Shown here one piece after another: positions 1 to 64,000 of a stretch of DNA of 64,000 bases. The stretch lies in the IMG/VR virus record IMGVR_UViG_3300034062_004993, one strand, 5' to 3'. This DNA comes from an uncultured virus (IMG/VR IMGVR_UViG_3300034062_004993) (taxonomy: Duplodnaviria; Heunggongvirae; Uroviricota; Caudoviricetes). The number at the start of each line of letters is the position of its first letter. The first letter of the stretch is position 1. The notes under the pieces were generated by a model. That model made no database searches. It saw only the letters and a program-made list of their open reading frames with translations, and was not told the DNA's origin. Made by a program: the position numbers and the translations under genes.

Positions 1-1876
1 TAGGTATTACGGGAGTCATCGCAGCTAAACCAACAGCCAAAGGTATAAAAGCTAATCCAAGAGCGGCAAACGCAGGAGCTAAACTTAACAATCCGTTGGC
101 TGTTTCTGGTGTTGCTATTTTTACAATAAAATCTCCAATTGAACCTATAACTTCCCCAATGGCTTTTCCTATCGCTATTATTCCTGGTGCTGCTAATTTA
201 AGTGCAAATCCCAAACCTATAATACCAGCAGTAACTACACCAACACCAAGCGCAACCTGAGGAGATGCGAATGATTTAAATCCTACGGCTATACCTTGCA
301 TAGCACTACCAACACCTCTTCCTGTACTACCAATTGATTTATCAATACTACCTACTTTTCCACCATCTACATTGGTATCTCCGACACCAGGAACTATATC
401 AGATACACCTCCCCCACCCCTTTTGAATAAATTTAATGGATTAAGGTTTTTGAGACCAGAACTACCTGTCATTACTTTGTTGAAAATTATAGCCTGAGCA
501 ACCATTTTTACTAATTCCAATGTCATAGCACCAAAGCCGGCTCCTGCGGATGTTGCTCCTGCCGTTATAGCACCCATAAAAGCACTTCCTTGTTCCAATA
601 ATTCTGTGTTAAGGTCAAACGCTTGATTTGCTTTTTCCATCGCCAAAAGCCGTTCATGATCCATACCTAACATATTTTGTACTATTTCTTGTTGTTCATA
701 ACTCATTTCTGAATAATTTTCTTGGTCACCCATTTGTTCTTTTATTACATTTAAAAGATTTTTTTCCGCTTCTAATTTATTTTCTGTACCCCTAGCGGTT
801 CGTAGTTGTACAGCAGCGCCTGTTAAAGCTTGGACATCAAGTTGTTTTCCTGTCATTAATCGAAATTTATTTGCTTGTTGAATATTATTTTCAATATCCA
901 TTAAAGATTTTGAAGAACTTTTTATTGATTCTCTTGTAACACCTTGCTTTACCAATTCTGCGGTTAATCGTGCATTAAGAGCCAATTCTTCTTTTGTTGC
1001 ATTTACAATTAAGTCCTGATTTTCTGCCATTTCCTTTGCAACTTTATTTGCATTCACACCCACACTACCTGCAATTTCTTCTATATTATGTACAACATCA
1101 CTCGCAGCAATTCCAGCATTTTCATACGCTAAAGCCAAATCAACGGCAGATGCCGCATCTCCCGTTAGAGCAGATAATTGAGTAACACCTTTTATCATAT
1201 CTGATGTTGCCATACCAGCATTTCCGTATTGGTCTGCTAATGCATGTGCTGCTTCTGCAGTTGCTTCAGAACCATATAATAATCCGGTCATACTGAAATT
1301 TGCTTTTCCAATCTCACCACCAATTATCGCCGCATCTCCAGCACTTATACCAAGCTGATGGGTCATATGAAACGCAGTTCCAACTATATTACTAAATTGT
1401 TCCCCCATTTTTTCAAATCCACTAATTGCTGCTTTTGCACCAAGTGCGAAAATACCTCCGGTTTTAAATATTTCAGCTATATCTTCACTTCCACCCAAAA
1501 CTCCAGCTAATTCTCCTTTTAATTCTTTATAAAGTTCTTTTTGTTTTTCTAAATTATCTTCTTGTTCTTTTGTTTTTTTTAATAGCGCAATTTGCGTATC
1601 AAGCATATCCAATGCTATTTTACTAATCTTTCTACCAAGCTTTACTTCATTTTCAATAAAAGCATCTCTTTTTTCAATTAAAGCTGATATTTGACTTTCT
1701 AAATCGTTGTGCTCTTTTACAACAGAAACAATTTCTTTCATCTTTTCTTTAGTTGAATCACTCAAATTATTTGCGATTTGAAAGTTTTTTGCAAATATGT
1801 TACTCATATCACGAGCATTTTCAAGAGCTTTTAAAGTATCTCTTCCCAAATTCGGCGAATCAGTATCCATTGCCAT
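1..1876 (-). CDS. Probable tape measure protein, N-terminal part (runs off the left edge)
   Basis: Not in the ORF track because it has no stop in the window. ATG at 1876 (MAMDTDSPNLGRDTLKALENARD...). Coiled-coil, Ala-rich sequence followed by hydrophobic Gly/Ala helices (LLSLAPAFAALGLAFIPLAVGLAAM). Lies downstream of tube and chaperone genes. Confidence 0.7.
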   Translation of the reverse strand, partial: MAMDTDSPNLGRDTLKALENARDMSNIFAKNFQIANNLSDSTKEKMKEIVSVVKEHNDLESQISALIEKRDAFIENEVKLGRKISKIALDMLDTQIALLKKTKEQEDNLEKQKELYKELKGELAGVLGGSEDIAEIFKTGGIFALGAKAAISGFEKMGEQFSNIVGTAFHMTHQLGISAGDAAIIGGEIGKANFSMTGLLYGSEATAEAAHALADQYGNAGMATSDMIKGVTQLSALTGDAASAVDLALAYENAGIAASDVVHNIEEIAGSVGVNANKVAKEMAENQDLIVNATKEELALNARLTAELVKQGVTRESIKSSSKSLMDIENNIQQANKFRLMTGKQLDVQALTGAAVQLRTARGTENKLEAEKNLLNVIKEQMGDQENYSEMSYEQQEIVQNMLGMDHERLLAMEKANQAFDLNTELLEQGSAFMGAITAGATSAGAGFGAMTLELVKMVAQAIIFNKVMTGSSGLKNLNPLNLFKRGGGGVSDIVPGVGDTNVDGGKVGSIDKSIGSTGRGVGSAMQGIAVGFKSFASPQVALGVGVVTAGIIGLGFALKLAAPGIIAIGKAIGEVIGSIGDFIVKIATPETANGLLSLAPAFAALGLAFIPLAVGLAAMTPVIP

Positions 1877-1890
1877 ATAACTATGTCCCC

Positions 1891-2160
1891 TTAATCCAAC
1901 TTATATTTTTCAGGTCTAACAAAATTACCCTGTCTATCAAGATTAACTAATTTTAATTGTGTATCTGGTACATTTTCCCAAGAACCCCACATTTTTATAA
2001 GTAATTTTTTTATATCATCATTTATAACATCAAGTTCTTTATCTAATTTTTCTATTTGGTTTTTTATTCGTTTTTTTCTATTAAAAAAAATATCAAAAAT
2101 TCCTTCATTGATATTATGCTTTTTTAATACCTTTTTTACTTCTGATAATTTTACTTTCAT
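1891..2160 (-). CDS. Hypothetical 89 aa protein with an MKVKLSE...INE leader
   Basis: ORF track; preceded by TATTTAT motif at 2182-2188. Confidence 0.7.
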   Translation of the reverse strand: MKVKLSEVKKVLKKHNINEGIFDIFFNRKKRIKNQIEKLDKELDVINDDIKKLLIKMWGSWENVPDTQLKLVNLDRQGNFVRPEKYKLD

Positions 2161-2193
2161 ATTACCCTTAATTTATATAATATAAATATAGAA

Positions 2194-2217
2194 ATACCCA
2201 ATATTTCTATTGGGTAT
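2194..2217 (-). terminator. Intrinsic terminator-like hairpin
   Basis: Perfect 10-bp stem ATACCCAATA/TATTGGGTAT with GAAA loop on the minus strand, then a T-rich tract, right after the stop of 2220..2447. Confidence 0.75.
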
Positions 2218-2219
2218 CC

Positions 2220-2447
2220 TTATCTTCTTTTTGATTGTGATTTTATTCTCGCTGCTTCTTTATCGTGTGCTGCTTTTTCTTCTTTTTTAAACTCAATAAT
2301 TTTGGTTATATAAAACTGGCGCATCCAAATGGGCATGTTATACACATCTGACCAATTAAACCCACCATTACCATGAAATATTAAATCAAAAATTTGTGAG
2401 TGTAATAATTTTCTATACTCAGGTTGATGGCCAAAAAAAGGAAACAT
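2220..2447 (-). CDS. T4 gp51-like segment; probably the frameshift extension of the upstream tail assembly chaperone
   Basis: FNWSDVYNMPIWMRQFYI resembles the gp51-type motif; overlaps the upstream ORF across a T7 run. Confidence 0.6.
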   Translation of the reverse strand: MFPFFGHQPEYRKLLHSQIFDLIFHGNGGFNWSDVYNMPIWMRQFYITKIIEFKKEEKAAHDKEAARIKSQSKRR

Positions 2448-3288
2448 CCATAGGTAGGCTTATTTCCCTCCTTTCCCCAGTTTCATCTGAAATAAATTCA
2501 TATGTTAAATCTACATCAGGTGTAACTTCATTTATATACTTTCGTAATTCTCGTGAATCTAATGCAAATAATTCGTTATCTACAAAATGATTTATTTTTT
2601 GTTGGTTATATTCCCCATCAACCGATAGAATAACAGTTTTTAAACGGGTTGTCAATTCTTTAGAAACATCATCTTTTAACTTTTTATTAACCTTTTTCAA
2701 TTCCTCCAAATCATGTTTTATTTTTCGGTCTTTAGATTCCGTCAAAGCCATAAAGGTAATTTTTCGCTTGGAATGAGGTAATAAGAACTCAAACTCATTT
2801 TTGTTTAATTCTATTTGAGCAGAACCATCATACTCTTTATTTTGGAATTGTGTTAAATCAATTGATTCTTTTTGTTTTTTTCCACTAAATGGGTCGGTAA
2901 TCTCAACTTCATAATCTTTACCATATCCCAAAATACGGCTTGAAATCATTATTGCGTTTTTATCACCAACTGTTAAATCGGTGTATTTAATGGGTTGTCC
3001 TTCCCCGTTGGAAATAATAAGTGATTGAAATAATTTATCCAAAACCGAACCATCTCTAATATAAGATTGTGTTGTTAAAATATCTTCTTCCTTTGCAGTC
3101 ATATATTTCAATTCAATTTTACCCGAAGATAGTGGATTATCTTTTGGATAAATCAACCCACGAGATGGTAATTCTATAATCTCCGTTGGAAAGTTGTATT
3201 CTTTTAATTTTTGTGTTTCGTAGGCCTGCTTTATACTTTCTACTACTTCTTTATTACTCTGATATTCATCAGTAAGATTTTGGCTCAT
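2419..3288 (-). CDS. T4 gp26-like baseplate hub / tail assembly chaperone
   Basis: IELPSRG, MTAKEEDIL, GDKNAIMISSRILGYG and C-terminal SFFWP motifs; between tube and tape measure; AGGAG SD. Confidence 0.7.
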   Translation of the reverse strand: MSQNLTDEYQSNKEVVESIKQAYETQKLKEYNFPTEIIELPSRGLIYPKDNPLSSGKIELKYMTAKEEDILTTQSYIRDGSVLDKLFQSLIISNGEGQPIKYTDLTVGDKNAIMISSRILGYGKDYEVEITDPFSGKKQKESIDLTQFQNKEYDGSAQIELNKNEFEFLLPHSKRKITFMALTESKDRKIKHDLEELKKVNKKLKDDVSKELTTRLKTVILSVDGEYNQQKINHFVDNELFALDSRELRKYINEVTPDVDLTYEFISDETGERREISLPMDVSFFWPST

Positions 3289-3345
3289 AACATTTTCTCC
3301 TTTATATATAAATACAAAATTAAGATATTTTTAATACAAAAAGAA

Positions 3346-3366
3346 AAACCCCCAAAAAGGGGGTTT
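3346..3366 (-). terminator. Intrinsic terminator after the tail tube gene
   Basis: Stem AAACCCCC/GGGGGTTT with 5-nt loop, followed by TTCTTTTG on the minus strand. Confidence 0.8.
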
Positions 3367-3407
3367 AGCATTTTTCAATTTATATTTTTTACAATCCGAA
3401 AAATAAA

Positions 3408-3899
3408 TCAATACTGTAACACGGCGTAATCATAGGATAATCCAAGTTCAACATTTGCTAATTCAGAGTCTGAAGTATAATCCATATCGGAGAATTTGGC
3501 ACGAGTGATAAAAGCCCCCTTCAATGTCCATTCTTCAACTTTATCACCAACAGGTCCTAATGCATGGAATGTAATTTCTTTTTTATAAAAGTCGGAATAA
3601 CCATCTCTACCTGTTACAGATTCGTGATGTAAACGAACCCATTCCATTACTGCTTGCGCACCAGATGGAACAATCGGGTCATAAAGTGTAATTGTTAATT
3701 CTTGCCATTCAGACCTACCTTTTACATATCTTTTAACATTGACATGGTCAATAGTTACTCTATTTTGTTGTAATTCAGGTCTATTTGCTGCTTTAATTAA
3801 ATATGCTGGTACACCCTCAATATACATAATAAATCGGTTAGCAACTTTTGGTTCAAAGTTGGTAAACATTATTTCTTGTGGTGTTAATAATTGTGCCAT
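3408..3899 (-). CDS. Tail tube protein (T4 gp19-like)
   Basis: 163 aa directly downstream of the sheath; GRSEWQELTITLYD, VMEWV, YKKEI, EEWTLKGAF and LSYDY motifs. Confidence 0.9.
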   Translation of the reverse strand: MAQLLTPQEIMFTNFEPKVANRFIMYIEGVPAYLIKAANRPELQQNRVTIDHVNVKRYVKGRSEWQELTITLYDPIVPSGAQAVMEWVRLHHESVTGRDGYSDFYKKEITFHALGPVGDKVEEWTLKGAFITRAKFSDMDYTSDSELANVELGLSYDYAVLQY

Positions 3900-3918
3900 T
3901 TATTTCTCCTTATTTCCT

Positions 3919-3925
3919 ATAAATA
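3919..3925 (-). promoter_or_regulatory. Representative copy of the TATTTAT putative late promoter
   Basis: ATAAATA on the plus strand, just upstream of minus-strand genes, starting at 2182, 3308, 3919, 6369, 6709, 9697, 16845, 27777, 29275, 29967, 32912, 38302, 40231, 42705, 43678, 47179, 49543 and 59107. Confidence 0.75.
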
Positions 3926-3939
3926 TATCTTTTCCTAAA

Positions 3940-6336
3940 TTATCCTTCTGGGAATGCTGCACCAGTTGGTAATACAGTAAAGTCTAACACGATGAATTCA
4001 GCGGTTTTTGCTGGTTGTAAGAAAATATCACCTTTTAAGATATTTCTATCAATTACATCAGGAGTGTTGTTTGTATCATCCATTACAACTCTAAATGCGT
4101 ACAAACCATTTCTTTGTTGAATTGATTCCAAATAAGGATTAACAATGGATAAGAAACGATTTCGGGTTGCTGCTGTGTTATTCTCAAACACCAAATATCT
4201 TGAAGAAGATGCGATAAACTTCTTAACTGCAATCAACAACCTTCTTACATTAATTCTATCCAAAGCAGATGGTTTAGCTTGTAGGGTTTTCTGTCCGAAT
4301 ACCGTTGCACCCTGCCCTGGGAATGTTGCGATTGGATTTACTCTACCAACATACAACTCATCTCTTTCATCATGCGTTAATCTTGTCTTAACTTCAATTA
4401 CATTTGATAAACCACCCCTATTTAATCCAGCAGGTGCGTACCATTCAGCTGCGACTTGGTCGTTGAATGCTATAACACCAGGTAAAACTACCGAAGGTGG
4501 GACCCAGACAGGTTTATTTTTATCAGTATCCAATATTTTAACCCACGGATGATAAGTTGCTACATAATTAGAATCGAATGATGCCAAATCATTAACAACC
4601 GTCGAAATACTATCACTATAAGCCCCTGCATCCATTATATAGAATGTATCACCTCTATCTTCGCAAAGGTCTTTTGCGTAAGTGGTTACTGAAGAATGTA
4701 ATCTATTGATAATACCTGGAAGAACCAACATATTCATATCAAATTCATCAGGATTTGATACCGCATTAATTGCTTTTCTCAATGCAGTAGTTCCTGCTGC
4801 CGTTGCGGATGAACAATCCAATCCCTGTGTATTTCCTGCTGAAATGCTACTACCAACCTCTATTTTTCTATTTGGTGCAAATCCATCAAAGCCACCTTGG
4901 AATGGGACCATAAATCTTCTTGCATCCAATGCTGCGGTTGATGCTCCAACGCTTAATGTTATAGGAGTACCATTTGATTCACAAGTAGCCAAATCAAAAT
5001 CAGAGCCGGCTGTAGTTAAACCGGTTTTAGGAAGAGGATTTAAGAAATTTAAGTTATCAGTAGTTACAAAATCATAAGAATAACCTAAAAATACTCTTTT
5101 GTTATACGAACCATCCAAAGATTGACTTACCACATAAGTTGGTGATGGAACGGTGTATGTATTTGGAATTGGTGAATTTAATGCCCCAAATCCAAATGGA
5201 ACTAATGATACATCATTTGCAAGCGCATCCACATCGGTATCTACCTCAACTCTAACATAAACTGAATTGTTTGCGTAATCACCATTTGTGGATAGTTTTC
5301 CATTATCGTCTACAGTAATATATTTATCCCCAATAACCCGTTTGATATAATTTGGTGAGTTAGGGTCAAGATTTAAGTTTGAGAATTGTTCAACAATATT
5401 TGGACGAGAATCCGTATCTTGTACACCCTGCCCAAAAATTGAATAAGGGATTTTAGATGTATCTACCCTTCTAATTACAACATCAAATGAACCATAATCC
5501 GTACCAGGAACATCACCCGATGCTTTAATGTTGGTAATACCAACCTTTAATTCATAGTTTGTTGAATTACCATGTGATAATGTATGAAACTTAAATAAGT
5601 TTTTGGCAACACCACCAATCTTTTGAGATTTAATCCAAGGGGTGGATGCTACTGAATATTGATTCGTAAAATCAAATAGTGTAAATGAACCTGTCTGAAC
5701 CGTTACAGTCTGACCTGTTGTTGCAAATGATTCTGATTGGAATGTATTAAAGTTTAAGTAAGTATATGCTGTCTTTGAACTTTTTGGTAAATAACCATAA
5801 GTTTTTGTAAAATAATTGGCGTTACTTGGATTCATTGAAGCAGTAACACTTGTCGAAGAAACACTACTACCAGATAAAGTTAATACAAACGATGATGCGG
5901 TTATACCACCAGTCGCACCATTTGTATTGGTAACTCTTGAAGAATCAAATATATCCGATGGAGTTGAAGTATTTGAAAGTGAGCCTGAAATAGTAGGATA
6001 CAATACTGCTGCTACCCTATTCCCAGCCGAAGATGAAATTGTTAAAACCAACGGGTCGCCAAATGAATACCCTTCTGTTCCCAATACCCTAACAATAGTT
6101 GCGTTTGGGGCGTCTTGTAAATAAGCTTGAGCAGTATAAGGAAGATAAGAATCTTCAGTTAAACCGCCAAACTTTTGTTGGAATTCATTAAATGATTGTA
6201 CTTGCGTTGGGACAAATGCAGGTCCTTTGATGGTTTGTCCAATAAGGACACCACCTATTTCTGCTACACCTTGTGGTAAAAATGATAAGTCACGCTCTCG
6301 GGTGAAAACGCCAGGACTAACAATTCTTTCAGCCAT
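3940..6336 (-). CDS. Tail sheath protein (T4 gp18-like)
   Basis: N-terminal SPGVFTRERDLS; C-terminal WYAPAGLNRG, FGQKTLQ, DRINVRRLL, PAKTAEFIVLDF. Confidence 0.97.
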   Translation of the reverse strand: MAERIVSPGVFTRERDLSFLPQGVAEIGGVLIGQTIKGPAFVPTQVQSFNEFQQKFGGLTEDSYLPYTAQAYLQDAPNATIVRVLGTEGYSFGDPLVLTISSSAGNRVAAVLYPTISGSLSNTSTPSDIFDSSRVTNTNGATGGITASSFVLTLSGSSVSSTSVTASMNPSNANYFTKTYGYLPKSSKTAYTYLNFNTFQSESFATTGQTVTVQTGSFTLFDFTNQYSVASTPWIKSQKIGGVAKNLFKFHTLSHGNSTNYELKVGITNIKASGDVPGTDYGSFDVVIRRVDTSKIPYSIFGQGVQDTDSRPNIVEQFSNLNLDPNSPNYIKRVIGDKYITVDDNGKLSTNGDYANNSVYVRVEVDTDVDALANDVSLVPFGFGALNSPIPNTYTVPSPTYVVSQSLDGSYNKRVFLGYSYDFVTTDNLNFLNPLPKTGLTTAGSDFDLATCESNGTPITLSVGASTAALDARRFMVPFQGGFDGFAPNRKIEVGSSISAGNTQGLDCSSATAAGTTALRKAINAVSNPDEFDMNMLVLPGIINRLHSSVTTYAKDLCEDRGDTFYIMDAGAYSDSISTVVNDLASFDSNYVATYHPWVKILDTDKNKPVWVPPSVVLPGVIAFNDQVAAEWYAPAGLNRGGLSNVIEVKTRLTHDERDELYVGRVNPIATFPGQGATVFGQKTLQAKPSALDRINVRRLLIAVKKFIASSSRYLVFENNTAATRNRFLSIVNPYLESIQQRNGLYAFRVVMDDTNNTPDVIDRNILKGDIFLQPAKTAEFIVLDFTVLPTGAAFPEG

Positions 6337-6399
6337 TATATTCTCCTAATAGTTTTTGTTTCTATATAATAAATACAAAAAAATTAGGGAAACCTATAT

Positions 6400-6681
6400 T
6401 TATTGAGCCGATGTAAAGGTATTTGTATCAATATCGTATGAACCCACTCCATATTTTTGAGTAAGTTCTTTTCCAAACTCATTTTGGGTTTGAGCGAGTT
6501 CTTTATAATTTTTAATTAATTCTTCCTTTTCGGCTCGCAAACTTGCGAAAATTTCCTCTAATTCTTTGGATTGTATTTCTATTTCTCCAAGTCTTGCCGT
6601 AACTGCCAAGTTTTTTTGACGAAATTCTAAAAGTCGTTCTCTTTCAGTATCTTCAAATTGCTTTACTACTTTTTCTTCCAT
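6400..6681 (-). CDS. Small coiled-coil hypothetical protein
   Basis: 93 aa helical ORF ending KYGVGSYDIDTNTF; TATTTAT upstream. Confidence 0.7.
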   Translation of the reverse strand: MEEKVVKQFEDTERERLLEFRQKNLAVTARLGEIEIQSKELEEIFASLRAEKEELIKNYKELAQTQNEFGKELTQKYGVGSYDIDTNTFTSAQ

Positions 6682-6725
6682 AGATTTTGTTTTTTATATT
6701 GTTTATTAATAAATATTGAAAAAAG

Positions 6726-7562
6726 TTATTTAAAATCAGTTTCTTCGTTTAATCCACCACTTAATTTTGGACTTTCATTAAAAATTATTTTTCCAACTGA
6801 ATATATTTTTTTATTGTTTGGTATCATCCCCGCATATTCGGGTATAATATAGGCTTTTGTAACCAAAGTAATACTTGCTCTTACAATTCTATCATCATTT
6901 ATATCTTGTATCGTTTCAAAGTTATAACTATCACCTTTTACCTGAAACTTAAACCTATCACCAAAAGACCTTCCTTGAAAGAAAATAATTTGTTCAACTA
7001 CTTTGTTTAATTGTTCCATATAATCACACCAAACCGTCATTTCATACGAAACATCTAAATAATCAGGTCTTTCTACTGCTATATATTCTTTTACAGGTTT
7101 TTGCCCCGTCAATAATGAAAATTGGTCATATCTATTAGCTTTTGTATATTTCCGTTCAAATGCTTGATGCGCATCTTCGGAGTTTAATACTTTTAACTTT
7201 GCTGCATTTTGATTTGTGGATAACCCCGTTCTTTTAAATACAATAATTGGTGTTTGTATTTTACCATTTGTATCCCGTATAAAAGAATCTTTTTGAGCCG
7301 ATGACCATTTTTCAGGATTTGCATAAATAACAGGCACACTAATTATTTGCCCATCATCTTCTATAAAAGGTTTTACATTATTGACTAAAAAATCCCTAAA
7401 AGCAAGGTCAATATCATAAATACCTACTGATATATTTTTTGTTTTATCATCATCCCTCCGAACCTGTTTTGCTTTGTTCAACTTCGGGTTTTCCGATGTT
7501 GATGACATAGTCTGCTTTAAATCAGGCTTTTCTGAGTTTATATTTCTATATGTGTTAGGCAT
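6726..7562 (-). CDS. Tail completion / sheath terminator protein (T4 gp15-like)
   Basis: VPVIYANPEKW, PIIVFKRTG and YEMTVWCDYMEQLNKVVEQI motifs; third neck gene before the sheath. Confidence 0.7.
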   Translation of the reverse strand: MPNTYRNINSEKPDLKQTMSSTSENPKLNKAKQVRRDDDKTKNISVGIYDIDLAFRDFLVNNVKPFIEDDGQIISVPVIYANPEKWSSAQKDSFIRDTNGKIQTPIIVFKRTGLSTNQNAAKLKVLNSEDAHQAFERKYTKANRYDQFSLLTGQKPVKEYIAVERPDYLDVSYEMTVWCDYMEQLNKVVEQIIFFQGRSFGDRFKFQVKGDSYNFETIQDINDDRIVRASITLVTKAYIIPEYAGMIPNNKKIYSVGKIIFNESPKLSGGLNEETDFK

Positions 7563-7565
7563 TTA

Positions 7566-8096
7566 TTATATTCCTATTGGTAAATAGTTATCATTTTTGT
7601 TAGAATTCCCAAAGCGAACATCAACCAACTTAATAGATGATTGTTTTGTTACATGCGCAAGACATGAAATAGAAAGTGATGTTCCATGTCCATCTCCACC
7701 ATCCCAAGTTTCGGGATTTTTACCTACAAATAATCGGTTTTCATTTATATTATCAACTAAATAATATTCATTATCCCAATATATTATATCACCTACATCC
7801 GGCTTTACATCTTTATCATCTTTTAAAGTATCTCTTAAAAAGTTAAATGTTGCTGTATGCACATAAGATTGTCCAAAATCATCTGAAACTGCTTCTGTAT
7901 CTTGTCTATCAATTAAGCAAGGGATTTTGACTGGATTATAAAAATATTTATCTTTACTTTCCCCATAAAGATTAACCAATGATTCATCCAATACAGGTTT
8001 GTAATAATAGACTTCCGTATCAATTATTTCATTGATAAGTTCTTTGTTTAATCTTCTAATTAAACTAACATCTCTTGCCGAACCAAATAGTGCCAT
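7566..8096 (-). CDS. Neck / head closure protein (T4 gp14-like)
   Basis: NLYGES and PDVGDIIYW motifs; synteny. Confidence 0.65.
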   Translation of the reverse strand: MALFGSARDVSLIRRLNKELINEIIDTEVYYYKPVLDESLVNLYGESKDKYFYNPVKIPCLIDRQDTEAVSDDFGQSYVHTATFNFLRDTLKDDKDVKPDVGDIIYWDNEYYLVDNINENRLFVGKNPETWDGGDGHGTSLSISCLAHVTKQSSIKLVDVRFGNSNKNDNYLPIGI

Positions 8097-8101
8097 AAAT
8101 A

Positions 8102-9265
8102 TTACCCTATGTAAATTGGCATTGGAACACGATTGAGGGTTGATTCTAAAAATTCGGTTTCATCCTTCTTTGCTTCCAAAAGCGCCCTTTTACTTGTTGC
8201 TTCCAACATCTCTTTTAATTGTGTTACTAATTGCTCTCTTTCAGTTGCAGATTGATTCCTTAAATCAGAACCATCCAAAGTAACTTCTGCGCCAGGTATT
8301 GGAATTGAACTAAATTTAGACCTGACCATACCCAATGAATCTTTTACCAAAGCCAATGTGTATTTAAAAATCCATTGTCTACCATGCGCACTTATATCAC
8401 AATAATCCAATCTACCAAATGGGCTATTTGAAAAATCAGATACTACACCCGATTTTGCTATTGGATTATTTCTTTCAGAATCAAGTGTGTATTCAAAATG
8501 AACTTTTGTTCTATGATAAGTATCGCTTGGGAATGGAAATACACGAATCCGTTTTCCATACATCTTAAATCCAAATTGGGATTTTCTAATCATATCATTA
8601 AACTCAATTGCCTGCAATCTAAGTAGGTCATCATACATAGGCTGCATTAAAAATGAAACACCAGGTGAGTAATTTCCCCAACCAAAAGTTTCTAACATTT
8701 GTTGCGAACCAAGACCCGTTCCAATAAATGGGTCAAAATACCTAACAATGGCAGGTGGATTTTCATGATACAATTTACGAATTGTAATTGAATCGGTTGA
8801 TAAATTACCTGCCTCTAAACTTACAATAGTACTATCTGATAAATCATAAATTTGCTTTCCACTAACTAACTCAAAAGAACCAGTGTAATGGGTCAATGTT
8901 CCGCCGGATTTTGCTTCAGTTCCATAATCTGCGGCAATGTTTATTATTCCACTAAAATTATTATTTATTAATTTCCCATTTAAATTATTGGTCAATAAAG
9001 AACCCTGTAAACTTAATAGGTTTTCCTTTGTCCTATATTGATTTAATTGTGATGAAAATTCATCTGTTGCTTCCTCAAAGCAGGCGTAAAAATCTATATC
9101 TTGTAGTTCTATATCTACAACAGGATAACCCAATCTACGAGCGCACCATGTTATTACCGAATCAGCATCTGTCTGAAAATCGTAATCATTATCGAACCAC
9201 CCAAATGGTGTTTTGCCGGGAAAGAATGATGATGAACCAGGATATATTGCGATATTTACTGCCAT
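8102..9265 (-). CDS. Neck protein (T4 gp13-like)
   Basis: RRLGYPVVDIEL, WIFKYTLALVK, RSKFSSIPIPGAEVTLDG and terminal PMPIYIG motifs. Confidence 0.85.
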   Translation of the reverse strand: MAVNIAIYPGSSSFFPGKTPFGWFDNDYDFQTDADSVITWCARRLGYPVVDIELQDIDFYACFEEATDEFSSQLNQYRTKENLLSLQGSLLTNNLNGKLINNNFSGIINIAADYGTEAKSGGTLTHYTGSFELVSGKQIYDLSDSTIVSLEAGNLSTDSITIRKLYHENPPAIVRYFDPFIGTGLGSQQMLETFGWGNYSPGVSFLMQPMYDDLLRLQAIEFNDMIRKSQFGFKMYGKRIRVFPFPSDTYHRTKVHFEYTLDSERNNPIAKSGVVSDFSNSPFGRLDYCDISAHGRQWIFKYTLALVKDSLGMVRSKFSSIPIPGAEVTLDGSDLRNQSATEREQLVTQLKEMLEATSKRALLEAKKDETEFLESTLNRVPMPIYIG

Positions 9266-9282
9266 TTTGTGTTACCTATGTT

Positions 9283-9675
9283 TTATTCACCAAGTATATC
9301 GGTTGGTGTGGTTTCTTCACTATTATCTTCTTCAACAATAGTTTCTTCGGTTTCAGTTGTTACTTCTTCAACAACAGGCTTAACATAATGTTCAAATGTT
9401 GAAAACTCATTTACTTCATTTGCAGATTTTAAATGGTTTATAACATAATTCTCCAAAGCATTCAATAATTGGTCATGCCCATTTGTTATAGAATTATCAT
9501 AAACAAGTTCCGATTTATCAATAGATTGATACGCAACAGTTCCATTATTATCAATATGAACATCGAGCGCAATTCCGCCTGGATATACCAAATGTGGAAC
9601 AAGTGTTAAAATTGGTGATTGGTGAATTAAACCAGTTGTTGGGTTTTGAAAAAATCCTGTTACTTTAATTGCCAT
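9283..9675 (-). CDS. Hypothetical protein with acidic tail
   Basis: ORF track; AGGAG SD and TATTTAT upstream. Confidence 0.7.
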   Translation of the reverse strand: MAIKVTGFFQNPTTGLIHQSPILTLVPHLVYPGGIALDVHIDNNGTVAYQSIDKSELVYDNSITNGHDQLLNALENYVINHLKSANEVNEFSTFEHYVKPVVEEVTTETEETIVEEDNSEETTPTDILGE

Positions 9676-9707
9676 ATATACTTTCTCCTATTTTATATAA
9701 ATAGTTT

Positions 9708-9878
9708 TTATTTTTGTTTATTACCCCGCTTTTCCAATTTCTCCATCACTTCTGTATGTGTTAATAGTTTACCACTTTGAGATGCCATTTGTTGAAATTC
9801 TTCCATAGTAATTTGAATAATGGGTTTACCACTATCTTTGATATGTTGGAGGAGTTGAGGTGTTGGTTTAAGGAACAT
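9708..9878 (-). CDS. Small hypothetical protein (56 aa, below the track cutoff)
   Basis: Manual translation MFLKPTPQLLQHIKDSGKPIIQITMEEFQQMASQSGKLLTHTEVMEKLEKRGNKQK; starts immediately after the upstream stop and fills the gap. Confidence 0.6.
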   Translation of the reverse strand: MFLKPTPQLLQHIKDSGKPIIQITMEEFQQMASQSGKLLTHTEVMEKLEKRGNKQK

Positions 9879-9879
9879 A

Positions 9880-12800
9880 TTAGACTCCCTTAATATAACA
9901 GGGAATTAAAACAATATCCCCACCTGCAGCTCCTAATTTTATTTCTATCCAATAATCCGGTTCTGTAAGATATTTACTTGTATTACCCGATTGTCCTATC
10001 GCAGTATCTGGCGTTCCGTTTTGTTCTGTTGGGGAGGCTGAAAATTGAGTAGCATCAATTCTAATATATTTACTACTTGCTGGGTCGGATGATAAATGTA
10101 TCCATTCTGATGCAGTTCCTGTTTGAATTCCAACATTATCCCCTGCTACTATTTTAGTATTACTACTTCTAACAATTTCAAATAATTGAGAAGGAGTGTT
10201 TGTTCCAATACCCACTCTACCACTACCCGTAACAAATAGGGTATTTGCTAAGGTAGGTGAACCCACATGAAGTAATCCATCTACTGCTGCTCCACTAACA
10301 TATAATCGGGCTGATGGATTAGTTAGGCCTATACCCACATTTCCACTTGAACTAATGTGCATTCTAACTGTACCATTTGTCTCAAATTGTAGGTTTTGAT
10401 TATCATTTGTACCTAAAAGAGCAGTTGCACCAAATGAATTACCATTTTGGAGGAAAGCACCGTTTAAGAATGAAGCCGTTAGTGCATTTGTTGCCCAACT
10501 TGATGTTATATTATAAGTACCTGTTGGTAAGAATGATGCGGTTTGAGCGTTTTGGGCCCAAGAGGATGTTCCAAATAAAGAGCCTGTAAATGAAGTTGCG
10601 GTTACACCACCTGCTACTTCTAAACGATTTGTAGGGGAACTTGTTCCAATACCAACATTACCACTACCACTTGCTAACACCATTATGTCAGTCCAAGTAA
10701 TATTATTACCAGTAGTTCCTGCTCCAGCATATCTAAATCTCATTTGGTTATTACCACCCATATCTATTGCCCAGGCAGTATCATTACCTGCATATCTCCA
10801 AGCTGCTGATTGAGATGGAATTGCATTATACATTATTTGGGGATATGCGGTTGCTGAAGCACCAACATAAATTCTTCCAGGTAAAATAGCATGAACACCA
10901 TTAAAGCTACTTCCGGCTGCATCTAATGAAGAACTTCCGTTGCTTACTGTCGATATCTGTAATTTTGCTGTTGGGGTTGTTGTACCTATACCCACATTAC
11001 CACTTGAACTAACATAAAGATGTGATGTATTGAATGCTGATGTGCCATCATTTAATATGGTTAAAGATGCTGATGCGTTACTGTTTTCTACCCTTAATGC
11101 GGTTGTTGCAGAAGTTGCCCCACTGCCTTTTATTTCTAGTTTTGCAGATGGTGAGCTTTCTCCGATTCCTACAAAGCCAGTAGAACCTACAATTCTCATT
11201 ATTTCGGGTTGTGTTATTGCTCCGGCATAAAATGATAAATCATTTGTTCCAAAAACACCACCAGCATCTGATAACATATACGCTGAGGTGTGTCCAAAAC
11301 TTGAGCTTGGAACTCCTGCTCCCGTATTGCTGTATCGTATGAAGGGACTAAAACTACCTAAATTATTACCGCCAATTGCAAATCCTGAATTGATATTTAC
11401 ATTACCGCCCGCAACAGTTAGGGTTGATAATGGGGTTGTTGTTCCTAACCCCAGTCTACTATTGCTTTCATCTAAATAAACAAGCGAAGATGTAACAGGC
11501 TGTCCATTACTCCTTCCTACCATTACTCTACCAATTTCCCAATTGGGTAAATCATTAAACCAATTCGGTCCTTGAATTACAGTAGAACCATTTGATGCGT
11601 TTACTTTTTCTACATTTCCTATTTTTTGAATAAAAGCAGAACCAGTTGGTTTTATATTTGTATAACCCCCACCAACAGCAATATAAACATTATCACCGGA
11701 ATTAAAAGCTGATGTATCTAAGTTACTTATATACCCAGATAAGTAAATATTTCCTTCACTTCCTGCTGTTATTTGTTCTCCCGCAACACCACCAGCTGGC
11801 ATCCTATTGGGATTTGAAGCATCTGCGGGTAAAATACCTACTATGTTACCCGATGTGCCTGAACTTGTAAAGTATAAGGGTGTTCCTTTTTGGATTGTAG
11901 AAACTCCGACATTTTTACCAGTTATAATAACATTTTCTGCAAAATTATCTCTCCACTCCACACCCGTAGATGTTGTGAATAAAATTTGGTCAGCTGTCCC
12001 CGCAGTTCCTAAATTATCGTATAACGGCCCTTTTAGTGAAAGAGAACCTGTTGTATTGATACTACCCGTAAATGTATGGGTATCATCTAAGCTATTACCA
12101 AATTGAGTTGAGCCTGATTGATATATAATACTTGCCGAAACAAATTCGGTATGAAACTCTTCCGCGGTTATTCTTCCCGTTACTATTACATTTCCATCAA
12201 CATATAATTTTTCGGTTGGGTTTGATGTACCTATTCCTACATTCCCTGTGCTTGTGATGCGCATGCGTTCAGTAACTGTTGAACTAGGATAGTTGTAAAA
12301 TATAAAATCACTTGTTGCGTATAAAATAGTCGAGCCCCCTTGAAATACTGAACCAATTTGGGCGTTGTTAGATGTGTCAAATTTTAATAAAGCTAAACTT
12401 GAACCCCCTGTATTTTTGCTAAGGAAACTTCTGTTATTTTCGATTAATATATCACCGTCAATAACATGCAACTTAGCACTTGGTGAAGTTGTTCCTATAC
12501 CTACATTACCACTTGCACTTATAAAGAAATATTCAGCACCTGTAGTACTTTGTACTCTCATTAGATTGTCGGTAGCAACAGTTCCACTTATGTGTAATGA
12601 TGCGGTTGGAAACCTCGTTCCAATTCCCATTCTTGCAGAACCTACCGTTGTTCCTACTGAGTCAATTGTTACAACGGCATCTGTAAGTGCGGTTGCTGAT
12701 GTAGAACTATTATTATTTAATAAAAAGTGTATTTTACCACTTGCGTTTGTGCCCCCACCGTGGGTTTCCGTGCGCTCAAAAACAAGTGCGGATTTTCTAT

Positions 12801-13311
12801 ATGAAGTATTGGCTTGTTCTACATAACCAAATGATATTCCTGAAAAACTATTATTGGAAAATTGGGCTCCAAAACTTGCTGCTATACCACTTACTCCCCC
12901 ATTATACACGTCAAATAATCTTTGTGGAGTTTCCGTTCCTACACCAACTCTACCACTTGAACTAATTACCAATTGTCCTTGAGTTCCGTTTGCACCAAGT
13001 CGTAATCTATTTCCAGAAGTAGCATATATTGATGCAAAGCCGGTATCCCAAGTTAATACACCATACGATGTTTGAGAAGAACCAACACCCCAATTAGAAA
13101 CACCACTACCATCAGTCCAAAATCCATTATTCCTAAAACTACCATTTACATCCAATTTAAAACCAGGTGTTCCTGTTCCAATTCCTACATTTCCACTACC
13201 ACTTACAAATAGAATATTGGTGTTAGATGGCGAACTAACTCTAAGCAGATTAGCATTCGATGAACCTGTTATAGTAACATCATCTTTTATTGTGGGAGAA
13301 AATATATCCAT
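9880..13311 (-). CDS. Long fibre / adhesin-like protein with GNVGIGT repeats
   Basis: 1143 aa, S/G/T-rich, about a dozen G(N/R)VGIGT-type repeats. Confidence 0.8.
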   Translation of the reverse strand: MDIFSPTIKDDVTITGSSNANLLRVSSPSNTNILFVSGSGNVGIGTGTPGFKLDVNGSFRNNGFWTDGSGVSNWGVGSSQTSYGVLTWDTGFASIYATSGNRLRLGANGTQGQLVISSSGRVGVGTETPQRLFDVYNGGVSGIAASFGAQFSNNSFSGISFGYVEQANTSYRKSALVFERTETHGGGTNASGKIHFLLNNNSSTSATALTDAVVTIDSVGTTVGSARMGIGTRFPTASLHISGTVATDNLMRVQSTTGAEYFFISASGNVGIGTTSPSAKLHVIDGDILIENNRSFLSKNTGGSSLALLKFDTSNNAQIGSVFQGGSTILYATSDFIFYNYPSSTVTERMRITSTGNVGIGTSNPTEKLYVDGNVIVTGRITAEEFHTEFVSASIIYQSGSTQFGNSLDDTHTFTGSINTTGSLSLKGPLYDNLGTAGTADQILFTTSTGVEWRDNFAENVIITGKNVGVSTIQKGTPLYFTSSGTSGNIVGILPADASNPNRMPAGGVAGEQITAGSEGNIYLSGYISNLDTSAFNSGDNVYIAVGGGYTNIKPTGSAFIQKIGNVEKVNASNGSTVIQGPNWFNDLPNWEIGRVMVGRSNGQPVTSSLVYLDESNSRLGLGTTTPLSTLTVAGGNVNINSGFAIGGNNLGSFSPFIRYSNTGAGVPSSSFGHTSAYMLSDAGGVFGTNDLSFYAGAITQPEIMRIVGSTGFVGIGESSPSAKLEIKGSGATSATTALRVENSNASASLTILNDGTSAFNTSHLYVSSSGNVGIGTTTPTAKLQISTVSNGSSSLDAAGSSFNGVHAILPGRIYVGASATAYPQIMYNAIPSQSAAWRYAGNDTAWAIDMGGNNQMRFRYAGAGTTGNNITWTDIMVLASGSGNVGIGTSSPTNRLEVAGGVTATSFTGSLFGTSSWAQNAQTASFLPTGTYNITSSWATNALTASFLNGAFLQNGNSFGATALLGTNDNQNLQFETNGTVRMHISSSGNVGIGLTNPSARLYVSGAAVDGLLHVGSPTLANTLFVTGSGRVGIGTNTPSQLFEIVRSSNTKIVAGDNVGIQTGTASEWIHLSSDPASSKYIRIDATQFSASPTEQNGTPDTAIGQSGNTSKYLTEPDYWIEIKLGAAGGDIVLIPCYIKGV

Positions 13312-13314
13312 CTA

Positions 13315-16125
13315 TTAATAAAATATTAAACTTCTAAAGAAAGGTGTATCATTACTTCTCATATAATATAGGTAATTCAACCCACCATCCTCACTTTGCT
13401 TAATAACCATTCTTTGACATTGTCTTGCAGTTGAGTTACCTGCTGGTAATGTTGAAGCACCATTTTCCATAATGTCCCTATCAGTATCTATGTAAATAAA
13501 TTGAGCTGATATGTTGGGTTGAATATAAATTCTATTAGCACCATCGTAACTGATAGTAGTACCATCGGTTAAGTTAAAGTTGGTTGAGTGATGCCAAGGT
13601 GGTATAAATGGATACTCATACATCATCGTTGCTATATTATACTTAACAAATCTTAATGTTGAGTTGGCTTCAAAACAATAAATGTATTTACCTAATGAGT
13701 TGGATGGTGTTAAGTTACTACCACTTTCTCTACCATAAATCCATTTCATATCAGCGCCGCCAGCACCTGATGTGGTTGATGTAGTATTTCTTCTACCTGT
13801 TGGTAATATCGAATACACAGTTGTTGTATCAGGAGTTGCAGTAGTACCATTGGCGGTATTGGTTGTTCCAAATGTTATAGTATTGTTTGTGTTGGATGAA
13901 ATTGTTGCTTCTTGCCCTACACCTGTTCCTGCTATAAATCTAACCTGCGAACCCACCCAAAAATTAGTAGGCCAGTTTTTAGTTGTATCTACTAATGTTG
14001 AAGTAGTACCACCTGTCGCTGAACCAAATCCCCGAGATGATGATAATTCAACTGATAAAGTTACATTTCCAGCAGTTGCTGTTGCATTAGCCGAAATTGA
14101 AGCTGTTATGAATAATCCGTTTGAACTTGTTTCATAAGAACGTAAAAATGTTCCTGCTGCTATTCCACTACCCGTAATAGGAGCACCGACTGGAATTGCT
14201 TGAATTGTCGCTAATTGAGATGATGCGGTTAAAAATATTAAATTTGAAGCGTTTACGGTACTTGCTACTGGGTAAAAACTTGCTGTTCCTGTGGTGATAC
14301 TGGTATCTAAACCATAACTTGCTCCAAAAGCTTGAGGACTTAATATATTGTATCCCCAAACCGCGGTATTACCTGTTAAAGTAGTAGCAGAAGCCATAGC
14401 TGTTGCTAAGGTTAATGACTGTGAAGTATTTGCTGTAATTCTTGAATAGTTTGTAGTAGGACCTGTTGGCGAGCTACTCCATACTTGAAGAACACTACCT
14501 ACCCATTGATTAGCAACCCAGTTTTTAGATGTATCAAATAATAATGTAGTAGTATGGGTGTTAAATCCAGCGTTTGCGGCTGGAGTACTTGCCATACCAT
14601 AAGTAAACTGAGTAGGCTGTGTAGCACCTGTTAAAGTCGCTGATAACGGATATGAAGATGTTGCTATAAATGTTCCGTTATAAATTGAAGCATCTGAACC
14701 CGTTGCTCCCGTAATTGTAATTCTATCACCGGTCTCAAACGGATGCCCAGTAATAGTTGTTACAGTTGCTATATTACCCGTTCTTGTAATTGCTGAAATT
14801 GGTATTTGGAAACTAAAAGATGACGAATACCTAACCGATGCTACACTAGCTACCCCATCTTCTAATCTTTGTGAAGGATAAAATGAATTATTTAAGTTCG
14901 AGAATTGTCCCATAGTAGCAAAATTACCACCACTTAAATATGATTTATCATCATCTGCTATTACTTCGTATTGGTCACTAGCGGCCGGTGTTATATCTAA
15001 TGGAGCTGCAAATTCAAGAGTATTTGTAGTATTTGAGGTAATCATCCTCTCTAATCCCGTTGTTTTATTTTTAAATCTATAATTCCTCCATTGATTTATA
15101 CTCCAGTTTTGCGAAGTATCAACTGATGAAGTTGGTGAACCACTTGTTACGCTACCAGTAGTAAATATCGGAGTTAAATCGGCTGAAATTGGTTCATATT
15201 GTAGTTGAGTTGCAGCTAAATAGTTTGGCATTACGCCTGTTTGTGTGTGTAATGGAAACCAGGTAGCATATAAAGGATCATATCTATATGCTAAAAAGAA
15301 AGCGTTTGTTGAAATATTTTGAACACTTACTAATGAACCACAATTGATTTCAAATCTCGAACTTTTATCTAAATTAGTTGTCCAAGGTGAATTAACTGTA
15401 ATTGTACTTCTTTGAATCACGCATCGAGTAGCAGTACCTACAGCGATAGGATTTGAATCATATACATGATTATATGCTTGATTTGGGTCAGTCACATGCC
15501 ATTCTGCGTTAGCAAAAAATAATGTATCGTTGTTATTGTATAATACTCTTCTTACAAAATATTGTTGCGAAGTACCTAAATATGCTCTAACCTGATATCC
15601 TCTCCATTGATTTACCACCCATTTTTTAGTTGTATCGGTTATAGAAGTTACACCAGTAGATGTGTTTGTATATGTTGCGGTTGGAGTTAAATATTCTATA
15701 TTTTCAGGTTGAGTACATCCAGTAATTGTTCTTTCTTGTCCTCTACCTAAACCCGCTATTACTTTAATTTTAAGTCCTATTACCGCACTTTCGTTGATAA
15801 ATCCGCCTTGAGCGGTTGAACTACCGCTTGTGCCAACTATAAAATTACCATAATGTCCTTGACTTAAATCCCAACCACCACCAATTGTTGAAGCTGGGGA
15901 GTTTGGTAGTAAAGCTCCAAGTGTACTCCATGAATCACCAAAAGTATCGTATTGATACATTGTTGTAGCACTAGTGCTAAAAATATATCTATTCCATCTG
16001 CTTGAAGTAGCTGCGGTTGGAAAATTGTAAAGTGTTGTGCCTATTGTAGATGTGAAGGGTGAATATCTCATCCATTCCCATACAGGTTGGTCTACTAATT
16101 TAACTAATCGTTTTGTAAGTGCCAT
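13315..16125 (-). CDS. Large beta-rich virion protein, possible receptor-binding protein
   Basis: 936 aa; Kelch-like YQYDTFGDSW at the N-terminus; four DTxxxWxxNxW repeats. Confidence 0.65.
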   Translation of the reverse strand: MALTKRLVKLVDQPVWEWMRYSPFTSTIGTTLYNFPTAATSSRWNRYIFSTSATTMYQYDTFGDSWSTLGALLPNSPASTIGGGWDLSQGHYGNFIVGTSGSSTAQGGFINESAVIGLKIKVIAGLGRGQERTITGCTQPENIEYLTPTATYTNTSTGVTSITDTTKKWVVNQWRGYQVRAYLGTSQQYFVRRVLYNNNDTLFFANAEWHVTDPNQAYNHVYDSNPIAVGTATRCVIQRSTITVNSPWTTNLDKSSRFEINCGSLVSVQNISTNAFFLAYRYDPLYATWFPLHTQTGVMPNYLAATQLQYEPISADLTPIFTTGSVTSGSPTSSVDTSQNWSINQWRNYRFKNKTTGLERMITSNTTNTLEFAAPLDITPAASDQYEVIADDDKSYLSGGNFATMGQFSNLNNSFYPSQRLEDGVASVASVRYSSSFSFQIPISAITRTGNIATVTTITGHPFETGDRITITGATGSDASIYNGTFIATSSYPLSATLTGATQPTQFTYGMASTPAANAGFNTHTTTLLFDTSKNWVANQWVGSVLQVWSSSPTGPTTNYSRITANTSQSLTLATAMASATTLTGNTAVWGYNILSPQAFGASYGLDTSITTGTASFYPVASTVNASNLIFLTASSQLATIQAIPVGAPITGSGIAAGTFLRSYETSSNGLFITASISANATATAGNVTLSVELSSSRGFGSATGGTTSTLVDTTKNWPTNFWVGSQVRFIAGTGVGQEATISSNTNNTITFGTTNTANGTTATPDTTTVYSILPTGRRNTTSTTSGAGGADMKWIYGRESGSNLTPSNSLGKYIYCFEANSTLRFVKYNIATMMYEYPFIPPWHHSTNFNLTDGTTISYDGANRIYIQPNISAQFIYIDTDRDIMENGASTLPAGNSTARQCQRMVIKQSEDGGLNYLYYMRSNDTPFFRSLIFY

Positions 16126-16136
16126 AATTTTTTATT

Positions 16137-16655
16137 TTAATTAAATTCCATTGAGTTTCTAAGTGCTGAGTATGCGATTCTTGATTGGAGGTTGAAAACA
16201 GATTCTGCTGCAACTATTGTTGTACTCCCAGCCGGCCCATTTAGATATGTATCAATTCGTGTAATCATAGTTCCCGAACTTGCTGCCATATCAATTTGTT
16301 GCCTACCAGCTGAATCCTGTCTTGATATAGGCTCTAATAACTTAACCATTCTACCTAACAATGCGGTTTGGTCTTGTAGGTATTGCAGGGATTCTTCTGA
16401 TGCAGGTGTTAATTGATTTTCTATAAAAATTTGTAATCTATCAGTATTACTCATAGATGTTGTATTGTAATTCAATGTCAATACATTATTGGTAATAGTT
16501 CCGCCCAAATTAGGGTCTGCAAAATTATAAATAATTAAATTATCAGTAACATTAGTTATTATAAGTAATCGTTCTAATGTTATAGTTTCGGTAGTATTAA
16601 ACGTAATTTGCTGTGTTGCAGCGTTGAATGTATAATCCTCAAATAATATTTTCAT
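16137..16655 (-). CDS. Hypothetical virion/fibre-associated protein
   Basis: 172 aa; LLIITNVTDNLIIYNFADP motif; within the fibre cluster. Confidence 0.6.
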   Translation of the reverse strand: MKILFEDYTFNAATQQITFNTTETITLERLLIITNVTDNLIIYNFADPNLGGTITNNVLTLNYNTTSMSNTDRLQIFIENQLTPASEESLQYLQDQTALLGRMVKLLEPISRQDSAGRQQIDMAASSGTMITRIDTYLNGPAGSTTIVAAESVFNLQSRIAYSALRNSMEFN

Positions 16656-16840
16656 GTTTTTTCTATTTTTATAACCCTACATAATTTTGGATAATATTCG
16701 TTATTAAATTTTTCAATACAATTATTTGCTTCCTCTTCGGTATTGTATTGAAAAACGGGGATATTACTTTCATCTACAACAGATGCCCATAAATTACTTC
16801 CTTCGTAATGTTGTATTTGTATTTCGTATTTAGTGTTCAT
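16652..16840 (-). CDS. Small hypothetical protein
   Basis: 62 aa; 4-nt overlap with the next gene; TATTTAT 4 nt upstream. Confidence 0.6.
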   Translation of the reverse strand: MNTKYEIQIQHYEGSNLWASVVDESNIPVFQYNTEEEANNCIEKFNNEYYPKLCRVIKIEKT

Positions 16841-16858
16841 ATGTATAAATATATATTT

Positions 16859-19800
16859 TTATAAAACAACGGCATATGCAAGCATTAAAGCAGTAGTGTT
16901 GGTTGGAAGAATACTTCCTACGGTTGCTGTTGCATAACCCGATTGCGATGTTGAAAATGTAATTACGGATTGATTATCGGAAGTTCCTGTTATAGAATCA
17001 GGTATCACTACCTCATAACTGCTGTTATATATAGTAATAACTGGGGTTCTAAAACTTAAATTGTGATTGAATGTCCAAGTAGTAGATGCTATGGATTGTG
17101 TAAATGTAGCAAAATTTTGGCCTAAAAAATAAGATGCGGTTTGGGCGGTTATTGCGTTTGAAGAACTAACTGCCCAAGATGATGTTCCAAAAAGTGAACC
17201 CGTAAATGATGTTGCAGTTACACCACCTACTACTTGTAATGTGTTTGTTGGTGTTCCTGTCCCAATACCTACATTTCCACTACCGCTAACATAAATTATA
17301 TTATTTACCGCAGGTGAGTCTATTTCAAGTAAGCCACTATTGGATGCTCCGCTGATATGAAGTGAAGCAGATGGTGAGGTGGTTTTAATACCTAAGTTAC
17401 CCGCGAAATAATTTTTATCTGTTCCTGCTTGATAGATTCCGTAAGCAGCGTTACTTTGAGTTCCGGCTGTTAAAGAATCAATGTAAAGACCATATGTATT
17501 TGTAATCGTTCCTACACTATTAATAAGTGGTTGAACTTTAACCCCATACATATTAGTTATTGTTTTATTGCTGGTTTGTGAATATATTTCTATTTCAAGT
17601 CCTATTGCGTTAGTAACATTACCACTACCTTCAATATTGACCCCACCTAAAAATCCAGCAACTGTATTTGCAGCACCGCTATTACCTGTTCTTCCTGAAG
17701 CATAAAATGCTCTTAATATATTTGATGTGCTTGTATTCCTATTTGTAGTAATAACATTTATGGCTCTGTGGTTAATAAAGGGCTGTGTTCCGGTTAGATA
17801 CAATTCACCACTAAGAAATCCATTTGTTTGTCCAACACTCGTTGTATTGTTAGTAAATGTTACTAATCCATCAGCAGATGCCTCTAATAAATAATATCTT
17901 TGTGAACTTGTAAAAGTATAATCTTCTCCTACAAATGTTCTAGCATCATCCCCAACTATTAATCCAGCAATTCCAGATGAATTTTCTACTCTCAATGTGT
18001 TTGTTGCGGATGTTGCACCTGTTCCTCTAATATTCATTTTAGCAGTACCACCGGTCATTCCGATATTCCAATATCTATTGGATGTTTCAATACGACCAGC
18101 CTCTCCACCATATGATGTAAATCCTAAATTAGCATATGAAGGTTCAAATAAACCTGCTATTGTACTGTTTGTTGCAAATGTCGGGTCTGCTGCCGTTCCA
18201 CCAGCCGCAATAACTCTATTAGATGTATATATAGTACCATTTGTACCACCTGATGCCGATACATGTAATTGGTATGTTGGGTTACTTGTCCCAATACCTA
18301 CATTTCCACTACCACTTACATAGATTATGTTATTTACCATAGGAGAGTCTATTTCAAATAGAACACTATTTGATGCTCCGCTGATATGTAATTGAGCGGA
18401 TGGGGATGTTGTACCTATACCTACATTACCTGATGCGGATATAAATACCCTCGTTGTTCCTCCTGTTTCTAATTGTAAGTTATTAGTATCGTTTGTACCA
18501 ATGGTCATTACTCCACCCAATGTATTTCCACCATTGAGTATTATTGCATTTGAACCATAGAATAGTCTATTAGAGTCATTTGTCCATAAATGAGTTGAAC
18601 TTGGGGCGGATGTTAGGTTAGAATTGTTAAAATCTATACCTTTATAGTTTAATAATGTTCTTCCACGTAATTGACCTAAACTTGTATATGTTTCTGCTAT
18701 ATATGAAGCACTACCGTGTGTAATTCCGCCATAATCATCATCTATTGTAATAATCCCCGCGCTCTGTGTAACTACCCCATGAAATATACTTCTTCCATAG
18801 ACATTAAACCCATCTATAGTAGTTGTAATAGCGGGAGTAGCCGCAGTATCTATTTTAACACCTCTAAAAGATGCCCCCATTCCACCATAAACTTCTATTA
18901 TATTTCTACGATTTGCAGTTAAAGGGCCTGTTCCATCACCAACTACAAATAAATTATTTATATCCGTTTTTGTTTCATTGTAATGACCAACTACCAATTG
19001 ACCTGAAGATGATGCAACAGTACCAATACCCATTACAACTGTTGCTGTTCCTCTTGCCCAAGAACCTGACCCTGCTGCAAACGAAGCTATACCATCTGCA
19101 TCGGTTTCTATACCAATACTGAATGCGGCCTGTCCACTTGCTGTTGTATTGATACCAGCGGCATGTGAAGCAACGCCTGAAGCAAGTGTTCCAATACCCT
19201 CTGCAATAGATGTATTACCTTGTGCAAGAGAAGAACTTCCTATTGCAAATGAACCTTCACCGGTAGCAGTAGTAGATTTACCAGCCGTAAACGAAGCGTT
19301 ACCTTCCGCTGAAGAACCACTTCCTACTGCGAATGAACCTGTACCCGTAGCGCGGTTGTTTATACCACCTTTTACAGCCGTATCCGAATTAATAGTGATT
19401 CCCGTGGCAGTACTGAATCCATCTTGGAATTGAATTGAACCATCGGAATCATCTATAACTAAAGAAACAACAGCTTCAGTTACAGTATAATCATAATATT
19501 CTTGAATAGATGAACTTAAATATCCAATTGAAAATTGGCGGGTTGATGCGCCTACAATAGAAGAACTATTAAATATAAAAGAACTATTTGATTGAGTAAC
19601 AATCGTAGTTGAAGTCCCAAAAGAAAATAAATTGGAAAAAAATAAATTATCAATTACATCATATGGTATATTTAAGGAACTGGTTGCAAGATAAAATGGG
19701 CTACTTAAAGATGATGAATCCAACCAAGTCAAACTTGCACTTGAAATTGTTGTATAATTACTTAATGCGGGTGTAAATGTTATACTTCCCGTAGATATGG

Positions 19801-19912
19801 CGGTAATTGTATGAATAGAACTTGTGGGAACAAAAAAGCTACCAGATTTTAGAAACTGATTATTTTTTGGTATTACTACTGCTACTTGTGAATTTGCTAC
19901 TGGTATTGGCAT
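16859..19912 (-). CDS. Fibre protein with YadA-head-like 14-aa repeats and GNVGIGT repeats
   Basis: ATGTGSFAVG / ATGEGSFAIG / ASGQAAFSIG repeats; C-terminal TWTFNHNL..PVITIY domain. Confidence 0.8.
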   Translation of the reverse strand: MPIPVANSQVAVVIPKNNQFLKSGSFFVPTSSIHTITAISTGSITFTPALSNYTTISSASLTWLDSSSLSSPFYLATSSLNIPYDVIDNLFFSNLFSFGTSTTIVTQSNSSFIFNSSSIVGASTRQFSIGYLSSSIQEYYDYTVTEAVVSLVIDDSDGSIQFQDGFSTATGITINSDTAVKGGINNRATGTGSFAVGSGSSAEGNASFTAGKSTTATGEGSFAIGSSSLAQGNTSIAEGIGTLASGVASHAAGINTTASGQAAFSIGIETDADGIASFAAGSGSWARGTATVVMGIGTVASSSGQLVVGHYNETKTDINNLFVVGDGTGPLTANRRNIIEVYGGMGASFRGVKIDTAATPAITTTIDGFNVYGRSIFHGVVTQSAGIITIDDDYGGITHGSASYIAETYTSLGQLRGRTLLNYKGIDFNNSNLTSAPSSTHLWTNDSNRLFYGSNAIILNGGNTLGGVMTIGTNDTNNLQLETGGTTRVFISASGNVGIGTTSPSAQLHISGASNSVLFEIDSPMVNNIIYVSGSGNVGIGTSNPTYQLHVSASGGTNGTIYTSNRVIAAGGTAADPTFATNSTIAGLFEPSYANLGFTSYGGEAGRIETSNRYWNIGMTGGTAKMNIRGTGATSATNTLRVENSSGIAGLIVGDDARTFVGEDYTFTSSQRYYLLEASADGLVTFTNNTTSVGQTNGFLSGELYLTGTQPFINHRAINVITTNRNTSTSNILRAFYASGRTGNSGAANTVAGFLGGVNIEGSGNVTNAIGLEIEIYSQTSNKTITNMYGVKVQPLINSVGTITNTYGLYIDSLTAGTQSNAAYGIYQAGTDKNYFAGNLGIKTTSPSASLHISGASNSGLLEIDSPAVNNIIYVSGSGNVGIGTGTPTNTLQVVGGVTATSFTGSLFGTSSWAVSSSNAITAQTASYFLGQNFATFTQSIASTTWTFNHNLSFRTPVITIYNSSYEVVIPDSITGTSDNQSVITFSTSQSGYATATVGSILPTNTTALMLAYAVVL

Positions 19913-19913
19913 T

Positions 19914-21398
19914 TTATTTCAACTTTTTAATTTCTTCTTTTAGTTCTTTTATTTCATCTAAAAGATGTTTAATTACTGCTGCATGATATGGTATCATACT
20001 TACATAACTAACACCAAATTCATAACCTTCTTTTGATATGTTACCCTCTTCGTCTGTATGTTCTTTAATTAATGGGTTTTCTGCTATTGTAATTAAATGG
20101 TCAAATCCATTTTTCATAACATCTTGCGCAATAACCCCTACATCGTATTTACCAGTTATTGTATCTAAATTATCACTACTTTCAGGTCTTTTCCAATTAA
20201 ATGAAACAGGTTTTACATTTTCTATCAACCTTAATGCGGTTTCAATATCTATACCTTTAATATTTTCTTTTAACCTAACATCCGATGTTGAGGATATTCC
20301 AGATGAACCAAGAGACCTAATTTCTTGCGCAGTAACAGCACCATCGGTAAATATACCCGTATTTATTACATTATATGGGTTAGATATTTGTTCAGGACTA
20401 ATCATTACCCCCGACATAGAATTATCAGGATGTCTAATTGATGTGTAATAAGATGTATTTCCCGTTTTGGGTGGTGGGTGTCTCAATGTACCATAATTAG
20501 TAGTACCTGGAGTTGGATTATATACTTTTACAGCAATTGGTGGGGATGCGCCTCTAGATGATAGATTAAATAAATCTTGAAACCCAATATACACAATTCC
20601 AGCTTTATTTTGGTCTCTTAACGCATCAGTATTATTTCTAAGATTTGCAGCGGTTTCGGTTGTTCTAGTAATTCTAACAGGCCCATAGAAATCGGAAATA
20701 TTATTATTTGTTGGTTTTATTTCTACCAAATTTCTTAATGTGTTTGGAGTTCCATGTGGACCGAAAAAACCATTTCCAATTATTGTCGCAAACGCCAACG
20801 ATGAACCAGTATTAAGAGTTCCCTTTACATGCTGACCATGACCCTCCGCAATTGTATAAGTTCCTTCTGCATGGGAATAATCACCATTTGCTTTTGTAGA
20901 AAATCCTTCAGCATGGGAATAATCACCATTTGCTAGTGTACTCAATCCTTCAGCATGGGAATAATCACCATTTGCTGTTGTAGAAATTCCTTCTGCATGG
21001 GAAGCCGTACCATTTGCATTAGTATATTGACCTTCTGCATGGGAATAATCACCATTCGCCGCATTTTGAAAACCATTAGAAAGAGTGCCTAAAATTTGCA
21101 ATGTTGCTGTTGGTAGTACTGCACCCGTTCCTATTCCGATTCTACTTCCACTTTCATAAATTGAAGAGGTTGTAATAGTAGTGTTTCCACTCCAACGGGT
21201 TATATAATTTTGAGTTCCACTTCCACCAATAACACTACCACCGCTTACTAGCGATGATGCTGAAAAGTAGGTGAATATGCCTGATTGTGAATTATAACCA
21301 ACAATATTTGCTTGTGCGGTATTTGGTAAACCACTTGCGGTTATGTTTAATACGTGTATTGCACTACCTGATTGTAGTATCTTTTTCCATGATGGCAT
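19914..21398 (-). CDS. Fibre protein with ANGDYSHAEG repeats and C-terminal intramolecular chaperone (peptidase S74-like)
   Basis: Five 14-aa SHAEG repeats; TSDVRLKENI...VKPVSFNWK...GVIAQDV plus terminal coiled coil. Confidence 0.85.
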   Translation of the reverse strand: MPSWKKILQSGSAIHVLNITASGLPNTAQANIVGYNSQSGIFTYFSASSLVSGGSVIGGSGTQNYITRWSGNTTITTSSIYESGSRIGIGTGAVLPTATLQILGTLSNGFQNAANGDYSHAEGQYTNANGTASHAEGISTTANGDYSHAEGLSTLANGDYSHAEGFSTKANGDYSHAEGTYTIAEGHGQHVKGTLNTGSSLAFATIIGNGFFGPHGTPNTLRNLVEIKPTNNNISDFYGPVRITRTTETAANLRNNTDALRDQNKAGIVYIGFQDLFNLSSRGASPPIAVKVYNPTPGTTNYGTLRHPPPKTGNTSYYTSIRHPDNSMSGVMISPEQISNPYNVINTGIFTDGAVTAQEIRSLGSSGISSTSDVRLKENIKGIDIETALRLIENVKPVSFNWKRPESSDNLDTITGKYDVGVIAQDVMKNGFDHLITIAENPLIKEHTDEEGNISKEGYEFGVSYVSMIPYHAAVIKHLLDEIKELKEEIKKLK

Positions 21399-21403
21399 AC
21401 TTC

Positions 21404-21487
21404 ACTCACTAATTTATAACACATTATGGTTGGATACACATACTAAGTGAGTAGTATATGGGCCCACTTCCTTATTCAGGCCAATAA
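21404..21487 (-). ncRNA. Candidate cis-regulatory structured RNA in a 5' leader
   Basis: GC-richer island in an AT-rich intergenic gap with nested stems (21437-21444/21453-21460; 21470-21472/21478-21480; 21424-21433/21481-21487). The loop is complementary to 21404-21410. Confidence 0.45.
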
Positions 21488-21551
21488 TATGTTTTGGTTA
21501 TACTCTATTATATAAGTATGGAAAAATATTTTATTATTGTTTATTTCCCCA

Positions 21552-23354
21552 CTATGAGTATATCCAAATATCGCCATTATTTTGGATATGCATATTACCA
21601 AATCCAAAAGAAGCGCTACCAAAAGTTGGTGCATTTGAATCGGATGGGGCGGCTGATGATGCGGAAACCGTTACCATAAAATCGGTTGGAGTTACATTCA
21701 TTGAACCTGTTGGTACACCCAATGCTACACCCCATCTATTTGCTAAACCATTTGCTGCACCACTACCGCTATTGAATACGAAAGCAGAACCACTACCATT
21801 TGCTCCTTCAATAATTATACCACCTTCGGATGAGGGTGTTAAAGAACCTGAACTTCTTCCTAAAACGATAAACTTATCTTCTATTGATATGTTTGATGTG
21901 TTTATTACCGTTGTATCACCGTTTACAGTTAAATCACCAGTAACAGTTAAATTATTTCGAACAGTAGTTGTACCGGTTGTAGCACCTATGGCGACTGTAG
22001 TCGCTACCCCACCAATGTTTAGGGTAGTAGCGTTTGTATTAAATATAGTAGTAGTTCCAGTTGATGTTGTTGTTATATCACCACCATTTACTGCTAAATC
22101 CCCACCAATGGAAATATTACCACTTGCGGTTATATGTGTAAATGAGGGGGAATCTGCAAAGTCAAATGTTAATGTATCGGGTGTAGTAGCAGCACTAATC
22201 GTTATGTTTACATCGGATGATGAAATGATTAAAGTATCTGCCGAAGAATCTGCTTGCGCTGTACCAGTCGAACCACCCAAGCCACCAACATTAATAGTTG
22301 CAAACGAATTAATACCCGTTATACTACCCGATGGTAATGTTGCTACTTTAACGAGCTCACCACCAGAACCAACTAAAGCTATATTATAGCCTGCATTGTC
22401 CGTCACCAATGGCAATCCCGATGCGGTTAGGGTTGATGTGGCTAAATTGGTAAATGTTGGAGAGTCTTTAAATGAAAAGGTTATAGTATCAATACCAGCT
22501 GAACCTGATATTAACAAGTTATTGTTTGTGTTGGAAATCCCAGCAAATGAGCCTGATGCAATACTCAAATTACCTGTTGCAGTATCTGCTATAACGGCTA
22601 CACCACCAACGCTCATTGTTGCATAAGCATTTGTTCCCGCCACACTTTGTATAGAAGCGCTTAAAGCCGCAATTGTTGCTGCAGCATAATCACCAATGTA
22701 TAAGTATGCATCAACATGGGTTGGTATTGTTGAAGCGCCTGCTGCAAATTGTGTTGGGTCTTGTATCCACAAAATACCCGCAGAACAATCAACTACCCAG
22801 TCGGATTGGTCTGTGGGTTCTATTAAAATACTTCCTGAATATAATCTAGGTGTATAATTCTCGCCAAAAGCAGGTGGAACAATTTGTAATCCAAATCCAC
22901 TACCAGTTAAATGATAATTATTTACATATGGAGCAGTTCCTTTTTTGGGGTTGGATGAATTACTAACACTTTCATAACTACCTGTTAATCTAAGTGCATA
23001 AGTGTGATTTGTAGATGATATATTAATTTCACCTTGTTGTTCAATTGTTGTTCCTACTAAATCAGCTGGTGCTGTATATGGATAGTTACCACTACCAACT
23101 GCAGTCAACTGAAATCTTACATATTCTAATACAGGCTTACCACCCAATGATTGGGAATAAAGTGTATAAATGGTTGGAGCGGTTGTTGGTATTTGTGAAT
23201 TTATTGGTAATTGATCAGCAAATATACTCTGTCCCCCCAATTGAACAGTTGATGAAATGATTTCATTTGGGGTTGGATTTAGTGGGGTGGTATGTGCTTT
23301 ACCATCCAATCGTTTACTAACAATATCTAATTTATTAAGCTGAGTTACTGCCAT
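21552..23354 (-). CDS. Fibre-like virion protein, partial paralog of 25718..27739
   Basis: ITASGNIS, LTVTGDLTVNGDTT and IEDKFI motifs; C-terminal FGNMHIQNNGDIWIYS. Confidence 0.75.
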   Translation of the reverse strand: MAVTQLNKLDIVSKRLDGKAHTTPLNPTPNEIISSTVQLGGQSIFADQLPINSQIPTTAPTIYTLYSQSLGGKPVLEYVRFQLTAVGSGNYPYTAPADLVGTTIEQQGEINISSTNHTYALRLTGSYESVSNSSNPKKGTAPYVNNYHLTGSGFGLQIVPPAFGENYTPRLYSGSILIEPTDQSDWVVDCSAGILWIQDPTQFAAGASTIPTHVDAYLYIGDYAAATIAALSASIQSVAGTNAYATMSVGGVAVIADTATGNLSIASGSFAGISNTNNNLLISGSAGIDTITFSFKDSPTFTNLATSTLTASGLPLVTDNAGYNIALVGSGGELVKVATLPSGSITGINSFATINVGGLGGSTGTAQADSSADTLIISSSDVNITISAATTPDTLTFDFADSPSFTHITASGNISIGGDLAVNGGDITTTSTGTTTIFNTNATTLNIGGVATTVAIGATTGTTTVRNNLTVTGDLTVNGDTTVINTSNISIEDKFIVLGRSSGSLTPSSEGGIIIEGANGSGSAFVFNSGSGAANGLANRWGVALGVPTGSMNVTPTDFMVTVSASSAAPSDSNAPTFGSASFGFGNMHIQNNGDIWIYS

Positions 23355-23409
23355 TTTAATTCCTGTATTTTATTTATTTGACATATTTTATAGTACCACA
23401 TTAATTTTT

Positions 23410-25419
23410 TTATGCTACTGTTATTTGTGTTATTCTCCCCGTCCAACCAGTTGTTGCGGTAATTCTAACTAACCAATTGGTATCCGAAGATGGTAGGCCA
23501 GGCCAGCTTTGATTTCTCATATTAATTGTTTTTGCTGTACCACTATTAATAGCAGCACCATCACCACAACCAACATTGTCATCAAATTGTGTATAAGATG
23601 TAGGAGCAGCCACTAACAAATCACGATATCCAGTACTCTCTGGTATTTTAATATGTATGTAGGCGTTTTGGCTTGCTAATGCGGTAGTATTAGCTACAAA
23701 TCCTGAAGTCATACCAGTCCATGAAATTGTTATATTTTTTTGAGAATTACTACCATCAGATGCATTATGCAAAAACCTTCTATACAAATATTTAGTTCCG
23801 CTCAATGCACTATAGTCTGGAACAGTACCTGCTTTATATACCGCGCCACTCATATTACCAACAACCGATGGATAAACTAACGCATTGTCAAAAAATGCCA
23901 ATTCGCTTGTGAGTGTACCCAATGATGTGGTTGCATTATACACAGCAGTAGTTAAAGATGCTTGGGTATCATAGGAAGCGGATGGGACTCTGTGGCTTTC
24001 AGTTGTGAAATACTCAATTTTAGTAGTTGGTATCGATGTATTTGTATGTATGATAATTGTTGGTGTACTTATTGTTTGTGGTCCAGTTGTTTTTCCTTGA
24101 ACACCAAGTGCTGTATAAGTTACTGATATTGGGTTGTTTAATGCCCTCGCATTCGTCCCAAATGTAAATGAAGAAGTTGCTTGTAAATTTGAATTGAAAT
24201 TAGTAGGTGCGGGTGGTGTATATGATGTAACAGAACCCGATGTTCCTGTGGATGAAAATGTTATAGCGGTTGAATTATAACTACAACTATAAAAACCAGG
24301 AACACTACCACTTGCAATAAAAGTAAGAGCAGTACGATACGGAATCCCCGAAATCCATTTAAGACCTGTTGGATTAAATGAATGTGTTGAATTTGTTGGT
24401 GCTGAAAATGATGTACCTGCTTGTGCTGGATCAAAAACCCAATCTGCGTAATTTGTCATTTTCATAGAAGATGATTGTATTACTTTTACATAATTCCATC
24501 CTCTTTGAAAAAATGATGATGTTATTGTTAAAGTACCGGTTCTATGCCTTCTATACACAAATGATAATCCCGTATCTTTAAATGATCCGGTTTGTGCAGC
24601 AGATAAACTAAAATTATTAGCATCTGAAAAAGCGGATGTTCCTGTTGTAGTTACTTTAAATTGCTGATTGTTTATTTCAACAATATAACTCTCACCACCA
24701 TCCGCAGGAACACTAAAAGCATCCGCTGGATAGTTTGTAAACGAAGCCGAATCAGGAGTAGTACTTTCGTTTATATCAAATGTTAGGGAACGTGATGCTG
24801 TAAAAATACCGAGTCTATAATAAGTACTGCTTGGCGATGTTGTATTTGTAACAGCTATAAAAGATTCCCCATTGTTTACCGCAGTACTCATCGGAGCTAC
24901 ACTGCCAGTTCCACTTGAGCTGATGTACCCTGTCGCAACAACACCACTACCAAACGATAATCTTGTGTTTGAAGTTGTATTAGCGCTTGTTGCTAATCCT
25001 TCAAGATTTCTAACATCAGGTGCTGAAGATGGGGCTAATCCATTTAACACCTCATTAAACCTATCAATCGCAGTACCAATTGGTGTTGTTTGTGCGGAAA
25101 AATCAGTAAAAAGACCATCGCTATAATCACTATCTTCAGCAGAACCAATTGTTATATTTCCACCAACTACAGTATGATTTGAGGCGGTTGTGAGTGTGGT
25201 AATACCATTCCACACAGCTAGTTTGTTTGCTTCACCACCAGTACCAGCATATGTTACTGCATTTGCGGTTGCAATTGATGATGTATCGAATTTAGTAATA
25301 TTACCCGAGCCATCTATACCAAGTACTTGAGCTTGACCGGCCGTTGGTAAATTACTCGCGGTTATGTTAGTAAAACTTCCGTCGCTACCTGATATTAATA
25401 TTCGTTTCCATTCTGCCAT
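23410..25419 (-). CDS. S/T-rich virion protein with WKR leader
   Basis: 669 aa; MAEWKRILISGS start; YSDGLFTDF...GTAIDRFNEVL motif. Confidence 0.7.
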   Translation of the reverse strand: MAEWKRILISGSDGSFTNITASNLPTAGQAQVLGIDGSGNITKFDTSSIATANAVTYAGTGGEANKLAVWNGITTLTTASNHTVVGGNITIGSAEDSDYSDGLFTDFSAQTTPIGTAIDRFNEVLNGLAPSSAPDVRNLEGLATSANTTSNTRLSFGSGVVATGYISSSGTGSVAPMSTAVNNGESFIAVTNTTSPSSTYYRLGIFTASRSLTFDINESTTPDSASFTNYPADAFSVPADGGESYIVEINNQQFKVTTTGTSAFSDANNFSLSAAQTGSFKDTGLSFVYRRHRTGTLTITSSFFQRGWNYVKVIQSSSMKMTNYADWVFDPAQAGTSFSAPTNSTHSFNPTGLKWISGIPYRTALTFIASGSVPGFYSCSYNSTAITFSSTGTSGSVTSYTPPAPTNFNSNLQATSSFTFGTNARALNNPISVTYTALGVQGKTTGPQTISTPTIIIHTNTSIPTTKIEYFTTESHRVPSASYDTQASLTTAVYNATTSLGTLTSELAFFDNALVYPSVVGNMSGAVYKAGTVPDYSALSGTKYLYRRFLHNASDGSNSQKNITISWTGMTSGFVANTTALASQNAYIHIKIPESTGYRDLLVAAPTSYTQFDDNVGCGDGAAINSGTAKTINMRNQSWPGLPSSDTNWLVRITATTGWTGRITQITVA

Positions 25420-25453
25420 ATGTTCTCACAATTTATATGTTATAATTATATTT

Positions 25454-25699
25454 TTATTTATCTTTTTTTGTTTTTTTTCCGCTCAATACAATAAATTGAG
25501 ATTGTAATTTTATAATTGTATTATAGACCAATTCAACATCAGAAACTTTAAATGTTGAATCCTTTATTGCGCTTAACAAAAAGGTAATCTCTTCCAACCC
25601 CAAATCATTTTCATTTGATGTTTGTTGTTTTGTTTCCACTACAACTTCTTCTTGTTGTGGTTGAACACTCTTTGTTCTTAATTTATCTAAAATTGACAT
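25454..25699 (-). CDS. Small hypothetical protein, possible fibre chaperone
   Basis: 81 aa helical ORF; AGGAG SD. Confidence 0.65.
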   Translation of the reverse strand: MSILDKLRTKSVQPQQEEVVVETKQQTSNENDLGLEEITFLLSAIKDSTFKVSDVELVYNTIIKLQSQFIVLSGKKTKKDK

Positions 25700-25717
25700 T
25701 TTGTAACTCCTTTATTT

Positions 25718-27739
25718 TTAAATATACATCCAAATTGTATTATTAGATGTGTTGATATGAACATTTCCAAATCCAGCAGAAGCGCTTCCATATGTTGGTG
25801 CTCCAGCGGCCGTATTTAATGGGTTTGCAGTAGATGCGCTTACACTCACCAAATAATCCGTAGGTGTTACTGTAGTAGCGTTATGGACAACATTGTTGTT
25901 TAATCCCCAACGAGCGCTTCCATCTGCGGGTACATTTGTACCATTATAAAAAAGAGCTGAACCCGTTGATATACCACTACTACCAGATGTAGTTTGAACT
26001 ATAATACCACCATCAGTTGTAGTACCGGAGCCGGATGCTAATAATATAAACTTATCTTCTATTGATATATTTGTTGTGTTTATTATTGTTGTATCACCGT
26101 TTACAGTTAAATCACCAGTAACAGTTAAATTCCCACCAACAGTAGCATTAGTTGCAACAGCCAATGTTGTACCAATAGTGGCTGCACCACTTGTTGTAAG
26201 CGTTTGGCCTATTAATCCTGCGGATGAACTAATATTGCCTGATGCGGTTATTTGTGTTGTAGTTAAATTACCGCCAATAGTTCCATTTCCGCTTGTGTTT
26301 AGTGTCGCACCTATTAATCCTGCGGATGAACTTATGTTACCACTAGCGGTTATGTTTGTAGTTGTTATAGCACCATTAGCAGTTAATCTGCCTGTTATAG
26401 TGCTTGTTCCACCAATAGTTTCGTTGCCTGTAATACTTAAATTACCACTTCCGCTTATGTTACCACTTGCGGTTATGTTTGTAAAACGCGGGGAATCGTT
26501 AAATGAGAAAGTTATAACATCATCTTGGCTGGCGGATATTAACAAGTTATTGTTTGTGTTGGCACTTCCCGCAAATGAGCCTGAATTGATAGTTAAAATA
26601 TCTGCTGAACTATCGGCTGTTACTGTAACCCCACCAATTGTTATATTTGAAAATGAATTGATACCTGCTACATTACCCGATGGTAATGTTGCTACTTTAA
26701 CAAATTCACCACTAGAACTAACTAAAAGGATATGCAATCCTGATAAACTTGCGCTTGTTATTTCTGGTGTTGCTGATGCGGTTATGGTTGTGGTTGTTAA
26801 TGCACCATTAGCGCTTAGTCTACCACCAATAGTTGCAGTTCCGCTTGTTGTGAGTGTAGCGCCTATTAAACCTGCAGATGAACTTATGTTACCCGATGAA
26901 GTTATTTGATTTACTACTATTGATTTAATTTCTTTACTTGATGAACCAATAACAATAGCATTATCTGCAAATGGAATTAAATCGGAATTTAATAACCCAT
27001 CACCCAATGCAAAAAGACCATATACATTTACAGAATCATTAGAATCCCCTCCAAGATTTACACTACCATTAAAATTGGTTTGTGTTGTACTACCACCAAT
27101 ATTTACAGTAGTAGCCCCACCTCCTAAATCAAGTTGAGTTAGATTTCCATCAAATATGCGAGCATTTCCAGTAAATGTAGTTGTTATATCACCACCATTT
27201 ACTGCTAAATCCCCACCAACAGTAGCTCCACCACTTGTTGTAAGCGTTTGGCCTGTTAATCCTGCGGATGAACTAATATTGCCTGATGCGGTTATGTTTG
27301 TAGTTGTTATAGCACCATTAGCAGTTAATCTGCCTGTTAAGGTTGATGTTCCCGTAATACTTAAATTACCACTTCCGCTTATGTTACCACTTGCGGTTAT
27401 GTTTGTAAATGAGGGGGAATCTGCAAAGTCAAATGTTAATGTATCAGTTCCAGAATTAGTAGTAATCGTTAGGTTTGCATCGGATGATGAAATGATTAAG
27501 TTATCTGATGCACCATCTGCAAACACTGTTCCAGTTGAACCACCCAAGCCACCAACACTCATTGTAACGAATGAAAGAACGGATTGCCCTGTTAATGTTG
27601 CTTGTGAAACCTGTCTAACTTCACCTGCAGTACTTATTAATAACACATTTTCAGTTGTACCTGTTGGAACCTGGCTTGCGGTTACGCTTGTTAGATGGGC
27701 ATTACTACCTGATACTATTACTTTTTTCCATGATGCCAT
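25718..27739 (-). CDS. Fibre-like virion protein with ITASGNISSS repeats
   Basis: MASWKKVIVSGS start; multiple ITASGNIS repeats; C-terminal FGNVHINTSNNTIWMYI. Confidence 0.8.
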   Translation of the reverse strand: MASWKKVIVSGSNAHLTSVTASQVPTGTTENVLLISTAGEVRQVSQATLTGQSVLSFVTMSVGGLGGSTGTVFADGASDNLIISSSDANLTITTNSGTDTLTFDFADSPSFTNITASGNISGSGNLSITGTSTLTGRLTANGAITTTNITASGNISSSAGLTGQTLTTSGGATVGGDLAVNGGDITTTFTGNARIFDGNLTQLDLGGGATTVNIGGSTTQTNFNGSVNLGGDSNDSVNVYGLFALGDGLLNSDLIPFADNAIVIGSSSKEIKSIVVNQITSSGNISSSAGLIGATLTTSGTATIGGRLSANGALTTTTITASATPEITSASLSGLHILLVSSSGEFVKVATLPSGNVAGINSFSNITIGGVTVTADSSADILTINSGSFAGSANTNNNLLISASQDDVITFSFNDSPRFTNITASGNISGSGNLSITGNETIGGTSTITGRLTANGAITTTNITASGNISSSAGLIGATLNTSGNGTIGGNLTTTQITASGNISSSAGLIGQTLTTSGAATIGTTLAVATNATVGGNLTVTGDLTVNGDTTIINTTNISIEDKFILLASGSGTTTDGGIIVQTTSGSSGISTGSALFYNGTNVPADGSARWGLNNNVVHNATTVTPTDYLVSVSASTANPLNTAAGAPTYGSASAGFGNVHINTSNNTIWMYI

Positions 27740-27819
27740 AATTAGTTTTCCATTTTTACTTTATTAACCCTTAAATATAAATAGTTTATATTTTTTTATT
27801 CTATATTAATTTATTATTT

Positions 27820-28461
27820 TTATTCAACTCCCAAATAAAAATTTCCATCAGAACCATAATACATCCCACCAGTCACAGCCGTTGGTGGTGTATCAAATTT
27901 ACCCAATACCATTACACCCTCTGAATTTATTTGTGCTGCAACAAAACTGCCGGATTTAATAATAAAAAAATCAGGGGCTTCAGACGATATTTTGGTTTGA
28001 ACTTCGTTTGATTGATTATATATTGTTACACTTGATGTAGTTAATCTGACATTTCCTAATTGTATGTATTCATCTCCACCAAAAACTTCCGTAATAACCC
28101 CAGTATCATCAACAAAACTTAAACTTCTACTTACATACACATCACTCCAAGCAGCATCAGGACTACCAACGGAAAAATCGGATGTTTTACCTGATTGAAC
28201 ATAGGGGATAAGTGAACCTGAATAATTTACTGAGCCTGAAAATGAACTTCTACCAATAATTAGGAGATTTCCCAATAGATTTACATTACCATTTGTAGTG
28301 GTATTTGTAGTTACTACTTCTTCAACAGTTTCACCTAAACTACTTGATTTTTTTAAAAATAATTTACCATCAGCAGTATTGACTGCTAACTCACCTAACG
28401 CAATGGAGGCTGTTGTCGGTATGTTCCCCGATACTAAATTTCTTTTTAGTATGATTGCCAT
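27820..28461 (-). CDS. Fibre-attachment-type protein (Mtd-N / gp34-N-like start)
   Basis: IILKR...GELAVNTADGKLFL motif. Confidence 0.6.
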   Translation of the reverse strand: MAIILKRNLVSGNIPTTASIALGELAVNTADGKLFLKKSSSLGETVEEVVTTNTTTNGNVNLLGNLLIIGRSSFSGSVNYSGSLIPYVQSGKTSDFSVGSPDAAWSDVYVSRSLSFVDDTGVITEVFGGDEYIQLGNVRLTTSSVTIYNQSNEVQTKISSEAPDFFIIKSGSFVAAQINSEGVMVLGKFDTPPTAVTGGMYYGSDGNFYLGVE

Positions 28462-28868
28462 TAGAAAAATCCCCCGTCAACATTTTCGGTAAATAAAGAA
28501 TAACTTGCCGTACCAAATAAAGAACCAGTAAACGATGGTGCAATAATGTTATTAGTAACAACAAGTGAACCTGTTATAGTTGTGTTACCATCAACTTTAA
28601 ATTCAGCAAGAACATCTAAATGCCCTACGGCATCTACTGTTTGAAATCTATCACCACCATCAACATTTTCAAATATTTGTAAACCAGTATCACCCCTATC
28701 ACCTTTTGGTCCTTTGGATGTAACAGTTACTACATGAGTTTCTTTTTGTATTACATTTACGGATGTATCTTTAGTCTTATCAGTAACAATAACCCTGTTG
28801 TCAGATTTGTTTATTTCTACCGAATTTTGAGTTGATACAACTTTAACATTTAATCTATCATTACTCAC
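28461..28868 (-). CDS. Small virion protein with short collagen-like stretch
   Basis: GPKGDRGDTG; APSFTGSLFGTAS; terminal DGGFF. Confidence 0.6.
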   Translation of the reverse strand: MSNDRLNVKVVSTQNSVEINKSDNRVIVTDKTKDTSVNVIQKETHVVTVTSKGPKGDRGDTGLQIFENVDGGDRFQTVDAVGHLDVLAEFKVDGNTTITGSLVVTNNIIAPSFTGSLFGTASYSLFTENVDGGFF

Positions 28869-29254
28869 CTAGTTACCTCTTTCGAAAGCTTTACAAGTCC
28901 TTCCAATAATCTCGTAACTATACCACCATTACTCTGCAATTCTATATCATATACACCTTCGGCGAAGTTTAAATTTGATGATGATGCAGCAGAAATAAAC
29001 AAACCAATACTACCCGATGTTCTTGGTAGAACAACCGATGCTGATTCTGGGGTAAGGTTTAATCCTGTCCCATCATTAGAAAGTGTATTAGTAATACTTA
29101 AATATGTTGTGGATGAATCAACCGAAGGTCTTATTTGCATTCTTGCACTGTATCCAGTTAAGTCAACAGGCTCACCATTAGAATCTTTCCATTCTAATAA
29201 TAAATCCGTTGTCGAACCCTGTTCTATGGTCAATAAATATCTTCCAGCTGCCAT
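28865..29254 (-). CDS. Ig-like fibre adaptor (BppU-N / LtfC-like)
   Basis: IEQGST, PVDLTGYSARMQIR, GVYDIEL and RLLEG motifs; AGGAG SD. Confidence 0.65.
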   Translation of the reverse strand: MAAGRYLLTIEQGSTTDLLLEWKDSNGEPVDLTGYSARMQIRPSVDSSTTYLSITNTLSNDGTGLNLTPESASVVLPRTSGSIGLFISAASSSNLNFAEGVYDIELQSNGGIVTRLLEGLVKLSKEVTR

Positions 29255-29282
29255 TTTATACTCCTATTATTAATATAAATAT

Positions 29283-29942
29283 CTAATATTCATATAATAG
29301 TTTAAATATTTCATCTAAAGCGGGATGTCTATGATTATCTTTTAATGTTACGGTGTAAACAAACCCACTTGGTTTTAATTTTGCTACTTCATGAATAGCA
29401 GAATCGTTTGCTGACTTTAAATCTATTTGTTGTGGGTCTCCACACAATATCATTTTTGAATTCTTACCCAATCTACCCAACACCATCGCTAATTGAGATT
29501 TTGTAAGATTTTGAAATTCATCAATAATACAAACACATTCATCAAAAGTTCTTCCTCTAAAATGCGTAAGGGATACCAATTCTATTTTTTCATCCTGCTC
29601 CATTTTATCCAATACCGATGATTTATCATAAACTTTTCGCATATTAGAACGAATAGGAACTAACCACGGCTCTAATTTTTCTTCCAAAGAACCTGGTAAA
29701 AATCCATTATCTTCATTAGAAACGGTGGGACGCGTTACAACAATTTTGTTATATTCTCTCTTAAAAAAGGAATCTAATGCTATTTGACACGCAAGTAATG
29801 TTTTACCACTACCAGCTTTTCCTAAAATAAAATTGAAGGGATGATTTAAGATATTTTGTTTTGCTACTTTTTGTTCTTCGGAAAGTGTAATTGAAAACTT
29901 TATATCACCTTTTGGAACTCTTTTTTCGGTATTTTCTATCAT
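29283..29942 (-). CDS. phoH: PhoH-like ATPase
   Basis: Walker A GKAGSGKT, GFLPG, RGRTF, IIDEFQN, GDPQQID. Start moved to MIENTEK (29942) because the longer track ORF runs through a terminator and the TATTTAT motif. Confidence 0.95.
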   Translation of the reverse strand: MIENTEKRVPKGDIKFSITLSEEQKVAKQNILNHPFNFILGKAGSGKTLLACQIALDSFFKREYNKIVVTRPTVSNEDNGFLPGSLEEKLEPWLVPIRSNMRKVYDKSSVLDKMEQDEKIELVSLTHFRGRTFDECVCIIDEFQNLTKSQLAMVLGRLGKNSKMILCGDPQQIDLKSANDSAIHEVAKLKPSGFVYTVTLKDNHRHPALDEIFKLLYEY

Positions 29943-29990
29943 AATGTAACCCTTTATACTTTTAATATAAATATCCCATAAAAAACAAAA

Positions 29991-30012
29991 GGGGATGATT
30001 TTCATCATCCCC
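29991..30012 (-). terminator. Intrinsic terminator after the major capsid gene
   Basis: 9-bp stem GGGGATGAT/ATCATCCCC, GAAA loop, followed by TTTTGTTTTT on the minus strand. Confidence 0.9.
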
Positions 30013-30044
30013 CTTTGAAAACACTTTAACTATTATGTGATTGA

Positions 30045-31685
30045 TTAAGCACCACCAATAGTTTCCAATCCGTTCACATATACTTTACCATAGAACTCAC
30101 CTCTGACCATTTCTTTGGCGTAGCGAGTCATTACACCCTTACGAGGAGTAAAGTTTTTGTAATCGTACACAAGAGGCGTCATAATCAATGGAATGTATGG
30201 AGCGTAAACAGCACCAGTTTCCAAGAATTGTGTTCCTCTGTAACCCATCAAAATCAAGTTTTCTTGCATATATGGGTTCTTATAAACCTGATATCTTTGT
30301 GCGAAAGAACCTACTTTGGTCATACCAAATGCAAATTGTCTTTCATCACCAGTTCCATCAGCAGTGTATCCTGGAATTGATTCCAAAATAGTAGCAACAT
30401 CAGGAGAACATACTAAGAAGTTTGCACCACCACGCATTGTCTTAGCGTGAATTTGGTTAGAAACTCTCTGCAATACAGTTCCCAAAGTTGCGAACCAAGT
30501 ACCCTGAATGTAAGCTGCTACATTAGTAGTGTTCGCATTTGTGAATGTAGTTCCATTCCATTCCTGTCCGATTTTTGCAGACCAGTAACCTGTAGTCAAT
30601 GCGTTCTGAATCAACATGTCCAAAATCTCAAAATCAATCTCTTGTGATACATATTCAGATAACATTGAAGTTAATTCTGCTTCTGCATCAATAGAGTGAT
30701 ATGCGTTCAAGTCCTGCGCAAATTCAGGTGTCCATTGTGCTTTCAACTTACGAGTTTTAGCAACAATTGGAACTGAACGCATTTCGATGTTCAATTCTGG
30801 GATTTCCAAATCCGTTTCAGGATTTGCTGCCATTTGTGTTTTTGATACCTCAAAATCACCACGAGTTACATCAGTTGGTTGTTTTTGGTATCTGATAGTA
30901 GCCGCTGTGGCGCCTGTTGCACTTGTAACTTTACAAACGAAAGCAATTTGAGTATCGGTTGAGTTTACAGTTGTAAATTGTGGGTAAAATGTTTCAATGT
31001 TAGTACCACTAATTGTAAACGCACGAACACCTTCCAAATCAGGACGAGTAAACGAACCTGTACTGAATGTTAATTTTTGGAAAACACCACCAGCCGTTGA
31101 AGCAGACCATGCGGTATCATAGTTAAAATCAGCAGCTGAAATAGAAGCTGTTACCATAGCTGTGTCTGTAGGAGCCGCAGCTTTTGTAGAAATTGCTGAT
31201 GTAGCATCATCGTTGATAGTGTAACCAAAACGACCAGCGCCATACAAACCACCTGAGGCTTGGTTGGCTGTTTCGGTAATACCAAATACTGAGTCGGCTT
31301 GTGAATTTTTACCAGAACCGGTTGTAAAACCAGGCTGACCTGTTCCATACTTAAAATCTAAATAGAAAATAAGACCGGATGGGAGATTCATAGGTTGAAC
31401 TGAAACAAACTCTTTCGCAGCGATTTCAGAGAAAATACGGCGAACAAGCGGAAGGGCTACGCCATTCCACTCTTCAGAGTTGTTGAACATTGATGTGGCA
31501 GAAGCTTCAGTTACTAACTGCTTTGCCTGATTTTCCAAAAGTTGAGCCATGTTGTTGATTTCGGTCTCATTGGTAATTTCATCTAAAAGACCGGTTTTTT
31601 TCCACTTGGCTACTAAACCTTTGGCTTCTTTACGAAGAACTCTTTCGAATCCTGCGCTTTCTTTTAAAATGCTATTTATATTCAT
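30045..31685 (-). CDS. Major capsid protein (T4 gp23-like)
   Basis: LPLVRR, VSVQPMNLPSGLIF, AKTRKLKAQWTPEFAQDL, YAPYIPL, GVMTRYA. Confidence 0.98.
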   Translation of the reverse strand: MNINSILKESAGFERVLRKEAKGLVAKWKKTGLLDEITNETEINNMAQLLENQAKQLVTEASATSMFNNSEEWNGVALPLVRRIFSEIAAKEFVSVQPMNLPSGLIFYLDFKYGTGQPGFTTGSGKNSQADSVFGITETANQASGGLYGAGRFGYTINDDATSAISTKAAAPTDTAMVTASISAADFNYDTAWSASTAGGVFQKLTFSTGSFTRPDLEGVRAFTISGTNIETFYPQFTTVNSTDTQIAFVCKVTSATGATAATIRYQKQPTDVTRGDFEVSKTQMAANPETDLEIPELNIEMRSVPIVAKTRKLKAQWTPEFAQDLNAYHSIDAEAELTSMLSEYVSQEIDFEILDMLIQNALTTGYWSAKIGQEWNGTTFTNANTTNVAAYIQGTWFATLGTVLQRVSNQIHAKTMRGGANFLVCSPDVATILESIPGYTADGTGDERQFAFGMTKVGSFAQRYQVYKNPYMQENLILMGYRGTQFLETGAVYAPYIPLIMTPLVYDYKNFTPRKGVMTRYAKEMVRGEFYGKVYVNGLETIGGA

Positions 31686-31716
31686 TTTTATATCCTTTGT
31701 TTAATAGTTTATACAA

Positions 31717-32808
31717 TTATTTTTTGATGTTAGCAAGCTTTTGGAATCTTGTAGCCAACGAAGAACCTTCGGTTATGATACCAGCAGGTTTTGTTCCTTT
31801 GGTTGGTTTAGATGCAAATGATTCTCTAACAAATCTTTTTTGTGATTTTTTAGCAACATTAAGGTTTTCACCCAATGTAGCAAACACTAATTTTACTTCT
31901 CTCAAAGATGAAGCACGGTCAAAGTTTTCTACAACTTTAACTTTTTGCTTTTCATTCAAATCAAAGTTTCTGAAAAGTTTGTTTGTGTAAAGTAGTTTTG
32001 CATTCAAAAGGTTTACTTCGTTAATGGTGTTCTTTAACGATTTAATTACTTTATATGCTTCTTCCAAATCACTCTTCATTTCTTCAGCCTCTTCTTCAGT
32101 CATTCCACCCTCTTCTTCATCTGCTGGCTCTTCACCATTCATTTCTCTAAGGGCCCTAATAACTTCATTCAAATCAACTTCTTCATCGCCACCTTCTTCT
32201 TCAAAGAACTCACCAGTTCCTTGTTCATCTTCGGTTTCAGAATCGTAGTTAGCAACTTTATTATCACCTGCGCCAATTTCAGATGACTCTAATTCTTGTA
32301 ATCTTTTTGATACTCTTTCACGAATTTTTTTCAATTCTGTGATTTCTGGGTTTTCTTCTTCAGCGGGCTCTCCTCCCATTTCACCTTCTAATTCTCTGAT
32401 AATTGATTCTAAGTCTAAATCACCCATTTCATCATCATCATCTTCTTCAGCAGGTTCTTTGGTTTCAAATTCACCACCCATTTCATCTTCTTCTTCAACA
32501 GGCTCGTCGGTTTCAAATTCACCACCCATTTCATCTTCTTCTTCAACAGGCTCGTCGGTTTGAAATTCACCACCCATTTCATCTTCTTCACCCATATACT
32601 CATCGGTTGTTGCAAACTCTTCTTCTTCCCCCATTGGAACTTCTTCATCTTCTAACTCTTCAGCAATTTTGTGAGACAACATTGATTGGAGTCTTGGAGT
32701 GAATGCTTCCTCAAGGGCGATTTTTGCATTTGCTAATGCTGTTTCTTTAACGGCTTTAGCATCGGCGATTGCTTCTTTAAGCAAATCTTTATTGCCTTTA
32801 TTTTTCAT
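31717..32808 (-). CDS. Prohead scaffold / core protein (gp22-like role)
   Basis: Very acidic, coiled-coil, directly upstream of the MCP; ends RFQKLANIKK. Confidence 0.8.
   Translation of the reverse strand: MKNKGNKDLLKEAIADAKAVKETALANAKIALEEAFTPRLQSMLSHKIAEELEDEEVPMGEEEEFATTDEYMGEEDEMGGEFQTDEPVEEEDEMGGEFETDEPVEEEDEMGGEFETKEPAEEDDDDEMGDLDLESIIRELEGEMGGEPAEEENPEITELKKIRERVSKRLQELESSEIGAGDNKVANYDSETEDEQGTGEFFEEEGGDEEVDLNEVIRALREMNGEEPADEEEGGMTEEEAEEMKSDLEEAYKVIKSLKNTINEVNLLNAKLLYTNKLFRNFDLNEKQKVKVVENFDRASSLREVKLVFATLGENLNVAKKSQKRFVRESFASKPTKGTKPAGIITEGSSLATRFQKLANIKK
32461..32589. repeat. 48-bp tandem repeat (about 2.7 copies) encoding EEEDEMGGEFETDEPV
   Basis: Units start at 32461, 32509 and 32557 and are near-identical. 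Confidence 0.9.
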
Positions 32809-32942
32809 TTAATCTCCTAAATTTTTTTGGAAAAGTAAGATTATTATAAATCTTAATAATTGTTATAATAATTTTAGTTCCACAATAGTGTGTTGGAACA
32901 TTAATTTGATAATAAATAGAGGAGTTTTTTAAAAACGATATT

Positions 32943-33200
32943 TTATTCTGCTTTACTTTTCAGATATTGTTTTCTAATGGCCAATTCCATTTTTTTTCTT
33001 TTTTCTATTGATTTTGGTACGAATTCAGTTCTTTCTTTCAAAACATCCATCATTCCGCTATCTTTAACCATTTTTTTGAAAAGTCTTAATGCTGCTTCAA
33101 CATTATTGTCTACCACTTTAACTGCCATTCCCCTACCAGGAACATACATTAACTCTCTTCTAATTTTTTTCTTTTTTGGTCTTTCTTCGTTTTCGTTCAT
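32943..33200 (-). CDS. rpsU: Phage-encoded ribosomal protein bS21
   Basis: VKVVDNNVEAALRLFKKMVKDSG...LKERTEFVPKSIEKRKK matches the bS21 pattern. Confidence 0.9.
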   Translation of the reverse strand: MNENEERPKKKKIRRELMYVPGRGMAVKVVDNNVEAALRLFKKMVKDSGMMDVLKERTEFVPKSIEKRKKMELAIRKQYLKSKAE

Positions 33201-33215
33201 AACTTTTTTTTAAAA

Positions 33216-33536
33216 TTAAACTATTTGTAAATTGTATATTGATTCAGTAACCAAACCATTTTTAGTTCTGATTAATGCTTTTTCTTTTTTTATTTCTACC
33301 ACAACCCCACCATACTCCTTATCAAGTATCATAACAGGAGAACCAACTTCAATTAAGTTTGCATCTTCTATTATTGTATTTTCCGATATATCATCTAATA
33401 CAACCTTAAAAGCACGAATTGCTTTTGAAATACCTGTTTTTTGTTTTTTGGGTAATTTATTAATATCCTTTAAATTATCTTTTATAAAATCAGAAAATTT
33501 AAGTGATAAGTTTTGTATAATGTCTATTGCTGGCAT
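33216..33536 (-). CDS. Hypothetical protein with C-terminal KOW/SH3-like segment
   Basis: IEVGSPVMIL...GVVVEI. Confidence 0.6.
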   Translation of the reverse strand: MPAIDIIQNLSLKFSDFIKDNLKDINKLPKKQKTGISKAIRAFKVVLDDISENTIIEDANLIEVGSPVMILDKEYGGVVVEIKKEKALIRTKNGLVTESIYNLQIV

Positions 33537-33550
33537 GAGTTGTTACCTTT

Positions 33551-35317
33551 TTATTTTTTATGTGATTTAAATCCCTGTCCCTTCATCCACCAAGCCAATG
33601 CCCAAGGATTATCAATACCCGGTTCATCTTTCATCGCTTTTACTGTTTTTTTCCATCCTTCGGGTGCAACTTCGTTGGTTACTTGTTTATTTTCCACAAA
33701 TGGTTTAAAAGCCGAAATAACTTTATCTGCTGTCATTTTATCAAATTTGCTTTGCATTGCAACATCACCAACTTTGTATAATTTCAACAACTTTTCTGCT
33801 GTTTTCTTATCAACTTTTGTAGAACCAACGCGGGAAGTAGAACCATCTACTACACTCTTTAACAAGTCAGATAATTTTACATTTGCTTCATTTACTTTTT
33901 TTTTTAAAATAAGATTTGATAGTTTCATTTCACCAACAAAATCTTTTGCATTTTCTTTATCTTGCGGGTCTACATCGGTTACTTTATAAGTCTTACCACC
34001 AACAGTGAAAGTATCCTCACCTGCTGCAATTGCTCTTGCTCTTTCAGCACCAAATTCATTACCTTCATCCATTACGATTTCTGCATCACTCAATTTTCCT
34101 TTAACAAGACCACTTACAGTTTTAATTACAACTTCGTTACCTTTAACAGAATAAACCATTCCTGTCTTATTTTGTGATTTAAGATGGACGGTATCTCCAA
34201 ACTTTGGTTTTTTTACTTCCTTCACTAAATTTTGAAATTTCATCAATACAATTGCGTAATTACCCACTTTTCTTTCTGCACCAGCTGCGTATTTTTTATT
34301 TACAATTGCAATAGTGTTCCCAGATACTTTAATTATATACATTGGTATCATTTCAGTTGAGAAATCATATTTAATTCCTGCTTTTTTCAATTCAGAACCA
34401 ACGTTCATAAATGATGATGCGTTTTTAACTGCCGCTTCAATTTTATCTAAATCAGCATCGTATTTACCTTCGTTTACTGATTCTTTAATAACATTCTCCA
34501 TTAATCCAATTGCAATATCTTTAACTTCTCTTTCTGCACCAGCTGCATATTTTTTATTTACAATTGCAATAGTGTTTCCAGATACTTTAATTCTATACAT
34601 TGGTATCATTGAAGTTGAGAAATCATACTTTACACCAATTTTCTTTAATTCAGAACCAACGTTCATAAATGATGATGCGTTTTTAACTGCTGCTTCAATT
34701 TTATCTAAATCAGCATCATACTTACCTTCATTGATTGATTTTTTGTTTATTAATTGACTTAATTTCATGTTTTCTCCTACAAAATCTTTTGCATTTTCTT
34801 TATCTTCGGAATCTACATCCGTTACTTTAAATGTTTTATCACCAACTTGGAATGTATCTTCACCTGCTGCAATTGCTCTTGCTCTTTCAGCACCAAATTC
34901 ATTACCTTCTTTTATTTCGTAATATTTACCCAATATCTCACCAATTTCATCATAAGACGATTCCAACCTTTGCTGGAGAGTTGATACTTCTTTGATAGTG
35001 TTTGTAAAAATCTTAAAAGATTCGTTCATAGATTTCATATGACGAGAAACAGTTACCTTATCAAACCAATCACCAGTTTCTTGTAAAGTTAATTTATGAG
35101 CGGTTTCAACAATCTTTTTAATGTTTTGGTATGCTTCCATCAAATTACCATTATGGTAAATTGCCTCACCAATTTTTCGGTATGAAGCAACTGCCTCAAC
35201 AAAAGCCCTTTTTTCTTCATTGGTCATTTTTGTATCATCCAAATCTTCCTCACCAATGTTTAATCTACGATAATCCATATGCTGTGATTCTTTTAATAAG
35301 TTAAATAGTTTTTTCAT
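33551..35317 (-). CDS. Modular putative head-packaged polyprotein with internal duplications
   Basis: Two copies of an 86-aa module, two copies of the EGNEFGAERARAIAAGEDTF module, xNE linkers. Confidence 0.8.
   Translation of the reverse strand: MKKLFNLLKESQHMDYRRLNIGEEDLDDTKMTNEEKRAFVEAVASYRKIGEAIYHNGNLMEAYQNIKKIVETAHKLTLQETGDWFDKVTVSRHMKSMNESFKIFTNTIKEVSTLQQRLESSYDEIGEILGKYYEIKEGNEFGAERARAIAAGEDTFQVGDKTFKVTDVDSEDKENAKDFVGENMKLSQLINKKSINEGKYDADLDKIEAAVKNASSFMNVGSELKKIGVKYDFSTSMIPMYRIKVSGNTIAIVNKKYAAGAEREVKDIAIGLMENVIKESVNEGKYDADLDKIEAAVKNASSFMNVGSELKKAGIKYDFSTEMIPMYIIKVSGNTIAIVNKKYAAGAERKVGNYAIVLMKFQNLVKEVKKPKFGDTVHLKSQNKTGMVYSVKGNEVVIKTVSGLVKGKLSDAEIVMDEGNEFGAERARAIAAGEDTFTVGGKTYKVTDVDPQDKENAKDFVGEMKLSNLILKKKVNEANVKLSDLLKSVVDGSTSRVGSTKVDKKTAEKLLKLYKVGDVAMQSKFDKMTADKVISAFKPFVENKQVTNEVAPEGWKKTVKAMKDEPGIDNPWALAWWMKGQGFKSHKK
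34243..34730. repeat. 258-bp tandem duplication inside the 588-aa gene
   Basis: For example gtttttaactgc at 34421 and 34679; near-identical protein modules. Confidence 0.9.
34468..34486. repeat. Dispersed 19-nt word cttcgtttactgattcttt (encodes KESVNE on the minus strand), copy 1
   Basis: Identical copy at 35781-35799; one-mismatch copy at 45074-45092. Confidence 0.9.
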
Positions 35318-35331
35318 TTCATTTCCTTTTT

Positions 35332-36276
35332 TCAGTAAGAACCTGGTCTATTACCTTTTTTCATAGAAGTTGCCCAAATACCAATCATCTTTTTAATATC
35401 GGCGGGAATTTCTTTATCATAAATAGTTAGTTTACCATCTTTTCCTATATGGGCTATCGTTTCATAATCACCATCTTTTTCTTCTGCCCTATTCCAAATA
35501 GTTAAACCATTACCCAAATATCCAGACCCAATATCGTATTTTTTAGCTTCGTTTAGTAATTTTTCCGAATATACAGTCATACCGGTGTTGTCCTCAATTG
35601 TAAATATATAACCCGGTATATTTGTAACCTTTTTCATATGTTCAAACTTTGCAGGAATTTCATTTTTTGTTTTTACCTGTGTTTGATAATACACTTTTTT
35701 ATTAAACGATACTACAATAGTCCAAGGACCTGTTTGAGAACCCTTTTTAATACCGGCCATCATTTTTGCTGAATTAGTAGCTTCGTTTACTGATTCTTTG
35801 ATATATTTCATAGAAGAGTTTGAACCATCGGTAAAGAATACATTATCACCATCAATCATTTTTACTTTTCTTTTGAATGGGCCTTTTTTACCTAAAGCTG
35901 CTTCCCAATGTGGATTATCAACAACTTTAACCATTTGACCAACTTTGATTTCTTTTTTTACTGATTCTTGAAGCTTTTTAATTAGCTTATTTTGAATTGG
36001 ATTATTCGGTTTTCCAGACACCGCAGTCACAAAATCCATTCTGTCTGAAAGTTTTCCCTTCTTAACAAATTGGAAAACTTTTTCGATATCCAAATTGTGA
36101 GTATCAACAAACTTTTGAACTGCATCTTTATTTAAACCGGTAAGTCCACCAATTTCCATTGCGGTTCTCGAAGCGGACTCTAATTTTAAGCTTTTTTGTG
36201 TGTTTTGAACTGCCACCAAATTCATTTCTTTTTTTGCAATCTCTCTAATCATTTTTTTGAGTTGTTCTAATTTCAT
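35332..36276 (-). CDS. Modular putative head-packaged protein
   Basis: Likely start MKLEQLKKMIRE (ATG 36276); modules separated by LKLE, QESVKKE, KESVNE and LLNE. Confidence 0.75.
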   Translation of the reverse strand: MKLEQLKKMIREIAKKEMNLVAVQNTQKSLKLESASRTAMEIGGLTGLNKDAVQKFVDTHNLDIEKVFQFVKKGKLSDRMDFVTAVSGKPNNPIQNKLIKKLQESVKKEIKVGQMVKVVDNPHWEAALGKKGPFKRKVKMIDGDNVFFTDGSNSSMKYIKESVNEATNSAKMMAGIKKGSQTGPWTIVVSFNKKVYYQTQVKTKNEIPAKFEHMKKVTNIPGYIFTIEDNTGMTVYSEKLLNEAKKYDIGSGYLGNGLTIWNRAEEKDGDYETIAHIGKDGKLTIYDKEIPADIKKMIGIWATSMKKGNRPGSY

Positions 36277-36911
36277 TTTGTTTCCCAATTTTTAGGACAT
36301 TCGCAATATCCACCAATTTCACAAATAATATCTCGCATTATACTATTAGCAGTTTCATATTTATTCACTTTTGAACCCCTACTAACACCCTCATTAACGG
36401 GTTTCATAAAAGCCCCATGAGTAGATGGGTTACTTACAAAATCCCAACAAATTAAATCAAAATCGTTTTCTACAGCAACAGTACCATCTTCTCTAATTTG
36501 ACGAACTGAACCCATACCCCGTGAAGATATTCCTACCGTACAACCTGCTTCTATCAATTCTTTAAGTATTCTGCCCGATGGGGTATTTAGTATTTCTACT
36601 TTACCAACAACATCTTTACCATTCCACCATACATCTCTAATAATATGTGAAGTATTTTTTAATTCCACAACCGATGATTCTGGGTGGTCTAACTCACCAT
36701 ATGCACGATTTTCTGTTATCTCTCTACCCTTATATTTATCAACCTCACGCTTCAAAATATTTTCGGGATATATTCTACCATTTTGGTTTTTTTCATTTGC
36801 CCTTTGAAGAACACCAGTTACAATTAATCTACCATTACCATTCATAGCAGCTTCTTTAAGCTGTTGTGGTTTTACATCAAATACAATAGTATCAATTAAT
36901 AGTTGTTTCAT
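36273..36911 (-). CDS. Prohead core protease (T4 gp21-like)
   Basis: NQNGRIYP, GELDHP, GISSRGMGS, DFVSNPS; ATG at 36911. Confidence 0.97.
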   Translation of the reverse strand: MKQLLIDTIVFDVKPQQLKEAAMNGNGRLIVTGVLQRANEKNQNGRIYPENILKREVDKYKGREITENRAYGELDHPESSVVELKNTSHIIRDVWWNGKDVVGKVEILNTPSGRILKELIEAGCTVGISSRGMGSVRQIREDGTVAVENDFDLICWDFVSNPSTHGAFMKPVNEGVSRGSKVNKYETANSIMRDIICEIGGYCECPKNWETK

Positions 36912-36912
36912 A

Positions 36913-37440
36913 TCAGGCACCCAATTGTCTTATTTTACTTGAAATTCGGTTTAATCGCTCTGATATTTTAGAAAAATTGTTTCTTGTTTTTTTCCAATAA
37001 GCACCAGATGAAATACCCATTTCTGTCTTTAGTTTTATATTTTGATTCACTAAGTGTTCAACCTCATATATCTTTCTATTAATTTCTTTAATAGCCTTAT
37101 TAATTTTATATTGTGGGGAACCTGTTTCATCTTTTCGGTATTGACGATAGTTCATTTCATTGATGACATCCTCAATCTTTTTTTCCCAATTTTCTAAAAA
37201 ATTTCTTTTTACATTTTTTACTTTTTTATACCCCAACACCTCAATATGGTCATTATCCATATCTCCTTTACTTTTCGCAAAAGCATGTGGAGTTCGTGGT
37301 GGACCAGCACCGCCATCCAAATTACCGGTAACATTTTGTTCACCCAAATCCTCATCATCCTTTTCATCGGGATTGACGATTTCCTCTTCTTCTAATTGCT
37401 TAAATTTTTTATCAAGCTCTTCAATTAAAAACCTACTCAT
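36913..37440 (-). CDS. Hypothetical head-module protein
   Basis: Between portal and protease; NVTGNLDGGAGPPRTPHAF motif plus coiled coil. Confidence 0.7.
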   Translation of the reverse strand: MSRFLIEELDKKFKQLEEEEIVNPDEKDDEDLGEQNVTGNLDGGAGPPRTPHAFAKSKGDMDNDHIEVLGYKKVKNVKRNFLENWEKKIEDVINEMNYRQYRKDETGSPQYKINKAIKEINRKIYEVEHLVNQNIKLKTEMGISSGAYWKKTRNNFSKISERLNRISSKIRQLGA

Positions 37441-38279
37441 TATTGAACACCCTTTAATTCGTTTAACAATTGATAGTATCTTAAAAGTCCAAGTGCTTGA
37501 ACCTCCGATACGATTTTTGCGTTGGATAAATTATCAATCAACCCAATAACCTCTTTTAACTTAATGGAAGAAACTTTATCAGTAATTTTAAACTTTGAGA
37601 ATTCATTTTTAAGTTTTTTACTTTCCCTTAAAATAAATCTTTTTAAATTGCCTGAATTATCAATATTGTTAATATAATTTCTAAGAACCAATTTTTGTTC
37701 GCTGGTTAGTTCTTTATACTTATCATTAAATTTATCAACTAAAAACTTATAAGCCAATAACCTAACATCTTTTGATTCTTTACTATACAAATCAGTATTT
37801 TCTTCTTTTATAGGTTTTTTTGTTTTTGTTATATTTTCTAAAATTTGATTTTTACATTCAACCCATTCTTTTGGATATGTATTTTCTTGATTCTCAAATA
37901 GTTTATATATAGTGGCAAGTGATTTATAGTTATTTACCCTATACTTAAAAAAATCTTTAGCATCAAACTTTTCATTTATTGATTTAATAAGATTATATTT
38001 TTCTTTTTTTAAATTGGTTTCATTTAATTTTTTTCTTTCAACCAAAATAATATTAAGAAACTCACTTGCTTTGTATGTATTATCAAAATTTTCTTTGACA
38101 AGATATTGATACATTTTAAGTTCTTTACTTAATTCACTACCCTGCTTAAAATGCTTTTTAATTATAGATAATCCTATTGAATTTTTTTCATTCAAAGTAT
38201 CAGATGCAATCTGCCTAACAAGAAGTTCAAATAAAACCCCAGTGTTTTTAAATTTAGAATGCTTTAATTTAGTGTTCAT
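37440..38279 (-). CDS. Hypothetical head-module protein
   Basis: KHSKFKNTGVLFELLVRQI start; helical; directly downstream of portal. Confidence 0.75.
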   Translation of the reverse strand: MNTKLKHSKFKNTGVLFELLVRQIASDTLNEKNSIGLSIIKKHFKQGSELSKELKMYQYLVKENFDNTYKASEFLNIILVERKKLNETNLKKEKYNLIKSINEKFDAKDFFKYRVNNYKSLATIYKLFENQENTYPKEWVECKNQILENITKTKKPIKEENTDLYSKESKDVRLLAYKFLVDKFNDKYKELTSEQKLVLRNYINNIDNSGNLKRFILRESKKLKNEFSKFKITDKVSSIKLKEVIGLIDNLSNAKIVSEVQALGLLRYYQLLNELKGVQ

Positions 38280-38324
38280 TTATAATTATCCTATCTTATC
38301 AATAAATAAATATACAAAATTTAA

Positions 38325-40226
38325 TTAAACATCGTTATTTAATATGTTTCTTTCATCCAACATATCAAATTTTTGGTTTTTTTCATCGGTATCTGTCAAC
38401 AATGACTCAACTATAATTTTTTTAGTTTTTATTTTTGAATTTTGTAAGCTTGTTTTTAACTGCATCCCTTCAACAGAAAGTGGTGATTTCCTAAATGTAT
38501 GGTATGCTTTTTCAGGTTTTATATCCGTTTCATATCCCATTGCGTTTCTTCCAAAAGAACTATCATCAGTTCCAGCAATACTACCCTCTTCCGGTCTACC
38601 AGCCCCTTCAAATCCACCAGGAGGTGAACCACCTTCATTATCACCAGAAGCAGGTTGCCCTCCCGCTTCTGCCGATTGTTGTGATAATGCTGCCAAATCA
38701 TGCGGAGTTCCAAACGATTCACCAGTCTTAATTGGGTCATTACCCTCAGTTTCAATTTGGGACTGTCTAAATCCTAATTTCAAATCGTTAATAACTTTAA
38801 CCTGTTCTGCTTTCCACTCATCATCGGACATGTTAAATATATTTTTATATACCCATTCTTGTGAAAGTAGTTTTGATGTTTTTATATCCGATGCCAATCG
38901 CACATTTTCAATCCAAAGAGCAACCTTTTCTTGCTGATAAATTATTGATGGTGGTGTTAATTCTAAATAGAAGTTAGATAAGGCCTCATTTTCGTATCCC
39001 TGTGCATACAAATGTATGATTGCTATTTTTGTCAATTCGGATAAAACAATTTTTTGTACCCGCTCAATACTCCTAGCAAAACGAATATCTTGTTGAGCAA
39101 GCGTCGCTTTACCCTCTACACCCTCTTCATAACCAATAAATGCTTTTGGAACTTTAAGAGCGGCCTGCATTCGGTTTTTAAGATAATTTATATCCTCAAT
39201 ACCAGTGAATTCCATTCCACCCAAAGTATCAATTTGAGTACCACTTTGACCACCTCTTACGGGTAAATAATAATCTTCTAACATATTTTGTATGTTAAAT
39301 TTAAGATTATAATCACCAGTAGCTTCATCTACATAAGGAACTTTTTTCATTTGGTCTATAATGTTCCTAACATGCTGGTCTACTTCATTTGGTGGTATGT
39401 TACCAACATCAATTTTAAATACCCTTTTTTCAGGAGCACGCATAATACGATGAATTAACATCGCATCTTCCATAAGGGTTAATTGTTTCCAAGTTTTTCT
39501 AGCAGGTTCTAATAAGGAACGACCATAAGGTAAAAAGTTTGTGTCTGAAAATAACCTAAAATGGGCTATTTTATAAAATGGAATATAATTTTGTATATCG
39601 TTGCTAGATTTTTGATAATTAAATCCGGTAGCACCACCACCCATCGTTGTCATTTTAAATCTAACTTCATATGGGTTATCGGAATTAAACCCCTCTTCTC
39701 TTTCAATTTCATATGCTGATATTGGTGATACATTTACAATACCAATACCCTCTTCAATATCTAAGTTAAGATAGTAATCGCCATATTTATTCATCCCTCT
39801 AATCCACGCCCAAAGATTAAATTCTATATTAAGGACATCATAAAAAAGATTTTGTAATATTTTTTTAATATTTTCATCATCCGAATTAATCCTCAATACA
39901 TCCCCAAGATCGTTCTTGAGTGTGCATTCATCCGAGTAAATATCTAAAACGGATGCAATAATTGAATCTTTATCCATCGCCTCATAATCAGTATAAAGTT
40001 CTAACCGATTGGATGAATAATTGTATTGATTATTGTAAGTTTCCCAATTTTGACGAGATGAGTGTAATCTACCAAATCTATCGTAGTAGGAAGTTCCTTT
40101 TATATTACCCTGCGATTGTAATCGTTGTGTATCAATAGCCCTAGTTTTACCCTTACCAATTCTTCTTACTACAACCTGAGTTGAAAAGAGTTTTTGTAAT
40201 CTACCGAATAAAGATTTATCTGCCAT
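38325..40226 (-). CDS. Portal protein (T4 gp20-like)
   Basis: YGRSLLE, LMEDAMLIHRIMRAPEKRVFKIDVGN, EDYYLPVRG, QDIRFAR. Confidence 0.97.
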   Translation of the reverse strand: MADKSLFGRLQKLFSTQVVVRRIGKGKTRAIDTQRLQSQGNIKGTSYYDRFGRLHSSRQNWETYNNQYNYSSNRLELYTDYEAMDKDSIIASVLDIYSDECTLKNDLGDVLRINSDDENIKKILQNLFYDVLNIEFNLWAWIRGMNKYGDYYLNLDIEEGIGIVNVSPISAYEIEREEGFNSDNPYEVRFKMTTMGGGATGFNYQKSSNDIQNYIPFYKIAHFRLFSDTNFLPYGRSLLEPARKTWKQLTLMEDAMLIHRIMRAPEKRVFKIDVGNIPPNEVDQHVRNIIDQMKKVPYVDEATGDYNLKFNIQNMLEDYYLPVRGGQSGTQIDTLGGMEFTGIEDINYLKNRMQAALKVPKAFIGYEEGVEGKATLAQQDIRFARSIERVQKIVLSELTKIAIIHLYAQGYENEALSNFYLELTPPSIIYQQEKVALWIENVRLASDIKTSKLLSQEWVYKNIFNMSDDEWKAEQVKVINDLKLGFRQSQIETEGNDPIKTGESFGTPHDLAALSQQSAEAGGQPASGDNEGGSPPGGFEGAGRPEEGSIAGTDDSSFGRNAMGYETDIKPEKAYHTFRKSPLSVEGMQLKTSLQNSKIKTKKIIVESLLTDTDEKNQKFDMLDERNILNNDV

Positions 40227-40245
40227 AAGTATAAATATAATTTTT

Positions 40246-41829
40246 TTAAAATAACCAACCTAAATCAACATCATTACCACGAATATCTTTCATAATATAT
40301 GGATTTTGGCCTGAGTTTTTACTTGAGAATACCGTTATTTGATTTCCAGATACACGGGTGATACTACTTAAAGCATTTCTTGTTAAGTTCATACCTTGCT
40401 GTCTTAACTTCAATGCGGTATCTCTAACCCAAAGACCTGTAGAAAATGATATAACCAAATCATCATTATATCCCCTTTGTGCCTCTGCTTTTGACCCATT
40501 CCATATAAAAACAAATAACTCATCCAACAATCGTTTAGAGTGAATTATTGGTGATTTTTCTCTCATATAAGTATCTAATTTAGATACTATTAAAGGCCTC
40601 GTTTTTTGTGTCATTGAAAATCCTGGCACCATATCTTCTTTTTGCTTTAAATCCCATCCCCTCCTTAAATGAATATCTTCATCTATATATCCCAACTCCC
40701 TATACGAATAGTAAAGATTTCCATAATTACGGTCAATTACTTCCTGAATAACAGCCCATCCAATATTTGCATTTTCAATCACCAAAAGGGCGTTGTTCCA
40801 TTCTGCTGCTACCGATGATAAGAAAGCACCATATTGTTTTGTTTCTATTTTACCTTTGTATTCCGCCACCTGCTCTAACTGCTCAACATCAATCACATGA
40901 AAAGCAGAATAATCTGCTCCATCTCCCCTTGCAACATCCGCCACAACTATATAATCTTTTGAATAGTTAGGATAATCCCATATCCAATAATTTGCATCAA
41001 ATCCACGCTTCTCAATAGGTTCTGTTACATGCGTTTCTTTATACCACTCCAATACAGAACCATCAACGACTGTGTAACCTGATGAAATAAAATCAGTATC
41101 ACATTCTTGAGCAGCACCCTTTTCCCCCAATAATCTTGTTTGTTCATCTCTCCATCTTTGATTTCTTTCGGGGTGAACCGTCCAGTGTAATCTCGTTGGA
41201 TGCCATTTATCACCAGCTTCTCCCTGCTGCCAAACTTTATGGAAAAAATTACCAACCCCATTTGGTGTTGAAAGAACTATTGCACCACCACCAGTTGAAA
41301 GTGTGGATTGTGCAGATAACCAAATCTCTTCAATACCTTTGATAAATGCGGCCTCATCTATAATCAATAAAGAAAGTGCTTCAGAACGTCCTGCGGTTTC
41401 AGTCGCAGAAACTGCTTTGATTTGAGAACCATTTTTTAATCGAAGTGATAATTTATTATCTTCAGCAGCACCCACCTTTAACCAACTTGGTAGATTATCA
41501 TACATAAATCTAACCTTTGTAACCAAGTTTTTTGCTACATCTTGCGTTGTTGCAATTACAAGAACATTCTTATCTCTATGAAATATCATCAACCAAGTTG
41601 CGTATCCAGCTGAAATAGTTGATATACCTAATTGGCGGGATTTTAGAATAACATTAAATCGGTGGGTTTTAAAAGAATCAATTAAATCTTCTTGGAAATC
41701 ATATAGGTTAAATAATATTTTTCCCCTATGCGGGTGCTGTATGTAACAATATTTTTTAAAAAAATATATTGGGTCTTTCGCACACTTTACATACTCTTCT
41801 GATATTAATTCTTTTAAAGTTTTCGGCAT
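40246..41829 (-). CDS. terL: Terminase large subunit (T4 gp17-like)
   Basis: KSRQLGIST, IIDEAAF, STPNG, ADVARG, DYSAF, NDDLV. Confidence 0.97.
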   Translation of the reverse strand: MPKTLKELISEEYVKCAKDPIYFFKKYCYIQHPHRGKILFNLYDFQEDLIDSFKTHRFNVILKSRQLGISTISAGYATWLMIFHRDKNVLVIATTQDVAKNLVTKVRFMYDNLPSWLKVGAAEDNKLSLRLKNGSQIKAVSATETAGRSEALSLLIIDEAAFIKGIEEIWLSAQSTLSTGGGAIVLSTPNGVGNFFHKVWQQGEAGDKWHPTRLHWTVHPERNQRWRDEQTRLLGEKGAAQECDTDFISSGYTVVDGSVLEWYKETHVTEPIEKRGFDANYWIWDYPNYSKDYIVVADVARGDGADYSAFHVIDVEQLEQVAEYKGKIETKQYGAFLSSVAAEWNNALLVIENANIGWAVIQEVIDRNYGNLYYSYRELGYIDEDIHLRRGWDLKQKEDMVPGFSMTQKTRPLIVSKLDTYMREKSPIIHSKRLLDELFVFIWNGSKAEAQRGYNDDLVISFSTGLWVRDTALKLRQQGMNLTRNALSSITRVSGNQITVFSSKNSGQNPYIMKDIRGNDVDLGWLF

Positions 41830-41838
41830 TGGTTTTTA

Positions 41839-42441
41839 TTATTTACTTATTTTCCAATAAACTTTTCCTGTAAAGTTTGGTACTAAATTATTATCAAAAC
41901 CAATTCCAAGTGCATATGCTTTTTTCTTTTTTGTTTTTAATAATAATTCACCATTTAAAACCATAAAATTTTTATTTGCGGTAATACCTGTTCCCAAATA
42001 AACTTCTCTTTTATTTACTAAAATCGTATTTGTTACAATTTTTGTGGGTATTAAAATATTTGAAATATGCTGCCGTGCTTCAATTTGATTTTTTGAAATA
42101 GTATCTTTCATCACAATATAACCAAATGTATCCACAGCAATTGTATCTTCGTAATAATATTTTGCGTAGTAATCTCTCAAAAGAGACATAGTATCTATTG
42201 GTTCATTTTGATTAATAAAAATACTATCTATATCAACTACAACTTTATCTTTCCATTCTGGGGCATAAACCTCCGATTCAGTATTAATAGTATCGTATTT
42301 ATACTCTATCGTTGTTACTGTATCAATTATGGGTTCGTTATTGAAAATATTCTTAACAAAACCCATAGGTAATTTATCCCTAAGTAAAAATAGGGCGATT
42401 AACAATATTATTACAGATATAATAATTTTAGACAGTTTCAT
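41839..42441 (-). CDS. Membrane-anchored or secreted hypothetical protein
   Basis: N-terminal hydrophobic helix IIISVIILLIALFLL; beta-strand-like C-terminus. Confidence 0.7.
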   Translation of the reverse strand: MKLSKIIISVIILLIALFLLRDKLPMGFVKNIFNNEPIIDTVTTIEYKYDTINTESEVYAPEWKDKVVVDIDSIFINQNEPIDTMSLLRDYYAKYYYEDTIAVDTFGYIVMKDTISKNQIEARQHISNILIPTKIVTNTILVNKREVYLGTGITANKNFMVLNGELLLKTKKKKAYALGIGFDNNLVPNFTGKVYWKISK

Positions 42442-42685
42442 TATTTTTTTTCTGCTTTTTTTGTCTTGATTTATAATTATTTCTTCTTTTTGGTTTTGGT
42501 TTTACTTCTTCTGTTTTCACTTCTGGTGATAATTGACCCACAGATGCTTTTGCAGATGTAAGTGGTTTGATTTGTGTTTTTAATGGTTCTATCTTTACAA
42601 TTTCTAATGTTTCAGGTAAATTTATTATTTTTTTACCCATAAAAAATCGATCGAACGAACTCAATAACTTTTTTAAAATGCTCAT
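42428..42685 (-). CDS. Basic hypothetical protein
   Basis: ORF track; AGGAGG SD and TATTTAT upstream. Confidence 0.65.
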   Translation of the reverse strand: MSILKKLLSSFDRFFMGKKIINLPETLEIVKIEPLKTQIKPLTSAKASVGQLSPEVKTEEVKPKPKRRNNYKSRQKKQKKNNETV

Positions 42686-42726
42686 AACTTTTCCTCCTAT
42701 TATTATAAATACTGATTTTAATTTTA

Positions 42727-43662
42727 TTAAACTAATTTTGATATAAGTTCATTTGCTTTACCTATTAACAAATCATTATATGAACTGTTTGTTATTATTG
42801 GTAGAGCTGCTATTATATCTTTTTTGGATTGAATATACATTTTTGATTTTGGGCTGTTTTCAAACTTTTTTGCGCCCCAAAGATGATAGATTGATTTATT
42901 TAATAACTCCTGTGCTTCTTCGGGTTCACCATCTAAATTAAAAGAATAAAACGATTTATTGGTGTATATAACTGGAACTAATGCTTTTGTTTTTACGTTC
43001 TTAACCCCCTTTGATAATGCGGCTAAAAACCATTGCTCCAATGTAATTTGAGCGGAAGATGCGGCATACATCTTTTTTTTCTCATCTGTCATATTTTTTA
43101 TTTCACCACTCGCACCCAATACAAATTTAAAATACTTAGAAACATATTCTTTTTTAAATTTCTCATTTTTCATACCAACTACCGCACAATTCATTGGAAA
43201 AGAATCTATAAATAGTTGTTTAAGTTTTTCATCCCATCTCCAACTAGATGAATGTTCAATATCTAATGGATTCCCATATGTGAATGGTGATTCTCTATGT
43301 AAATACAATAAATCACAATCATCCATTTCTTTTTTTAGGTTTTTATATAATACCAAATCAGTATCATAAATAACAAAAGGCGCTTTTAATTTAGACATAG
43401 CCCATATTTTAGGGGATGCCCAAAAATTATTAGAAATCATTTCATATGGATAATCATCAAAATAATGGGTAATAACTTTATCGTATAATGGGGTTATATT
43501 CCAATTATCATAAAATTCTTTTGATTTTTTATCGGTAATTAAATAAAGTGGTGTATTTGAATTGTAAATTTTGTGTACTATACACGAATACATTTGAACC
43601 AATAACTCAAAACTTCCAGGCGGTCTATCATCGTTGACCAAAAATACATGATACGCATTCAT
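42727..43662 (-). CDS. Putative glycosyltransferase-like protein (GT-A type DxD; DUF6734-like)
   Basis: FWASPKI, PFVIYDTDL, MNCAVVG, LEQWFL and YHLWG motifs. Confidence 0.55.
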   Translation of the reverse strand: MNAYHVFLVNDDRPPGSFELLVQMYSCIVHKIYNSNTPLYLITDKKSKEFYDNWNITPLYDKVITHYFDDYPYEMISNNFWASPKIWAMSKLKAPFVIYDTDLVLYKNLKKEMDDCDLLYLHRESPFTYGNPLDIEHSSSWRWDEKLKQLFIDSFPMNCAVVGMKNEKFKKEYVSKYFKFVLGASGEIKNMTDEKKKMYAASSAQITLEQWFLAALSKGVKNVKTKALVPVIYTNKSFYSFNLDGEPEEAQELLNKSIYHLWGAKKFENSPKSKMYIQSKKDIIAALPIITNSSYNDLLIGKANELISKLV

Positions 43663-43699
43663 CGAAACTTATTTAGTATAAATATGGATTAAAAAGTAA

Positions 43700-43969
43700 T
43701 TAATCCAATTCTTTTATCATTACTTTTAATGGTGTTTTTCCCTTTAGTATCCTATGATATGTTTCTTTTTGTATGGTAAATACATCCCCAACTTTAAGTT
43801 CTATTGGTAGTTTATTATCAGATTGAAAATACCAACCTTTTCCATCAACTACTTCAACCAATCTTGTTTTTTTATCTCTATGCCATACTAATTCTGAATT
43901 ATCTACATCCGTATCAAAAGACCGGTAGATAATACTTTTAGATTTGGTTTCTGCGTATGGTTTACTCAT
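43700..43969 (-). CDS. Small cupin-fold protein
   Basis: ELVWHRD, GWYFQ and YHRILKG motifs. Confidence 0.65.
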   Translation of the reverse strand: MSKPYAETKSKSIIYRSFDTDVDNSELVWHRDKKTRLVEVVDGKGWYFQSDNKLPIELKVGDVFTIQKETYHRILKGKTPLKVMIKELD

Positions 43970-43970
43970 T

Positions 43971-45728
43971 TTACCAATATGAATTTATATCCTCACCACC
44001 ACCGATTTTAGACCAATGGCGGGGTAAATTACAACTCCAATAACCTGGTGTAGTTTTATCTTTCTTATCAGGACAATTGTGCCTGTCTGAAAATGCTTTT
44101 CTTGCTTCTGGGTTATTTATTTTTGCAGTTAACCCACCCTTTACATCGCCGAAAGTTACTTTTCTAATATTATCACTTTCTGGGTCTTTTACATAAACTA
44201 CATATTTTTTACCTTCACCTGAATTTCTTTTGGGTGAATTTAATTCTACTTCTTGTCCCTGATATTCTGCTTCGGTTAAAATTGGAAAATCTAAAAGAAC
44301 TTTTTTTCCCTCATAAATACCAACCTTACCTAAATCGGAATCTAAAAACCATTCATCGCTTTCATTCATTGGTATAAATTCACCCTTTTTCCAAAGAGTT
44401 CTACATTCATTTACCAACTTAAAGAATTTGGGAGAACCATACCTGTAAATATTTTCTGATATTGGTTTTTTGTTTTTTATGTGATATTGAAGCCCCTCAC
44501 TCAAGTTTTTTTTTACTTCACCCAACGGATTACCATTTACATTTAATTCACCATTTAGGTAATGTTTCGCATTTACCATTAGAGTTTTTGCACTAACAAT
44601 ATCAGATTGCCACCAATGTGGAAAATCAATCTCTTCTTCCGCATTATCAAATTGCCCTAATAATTCATATAATTCTTTTGCATATTTTGCGATACGAAAA
44701 AGGTCTGCTTTTAACATATTTGGTTCATCGTCTTGATGTCCTACATCTATATCCTCTGTCAAACTTTTTAACTTCTTTAACTTTGTTGTTAAATCAGCCA
44801 TATCTTTCAAATGGGCTTTTTGCGCAGGGGTTCTATCACCCTGTGGAATTTTTGTAAACTCCACCGTTTTTTTGGCGTTATCTTTTAATTTTTTTTGGAT
44901 TGATAACATCTCCTTTTTTTGTTTTTCAGTACCCTTTCCCACTTTTTTAACTGAAGAAACCGATGGTTCATCATCATCAACTTCATTTATAACAGGGTAT
45001 TTCTTACCACCAAATTCAAACTCTTTCAATCCTTCTTTTCTTGCTTTAAAAAGTGCCCCAGTAAAAGCATTTCCCTCGTTTACTGATTCTTTTTTCATTT
45101 TTCTTTTTTGTAGAACTAATTGTTGAATTTGTGAAAATATGGATTGTATATCCTTATCTAATTGTTTTTCATCTGCGCTCATTGGTGATTCAATATCTAC
45201 ATTGGAGTAAAGTTTTTTCTTTTTTGCAATTAATACATCCACCTTTTTAATTAAATCATTTTTTACTTTATCCAAATCTTTTATTATATCTTCGGTAGTA
45301 TTTTCTTTTATTACCCCCTCCCGCCTATTCAACAACTTAAACGCAATGGTCTGCATTTTCATAAGTCCTGCGTTTACAAATTGGTCCCTATTCTCCTGTT
45401 TCTTCAATTGGTCATAAACGGATATGATAGCGGATGCTGAGTATGAATCTACTTTCATCTGCTTTCCGGTCTTAGGGTCTTTAACTGATTTATAACCTGA
45501 CCTCATAACATCTCTTAGTTGAGTTATTACCGGCGGTTCATTCTTTGCTTCATTTACTACCCCTTCTTCGGTTTTCCAACCCCCACCAGCTGCTTTGTAT
45601 TGTTTTGCTGCCCAGGCATTGGCGTAGGCACTTGGATATACGTCAAACTTTTTTTTTGCCTGCGATTTATAGTAAGACCATTTTGAAGGGTCGGTTGGAA
45701 CATTCTTTTCTACCAATTGTTTTTTCAT
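43971..45728 (-). CDS. Modular putative head-packaged polyprotein
   Basis: Likely start MKKQLVE. Modules include FDVYPSAYANAW, DVGHQDDEP and a C-terminal RKAFSDRHNC...PGYWSC; linkers VVNE, IKE, KESVNE, VINE, LTE, LSE. Confidence 0.75.
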   Translation of the reverse strand: MKKQLVEKNVPTDPSKWSYYKSQAKKKFDVYPSAYANAWAAKQYKAAGGGWKTEEGVVNEAKNEPPVITQLRDVMRSGYKSVKDPKTGKQMKVDSYSASAIISVYDQLKKQENRDQFVNAGLMKMQTIAFKLLNRREGVIKENTTEDIIKDLDKVKNDLIKKVDVLIAKKKKLYSNVDIESPMSADEKQLDKDIQSIFSQIQQLVLQKRKMKKESVNEGNAFTGALFKARKEGLKEFEFGGKKYPVINEVDDDEPSVSSVKKVGKGTEKQKKEMLSIQKKLKDNAKKTVEFTKIPQGDRTPAQKAHLKDMADLTTKLKKLKSLTEDIDVGHQDDEPNMLKADLFRIAKYAKELYELLGQFDNAEEEIDFPHWWQSDIVSAKTLMVNAKHYLNGELNVNGNPLGEVKKNLSEGLQYHIKNKKPISENIYRYGSPKFFKLVNECRTLWKKGEFIPMNESDEWFLDSDLGKVGIYEGKKVLLDFPILTEAEYQGQEVELNSPKRNSGEGKKYVVYVKDPESDNIRKVTFGDVKGGLTAKINNPEARKAFSDRHNCPDKKDKTTPGYWSCNLPRHWSKIGGGEDINSYW

Positions 45729-45741
45729 AATTAACCTCAAA

Positions 45742-46236
45742 TTATGGTGTATAATTAGATATGTTCATTTTAACAAATGTTTCAATATCTTTTGGTGATA
45801 ATACCTGCTGCATTTCAAATCCAGAAAAAGCCCGCGTACCTAAAAATACAAATCCTTTTGCGGTTTCATAGTTCGCAGGAATATCATCATCAGTATTAAC
45901 AAATTCAGATGGTAAATAAGTTACCAAAGCGTTAAATACCGAATGGTGTGGCCCAATTTCCGGATTTGGTTTTACCGATATCGGTTGATTTCCTATCCTA
46001 AATTTTCTAATCATTAAACCATACCCCTTACCAGGATTTTGGTATCTTCTAAACCAATTATCTTTTTCTAAACGATAAACAGCAGTTTTTCCATCTACCT
46101 TTCTCATAAGAATCAATCTTATCATAGATTCGTTTGGTGGATCGGTTGGCATGTTTCTAAAATCTTTAACACTTGCTTCAGTTAAAACTGATTTTATTGA
46201 TTCTCTAATCAATTTTCTTAATTGGGATTGTTTCAT
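45742..46236 (-). CDS. Hypothetical protein with MKQSQLRKLIRE leader
   Basis: ORF track. Confidence 0.7.
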   Translation of the reverse strand: MKQSQLRKLIRESIKSVLTEASVKDFRNMPTDPPNESMIRLILMRKVDGKTAVYRLEKDNWFRRYQNPGKGYGLMIRKFRIGNQPISVKPNPEIGPHHSVFNALVTYLPSEFVNTDDDIPANYETAKGFVFLGTRAFSGFEMQQVLSPKDIETFVKMNISNYTP

Positions 46237-46240
46237 TTTT

Positions 46241-46585
46241 TTATGCTCCGGTTTTTACATATACAGGCGTTTGCCCTTTTTCTTTTTCATTTCCTTTTTT
46301 GGCATCCCCACCCTTTTTTTGAGCTGCCCGTTTTCTTCTTACAAAACTTGCTATCCCATCCTTACCCAACTTTTGGGCTTTTTCTTTGGATAAGCAAGCA
46401 GAATATGGTTCTCCCTCTTCCGCATCACCACACTTACCAAGTTTTTCACCTGTGGTAGAATATCTATCCCAACCACCACCAGTAGTTGAGCCGGTTTTAC
46501 CCTTGCCAAACCATTTTCTTAAATCTTCTACAATAACTTTTCTTACTGCTGATTTAATTAGGTGCTCAAGTTGTGGTTTCTTCAA
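46241..46585 (-). CDS. Hypothetical protein with LRKWF...WDR...KCG...CL motif
   Basis: Probable TTG start at 46585 with GGAG upstream, giving MKKPQLEHLIKSAVRKVIVE and a shorter overlap than the track ORF. Confidence 0.65.
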   Translation of the reverse strand: MKKPQLEHLIKSAVRKVIVEDLRKWFGKGKTGSTTGGGWDRYSTTGEKLGKCGDAEEGEPYSACLSKEKAQKLGKDGIASFVRRKRAAQKKGGDAKKGNEKEKGQTPVYVKTGA

Positions 46586-47168
46586 GTTCTTTCTCCAATT
46601 TTCCAATATAATCAACTCGTAACTTTTCAAAATCAGTATCTACTTTTGATAGAACATCTTCTATATTAACTCCATTCCATTCTTCAACCGAACCATTTTC
46701 GTTGATGAACTTCATTTTTAACGCAACTTTAAGGGCCTCTTTTTCAAATTGAGCCTGCTTTAACCATGCTTTCGCATTCTCAAGCATTTTTCTTTTTTCA
46801 TATCTATCATACTCTCCACTTATTCTTAGTTTTGATTCCATACTTAATACACAATCAAAACACATGCCGTGAAAAGCACGCATTTTTTCATCCAATCTTT
46901 TTGGGTTTTTACAGTCGCAAATTTCCTTCATACAATTAGGAAACTTTCTCAAGTCCTCCCTTAATTGATGAAGCTTGCCGAGCTTTACTTTATATCCGGC
47001 TTTTTGCTCCCACATATCCCCATTCTCATCTTCCCATTGTTCACCAACTGAACGACGAACATAAGTAGGTGAGTTTTCAAAACCAACGGTTGTTTTTGTT
47101 TGCGTTTTATGAACACCCGCCAACATTTCAGTAACCGCTTTTGTATTTTTTAATTTACTATTTCCCAT
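46566..47168 (-). CDS. Hypothetical protein with Cys motifs
   Basis: CMKEICDC and MCFDC; TATTTAT upstream. Confidence 0.7.
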   Translation of the reverse strand: MGNSKLKNTKAVTEMLAGVHKTQTKTTVGFENSPTYVRRSVGEQWEDENGDMWEQKAGYKVKLGKLHQLREDLRKFPNCMKEICDCKNPKRLDEKMRAFHGMCFDCVLSMESKLRISGEYDRYEKRKMLENAKAWLKQAQFEKEALKVALKMKFINENGSVEEWNGVNIEDVLSKVDTDFEKLRVDYIGKLEKELEETTT

Positions 47169-47190
47169 AACTTTTTATATAAATATATAA

Positions 47191-49536
47191 TTAATAGAAT
47201 AAACCTAAAATTTGATTAATCGGAGCGAAAACTCCAGTAAGTTTCAGAGTATTGCCTTTATATACAAAAACAATTCCTTCTTTTGGAACAATTTTATTTA
47301 CACCACCAATCGCTTCTAATCTTTCTAATTCCATTTTAAGCTTAGCAACTTTCTTAGGGTCTCCACCCGTTTTAACATCTTTAATAGTTTGGTCTAATCT
47401 CGTTTTAATACTACGAATTGCTTCATCGGGATTTACAGTTAGTACTGAACTCATAAATGATAATACCTCAGAACCAACACCCAAAAATATATCCTCAAAT
47501 GGTCGAATATTATCTTTTGATATTTTTTGGTGGTCGTTTTTATCCACACCCAATGCCCATTGTAATACTTTTTCCGATTTAATTGTTTTGTTACTTAATC
47601 CAAAACCTTTATTAAAGAATGCCCACCTTCTTATTAATCCGTCTTTTGTTTCTTTATCTAACTTTTCAGGTGAATTTTTTTCTATGTAATCATCCCACCA
47701 AGCCTGATGATACTCTGCCATACCATAGCTATCTTTTAACCCAAATTTAGATTGTAATTTTTGCAACATCCCCAAAAACTTTGGTTGTAATTGTTTTAAG
47801 CTTTCCTCTTTTGGTAATTGAGTAACGGGTGGTCCTTGTATGGTATATTTGTCTTGAACATGCTGATTTACTTGTTTAATCATCCCAGCTAATACGGTAG
47901 CATCAGATTGCTCTGCTCCAATTGCCACACCACTATCATCGTATTCAGTTGTGTTATGAAATACTAATAGAGCCTGACCATAAGGTATTACATTTACGGA
48001 GGTTGGATAAATAACCTCTAAGTTCATAAATTTCTTACCCTGCTTAAATATTTTGTCCCGTTGTGCTTTGGATAAACTACCCATTGCTTTTTCTAAATCT
48101 TTCATAGCAAAGTTGTAAGCATCAGTTAATCCACCTCTACCAGCAAATTTAGTAGCAACATCCTTTATGGACATTGCGTTTTCACCACTATTTGCTAAAT
48201 GCCCTTTATTTCTTGCAGCAATTAATCCCCTATCATCTCTCCAGCTAATAGCAAGTGCTTGGCCATCTGTTTTTTCTCGAGTCAGTTCAAGTTCACCATT
48301 TAGGGCTTTTGTTATTATGTTTTTTAAATCACCAAAAGTTAAATTTAATTCATTATCAAATGGATGATTCATATGACCGTATGCACCACCTTCGGTTAAA
48401 AAGTTGGAAAACCTTTTACCAATAGTTTCCAATAATTTATATTGTTTTTTATCTAATATTTCTAGTTTTTTACCAAGTACCCACTCAACAACCTCATAAC
48501 CCATTCCTCTATATACTTCTTTTAAATCAACATCTTCTAATCCAGTTATTTCAACCTCCGGCGCATTTTGGGTAGTATCTAACGGAGATGTTGCCAGGTC
48601 AGCAGTTAAATAATCTTCGGTTTCAGGAATATCCAACAAATCATCCATTGTGAATACCTTTCTCCTACTTACATATTGATAAAAATCACCAGTACCTTTT
48701 GCACTTTTTCTAACCATTACATCTGCTTTTGGAAAATGCATTTGGGTATATCCACCATTTACAAACCAATAATCATTTTTTTGTGCACCTTTTCCTAGTC
48801 CTAATATTCTTTCTTTATTATCTGGAACATAAATTGCATCAGGTTCTCCTGCATCCGCACCATATCCGCCACCTAATGTCGATTCAATTAGGGGAACTAT
48901 ATTATAATTTTGTAAAAAATTGGTTACTATTTCGTTTACACCACCCAACCTTTTAGAAATCATATTAAATATTTCCTGATTCCATTGTGGGTATGCTTTC
49001 TTAAAACCGGCTTTCTTTTGTGAATCGCTCCCCTTCGATAACCAATTACGAACATCAGTTCCACTTATTGGATTCTTTTGAGAAGGTGATACATACACAT
49101 ACCCATGGTCTTTATAACCAAATGCGGGTTTGAAACCATCGCCCGAATGAAATTTCTTAAAATACTTTCCACCAAGTCTTGCAGCGTCTTTCTCACCAAC
49201 AACAGTTACAAATGCGGTTGTTTCATCTGAAAACTTTTTTAGTATTTCCGTTGGATTATATGGATTTTTTACTTGAACAATTTTGTTGGGTGGAACACCA
49301 AACATTGTGGTCATTATTTTTTTCTTCTCCAAAAAATTGAAAGGGTCTTTTGGTCCACCACTTTTGTTGGATGTCCCAATGAATACATTTTCTTTACCGA
49401 ATTTTGATACTAAATGCGCATATGTTGCGTAATGCCCTTTATGAAATGGTTGAAATCTACCCGCGTAAACTACAACAGTCTTATTTACTTCTTCGGTTAA
49501 TACAGATTTAACCCATTCTTTTATTAAATTTCCCAT
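47191..49536 (-). CDS. HIGH-family (cytidylyltransferase-like) domain fused to a KxDG ligase-like domain
   Basis: GRFQPFHKGH and ISGTDVR in the N-terminal part; EGGAYGHMNHPFD, EKTDG and PKEGIVF in the C-terminal part. Confidence 0.75.
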   Translation of the reverse strand: MGNLIKEWVKSVLTEEVNKTVVVYAGRFQPFHKGHYATYAHLVSKFGKENVFIGTSNKSGGPKDPFNFLEKKKIMTTMFGVPPNKIVQVKNPYNPTEILKKFSDETTAFVTVVGEKDAARLGGKYFKKFHSGDGFKPAFGYKDHGYVYVSPSQKNPISGTDVRNWLSKGSDSQKKAGFKKAYPQWNQEIFNMISKRLGGVNEIVTNFLQNYNIVPLIESTLGGGYGADAGEPDAIYVPDNKERILGLGKGAQKNDYWFVNGGYTQMHFPKADVMVRKSAKGTGDFYQYVSRRKVFTMDDLLDIPETEDYLTADLATSPLDTTQNAPEVEITGLEDVDLKEVYRGMGYEVVEWVLGKKLEILDKKQYKLLETIGKRFSNFLTEGGAYGHMNHPFDNELNLTFGDLKNIITKALNGELELTREKTDGQALAISWRDDRGLIAARNKGHLANSGENAMSIKDVATKFAGRGGLTDAYNFAMKDLEKAMGSLSKAQRDKIFKQGKKFMNLEVIYPTSVNVIPYGQALLVFHNTTEYDDSGVAIGAEQSDATVLAGMIKQVNQHVQDKYTIQGPPVTQLPKEESLKQLQPKFLGMLQKLQSKFGLKDSYGMAEYHQAWWDDYIEKNSPEKLDKETKDGLIRRWAFFNKGFGLSNKTIKSEKVLQWALGVDKNDHQKISKDNIRPFEDIFLGVGSEVLSFMSSVLTVNPDEAIRSIKTRLDQTIKDVKTGGDPKKVAKLKMELERLEAIGGVNKIVPKEGIVFVYKGNTLKLTGVFAPINQILGLFY

Positions 49537-49569
49537 ATGAATATAAATATAAGATTATTGATTAATCAA

Positions 49570-51348
49570 TTATGATGTATATGATGATGAATAATATGGT
49601 AAAAATATTATAACATCTGCTAGCCCAGAACCACCCGAATAATCATTTTTTAATTTAATTTGTAGATATCCATCTGGGTCGGCCAAAATACCCACAACAT
49701 CAAGCTCACTTCTATTTGGATTTCTAATTATCGGAATATCACCATTCGTCCAATCGGTTTTATTTTGGTCGTTCAAAGTTTCTGGTACTGGTGGGGTTGT
49801 TCCTCCCCAAATAGTACCTGTTAAATCTAATCCCAATCGATCATATTCGGTTTCAGTAATAACATCCGAAATATTTGTTGATAATGTGTATGCGCTGTTT
49901 GCAGTAGTAGTTGTTGTTACTAAGCTACTACTTACTGATGTCAATGTAGAATTAGTTGTTACTAAACTACTACTCACCGATGTCAATTCGGAGTTAGTTG
50001 TTATTAAACTACTACTCACATCAATAACAATATCACTTAAAGATGATAAAGATTGGCTTAATTCGGTGATATCACCGCCACCAGTTGATTGAGCATTATA
50101 TCCTTGAAAATAATGGTTATATAATACCGACTCGTAGTTTGCAAAATCGTTTAGAGAATTTAAATATTCAACCTTTATATCATTTGCAGTATTTTTATTT
50201 GGTGGGTTAAAAATAAATGTATAAGTTGATTCGGTTAAATTTGTTTTTGTATCAGAATAGATATCTGTCAAAGAACCTGTTATAGGTTCGTTTATTAATT
50301 TTGTTCCAATTAACTGATACTCGGTTGTAGCATCCCCCGTTGCTTTTGATTTAATATAAACATTTATTTTATCAATATTACCTACAAGTGGATTTATATT
50401 CTTTACTGTGATATGTGCTAGTGATTGAGAAAATGTGGTAGCAGAACCAGTATTAATAGTTTCTAAAATAAAACTACCCGTAGAAAATGCGGTAAATGTT
50501 TTTTGTAATGATTCGGTTTTAGTTATTACCGATGCCGTCAATGGTCTATCAACCCTAAATTTTCTGCTTGTTAAAAAAGATTGTATGGATGCAGTATAAC
50601 TTAATGGTTTTAACATACCAGCACTTATTTCTGCTGATGTAAGTTGTGGTGTTAATGAAACATTTTGTAAATTAATTTTTATTTGACCACCAACCGAATT
50701 TTGATTTAATTGATATGATGGTGTTTCTAAAAAAACATTTTGACCTGAAAAATCAGATGAGTAAACAATAGTTTGATTGATAGATTGTGTTACTAATTGT
50801 AATGAAGTTTCTGCTGGTATTTCTTTATAAAACGATAGTGATTCAGATACAGTTATAGTTGGCGCTGCATTCTGATTAAAGAAAACAATTGGAGATTCGG
50901 TTCTAACATCCCTACTTATAGAAAATCGTCTACGCCACCTAACATTTAAAACATTTTTAAATTCTTCTGGTATATCTCCACCAACAGCCGTTCTTTCGGC
51001 TATTCCACACAATATAATTTCACCAACACCATTTGGGGTGTTGTAGGAATCATCTCTTTCACCATAAACCCAAGCCGAAATATATCTTGATAAATCTCCT
51101 GGTTCGTAATCAGGTATCTCATAATATATTGATTCACCATTTATATCTAATATCTCAATGTATATTTGTGAATTTGCTTTTAATGTAAATCTACTTGGTT
51201 TTATTCGTATGGCATTTTTACCCCTACCAAAAAAAGATGGAAATTCTTTAATACCAAAATATTCATCAGATGTTGATGAATTATCTTCTATATAAACAGG
51301 TATTAATTTTAAATTTTCTTTAAATCTTTTTTTAAACTCTAACGGCAT
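49570..51348 (-). CDS. Putative virion (baseplate/fibre-associated) protein
   Basis: Beta-rich N-terminus, 14-aa LTSVSSSLVTTNS repeats, C-terminal motif shared with 9880..13311. Confidence 0.6.
   Translation of the reverse strand: MPLEFKKRFKENLKLIPVYIEDNSSTSDEYFGIKEFPSFFGRGKNAIRIKPSRFTLKANSQIYIEILDINGESIYYEIPDYEPGDLSRYISAWVYGERDDSYNTPNGVGEIILCGIAERTAVGGDIPEEFKNVLNVRWRRRFSISRDVRTESPIVFFNQNAAPTITVSESLSFYKEIPAETSLQLVTQSINQTIVYSSDFSGQNVFLETPSYQLNQNSVGGQIKINLQNVSLTPQLTSAEISAGMLKPLSYTASIQSFLTSRKFRVDRPLTASVITKTESLQKTFTAFSTGSFILETINTGSATTFSQSLAHITVKNINPLVGNIDKINVYIKSKATGDATTEYQLIGTKLINEPITGSLTDIYSDTKTNLTESTYTFIFNPPNKNTANDIKVEYLNSLNDFANYESVLYNHYFQGYNAQSTGGGDITELSQSLSSLSDIVIDVSSSLITTNSELTSVSSSLVTTNSTLTSVSSSLVTTTTTANSAYTLSTNISDVITETEYDRLGLDLTGTIWGGTTPPVPETLNDQNKTDWTNGDIPIIRNPNRSELDVVGILADPDGYLQIKLKNDYSGGSGLADVIIFLPYYSSSYTS
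49913..50019. repeat. 42-bp imperfect tandem repeat (about 2.5 copies)
   Basis: gttgttactaa(g/a)ctactact units encoding LTSVSSSLVTTNS. Confidence 0.75.
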
Positions 51349-51363
51349 TTGTATCTCCCATAA

Positions 51364-54300
51364 TTATAAGTATTTTATAGATGAAAAAGAGTTTACTTTA
51401 TTAATATCAATTATCTGGTCTACCATATCCCTCGTTTTATCTATATGGGATATTGTAATAATAAAATCAAATTGAGTTTTTAAATAATCAAATAACAAAT
51501 ACAAAGAATTAAAATTATCAGTATCCAAAGAACCAAATCCCTCATCAATAGCGATAAAATTTGGATGAGGTAAGTTGGATACATTGATTAACGCAGTTCT
51601 AATTGCGATAGAACTTACAAACTTTTCCATACCACTAGTCAATTCTAATGGCCAATACTTATCATCTCCATAACAAATATATGAATTGATATTTTTACCA
51701 TCAGTGTCCAATATAATTTGGAAATCTACAATTGGTTGAAGTATATTGTTTATTTCTACTTCCAGCTTTGGTAATATTTCTGATATCAACCCATATGGAA
51801 TACCATCTCTTTTTACAGCTGATAAATAATACTCATATCCGGCATACTTTATTTCCATCAAATTTAATTTTTCAATAGATTGATTCACCGTTTCAATTAT
51901 ATTTTGTTGAACCCGTAAACCCCCCAATAAATCAATCAAATTATTTGTAGCATTCGCAAGTTCGGATTGAACCCCTTTTCTTTTTTGCTTCAAATCATTA
52001 ATTTCTTCAGTTAATATCCTATTGAACTCAACAGATTTTTCTTGCTTTTTAGCCCTTTCAATATCATCAACCAATTTTTCATATCTTGTTTCAATCTTTG
52101 TATAATCGGATTTATAATCGTTTAATTGAGATAATAGTAAGTAATATTTGCTATTGGTTTGTTGCTCCTTTTCTTTGATTTGGTTTACCTTTTCTAAATC
52201 GGATTTCACATCACAACCACGCTGCGCTTCTATTTTTTCACTCAACTGGATTTTTAACTCATCAATTTTTGTGTTTAACGAATTTATCTTTTTTTCTAAC
52301 TCCAAACTTTGTTGTGCAAATGGTGTATTTTTATTATTTACACAATGTTCACAATTATCATCGTATGTAAAAGAACCAATACCTTCTAAATGCTTTTTAC
52401 TGTGCGATAAATCAATTTCATACTTTGATACAGTTCCCCTTATTAAAGAAATATCACGCTCTAAAATACGCCATTCATTATCTTTTTGTTTTAATTCTTC
52501 TAAATTATATTGAGTATAAAAATCAGAAATCCTAGAAAGTTTTTCTTGTAATGGAACTAAATCTGCTTCCATATCTCTAATGGTGTATGATATTACTTTG
52601 CTATCATTTTTACAGTCAATCAGTTCATTGTTAAGCGATTCTAAATTTAATGTTCCATCCACTACAACCAACTTAGTAGATTTATTTTCAATATTTTGAT
52701 TCAATATGTTTAATTGAGATTCTAATTCAACTTTTTCAGATTCCAATTTAGAAATAGAACCTGTCATAGCTTGAACATTCAATTCAGCAGATGATAATTT
52801 TGTTGGAAAATCTTGTCCCTTATAATCTTTCAATAGGGTTGATAATTCTTTTATTTCTTCACTTGCCACAGAATATAACTGCTCAAACACATCCATATCC
52901 AAAAATTGAGCAAGTAGTTCTTTTCTTTCTTTCTGCGATTTATCAATAAAACCTGAATTATTAAATTGAGTAGAAAGAGCAGTCAATATAAAATCATCAT
53001 ATGTTCCCACATACTGCCTGATAACCGAGTTTGTATCCCTTCTTTCATCACCATTCAAACTTTCAATATCACCAGCATCATTGTAAGTATAAAACTGAGT
53101 ATCAACTTTTACAGTTCCTTTTTTTGTAGATTTATTTGCTTTTCTTTCAATAACATAATCCCTCCCATTCAACTCGAAAATAAACTTACAATAAAAGTTG
53201 TTTTTAGAATAATTCATTACATCAACTGCTTTTGATGTCCTCGAACACTTATCAAAAATACAAAAAGATAAAGCATCCCACAAAGATGATTTACCACTTG
53301 CGTTTGGCGCAAAGACACCATACGCACCTTTCATATTTTGAAAGTTTATATAGTTATCTTCACCATACGAAAACATATTTGAGAACTCAAATACCTTTGG
53401 TATCCAAACCGAACTTCTTATTGAATATGGATTTACAATTTTTGAGTTTATATCAGCGTTAATACTCTTTACAACTTCCAATGTTTCAGTATCAATTCCA
53501 AATTTTGATATTAAATAATCTTCCAACAATTTGTTTTGAAAACCAACATCTCTGACATTGTATAAAGTTATTTGCTCTCTTTTACCAACATCATTCGTAG
53601 ATAATACTTTTTGAATACTTAATTCTTCTACTTCGTATTTCTTTTTTAATTGTGTTATAATCTTATTTAATTGGGTTGTTGTAGTATCTTTTACCCGCAA
53701 CCTTAATCTGGGTTTTGGTGGAATGTATCCATTTGTAGTTATTTTACCACCATCAATATCTATCGTTCCATACCCATACGCATTCTCAATATGAACGAAT
53801 GTAGAGGACTTTGTTTGTATATCCCATACCAATATACCATGTTCAGGATAAATTGATTCTGAGTGGTTCTGTGAAATCAGGGAGCCTGGATATTTTATTG
53901 TATGCACTCCCCCAACCGAATTGTTGGGAACGTGGATATCCCCCAAAAGAACTAAGTCATATCCATTAAAAGATTCTACCGTAACTTTTTTATTATCAAT
54001 TTTAAAACCATGTTCGGTTTGTATTCCATCAACCGGCCCATGAAATAAACCTATCTTAAATTCACCATCAACATCTGAGCTGGGTATAAATCCATCCGAA
54101 CCATCAAAAACGGATTTGTGTACAAAAGTAACACCACCAAATTCAAATATTGTTGTGTTTTTATAGTAATGTAAATTTGGGTGATTTAAAGCTTGGACAA
54201 TTGGTGAAAGAGCATCTAATCGTGAAGGATTATTTAAGTTTGCATCATGATTACCAGGAATCAAAATTGTAGGCATGATATCAGATAAACTTCTTAAAAA

Positions 54301-54504
54301 GTTTTGCGTCATATCAACTACTTCAGGTGTCATATCAGTTTTAGCATGAACAATATCGCCTGCAAGAAGGATAATTGAATCATCATCCCTTACCGATTTT
54401 AGATAATCATATAAACGATTAAACACCAAACTATATTCTTTATGCCTTTTTAAATTTCGGATATGAATATCTGCTATGTGATAAATCTTATTTAACTTCT
54501 TCAT
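51364..54504 (-). CDS. Fused SbcD/Mre11 nuclease and SbcC/Rad50 ATPase (gp47+gp46-like)
   Basis: ADIH, AGD, GNHD, FHG and GDIH phosphoesterase motifs; Walker A APNASGKS, hook CEHC, TSGMEK signature, IDEGFGSLD, ISH. Confidence 0.95.
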   Translation of the reverse strand: MKKLNKIYHIADIHIRNLKRHKEYSLVFNRLYDYLKSVRDDDSIILLAGDIVHAKTDMTPEVVDMTQNFLRSLSDIMPTILIPGNHDANLNNPSRLDALSPIVQALNHPNLHYYKNTTIFEFGGVTFVHKSVFDGSDGFIPSSDVDGEFKIGLFHGPVDGIQTEHGFKIDNKKVTVESFNGYDLVLLGDIHVPNNSVGGVHTIKYPGSLISQNHSESIYPEHGILVWDIQTKSSTFVHIENAYGYGTIDIDGGKITTNGYIPPKPRLRLRVKDTTTTQLNKIITQLKKKYEVEELSIQKVLSTNDVGKREQITLYNVRDVGFQNKLLEDYLISKFGIDTETLEVVKSINADINSKIVNPYSIRSSVWIPKVFEFSNMFSYGEDNYINFQNMKGAYGVFAPNASGKSSLWDALSFCIFDKCSRTSKAVDVMNYSKNNFYCKFIFELNGRDYVIERKANKSTKKGTVKVDTQFYTYNDAGDIESLNGDERRDTNSVIRQYVGTYDDFILTALSTQFNNSGFIDKSQKERKELLAQFLDMDVFEQLYSVASEEIKELSTLLKDYKGQDFPTKLSSAELNVQAMTGSISKLESEKVELESQLNILNQNIENKSTKLVVVDGTLNLESLNNELIDCKNDSKVISYTIRDMEADLVPLQEKLSRISDFYTQYNLEELKQKDNEWRILERDISLIRGTVSKYEIDLSHSKKHLEGIGSFTYDDNCEHCVNNKNTPFAQQSLELEKKINSLNTKIDELKIQLSEKIEAQRGCDVKSDLEKVNQIKEKEQQTNSKYYLLLSQLNDYKSDYTKIETRYEKLVDDIERAKKQEKSVEFNRILTEEINDLKQKRKGVQSELANATNNLIDLLGGLRVQQNIIETVNQSIEKLNLMEIKYAGYEYYLSAVKRDGIPYGLISEILPKLEVEINNILQPIVDFQIILDTDGKNINSYICYGDDKYWPLELTSGMEKFVSSIAIRTALINVSNLPHPNFIAIDEGFGSLDTDNFNSLYLLFDYLKTQFDFIITISHIDKTRDMVDQIIDINKVNSFSSIKYL

Positions 54505-55436
54505 TTTCTCCCAAACATTTTGTGTTCAACCAACTTTAATAAATCAAGCGGAGGTGTATTATATATTTTAGTGTTTATTTTGTCATACCCCAATTCAGAT
54601 GCATCTTCTTTATCCAAATCAACCAAATGTGATTGAATACCAAATCCCATAAGTTTTTCACACAACTGAATAGAATTTTGGATAGCATCTTTATCAAGAC
54701 ACACATACACTTTGGATACTTTTTTATCTAATATCTTTTTTTCTAACTTTTGCGGAATGGTTTTACCAAAAATTGGTATTGCGTTCCTACGAATAGAGAT
54801 AGCATCAAAGACACCCTCACAAATTACAATTGCTTCATTCCAATTTATAAATAAATCAAAACCAATAATATCTTTTGATACTTTTGGGTTCTTATGCTTT
54901 TGTGGTGTATCGTAAAAAGCCCTACTGACAAAGTAATTTAATATACCCTCCGAATCATAGGATGGAATTATTATCCTATTAGAATATACACCCTCTTCAC
55001 AATAACCTATATTGTATTTAACAATATCACCAGGTCTTATACCCCGTCCCAAAACATAATTAAGAGCATGATTATAAATTGGTGATTTTCTATTTTCCCA
55101 TAATGGATGAAACTCTTTTGGCAATTCCACCCTTTCTATAACATCATTATATTCCCTCTGAGTTACAAATCTATCAACTTTACTTAAAATAGAGTTGTGT
55201 TCATCCCAAACCTCTTTTGATACACCCAGCTTCTTAAAAAGAGAACGGATTGTTTTTCCTTTCTCGTCTGAAATCCAACAGTGCCAACGATTTTCACCAT
55301 TTTGGGTTTTAATATTTATTTCAAGCTTTGGTTTATAGTGGTCTGTAAATGGTGAGTAAAAAGCATAATTATCCCCAGTAGTTTTTTTACTCTTTCCCAA
55401 TACCCGTTCTAAAAGCTCAAGCAGTCTTTCTTCCAT
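54501..55436 (-). CDS. DNA primase (DnaG / gp61-type TOPRIM)
   Basis: RIIIPS, CEGVFDAI and CLDKDA motifs. Confidence 0.9.
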   Translation of the reverse strand: MEERLLELLERVLGKSKKTTGDNYAFYSPFTDHYKPKLEINIKTQNGENRWHCWISDEKGKTIRSLFKKLGVSKEVWDEHNSILSKVDRFVTQREYNDVIERVELPKEFHPLWENRKSPIYNHALNYVLGRGIRPGDIVKYNIGYCEEGVYSNRIIIPSYDSEGILNYFVSRAFYDTPQKHKNPKVSKDIIGFDLFINWNEAIVICEGVFDAISIRRNAIPIFGKTIPQKLEKKILDKKVSKVYVCLDKDAIQNSIQLCEKLMGFGIQSHLVDLDKEDASELGYDKINTKIYNTPPLDLLKLVEHKMFGRK

Positions 55437-56031
55437 AACCCCTTAAATCATATGTATAAATATGTTTCGGTAAATTAGTAATTATTTTTACACCGGAATC
55501 ACCAGCTTTATATCTCTTGTTTATTTCAACACCATACGGCCTATCCAACATAGAAAGTGTTCTAATGTGAAATGATTTTCCATCAACCTCCAAAGATTTT
55601 GATGGGGATGTTTCACCTAAATAATTAAAATTAGAAGCCCGATATATAACACCACTATGCCCTTGATTTTGGTCTGCGTAACTTATAATATATTCCCAAT
55701 CCGTATTTTTCTTTAACCACTTAATTGTTTTGGATATAAAATAGGACTCTGCGTTTTTGGGTGTATCATCAACCAAACACAATCTTCGTAACTCCAATAC
55801 CTTATCAGGACGAGTGGGGTGATAAGTCTGCCCAGCAGTTGGGCCGGCAGGACGGGTGTAAATGCAGACACCAATTATTTCAGGCATTCCAAAATTTCCT
55901 TCACGCAATAAAATAAAAGCGTGTTTTGTTTGTATATTGACATAATCCGAGTAGTGCCATCTTTTCAAGAAAGCACGAATGTTAGAATTAAATGTAGTAT
56001 GCTCTACTGCGTATGTTTTTATTATACCCAT
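55417..56031 (-). CDS. Mom-like (GNAT-fold) DNA modification protein
   Basis: HYS, ELRRL, PKNAESYFIS and ISYADQNQGHSGVIYRASNF motifs. Confidence 0.8.
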   Translation of the reverse strand: MGIIKTYAVEHTTFNSNIRAFLKRWHYSDYVNIQTKHAFILLREGNFGMPEIIGVCIYTRPAGPTAGQTYHPTRPDKVLELRRLCLVDDTPKNAESYFISKTIKWLKKNTDWEYIISYADQNQGHSGVIYRASNFNYLGETSPSKSLEVDGKSFHIRTLSMLDRPYGVEINKRYKAGDSGVKIITNLPKHIYTYDLRGYGRKTA

Positions 56032-56038
56032 TCCCACA

Positions 56039-56069
56039 CAATATACAACAGAAAATCTAATTATCCAAA
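56039..56069 (-). promoter_or_regulatory. Candidate host-sigma (Bacteroidota-like) promoter
   Basis: Minus strand TTTG-N20-TATATTG, close to the TTTG / TAnnTTTG consensus; sits before the Mom-primase-Mre11/Rad50 genes. Confidence 0.45.
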
Positions 56070-56480
56070 TAAAAATGATTTTGGTTCTTCATTTATCCAC
56101 TCTTGTGGTATATCTTTATTAGACCACTTAAATCCATTTTTATCTGCCCACATTCCATATGTAGTTTTTGATTTTTTAGTTAATTTTGCGTTTGGGTTCT
56201 GAAATACAAATCTAATATCTAAATCAGGTTTTTGCTGTTTTATCAAAAGATGTTTTTTTCTATCTTCTAATGTGAATCTTCCTTTTGTTTCCACGAATAT
56301 TCCGTTTGGTAATCTAAAATCAGGCTTATATGTGTGATTTGTAGCAGGTTTAGTATATTGTATTTGATGCTTTTCATATTCACCATCAATACCCTTACTT
56401 TTTAATTCATCCGAAACTTTATCCTCAAGACCGGAGCGATGCCCCTTAGTCCTTTGGATATGACCCCAATTTTTTCCCAT
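56061..56480 (-). CDS. T7 endonuclease I-like Holliday junction resolvase
   Basis: RSGLE, YKPDF.LPNGIFVETKGRF, DRKKHLLIK, DIRFVF, TTYGMW. Confidence 0.93.
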   Translation of the reverse strand: MGKNWGHIQRTKGHRSGLEDKVSDELKSKGIDGEYEKHQIQYTKPATNHTYKPDFRLPNGIFVETKGRFTLEDRKKHLLIKQQKPDLDIRFVFQNPNAKLTKKSKTTYGMWADKNGFKWSNKDIPQEWINEEPKSFLFG

Positions 56481-56482
56481 AA

Positions 56483-57367
56483 CTAATCTATATCAAACTT
56501 CACATTTATAAATAAATCCGTAATTACACTTTTCTTTAAAGGTGCACCTAATTTAGCAACAGCCATCATTTCATCGTTATCATTATATAATCCAATCGTT
56601 GTAATATATGGAGAAAATACGGATGATGTTGTAAACCCTGCTCTACTTCCAAAAGAACCACTAACTAATGATGTTGGGTGAGTAGATACATTAAACTCAT
56701 CTTTACCAATATGACAGGTTATATTTGTTTCATCAATTGTTTTTGTTGCTTTATAATTTAAAACAAACCCACGATTTGATGTGTAATCCCATTCACCATT
56801 ACCCAAAAAAGTGTTTTGATTAATTGATGAGGTGTTAGTCATTACAATCAAACCCTCCCTATAAAAAATATAACCATATGTTGCTGATGATGATACAATA
56901 GTTCCAAAATTAGAATCTATTTTAGAATCGGTATAATATCTAAAATCGGTGGATGAACCATAATAATTTGTTATATTAACTGATTTAGGTTTTATTTCAT
57001 ACCCAAACTTATAAACAGGAACTGATAAAATTGATGCTGTTGGGTGTAGTGTTAATCTTGAATCATCTGCAAAATGCGTTTGATACAAGCTTCTCCATAA
57101 AGTTTTTTGATAAATACCACTCAAACCATCATAGGTAGAACTTTGTGTTAAATCGGTAGAGGTAAATTCAAACGCACCACTAACATGCGGTTTAATAGCT
57201 CTTAGGGTTGAAATACCAAACGATGTATAATGATTTGAATCGGTTACTTCATACCTTTTATGTGCAATAAATTCTCTTTCTTGAGAAAATAATTGATTTA
57301 TTCTTTTAAACCCAACATTAATGGTTTCGGAATTACTTCCTCTTAATACAATTTTTTGTTCTGCCAT
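56483..57367 (-). CDS. Putative baseplate protein, paralog of 57381..58457
   Basis: C-terminal YITTIGLYND..EMMAVAKL..P...VKFD. Confidence 0.6.
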   Translation of the reverse strand: MAEQKIVLRGSNSETINVGFKRINQLFSQEREFIAHKRYEVTDSNHYTSFGISTLRAIKPHVSGAFEFTSTDLTQSSTYDGLSGIYQKTLWRSLYQTHFADDSRLTLHPTASILSVPVYKFGYEIKPKSVNITNYYGSSTDFRYYTDSKIDSNFGTIVSSSATYGYIFYREGLIVMTNTSSINQNTFLGNGEWDYTSNRGFVLNYKATKTIDETNITCHIGKDEFNVSTHPTSLVSGSFGSRAGFTTSSVFSPYITTIGLYNDNDEMMAVAKLGAPLKKSVITDLFINVKFDID

Positions 57368-57380
57368 TAATTATCATTGT

Positions 57381-58457
57381 TTAGAAATCTAATTTTACTT
57401 TTAAAAGAATTTCATTAGCATATGATTTCAAAATAGGTTGTGATAATTTTGCAACCGCTAACATTTCATTTGTATTATTATACAAGCCAATTGTTGTAAT
57501 GTATGATTTTGGGTCATTTACAAAAGTTGGTTGTGATAGTGTATATCCCCCATTTGCGGAAGATGTTACATACGATGGGTTATTACTAAAATTAAATTTA
57601 CTGTTTCTTACTCTTAAAAAGTAATATGTGGATTTAACTTCTTCTTCATTTCTGGCTTTAAAAGCGTTGTTTGTAGAATCAACAGCAGCCGACCTACTGA
57701 TAGCAGAGAATAACTTAAATGAATTGTTTCCATTGTTATTTGATGATGTGTCTGTTCCCAATGAGGCAGATGCATCAAGCGCAGTGCCTGATAAAACAAT
57801 TACCCCTCTTTGTGGATAAACCCGTCCATATGTTAGTGTAGAAGCTACCGTATTAACCCCTGTTGCCAATGAACCTGATACAACATTGTAATATTCTTGT
57901 TCAGCCGATGATAACTGTGTTACATCCGCTGAATCATCTATCAATTTTATTTGCTTACCAGAACCACTTATTGTTAATTCCCAATTACCTCTATCCAATT
58001 TATCTTTTAATCTACTTCTTTTGAAATTAACGATGTATATAGAATTTTCATCACCAACGCCTGTAAAATTAAATTTAACAGTTGATGATGGTAATAAGGT
58101 TTGTTGATATTGTGCGTAAATAGCACGAGATGGTGAATCTGCAAAACCTATACCCGCAGCAGTAGAACCCAAAGAACCACTACCGAGAGCATGGCCGTAT
58201 GCTATTGAAAATTGAACCTCTCTCGTCGAATCAGTCCCAACTTTATCATAAACATCATAGTAATAATTACCCGAAGAAGCGCTTTGTGCAGAAGAGGTAA
58301 AAAATGTTGCTAATGATGCTGCATTACCACTAAACAACCCACGCGTTACTCGTTGTGAATCATCCTGATAAATATCATCTGCTATTATTTGTTCAAATGT
58401 AAATAATGAACCAGCACTAGCACTTGAGCTTCCTAATTGTATTGTTTTAGTTGCCAT
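57381..58457 (-). CDS. Putative baseplate protein
   Basis: FNFSNNPS, YITTIGLYNN..EMLAVAKLSQP, VKLDF. Confidence 0.6.
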   Translation of the reverse strand: MATKTIQLGSSSASAGSLFTFEQIIADDIYQDDSQRVTRGLFSGNAASLATFFTSSAQSASSGNYYYDVYDKVGTDSTREVQFSIAYGHALGSGSLGSTAAGIGFADSPSRAIYAQYQQTLLPSSTVKFNFTGVGDENSIYIVNFKRSRLKDKLDRGNWELTISGSGKQIKLIDDSADVTQLSSAEQEYYNVVSGSLATGVNTVASTLTYGRVYPQRGVIVLSGTALDASASLGTDTSSNNNGNNSFKLFSAISRSAAVDSTNNAFKARNEEEVKSTYYFLRVRNSKFNFSNNPSYVTSSANGGYTLSQPTFVNDPKSYITTIGLYNNTNEMLAVAKLSQPILKSYANEILLKVKLDF

Positions 58458-58480
58458 TTATATATTCCTATTTTTTTATA

Positions 58481-59083
58481 TTAAATACCTCTAACAGTTG
58501 TGGCTTGTGTTGTTGTTGATGTAACAGTTGGTGTAACCGTTACATTTATATCAACTCTACCACCAGTTACATTACCAACAACAATTATTTTTGTTGATTG
58601 TGTTGTTTCAGGTATCAATTTATTAACAGCCGTAAATCGGAAACTTTCATTATTAATAACTTCAATAGTCCCCAATGTATCATCCAACAATGTTACAGTG
58701 TAAGGTTGTAAATCACCACTAATAGTAAAGATAACCGAACCACCCGCTGCTGGTAACACACTTTGTTGTGGAACACTTATACTAGCCGGCGTAACAGAAA
58801 AAATTGGAACGGATGTTGCGTTCTTTGGTAAAGTTAATAATTTATATCTTAACGCAAAATTTTCATCGGTAATTGCTTCTAAAACAGGCATATTCTCAAT
58901 TATCTCACCATAGTAATCCGAACCCAATGAGTGTGCGGTATTCCATAGTGTATAATCAACTTCATCATCACCCAAAGCGAATTTGGTAATTTCAAAGTTT
59001 CCACGGCCGGATGCTAAATACTCTCTACCTTTTTTTGTTAATATAGCATCAACAGTTACCGATGTATTATCTAAATATCCCAT
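58481..59083 (-). CDS. Putative baseplate / tail-collar-like protein
   Basis: AILTKKGREYLA...ITKFALGDDEVDY motif. Confidence 0.6.
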   Translation of the reverse strand: MGYLDNTSVTVDAILTKKGREYLASGRGNFEITKFALGDDEVDYTLWNTAHSLGSDYYGEIIENMPVLEAITDENFALRYKLLTLPKNATSVPIFSVTPASISVPQQSVLPAAGGSVIFTISGDLQPYTVTLLDDTLGTIEVINNESFRFTAVNKLIPETTQSTKIIVVGNVTGGRVDINVTVTPTVTSTTTQATTVRGI

Positions 59084-59141
59084 ATAATTTCCTACTTTTA
59101 TTTCTTATAAATATAGATTTTTTAAATTTAATTCCAATTAG

Positions 59142-62100
59142 TTACACAATTAATCTACCAGCGGAGGCTGCGCCAGTTGTAATTGGTATTGTTGTTGTTG
59201 TGGGTGTAGATACTGTCGCATCTTGTACCGATACATTTTGTGGTGCTACTCCCAATACAAATGGGTCTGCTGTAAATATTTCTACACTTGATTTTCCATC
59301 AATTGATGTTACCCCACTATTACAACCATTAAATCTTAGATTTTGCAAGCTTGCAGGCAATTCATCGGTTTGAGTTGGTGCGGGTACTAATGATGATGAA
59401 TAATAATTACCAATTGATGCTGATAATGAAGATGAATAAAAATATTGTGTTGTATTTGCGGTCATAGATAATCTTTGACCCATAATAGAACTAGTGGCTG
59501 AATAATTCCAGTAACCATTTGTGGTTGTTAAAGAATATACCCCACTACTTGCTGAAAGAATTGGCGTTGTGTATTGATATGTTGATTGTAAATGAGCATC
59601 TTTCCAGTCTATATCCGCTAAATAATCATTCTTACTTCCAACTATACTTTGTGGCAGTAAACTAATATTAGCTAAGTAATCATTTTGGGTGTGTGATATT
59701 TTATCACCCCTTTTATATTTGTTTCTTTCCAATATGTGTGGTTCTAACAATACACCACCAATGTATTCGTTTCTAGCAGGTATTAATTGTTTAACTTGCT
59801 CAAATATACTATGGTCATATATAGAAAGCATTTTCAACAACAACCCAATAGCAGTTCCCCTTTTTTGAGCAGAACCTGATGCCGCCGTTAAATTAACATA
59901 TTTATCAAAATATTTTGTAGCCCTATATCTTAATTGCGGATAATCTTCATTGAATCTATCATCTGGGTCTCCAACCCAATCATCTACCTCAAAATATCCC
60001 TCTGAATTATATATATCATTATTCACAACATCAGTTGAACTAAAATACAACGCTACTAAATTTGAATCAAATGGAGCGTAATCATATTGAGATACTTCCG
60101 CTGTTTTATCAACATCCAATGATGAACTTAAAACTGAAGATTCAATTCTTACTTTGTTGTTATTTAAATTCAACGCACCAACAGATGGTATTTTTGTAAA
60201 TTGAGTATCAACCTCACCAACTAAATCAGATGATATGTGATTTGGTAATGATGCGGTTAATGGTGAACCTCCAGAGGTTGTTTTAAAAAATTGATTAGGA
60301 TGTGATGATGATATCGTAGTTGGTAATGATGTAAACCCACTATCAGGAAATATTCTATAAACCAAATTTTTATATGAAAATGTGCTGTTTAAATCAGTTG
60401 TATTATCATCCGAAAAATATGCTTCAGTATTCTTTGCATGCTCTTCAAATATTTCTTGTGAAAGCGATGATGAATAATATCTTATTTCTTGAATTGATGC
60501 GGTTGCTGGCATCCCAAACGTAGAGGACCCAATAATAAATTGAGTTGAATTATTAAATATAGCTGTAGAATCACCAGTAGTAGATGTGGCTGATAAAGAT
60601 GCAAGTACATTTCCAAAATCATCTTTAAATGCTGCGTAAATTGTTGTTGAATTATTTGAATTATTTAAAACTATGCCAAAAGAACCATCTCTTCTACTTT
60701 TATAATTCATATAAGATGAACTCATTATTAGTGAGGCGCCGTGTTTTCCAAGTATTCTAGCTTGGCCACCGGAATAGTTCCATTCAAAAACTATATCAGT
60801 TGCACCCCCAGTTAATCTACCTATTGTAAAATCACCCAACGGCATTTTACCAATTACTTCAATTGAATTAGGTCTACTACCATTAATAGTTCCAAATGGA
60901 TTTCTTATTGTTTTAGAATCAGTTGTTTCTACTTTATATATAAATCTTTCCGATTCATATATATTGGGTTCATCAACAACTTTCGGTCCGCCGAACTCCC
61001 GTATTTTCAAAAGCGTTTCAGGTATACCATAACACGATAAAAGGGCTTTAATAGAACGGGCTGTTCCCTTTGATTTGTAAATATATGGTAAGTTATTTAA
61101 TATTCTACGCCAAACCTCTGCTCTTATTTTTTGTTTTGGTTTTGTTTCCAATCCGCCAATCGTTGTTGAACGATTTCCAGATGTATCAGTTCCTAAAACA
61201 TATTCCCATAAATTAGCTTGCCCCCAACCATTGGATAAATTCCACCCCATTGATTTTGCAACATCGTATAATAATTCATCCGACATACCATCATTTGGAT
61301 GTTCCTCTCGCTTATTAATGTTTGTTAATGATTCAACATATGTCCATAAAATGTCAAAATGCTGTCCAATCATATTAACAAATAATAAATAATCTTGGTT
61401 TAACGGGTCCTCTTTTAATGAAATCGGAATTAAATTTATAAGAGCAGATTCATTCTGCGAATCATATAATGATGCTGAACTATAAACTCCTTCATACCAA
61501 CTTTCGGCTTGTGAGCTAGTTGTTGGGTAAAATACAATTGGATATGTGGATTGTTTTGGATAAGGTACAATCGTATTTGTTGATGTTGAATAATGGGTGT
61601 ATAATGAAGCGCTTACACTTTCATACATCCATTTTTCAAATCCATCAAAACCACCAATTAAAGTATCTCTACGAGAGATTGATTGAGATATGTTTGTTAA
61701 TGCATGAGAACCTGAAACTTGTTGTAGTGTTTGTATTCTAGCATTATATGTTTCAATTGTTTGTAATTTGTAAAAAAAATTATCAACTCTTTCGGTTGCG
61801 GATGAATAATGAACAAACTTAGAAAAATCAGAATAATCTATGTTTAATTTTATGTTTCCAAAAGAACCGCTGAAATATGAATCTATTATTTGCTGCGATG
61901 TTGGTAAATTTGCGCCCAATAAATCATTCCATGTTTGAAAATCAGTTCCATCAGATTTACCGAATTTATCTAATTCAATATTAAAGTTTGGTTCTAGAAC
62001 TTGTTCGGGTTCTACTTCACTAAATTGATTATAAACTATAATTTTTTCAACATAAGATTTCTGCAATCTTCCATCAATAGAAAACCTATCACCAATGTTT

Positions 62101-62771
62101 ATAGTATCGCTGATTGGTGTTACTAATTTTATATAAACCTCGCTTATAAAATCATCATCGCTTCCGTTAAGGTCGCCAATAAACTTTATACTAGCGACAT
62201 CAGATATATTATTATTACCAAAATTTAAAATGAATTCAGGCCTATTTTTTGTAAAAATATAATTACTATCGCTTTGAACCCCACTTTGAATTTCTTTTAT
62301 TAAATACATTGGTGGATTTTGCAATATACCATTGGCTTTTATTTCGGTTCTATCAGAAGAAATTTCCCCTATTGTTATATTGTTTGTATCCAACCCACCA
62401 AAAAAATTGTATAATGGATTATAAACAAGTGTATATACCCCAAAATCAAACCCAGCCTCTCTAATATCTTTTTCAGGAGAAAATGCAAACGAAGTATTTT
62501 GTGTTTGTATAAATTTTTTATCGTAAACCGATTTTAATAAATTATTTTCAGTATCGTATATATGTAATTCCAAAGAAGCCGGTATTTCAAAGGAAATAGG
62601 AAATGTTGAAAAGTTATCAGTTTTTTGTTTAAGTCTTAATTTAAGGAGGCTATCATCAGGTGATAGTTTTAAATTATAGGAATTAATTTTAGTAGCTTGC
62701 GCAAAAGTTTCACCATACACCGGTTTGGTATCTAAAACTTCATTTACATTTACAAATCTATCTAAAGACAT
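59142..62771 (-). CDS. Large putative baseplate wedge protein
   Basis: FVNMIGQHFD, ILNNLPYIYKSKGTARSIKALLSCYG (gpI / gp7-like wedge motif), GVLLEPHILER. Confidence 0.65.
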   Translation of the reverse strand: MSLDRFVNVNEVLDTKPVYGETFAQATKINSYNLKLSPDDSLLKLRLKQKTDNFSTFPISFEIPASLELHIYDTENNLLKSVYDKKFIQTQNTSFAFSPEKDIREAGFDFGVYTLVYNPLYNFFGGLDTNNITIGEISSDRTEIKANGILQNPPMYLIKEIQSGVQSDSNYIFTKNRPEFILNFGNNNISDVASIKFIGDLNGSDDDFISEVYIKLVTPISDTINIGDRFSIDGRLQKSYVEKIIVYNQFSEVEPEQVLEPNFNIELDKFGKSDGTDFQTWNDLLGANLPTSQQIIDSYFSGSFGNIKLNIDYSDFSKFVHYSSATERVDNFFYKLQTIETYNARIQTLQQVSGSHALTNISQSISRRDTLIGGFDGFEKWMYESVSASLYTHYSTSTNTIVPYPKQSTYPIVFYPTTSSQAESWYEGVYSSASLYDSQNESALINLIPISLKEDPLNQDYLLFVNMIGQHFDILWTYVESLTNINKREEHPNDGMSDELLYDVAKSMGWNLSNGWGQANLWEYVLGTDTSGNRSTTIGGLETKPKQKIRAEVWRRILNNLPYIYKSKGTARSIKALLSCYGIPETLLKIREFGGPKVVDEPNIYESERFIYKVETTDSKTIRNPFGTINGSRPNSIEVIGKMPLGDFTIGRLTGGATDIVFEWNYSGGQARILGKHGASLIMSSSYMNYKSRRDGSFGIVLNNSNNSTTIYAAFKDDFGNVLASLSATSTTGDSTAIFNNSTQFIIGSSTFGMPATASIQEIRYYSSSLSQEIFEEHAKNTEAYFSDDNTTDLNSTFSYKNLVYRIFPDSGFTSLPTTISSSHPNQFFKTTSGGSPLTASLPNHISSDLVGEVDTQFTKIPSVGALNLNNNKVRIESSVLSSSLDVDKTAEVSQYDYAPFDSNLVALYFSSTDVVNNDIYNSEGYFEVDDWVGDPDDRFNEDYPQLRYRATKYFDKYVNLTAASGSAQKRGTAIGLLLKMLSIYDHSIFEQVKQLIPARNEYIGGVLLEPHILERNKYKRGDKISHTQNDYLANISLLPQSIVGSKNDYLADIDWKDAHLQSTYQYTTPILSASSGVYSLTTTNGYWNYSATSSIMGQRLSMTANTTQYFYSSSLSASIGNYYSSSLVPAPTQTDELPASLQNLRFNGCNSGVTSIDGKSSVEIFTADPFVLGVAPQNVSVQDATVSTPTTTTIPITTGAASAGRLIV

Positions 62772-62795
62772 ATTCTATTTCTTTCTGATTAGAAA

Positions 62796-63122
62796 TTATT
62801 GCATTTCAATAGGGTTATTACCTAACGATGGGTCATTTGTTATTATACCACCACCACCAATACTATTATTGGTAGTAGAAGTTGTAGGAGTGGTAGTCTG
62901 ATTATTTTGGTTATTACCTAATATCTGAAAAAACTCAGTACTTCCCGAAATAATTTCCGGCGAAACATCTTCAACATTTGTTGGGATAATTTGTAAAAAA
63001 GAAAGATTTTCAAATTTTCTAACAAAATTATTCAACTCAATTACACCATAAGTATCATTTGAATCTGATAATGAATATGATAGAATTCTTCCTTGATTGT
63101 TTCTTTTTATTTCTCTTTCCAT
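62796..63122 (-). CDS. Hypothetical protein
   Basis: ORF track; translationally coupled to the upstream gene. Confidence 0.6.
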   Translation of the reverse strand: MEREIKRNNQGRILSYSLSDSNDTYGVIELNNFVRKFENLSFLQIIPTNVEDVSPEIISGSTEFFQILGNNQNNQTTTPTTSTTNNSIGGGGIITNDPSLGNNPIEMQ

Positions 63123-64000
63123 TATCTAACTACCTTAAAATAAAAATCATTATCGTAATACTTTTCCAGACCATCAGAATCTATTCTAAAAACAAATTTA
63201 TAATATCTTTCAGGTTGTAATGAATTAAACCAAAAATCAAAATAATTGCTCGTAGAATCACATTCAATCTTTGTATAAGTAGTATCAAATGGGATAATTT
63301 CTAATTCAGTTTCAACATCTATTAATGACCAATAAGAGGATGTTGGTAAATATTTTACGGTAGATAATGCACCACTATTACCAAATGTCCTTTGTGGATA
63401 TCTTTCTCTACCATAAACCCGAATCCTATCTTTTGAATCTTGTTTATATTCGGATTTTAATCCCTTTGTATATAAAACAATATTTTCCGAAGTCAATGCA
63501 GAAAGTGAGCCTGTTTGAAATTGAGAATCATTCCATTTAACTTCTAATGTAGGCACCCATATGGTATGTGTTTCGGTTGAAAAGTATTTTGATACACCAT
63601 ACTTAATTGATGATGTTTCATCGGTATTAGACCTTTTAATTATAAACCCATTATTTTGTCTACTACCATTTAGAATATCATTTACATATTGAGTTATTTC
63701 TATATTTAAATCCGAAACATTTCTACTGAAAGATTGCGAATAAATAGTCCCATTAACAGAGGATGTAAACCATGTTCCACCACCTGCATTAATTGACCAA
63801 TATGAGCCTGAATTTATTGGTGATTGAACACTCCAACTAACATTTGTGTTTCTATAAACCCAGTTTGAATCATTTTCATTGTGAGGTGTATCGGGCAAAG
63901 AACCGACACCTTCCGACCAACTTTGTGATATTGGGTAAATATACAAATCATATTCAGAAGGTATTTCTCTTTCATCGGATGAAATAAGGTTTAAATAATA
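63122..64000 (-). CDS. Putative virion protein, 5'-truncated by the window edge
   Basis: Frame is open to base 64000 (YYLNLISSDEREIPSEYDLYIYPISQSWSEG...); NNGFIIK, FSTET...PTLEVKW motifs. Confidence 0.7.
   Translation of the reverse strand, partial: YYLNLISSDEREIPSEYDLYIYPISQSWSEGVGSLPDTPHNENDSNWVYRNTNVSWSVQSPINSGSYWSINAGGGTWFTSSVNGTIYSQSFSRNVSDLNIEITQYVNDILNGSRQNNGFIIKRSNTDETSSIKYGVSKYFSTETHTIWVPTLEVKWNDSQFQTGSLSALTSENIVLYTKGLKSEYKQDSKDRIRVYGRERYPQRTFGNSGALSTVKYLPTSSYWSLIDVETELEIIPFDTTYTKIECDSTSNYFDFWFNSLQPERYYKFVFRIDSDGLEKYYDNDFYFKVVR

Follow-up and report, generated by a model that had tools for sequence, protein, structure and literature searches.

The leader of a tail-fibre-like gene in an uncultured phage carries a compact RNA that folds, on comparative evidence, as a three-way junction and is a member of a conserved, covarying family without an Rfam entry, which searches of viral and metagenomic sequence indicate is widespread among aquatic phages and uncatalogued. 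The RNA is very likely tied to the fibre gene in a cis-regulatory role. The reading favoured here, with a probability of roughly 55%, is that, at the 5' end of the fibre mRNA, it serves as an off-switch of translation that acts in cis and is locked by a factor acting in trans. The DNA analysed, called the window, is a stretch of 64,000 nucleotides from IMG/VR record IMGVR_UViG_3300034062_004993 (Caudoviricetes), and coordinates are those of the window unless another record is named.

The source virus record, of 161.6 kb, carries a T4-like major capsid protein, terminase, tail sheath and PhoH. Its phage-encoded ribosomal protein bS21 points to a Bacteroidota host, and Bacteroidetes are the predicted hosts of bS21-carrying myoviruses of similar kind (PMC9723584, in part). 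By capsid protein, the nearest cultured phages among the best 30 records are Microcystis phage Mel-JY01 (58%) and Flavobacterium phage immuto (53%). Outside the window, positions 128948-160832 of the source record hold 37 tRNA calls, mostly in one array, of which the intron-predicted ones may be false. The RNA locus is flanked on one side by a 600-aa gene (21552-23354) and on the other by the fibre-like gene (Table 1).

Table 1. Coordinates of the RNA element, its parts and the associated genes in the window.
Feature	Position	Strand	Basis or remark
RNA motif, 76 nt, three-way junction	21418-21493	-	fold and comparative evidence
Late-promoter-like box TACTTATA	21511..21518 (read 21518-21511)	-	just 5' of the RNA
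P1 5' strand: 10-nt outer stem, bulged U (21483), then GG	21481..21493	-	parsed copies and alignment
P2 hairpin CCU-GAAUA-AGG	21470..21480	-	closing C-G invariant; length and loop vary, often GNRA
J2/3 junction strand AAG	21467..21469	-	invariant, 81/81 aligned rows
P3: UGG/CCA, G-U pair, 2-nt bulge, distal hairpin	21431..21466	-	distal pairs covary strongly
P3 loop ACUCACU	21446..21452 (read 21452-21446)	-	lineage-specific; complement of 21404-21410
J3/1 A (21430, invariant), CC, P1 3' strand	21418..21430	-	parsed copies and alignment
AGUGAGU, loop target, at Shine-Dalgarno position	21404..21410 (read 21410-21404)	-	kept in 6/6 lineage copies
494-aa tail-fibre-like gene, MPSWKK start, C-terminal Peptidase_S74 chaperone	19914..21398	-	PF13884 E 1.3e-13; PHROG tail fibre families
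81-aa helical protein	25454..25699	-	candidate partner; no known fold or family
Ribosomal protein bS21 gene	32943-33200	-	PHROG E 4.5e-05; among head genes

A preliminary description, made from the letters of the window, had reported on the minus strand a closed, GC-richer island of several stems whose loop ACUCACU is complementary to an AGUGAGU before the start codon; both the letters and the complementarity were confirmed. The island folds as a three-way junction, and its 76 nt contain 37% G+C, compared with 21% in the remaining 58 intergenic bases and 34% window-wide. The loop target occupies positions -12 to -6 and is followed by 5 nt and the AUG at 21398, and the free ACUCACU/AGUGAGU duplex amounts to -10.2 kcal/mol. 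Rfam 15 covariance models gave no match in the window, and none at E<=10 over 21300-21600, while over 20 homologous loci they gave 7 weak matches below the gathering score, none on the motif by coordinates. No second copy was found in the phage's own genome. The box TACTTATA is a putative promoter, from which transcription probably begins immediately 5' of the RNA; the pattern TA[T/C]TTATA occurs 28 times on the minus strand of the window and 5 times on the plus strand, with 16 of the 28 minus-strand occurrences within 130 nt upstream of an ORF start, zones that make up 10% of the window.

Folding of this single sequence is modestly better than that of shuffles (z -2.2, 4/200) and depends on the boundaries chosen, with z -2.3 for 21420-21492 (4/300) and -1.0 to -1.2 for four other boundaries. 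The reality of the RNA therefore rests on comparison rather than on a single-sequence z, that is, on covariation in three helices, on shuffled alignments and on an independent consensus fold. A total of 171 distinct leaders were parsed (3 further rows of one sequence were unparsed and dropped), and the alignment comprises 81 of them, after thinning to a likeness of about 90% or less. The family architecture consists of P1 (an outer stem, one bulged base and two pairs), P2, AAG, P3 and one A, where P3 is built of three pairs, an R-Y pair, a 2-nt bulge and a hairpin. The labels P1 to P3, GNRA and pseudoknot are general nomenclature. In the 81 aligned copies, pairing is kept in 92.7% of paired cells and double changes are seen at 13 of the 19 pairs, so that the homologous leaders, to which the preliminary description had pointed for a check, display both conservation and covariation. 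Shuffles, which ignore relatedness, reached the observed values in 0/500 cases on four of five measures and in 75/500 on the fifth; slid control alignments pair at 29-49%, and RNAalifold, unaided, recovered 18 of the same pairs.

The same 171 copies define what is fixed and what is free. The P1 bulge is U, A or C and never G (171/171), the inner P1 pair is G-C in 165 and A-U in 6, the middle P3 pair is G-C in 146 and A-U in 25 with no mixed state, and the 2-nt P3 bulge is AA in 118, AU in 32, UA in 13 and otherwise in 8. The invariant core is formed by G-C, C-G, AAG, U-A, G-C and A, with freely variable arms, a combination of invariant unpaired bases and free arms from which we infer a putative binding site. 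By this comparison, the invariant part of the element is the junction and not the ACUCACU/AGUGAGU pair. Moreover, P1 holds 105 G-U against 2 A-C combinations and 64 P2 loops are called GNRA, and it is thus the sense strand that folds, as RNA. The element does border a fibre gene that varies greatly (mean column identity 23% across its first 70 residues), as would a recombination point for fibre exchange or a hairpin acting as DNA; nevertheless, such a DNA-level site is extremely unlikely in view of the sense-strand wobbles and GNRA loops, the fixed place between promoter and AUG, and the loops that match the start codon.

The link between the RNA and the fibre gene is seen from both directions. 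An exact 18-mer from the leader matched 7 viral contigs, all upstream of MPSWKK genes; with looser RNA patterns, 115 of the 120 viral matches listed precede an M[P/A]xWK fibre-like gene, and in a metagenome scan 110 of 117 distinct matches precede MP[N/S]W, 6 have no called gene and 1 stands before another ORF. When leaders were chosen by gene start alone, the GAAGU[A/G]G core was present in 107 of 111 MPN or MPS leaders, with one more found by covariance model, the remainder being one truncated leader and two paralogues without the RNA; none of 4 MPT paralogues has the core. The family covariance model, R1, finds one strong copy per record in 25/25 viral records, chosen for bearing the RNA or an MP[N/S]WKK gene and including 5 with a completeness of 90% or more. 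One R1 copy also occurs in a cultured Flavobacterium phage, Immutovirus immuto, whose host is Flavobacterium sp. LMO8; it lies upstream of immuto26A_219. R1 finds none in Mel-JY01, RM378 and two huge phages. In one record, a second weak R1 match of 19 bits (1501-1542, minus strand) has P1, P2 and GGAAGU with no P3, and is possibly due to chance or a remnant. Near-relative contigs from two metatranscriptomes span the leader, as assembled contigs that carry no strand, start or level.

In cellular genomes, a GTDB scan gave 41 matches with 1 true copy, on a 7.9-kb contig that also carries an MPSWKK phage gene; the other 40, most of them inside ORFs and with the helices absent, are read as chance matches. 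The true copy (contig 2493-2549) sits in a genome labelled Bifidobacterium, probably as a mis-binned phage contig. R1 found no copy in 151 Bacteroidota genomes, a weak negative with 37 candidates scored per genome. A description of the RNA was not found in the open-access literature searched; the supplements of motif surveys (PMC5737381, PMC8040213) could list it under another name.

The RNA follows the gene downstream of it and not the one upstream, since it stays with the fibre gene when the usual upstream neighbour is replaced. This neighbour belongs to a family of small proteins that accounts for 58 of the 66 ORFs next to the RNA on its upstream side. In the other 8 cases another gene takes its place; the window is among these, and there two genes stand between the gene of the 81-aa protein and the RNA. 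The family consists of 55-100-aa helix-loop-helix proteins encoded between fibre genes, with 80 homologues, all hypothetical; a model of the 81-aa protein (pLDDT 65) gave no Foldseek match at E<=0.001, and a comparison with the phi29 scaffolding protein gp7 (E 8) is non-significant and a lead only. Mel-JY01 (PP395634) falls inside the clade on the capsid tree and keeps the small gene without the RNA, and its fibre homologue starts with UUG-Ser behind a plain AGGAG. At 4601-9343 of that genome, the small helical gene is followed by an FkbM methyltransferase, with the unannotated UUG-started fibre homologue near 9152. The recorded host of Mel-JY01 is Microcystis, yet bS21 is present and the phage is nested among these phages.

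Among the fibre proteins, the first 12 residues are nearly fixed, and M1, P2, W4, K5, K6, S10, G11 and S12 are invariant in 54 RNA-linked proteins. Paralogues without the RNA have nearly the same N-terminus; in the window, two paralogues with MASWKK (25718-27739, minus strand) and MAEWKR (23410-25419, minus strand) starts have no leader RNA, and by tblastn the MASWKK paralogue has no match in cultured phages. The MAEWKR gene is preceded by GUGAGA, the target AGUGAGU also contains UGAG, and other genes here use AGGAG; GUGAGA and UGAG resemble the UGAGA word that fits the alternative anti-Shine-Dalgarno sequence of some Flavobacteriales (PMC9976891, in part). One record has a second MPSWKK gene, a recent paralogue; its leader does not contain the motif and is a different, GC-richer, hairpin-like sequence.

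Comparison shows that in almost all copies the predicted fold overlaps the initiation region or extends to it, and that it does so by four routes. The 171 copies fall into a plain group (116), a UGGC P2-loop group (27), a GGCAU P3-loop group (22) and the window lineage (6), counts that include related sequences forming clades on the capsid tree and so do not represent independent events, which makes p-values based on them too optimistic. In the plain group, P1 ends at a median of 10 nt before the AUG, at most 15 nt before it in 106/116, and overlaps the Shine-Dalgarno-like word in 31 of the 57 copies that have one. In the GGCAU group, the P3 loop GGCAU(A) complements (U)AUGCC at the start codon, and the base before the AUG is U in 20/22 copies versus 80/143 others. 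In the UGGC group, P2 is long and its loop UGGC(A) complements (U)GCCA of AUG-CCA, with CCA as codon 2 and a Shine-Dalgarno-like word in 27/27. With metagenome rows included, codon 2 ends in A or G in 49/49 UGGY-loop copies versus 187/213 others, and GGY is present in 52 of 54 long P2 arms; position +7 and the base on the 5' side of UGGC do not covary (14/27 paired). The window lineage keeps ACUCACU/AGUGAGU in 6/6 copies despite spacers of 29-33 nt. The loop-to-initiation-site pairing that the preliminary description proposed is thereby upheld for the window lineage, with analogues in two subgroups, but as a feature of 6 of 171 copies it does not belong to the core of the element.

Spacers have a median of 21.5 nt in the copies that pair through the P3 loop, versus 16 nt. 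One lineage of four leaders has a spacer of 118-121 nt, and three of these hold a second CCAAC(G/A)AUAC segment that, by eye, could pair with the P1 5' strand in a possible mutually exclusive fold; two further leaders have a 57-nt spacer. On a capsid-protein tree of 32 rows, the 5 rows of the window group and the 4 rows of the P2-loop group each form a single clade, the former closest to plain rows, and GGCAU copies appear in three places; the tree does not date the RNA, because fibre modules may move.

The promoter box lies upstream of P1 in 100/116 plain and 22/22 GGCAU copies and is nearby in 1/27 UGGC copies. Within the spacer this box is found in 1/171, and a candidate T4-type promoter inside the leader (TATAAAT, 21418-21412) was rejected, the word being found in only 3/171 spacers. 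In the T4 gene e and I-TevI hairpins, too, a late gene has its initiation region covered by RNA structure, which hides the ribosome-binding site on long transcripts (PMC3014915, in part), but there the late promoter is inside the structure, whereas in the phage RNA it is upstream. Some copies are intergenic without a nearby promoter and, together with the small invariant core and the single variable bulged base of P1, could be taken for a new self-cleaving ribozyme or a processing site that trims the late transcript; this is very unlikely for an RNA present as a single copy in a single gene context, with start-matched loops and no match to an Rfam ribozyme.

How the fold might act on the start site was evaluated with predicted energies. 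Opening the region from -15 to +10 under nested folding costs about 4 kcal/mol, versus 4.9 in 44 control genes of the window (p 0.11), so that the start is not more closed than in controls and constitutive occlusion by nested structure was rejected. In all four groups, nested folds pair the AUG with the motif no more than shuffles do, and the nested alternative fold over the AUG envisaged in the preliminary description is accordingly no likelier than in shuffled controls. That description had also extended the pseudoknot over the start codon through AUAC/GUAU; this helix cannot be added, because its strand already forms the P3 stem, and it is left as an alternative fold only, which in the window is about 5 kcal/mol weaker (-19.6 versus -24.7 kcal/mol) and in some relatives near-equal. 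A family-wide pairing of the 5' UUGGC with AUG-CCAA was rejected as well, since a bulged A never occurs with U at +6 (0/29) and AUG pairing is not above shuffles. As nested structure adds no closure beyond that of controls, a block would have to be due to the pseudoknot or to a P1 that something else stabilises.

A fixed attenuator, always folded and ligand-free, would hold fibre synthesis constantly low, in keeping with the window-lineage junction, which is stable alone (median probability of the junction G-C pair 0.8, compared with 0.22-0.32 in the three other groups), with the strong loop-target duplex, and with the closeness of P1 to the AUG and the Shine-Dalgarno-like word in plain copies. 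Such an attenuator is improbable, however, as it needs no invariant unpaired AAG and A across phages with capsid proteins 53-87% identical to that of the window, and the predicted opening cost is not above controls. In another reading, the junction is an on-switch that recruits ribosomes or a factor (for example, ribosomes with phage bS21), and the RNA is off at rest, when the loop is paired. These phages do carry bS21 (PMC9723584, in part), initiation in Bacteroidia relies on low structure near the start (PMC9976891, in part), and a start-pairing, junction-breaking fold has the lowest energy in 3/6 window-lineage copies with one 3' boundary and in 1/6 with a boundary 3 nt longer. Nested AUG pairing does not exceed shuffles in the four groups, though, the loop-to-start pairings are compatible with the folded junction, and an activator would be expected upstream of many late genes and not once per genome, which makes this reading quite improbable.

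The anatomy of the RNA, with an invariant junction, variable arms and several expression platforms, resembles that of riboswitches, and locally it is like two real aptamers, glutamine-I and c-di-GMP-II. The glutamine-I riboswitch (glnA RNA, RF01739) is likewise a three-way junction, with variable P2 and P3; it is close to the phage RNA in size, contains GGAAGU[A/G]G and is present in aquatic phages. In RF01739, however, GGAAGU[A/G]G is an unpaired 8-nt junction facing GAAG, whereas covariation shows that in the phage RNA GG and U[A/G]G are paired. Membership, which would place an unpaired GGAAGUAG junction opposite GAAG, was rejected, as there is no GAA on the 3' side (0/171) and U[A/G]G pairs with C[U/C]A (25 A-U, 146 G-C). 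The RF01739 model gave no match on 5 RNA-bearing records, in a search that included a positive control, and R1 does not score the Melnitz aptamer.

The c-di-GMP-II riboswitch (RF01786) shares with the phage RNA a local UGGGC paired to GY-(2 nt)-CC. In RF01786 the shared element is a pseudoknot, and in the phage RNA it is a nested helix. The element overlaps the ligand contacts of c-di-GMP-II, U37, G39 and C68-A74 (PMC7288161, in part), but the contact run C68-A69-A70-C71-C72-G73-A74 is here mostly U-A-A-C-C-A-A, and at the equivalent of G73, 169 of the 171 copies have A, 2 have U and none has G. The kink-turn (UGA opposite GAG...AGU) and the long loop-bearing stem, present in 3 real aptamers, are absent from the 81 aligned rows, and membership in this class was rejected too. 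The models of the two RNAs do not cross-score, and a c-di-GMP-II motif scan gave no match in viral contigs and none in two plasmids.

A new class of small-molecule riboswitch, in which the junction senses a host metabolite or second messenger and tunes fibre output, is conceivable all the same, since phage riboswitches exist: phage-borne glutamine riboswitches are reported (PMC9004378, in part), and one was recovered here. It is nevertheless unlikely, given the restriction to one gene family, the lack of cellular copies in the GTDB and Bacteroidota scans described above, the variation of the 2-nt bulge and the absence of any family-like copy with G at the G73 position in 59 matches. A riboswitch confined to phages, for example for a cyclic dinucleotide held in a c-di-GMP-II-like pocket with G73 changed to A, would set the dose of the receptor-binding fibre via interchangeable pseudoknots, and is unlikely too.

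Most likely, by analogy, the phage RNA works like protein-bound translational operators. Some examples are the T4 gene 32 pseudoknot and gene 43 hairpin, the E. coli rpsO-S15 operator and the Aca1/Aca2 leaders, which also have a structured 5' leader on one gene or operon and act on the initiation region, and which are protein-bound in the known cases (PMC3014915, and PMC13551039 for the Aca leaders, each in part). As in autogenous operators, a structured leader is here fixed to one gene and overlaps or reaches the initiation region. The comparison does not rest on sequence likeness, and there are two differences: the repressors of known operators are nucleic-acid-binding proteins, whereas here the gene encodes a virion fibre without a known RNA-binding fold, and unlike the listed operators the phage RNA is a three-way junction with interchangeable loop-to-start pairings.

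The proposed off-switch would thus function as follows. In most copies the junction is only marginally stable alone, and a trans factor would bind the invariant core and lock the fold; the loop pseudoknot of the locked fold would then cover the start site and translation would fall, the off-when-bound direction being the one we infer. This reading follows from the invariant unpaired bases with free arms, the marginal junction, the RNA that follows the fibre gene and the contrast with Mel-JY01, and the match of a loop to the start region in three subgroups suggests a switch that limits the amount of fibre. Switching and the control of translation, as put forward in the preliminary description, would both follow from such a mechanism. 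The trans factor would probably be a late phage protein. The simplest candidate, if a tentative and rather doubtful one, is the unassembled fibre itself, which could bind through its invariant basic and aromatic N-terminus in a feedback coupled to assembly; this step is weak because the paralogues without the RNA share that N-terminus and no RNA-binding homologue was found, the search for an RNA-binding fold in the N-terminus giving no PDB match and Atlas leads below 0.9. Otherwise, the factor would be another phage protein or a host protein.

The RNA represents a compact (about 50-75 nt), strongly conserved class outside Rfam, located on the gene for the host-recognition fibre and present in a large set of Bacteroidota myoviruses from fresh water and the sea. 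If it is bound by a protein, the supply of a virion fibre would be set by feedback on its own message, a case of which no example was found in the literature searched; if it is bound by a ligand, it would be a riboswitch class known from phages only. Finally, one core with three loop-to-start pairings provides natural variants for testing, and a cultured pair, Immutovirus immuto and Flavobacterium sp. LMO8, carries the RNA.

Follow-up and report, generated by a model that had tools for sequence, protein, structure and literature searches.

Why should three genes situated in or close to a phage's head cluster read as strings of short protein modules that are mostly unrelated to one another? The genes (P1, P2 and P3) belong to an uncultured T4-like phage from lake water, whose record is 161.6 kb (~162 kb) long and an estimated 84% complete; the window, that is, the whole stretch of DNA that was analysed, comprises 64,000 nucleotides. 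All three are on the - strand, as is every other feature given by coordinates below unless stated otherwise. A first-pass annotation had described them as module strings with xE-type linkers, and the description is borne out: the linkers are present, and the three proteins comprise about 20 segments, 30-130 aa each, joined after [V/I/L]-x-E. The reading we favour, at a probability of about two in three, is that P1-P3 are head-packaged polyproteins that are cut into many small basic proteins, similar to the internal proteins (IPs) of T4 but concatenated and shuffled in frame.

P1 (33551..35317, 588 aa) has a short leader, a conserved acidic N-terminal domain and seven modules. The leader and the N-terminal domain, a putative carrier (aa 1-137, 34907..35317), end in EIKE and are found in 34 loci; dN/dS of the domain is 0.08, and in Microcystis phage Mel-JY01 it occurs as a stand-alone 154-aa protein directly after the protease. 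There follow a GNEFG module (aa 138-197, 34727..34906) ending in a leader-like MKL...KSINE linker, two copies of a GKYD module (aa 198-283, 34469..34726, predicted to be a compact two-helix, five-strand domain, and aa 284-367, 34217..34468, ending LVKE), a small SH3-like module (aa 368-418, 34064..34216, with a weak, sub-cut-off MSSS SH3 match) ending VMDE, a second GNEFG copy (aa 419-477, 33887..34063) ending MKL...KKVNE, and two C-terminal modules (aa 478-549 and 550-588, 33554..33886), in whose place L006 and L007 have others. Internal duplications in P1 (246 nt at 87% and 181 nt at 81%) each correspond to whole modules. That a related module occurs in two of the genes, as noted earlier, also holds, a GNxFG module being present twice in P1 and once in P3. 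P2 (35332..36276, 314 aa from its ATG) has a leader (aa 1-33) and four modules (aa 34-109, 110-165, 166-243 and 244-314), and its orthologues range from 223 to 527 aa in relatives whose protease is 96-99% identical. Contigs of four sequencing runs, which tell neither expression nor strand, include one RNA-run joint (35551-35957) by which P2 would lose two modules; it is weak, with 22 nt on one side. P3 (43971..45728, 585 aa from its ATG) has eight segments, the first weakly DUF5872-like and the last matching phrog_7595.

The set may be larger than three. A 781-aa cytidylyltransferase-like gene (47191..49536) has a leader and xE joints, and its version in L089 is 1010 aa long and includes the module seen at aa 143-218 of P3. 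Since relatives insert the same modules into this gene, it is probably a fourth member. The C-terminal domain of a 175-aa gene (36913..37440) ends other polyproteins after an xNE linker. The 842-aa gp192 of the cultured Flavobacterium phage immuto_2-6A contains seven [VILM]NE sites together with one P3-like module, and single-module genes behind one leader occur in relatives.

The predicted cutter is encoded next to P2. As the first-pass annotation had stated, a gp21-like protease adjoins the polyprotein genes: the product of 36273..36911 is a Peptidase_S77 prohead protease, homologous to T4 gp21 (Pfam PF03420, E 2e-32; PDB 5JBL, E 2e-18), with His and Ser where the 5JBL chain has Ala. We take the conserved His and Ser to be the catalytic residues. 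Sites of the same type, also reported earlier, are present in the phage's own head proteins, namely LVTE-A in the major capsid protein, IITE-G in the scaffold and PVNE-G in the protease. In the major capsid protein (Gp23, 30045..31685) the LV[S/T/K]E-A site is kept in 8/8 variants; it does not fall exactly on the T4 gp23 cut, the alignment placing the two about 13 residues apart. The acidic scaffold-like protein (31717..32808), assigned by position and composition, has several [ILV]xE sites and no above-cut-off family match in Pfam or PHROGs.

By inspection, [ILV]-x-E fits 17 of the 21 leader or junction sites in the window, the misfits being VMDE, VTNE, LKLE and VKKE, and tandem sites are frequent within linkers. 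Relatives give a broader view. The GKYD module (325 protein clusters at 50% identity) starts after E in 129/144 cases and after [ILV]xE in 125/144, in keeping with the T4 cargo-start motif L/I-X-E, except that the P3 residue of the site (not to be confused with the protein P3) is mostly Val. What the linkers conserve is the Glu and the hydrophobic residue two positions ahead of it; the middle residue and the codons vary. Where the GKYD module is internal, a linker lies within 14 aa in 60/69 cases; where it is C-terminal (16 cases), there is none. Among 26 internal M[KR]L leaders, 21 are followed by [ILV]xE no more than 16 aa further on (background 30%); a loose leader pattern matches P1 and P2, not P3, whose leader is short, and 62/98 N-termini, a count without a computed null. 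Within modules [ILV]xE is modestly under-used (98 vs 115, z -1.75), and in 28 control proteins it is over-used (156 vs 134). The linker fits the cutting rule that we infer for the protease. Several observations count against the packaged-and-cut reading: Val dominates a position at which the published T4 motif has L or I (PMC9026906), and is backed by the phage's own capsid and protease sites only; four of the 21 window sites misfit; the depletion is modest; an LVNE lies inside a module of protein P3 (aa 441); and the leader of that protein falls outside the leader pattern.

The linkers are also related as DNA. KESVNE is encoded by a 19-nt word at 34468..34486 in P1 and 35781..35799 in P2 (identical) and at 45074..45092 in P3 (one mismatch), with positions and likeness as first annotated. 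Its exact 17-nt core (34470-34486, 35783-35799 and 45076-45092) has five window matches at up to three mismatches against 0.43 expected, a number reached in 0/100 shuffles, and the genome-wide search that had been proposed finds no further exact copy in the whole 161.6-kb record. A copy with one mismatch, at 28519, lies out of frame on the opposite strand and is taken as chance. The claim of unrelated flanks does not fully hold for the nearest flanks, as the likeness of the words in P1 and P2 extends over 26 nt (92%). Identical synonymous codons in the three KESVN peptides are indeed unexpected from the genome's codon use (chance 0.0009-0.0014). In the window only three of about 18 internal junctions bear the word, and across relatives it is found at 55/81 junctions against 2.5 expected; with relatives collapsed, the exact 15-mer for ESVNE is at 39/54 independent junctions against 3% expected. 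Codon bias, which had been named as a competing explanation of the DNA identity, fails against these counts, and allowing for the neighbouring codon (GTA before Asn 0.61, TCA before Val 0.23, AAC before Glu 0.31) barely shifts the expectation. Unlike the shared word, homologous modules often differ at 0.4-0.7 of their synonymous sites.

Comparison with relatives shows that modules are gained and lost at the linker, as the first-pass annotation had suggested checking. Breakpoints fall near [VIL][NT]E at 35/82 distinct alignment ends (7.5 expected), and 8/18 breakpoint hotspots are at the linker (null 2.2, P 0.001); in five control genes, 1/86 ends are near such a site. A second breakpoint pattern (57/82), devised after seeing the data, is not relied on. 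Modules have moved between the P1 and P2 genes in L001 and L004, with proteases 96-99% identical: the second GKYD copy of P1 is in the P2 gene of L001, and the ATNS module of P2 (aa 166-243, 35548..35781) is present as the same DNA (99%) in the P1 gene of L004. The proposal that the linker doubles as in-frame microhomology therefore stands as regards exchange at the linker and the shared spelling. The full 19-mer is not required: where near-identical phages have swapped modules, the sequence shared around the Glu codon is at several joints only 4-9 nt long.

The modules themselves are diverse and conserved by family. There are 275 segment families in 166 ORFs (an upper figure, as families are over-split), and 71 families lie upstream of the GKYD module among 118 contexts. 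Predicted alone, the GKYD module has pLDDT 88.9 and pTM 0.76, so the model describes with confidence a compact, independently folding domain. In 18/20 segments dN/dS is 0.4 or less, mostly 0.05-0.3, from pairs filtered to 65-95% identity with possible bias; the outliers are the P2 leader (6.2, two pairs) and one GKYD copy (0.93, one pair). Judged from these ratios, most modules are under purifying selection. Of 315 internal segments, 199 have a pI above 9 and 65 are acidic; the latter could be degraded core filler and, like the two dN/dS outliers, count against the favoured reading.

Searches for function give little, a further point against the favoured reading. P1-P3 as whole genes have no above-cut-off Pfam match and no PHROGs family of known function, and no recognisable effector or peptidase domain. 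Pfam on 150 of 252 representative segments gives eight matches, two above cut-off (DUF3008 and cytidylyltransferase-like), 45 polyproteins against Pfam and PHROGs give families of unknown function only, and no T4 IP similarity surfaced in PHROGs. Two modules run as PDB sequence profiles have no match of known function, and ESM Atlas searches return unnamed viral clusters only, with no usable match. For the GKYD fold, the best match is a uridylyltransferase (Z 5.4, rmsd 2.5 over 63 residues), followed by a RelE-type chain (Z 5.1), both within the common range, and Foldseek finds none with E at or below 0.001. For P2, the model predicted from its single sequence is poor (pLDDT 49.6) and the fold search with it uninformative. 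Literature searches found no published description of this polyprotein system and nothing relevant on cultured carriers.

The likeness to T4 IPI, IPII, IPIII and Alt lies in the small, basic, non-homologous cargo, the short leader ending hydrophobic-x-Glu (by a loose pattern, in P1 and P2), the gp21-type protease (in T4, gp21 removes the capsid targeting sequence, CTS) and a cargo set that varies between related phages (PMC9026906, PMC3012670, PMC7411985). The T4 CTS also loads foreign fusions (PMC9026906), and each of Ip1-3 is described as blocking a GmrSD variant (PMC12373910). Unlike T4, where one gene has one leader per cargo, here there are 4-8 modules per chain, and the cut site is internal, repeated, prefers Val and is also a DNA swap point. 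Polyvalent proteins of phages and conjugative elements similarly join unrelated domains in varied architectures, as P1-P3 do in variable order, with proposed delivery alongside DNA; they include recognisable enzymes and in many cases a peptidase of their own, whereas the modules here are tiny and unassigned and the predicted cutter would act in trans, and the cited part of that account mentions no fixed linker marking joints as here (PMC5512222). The PeSL cassettes of the T4-type phages RB49 and phi1 are also repeated DNA elements that target insertion and deletion of small ORFs, but they are ~100-bp intergenic promoter-terminator units of early regions (PMC2839356). The word here has 15-19 nt and is translated in frame within late-type genes; rather than an intergenic promoter with a stem-loop repeat, 138/138 19-mer matches (loci partly redundant) have the KESVNE frame as the longest open frame. 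In phiKZ and SPN3US a gp21-related protease cleaves numerous head and ejection proteins after Glu, and its sites are redundant, but there propeptides are removed from one mature protein, and the cited parts mention no arrays of exchangeable modules (PMC5694885, PMC7411985). Freshwater phages encoding bS21 have it within a terminase-portal-protease-MCP cluster with hypothetical genes, as here, although on the opposite strand, whereas here it is on the same strand; their protease gene may share a transcript with the gene downstream of it, and neither 'polyprotein' nor 'internal protein' occurs in the main text (PMC9723584).

Under the favoured reading, P1, P2 and P3 would be made late as head-cargo polyproteins, and a leader or N-terminal carrier domain would bind the prohead core. 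The gp21-type protease would then cut after [V/I/L]-x-E in exposed linkers, releasing many folded, mostly basic proteins of 40-110 aa that remain in the head and, by analogy with T4 IPI-III, are probably delivered to the host together with the DNA. The probable origin of the arrays is that genes for one leader and one cargo became fused, and comparison of relatives shows that the module set is altered by in-frame recombination at the linker. Crossovers at or next to the Glu codon keep both the frame and the cut site in each new join, and repeated exchange would have spread one 15-nt ESVNE spelling, which in turn would supply microhomology.

The same features could be read otherwise. The pieces may be packaged and cut yet be structural, either Lys-rich material that neutralises DNA or fills the core, or material cleared like T4 gp22, gp67 and gp68, with no specific host role. 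Module interiors have 15% Lys against 9% in controls, lysines of T4 internal proteins are reported to touch DNA phosphates (PMC3012670), and the P1 N-terminal domain is acidic, conserved and sited among core genes. The 275 families, their fast turnover between near-identical phages and family-specific conservation nevertheless exceed the needs of a generic counter-ion, and the GKYD module is a compact predicted fold, making this reading rather unlikely. Less probable still are uncleaved multidomain proteins, in which the linker is a flexible spacer and recombination joint and its likeness to gp21 sites a relic of fused leaders. The four non-consensus window junctions would suit such proteins, as would Melnitz gp18, which has both terminal P3 modules without [VIL][NT]E joints, and the N4 virion polymerase is described as an unprocessed polyvalent protein (PMC5512222). 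Spacers, however, would hardly keep Glu and the hydrophobic residue while the rest varies, nor be frequently tandem and missing at C-termini, and any such protein inside the prohead would encounter the protease.

Exchange at the linker raises two further alternatives. Modules might be selfish in-frame inserts spread via the word and tolerated because the head protease excises them, as the P1 duplications, the insertion into an enzyme-like gene and the very many GKYD contexts could suggest. They are, however, mutually unrelated and have no recognisable mobility function, and the mostly low dN/dS, within the bias noted above, speaks for selection on the modules, so that we consider this highly improbable. 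A dedicated, integron-like, site-specific recombinase, in place of general or microhomology recombination plus selection, would account for the precision of joints at the Glu codon, which holds where as few as 4-5 nt are shared, and for conservation that the sequence logo confines sharply to 16 nt. That logo has no inverted or accessory flanking sites, though, the record encodes a RecA/UvsX homologue, and joints would be precise even if selection acted on nothing but the frame and the cut site; such an enzyme is improbable. A search for tyrosine recombinases (integrase, PF00589) gave no match in the record at its estimated 84% completeness.

More tentatively, and at somewhat less than even odds, the locus may be an intragenic cassette array, in which 15-19 nt serve as a recombination joint and also encode a capsid-protease site. 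Aquatic T4-like phages would in this way put together, reshuffle and inject sets of mini-proteins from a pool of hundreds that are unrelated to one another, many of which would inhibit host defence. Small size and a lack of mutual relatedness make phage anti-defence proteins difficult to find; if this proposal is true, injected effectors could be mined by using the linker as a sequence tag. Should loading and cutting of the polyproteins proceed as predicted, the linker would show precisely where each of hundreds of mini-proteins delivered by virions begins and ends, in abundant freshwater and marine phages, making a direct screen possible, and a tailed phage would have a polyprotein strategy in which one short sequence serves both proteolysis and in-frame shuffling.

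The three polyprotein genes, P1 (33551-35317, 588 aa), P2 (35332-36276, 314 aa) and P3 (43971-45728, 585 aa), are on the - strand of a 161,618-base record (33.5% GC) that is coding nearly all on that strand. Their coordinates, their linkers and the 19-nt DNA word encoding KESVNE are as the first-pass annotation described them, and the 17-nt core of the word has three exact copies in the whole record. P1 and P2 belong to a head cluster ordered terminase, portal, two small genes, prohead protease (36273-36911), P2, P1, a 106-aa gene, ribosomal protein bS21 (32943-33200), a scaffold-like gene and the major capsid protein (MCP); P3 is upstream of the terminase. Family matches identified the protease, MCP and bS21; terminase, portal and scaffold were assigned by sequence and synteny with annotated phages. 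The scaffold-like gene, which is acidic, carries 48-nt tandem repeats (32435-32608) whose copy number differs among close relatives. The bS21 gene is on its neighbours' strand, unlike in the clades described in the accessible text of PMC9723584. A comparable head cluster is present in Flavobacterium phage immuto_2-6A, and the sequencing runs containing window DNA are of lake and freshwater origin (seven may be the source itself). Both gene runs, that with P1-P2 and that with P3, are headed by an 8-nt motif (for example at 40230-40237, 47178-47185, 49542-49549, 29274-29281 and 27776-27783, - strand), which stands about 11-44 nt ahead of the start in many structural genes; 19 of its 29 coding-strand copies are intergenic, non-coding DNA being 14.5% of the genome. 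The motif corresponds to the T4 late promoter in reverse complement, and we infer that it is probably the late promoter of this phage.

Comparison with relatives demonstrates modularity and in-frame exchange at the linker. Where the protease is 96-99% identical, P2 ranges from 223 to 527 aa and P1 from 418 to 664 aa. At one related locus (L001) both GKYD modules (34469-34726 and 34217-34468 in the window) are missing from P1 and one is in P2; at another (L004) the ATNS module (35548-35781) sits in P1 rather than P2. Within P1 there are two internal duplications, each corresponding to whole modules. Breakpoints of module gain and loss fall at the linker, as had been proposed: with "near" defined as -7 to +5 residues, of 82 distinct alignment ends internal to P1-P3, 35 are near [VIL][NT]E where 7.5 are expected, and 59 are near [ILV]xE where 22.1 are expected, or, by hotspot, 8/18 (P 0.001) and 12/18 (P 0.002). 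Five control genes, with 86 ends, gave 1 (6.7 expected) and 9 (28.2 expected), respectively. At least two downstream partners were found for 15 of the 18 recurring upstream families, and at least two upstream partners for 15 of 16 downstream families. At the swap joints, the exchanged sequences have between 4 nt (at the Glu codon) and about 19 nt in common, so the full word is helpful, not required. The suggestion that the linker serves as in-frame microhomology thus stands for the mapping of swaps but not for a need of the whole word. P1 orthologues at two loci (L009, L014) end just past an internal leader-like stretch and the next module is a separate gene, showing splitting at the linker region. 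Relatives of the last module of P3 (43974-44270) occur in small, unrelated phages of Pelagibacter and Roseobacter and in a Nitrosopumilaceae spindle-shaped virus, indicating that module exchange extends past T4-like phages.

Codon bias had been raised as an alternative source of the DNA identity, and the identity exceeds it. With codons drawn at the frequencies of this genome, three KESVN peptides would be spelled identically with P of about 0.001. In 74 loci gathered via protease homology, and hence independently of the word, one 15-mer is used at 55 of 81 distinct ESVNE junctions (2.5 expected), and at 39 of 54 when one is counted per upstream family, against a base rate of 3%. Conservation around the word is limited to about 16 nt. 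Pairs of homologous modules frequently differ at 40-70% of their synonymous sites; related modules are therefore less alike in their interiors than unrelated junctions are in the linker. This uniformity is explained by common descent through recombination, and the tally does not count independent events. In scanned viral contigs the word was found at 126 or more loci, partly redundant, and all 138 word matches listed were in the KESVNE frame.

The GKYD module provides a separate test. Its profile search returned 325 clusters at 50% identity; the context set comprised 148 proteins from the best 150 (two N-terminally cut ones were excluded and the window's P1 was included), with 150 domain matches, 144 having upstream sequence. 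Among these listed matches, the preceding residue is Glu in 129/144 and [ILV]xE precedes in 125/144 (VNE 70, VTE 14, LTE 11, INE 9, ISE 6, and others), across 118 upstream contexts in 71 families. Also among them, GKYD ends the protein, without a linker, in 16 of 85 parsable matches, and internal copies have [ILV]xE within 14 aa downstream in 60/69. The peptide is therefore under selection as well. Several short proteins, some possibly fragments, consist of a leader and GKYD alone. The isolated module has a predicted fold at pLDDT 88.9 (19-row alignment), for which fold searches gave no convincing structural match.

The neighbouring protease matches T4 gp21 (5JBL, E 2e-18), bearing out its earlier designation as gp21-like. 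According to the accessible part of PMC9026906, T4 gp21 cleaves after L/I-X-E and takes a 10-residue targeting leader off the internal proteins, and foreign fusions are packaged in the T4 system. Here, the MCP site LV[S/T/K]E-A is kept in 8/8 variants and the scaffold site I[IL]TE-G in 5/6 C-termini; in the protease's own PVNE site the Glu is constant and the residue two places earlier varies in relatives. The interiors of 177 non-redundant modules contain 98 [ILV]xE sites with x other than N or T, vs 115 expected, whereas the equivalent with Asp is enriched (190 vs 156), as is [ILV]xE in 28 control proteins (156 vs 134). This depletion lends modest support to cleavage at the linkers.

The 166 ORFs bearing ES[VI]NE gave 568 distinct segments, grouped into 275 families; this grouping is over-split, as some joints were missed. 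Internal segments have a median length of 76 aa, and a pI above 9 in 199/315 and below 6 in 65/315. Pfam gave 8 matches, 2 past the cut-off, for 150 of 252 segments. In the window, dN/dS is at or below 0.4 in 18 of the 20 segments with usable pairs, indicating selection on the modules. Of the internal leader-like MKL motifs, 21/26 lie ahead of a linker, which suggests that the arrays arose by fusion of single-cargo genes. Other genes are drawn in. The 47191-49536 gene has, behind a leader, a cytidylyltransferase-like domain and a second conserved domain; its relatives carry inserted copies of the same modules, in L089 (1568-4600) and L087 (772-4596) between these two domains, so an enzyme may be among the cargo. 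The C-domain of the 36913-37440 gene forms the end of other polyproteins. Candidate single-cargo members are the small genes at 45742-46236, 46241-46630 and 33216-33536, which begin with a leader-like stretch or contain xE sites; no modules common to these three and the polyprotein set were found. In Microcystis phage Mel-JY01 (L201), the gene after bS21 (15615-16781) occupies the position of the cargo genes; judged by eye from its motifs, it looks ADP-ribosyltransferase-like and is reminiscent of T4 Alt.

No description of protease-site-linked module arrays in tailed phages was found in the literature covered, which omits most subscription papers. Earlier studies of the T-even ip1 locus, which is variable, may already contain descriptions of single ip genes being exchanged as cassettes. 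That a shuffled modular system exists here is well supported. Its simplest driver would be general recombination by a RecA homologue, which the record encodes, with selection for frame and cut site. The leader would load the polyprotein into the head, the linkers would be cut there, and the modules would be retained and then ejected. An anti-defence function of the modules is the most speculative element, suggested by module turnover and by analogy with T4 Ip1-3 (PMC12373910, accessible part). Although the system lies outside the T4 internal proteins as a family in the strict sense, it most likely works as a concatenated version of them.
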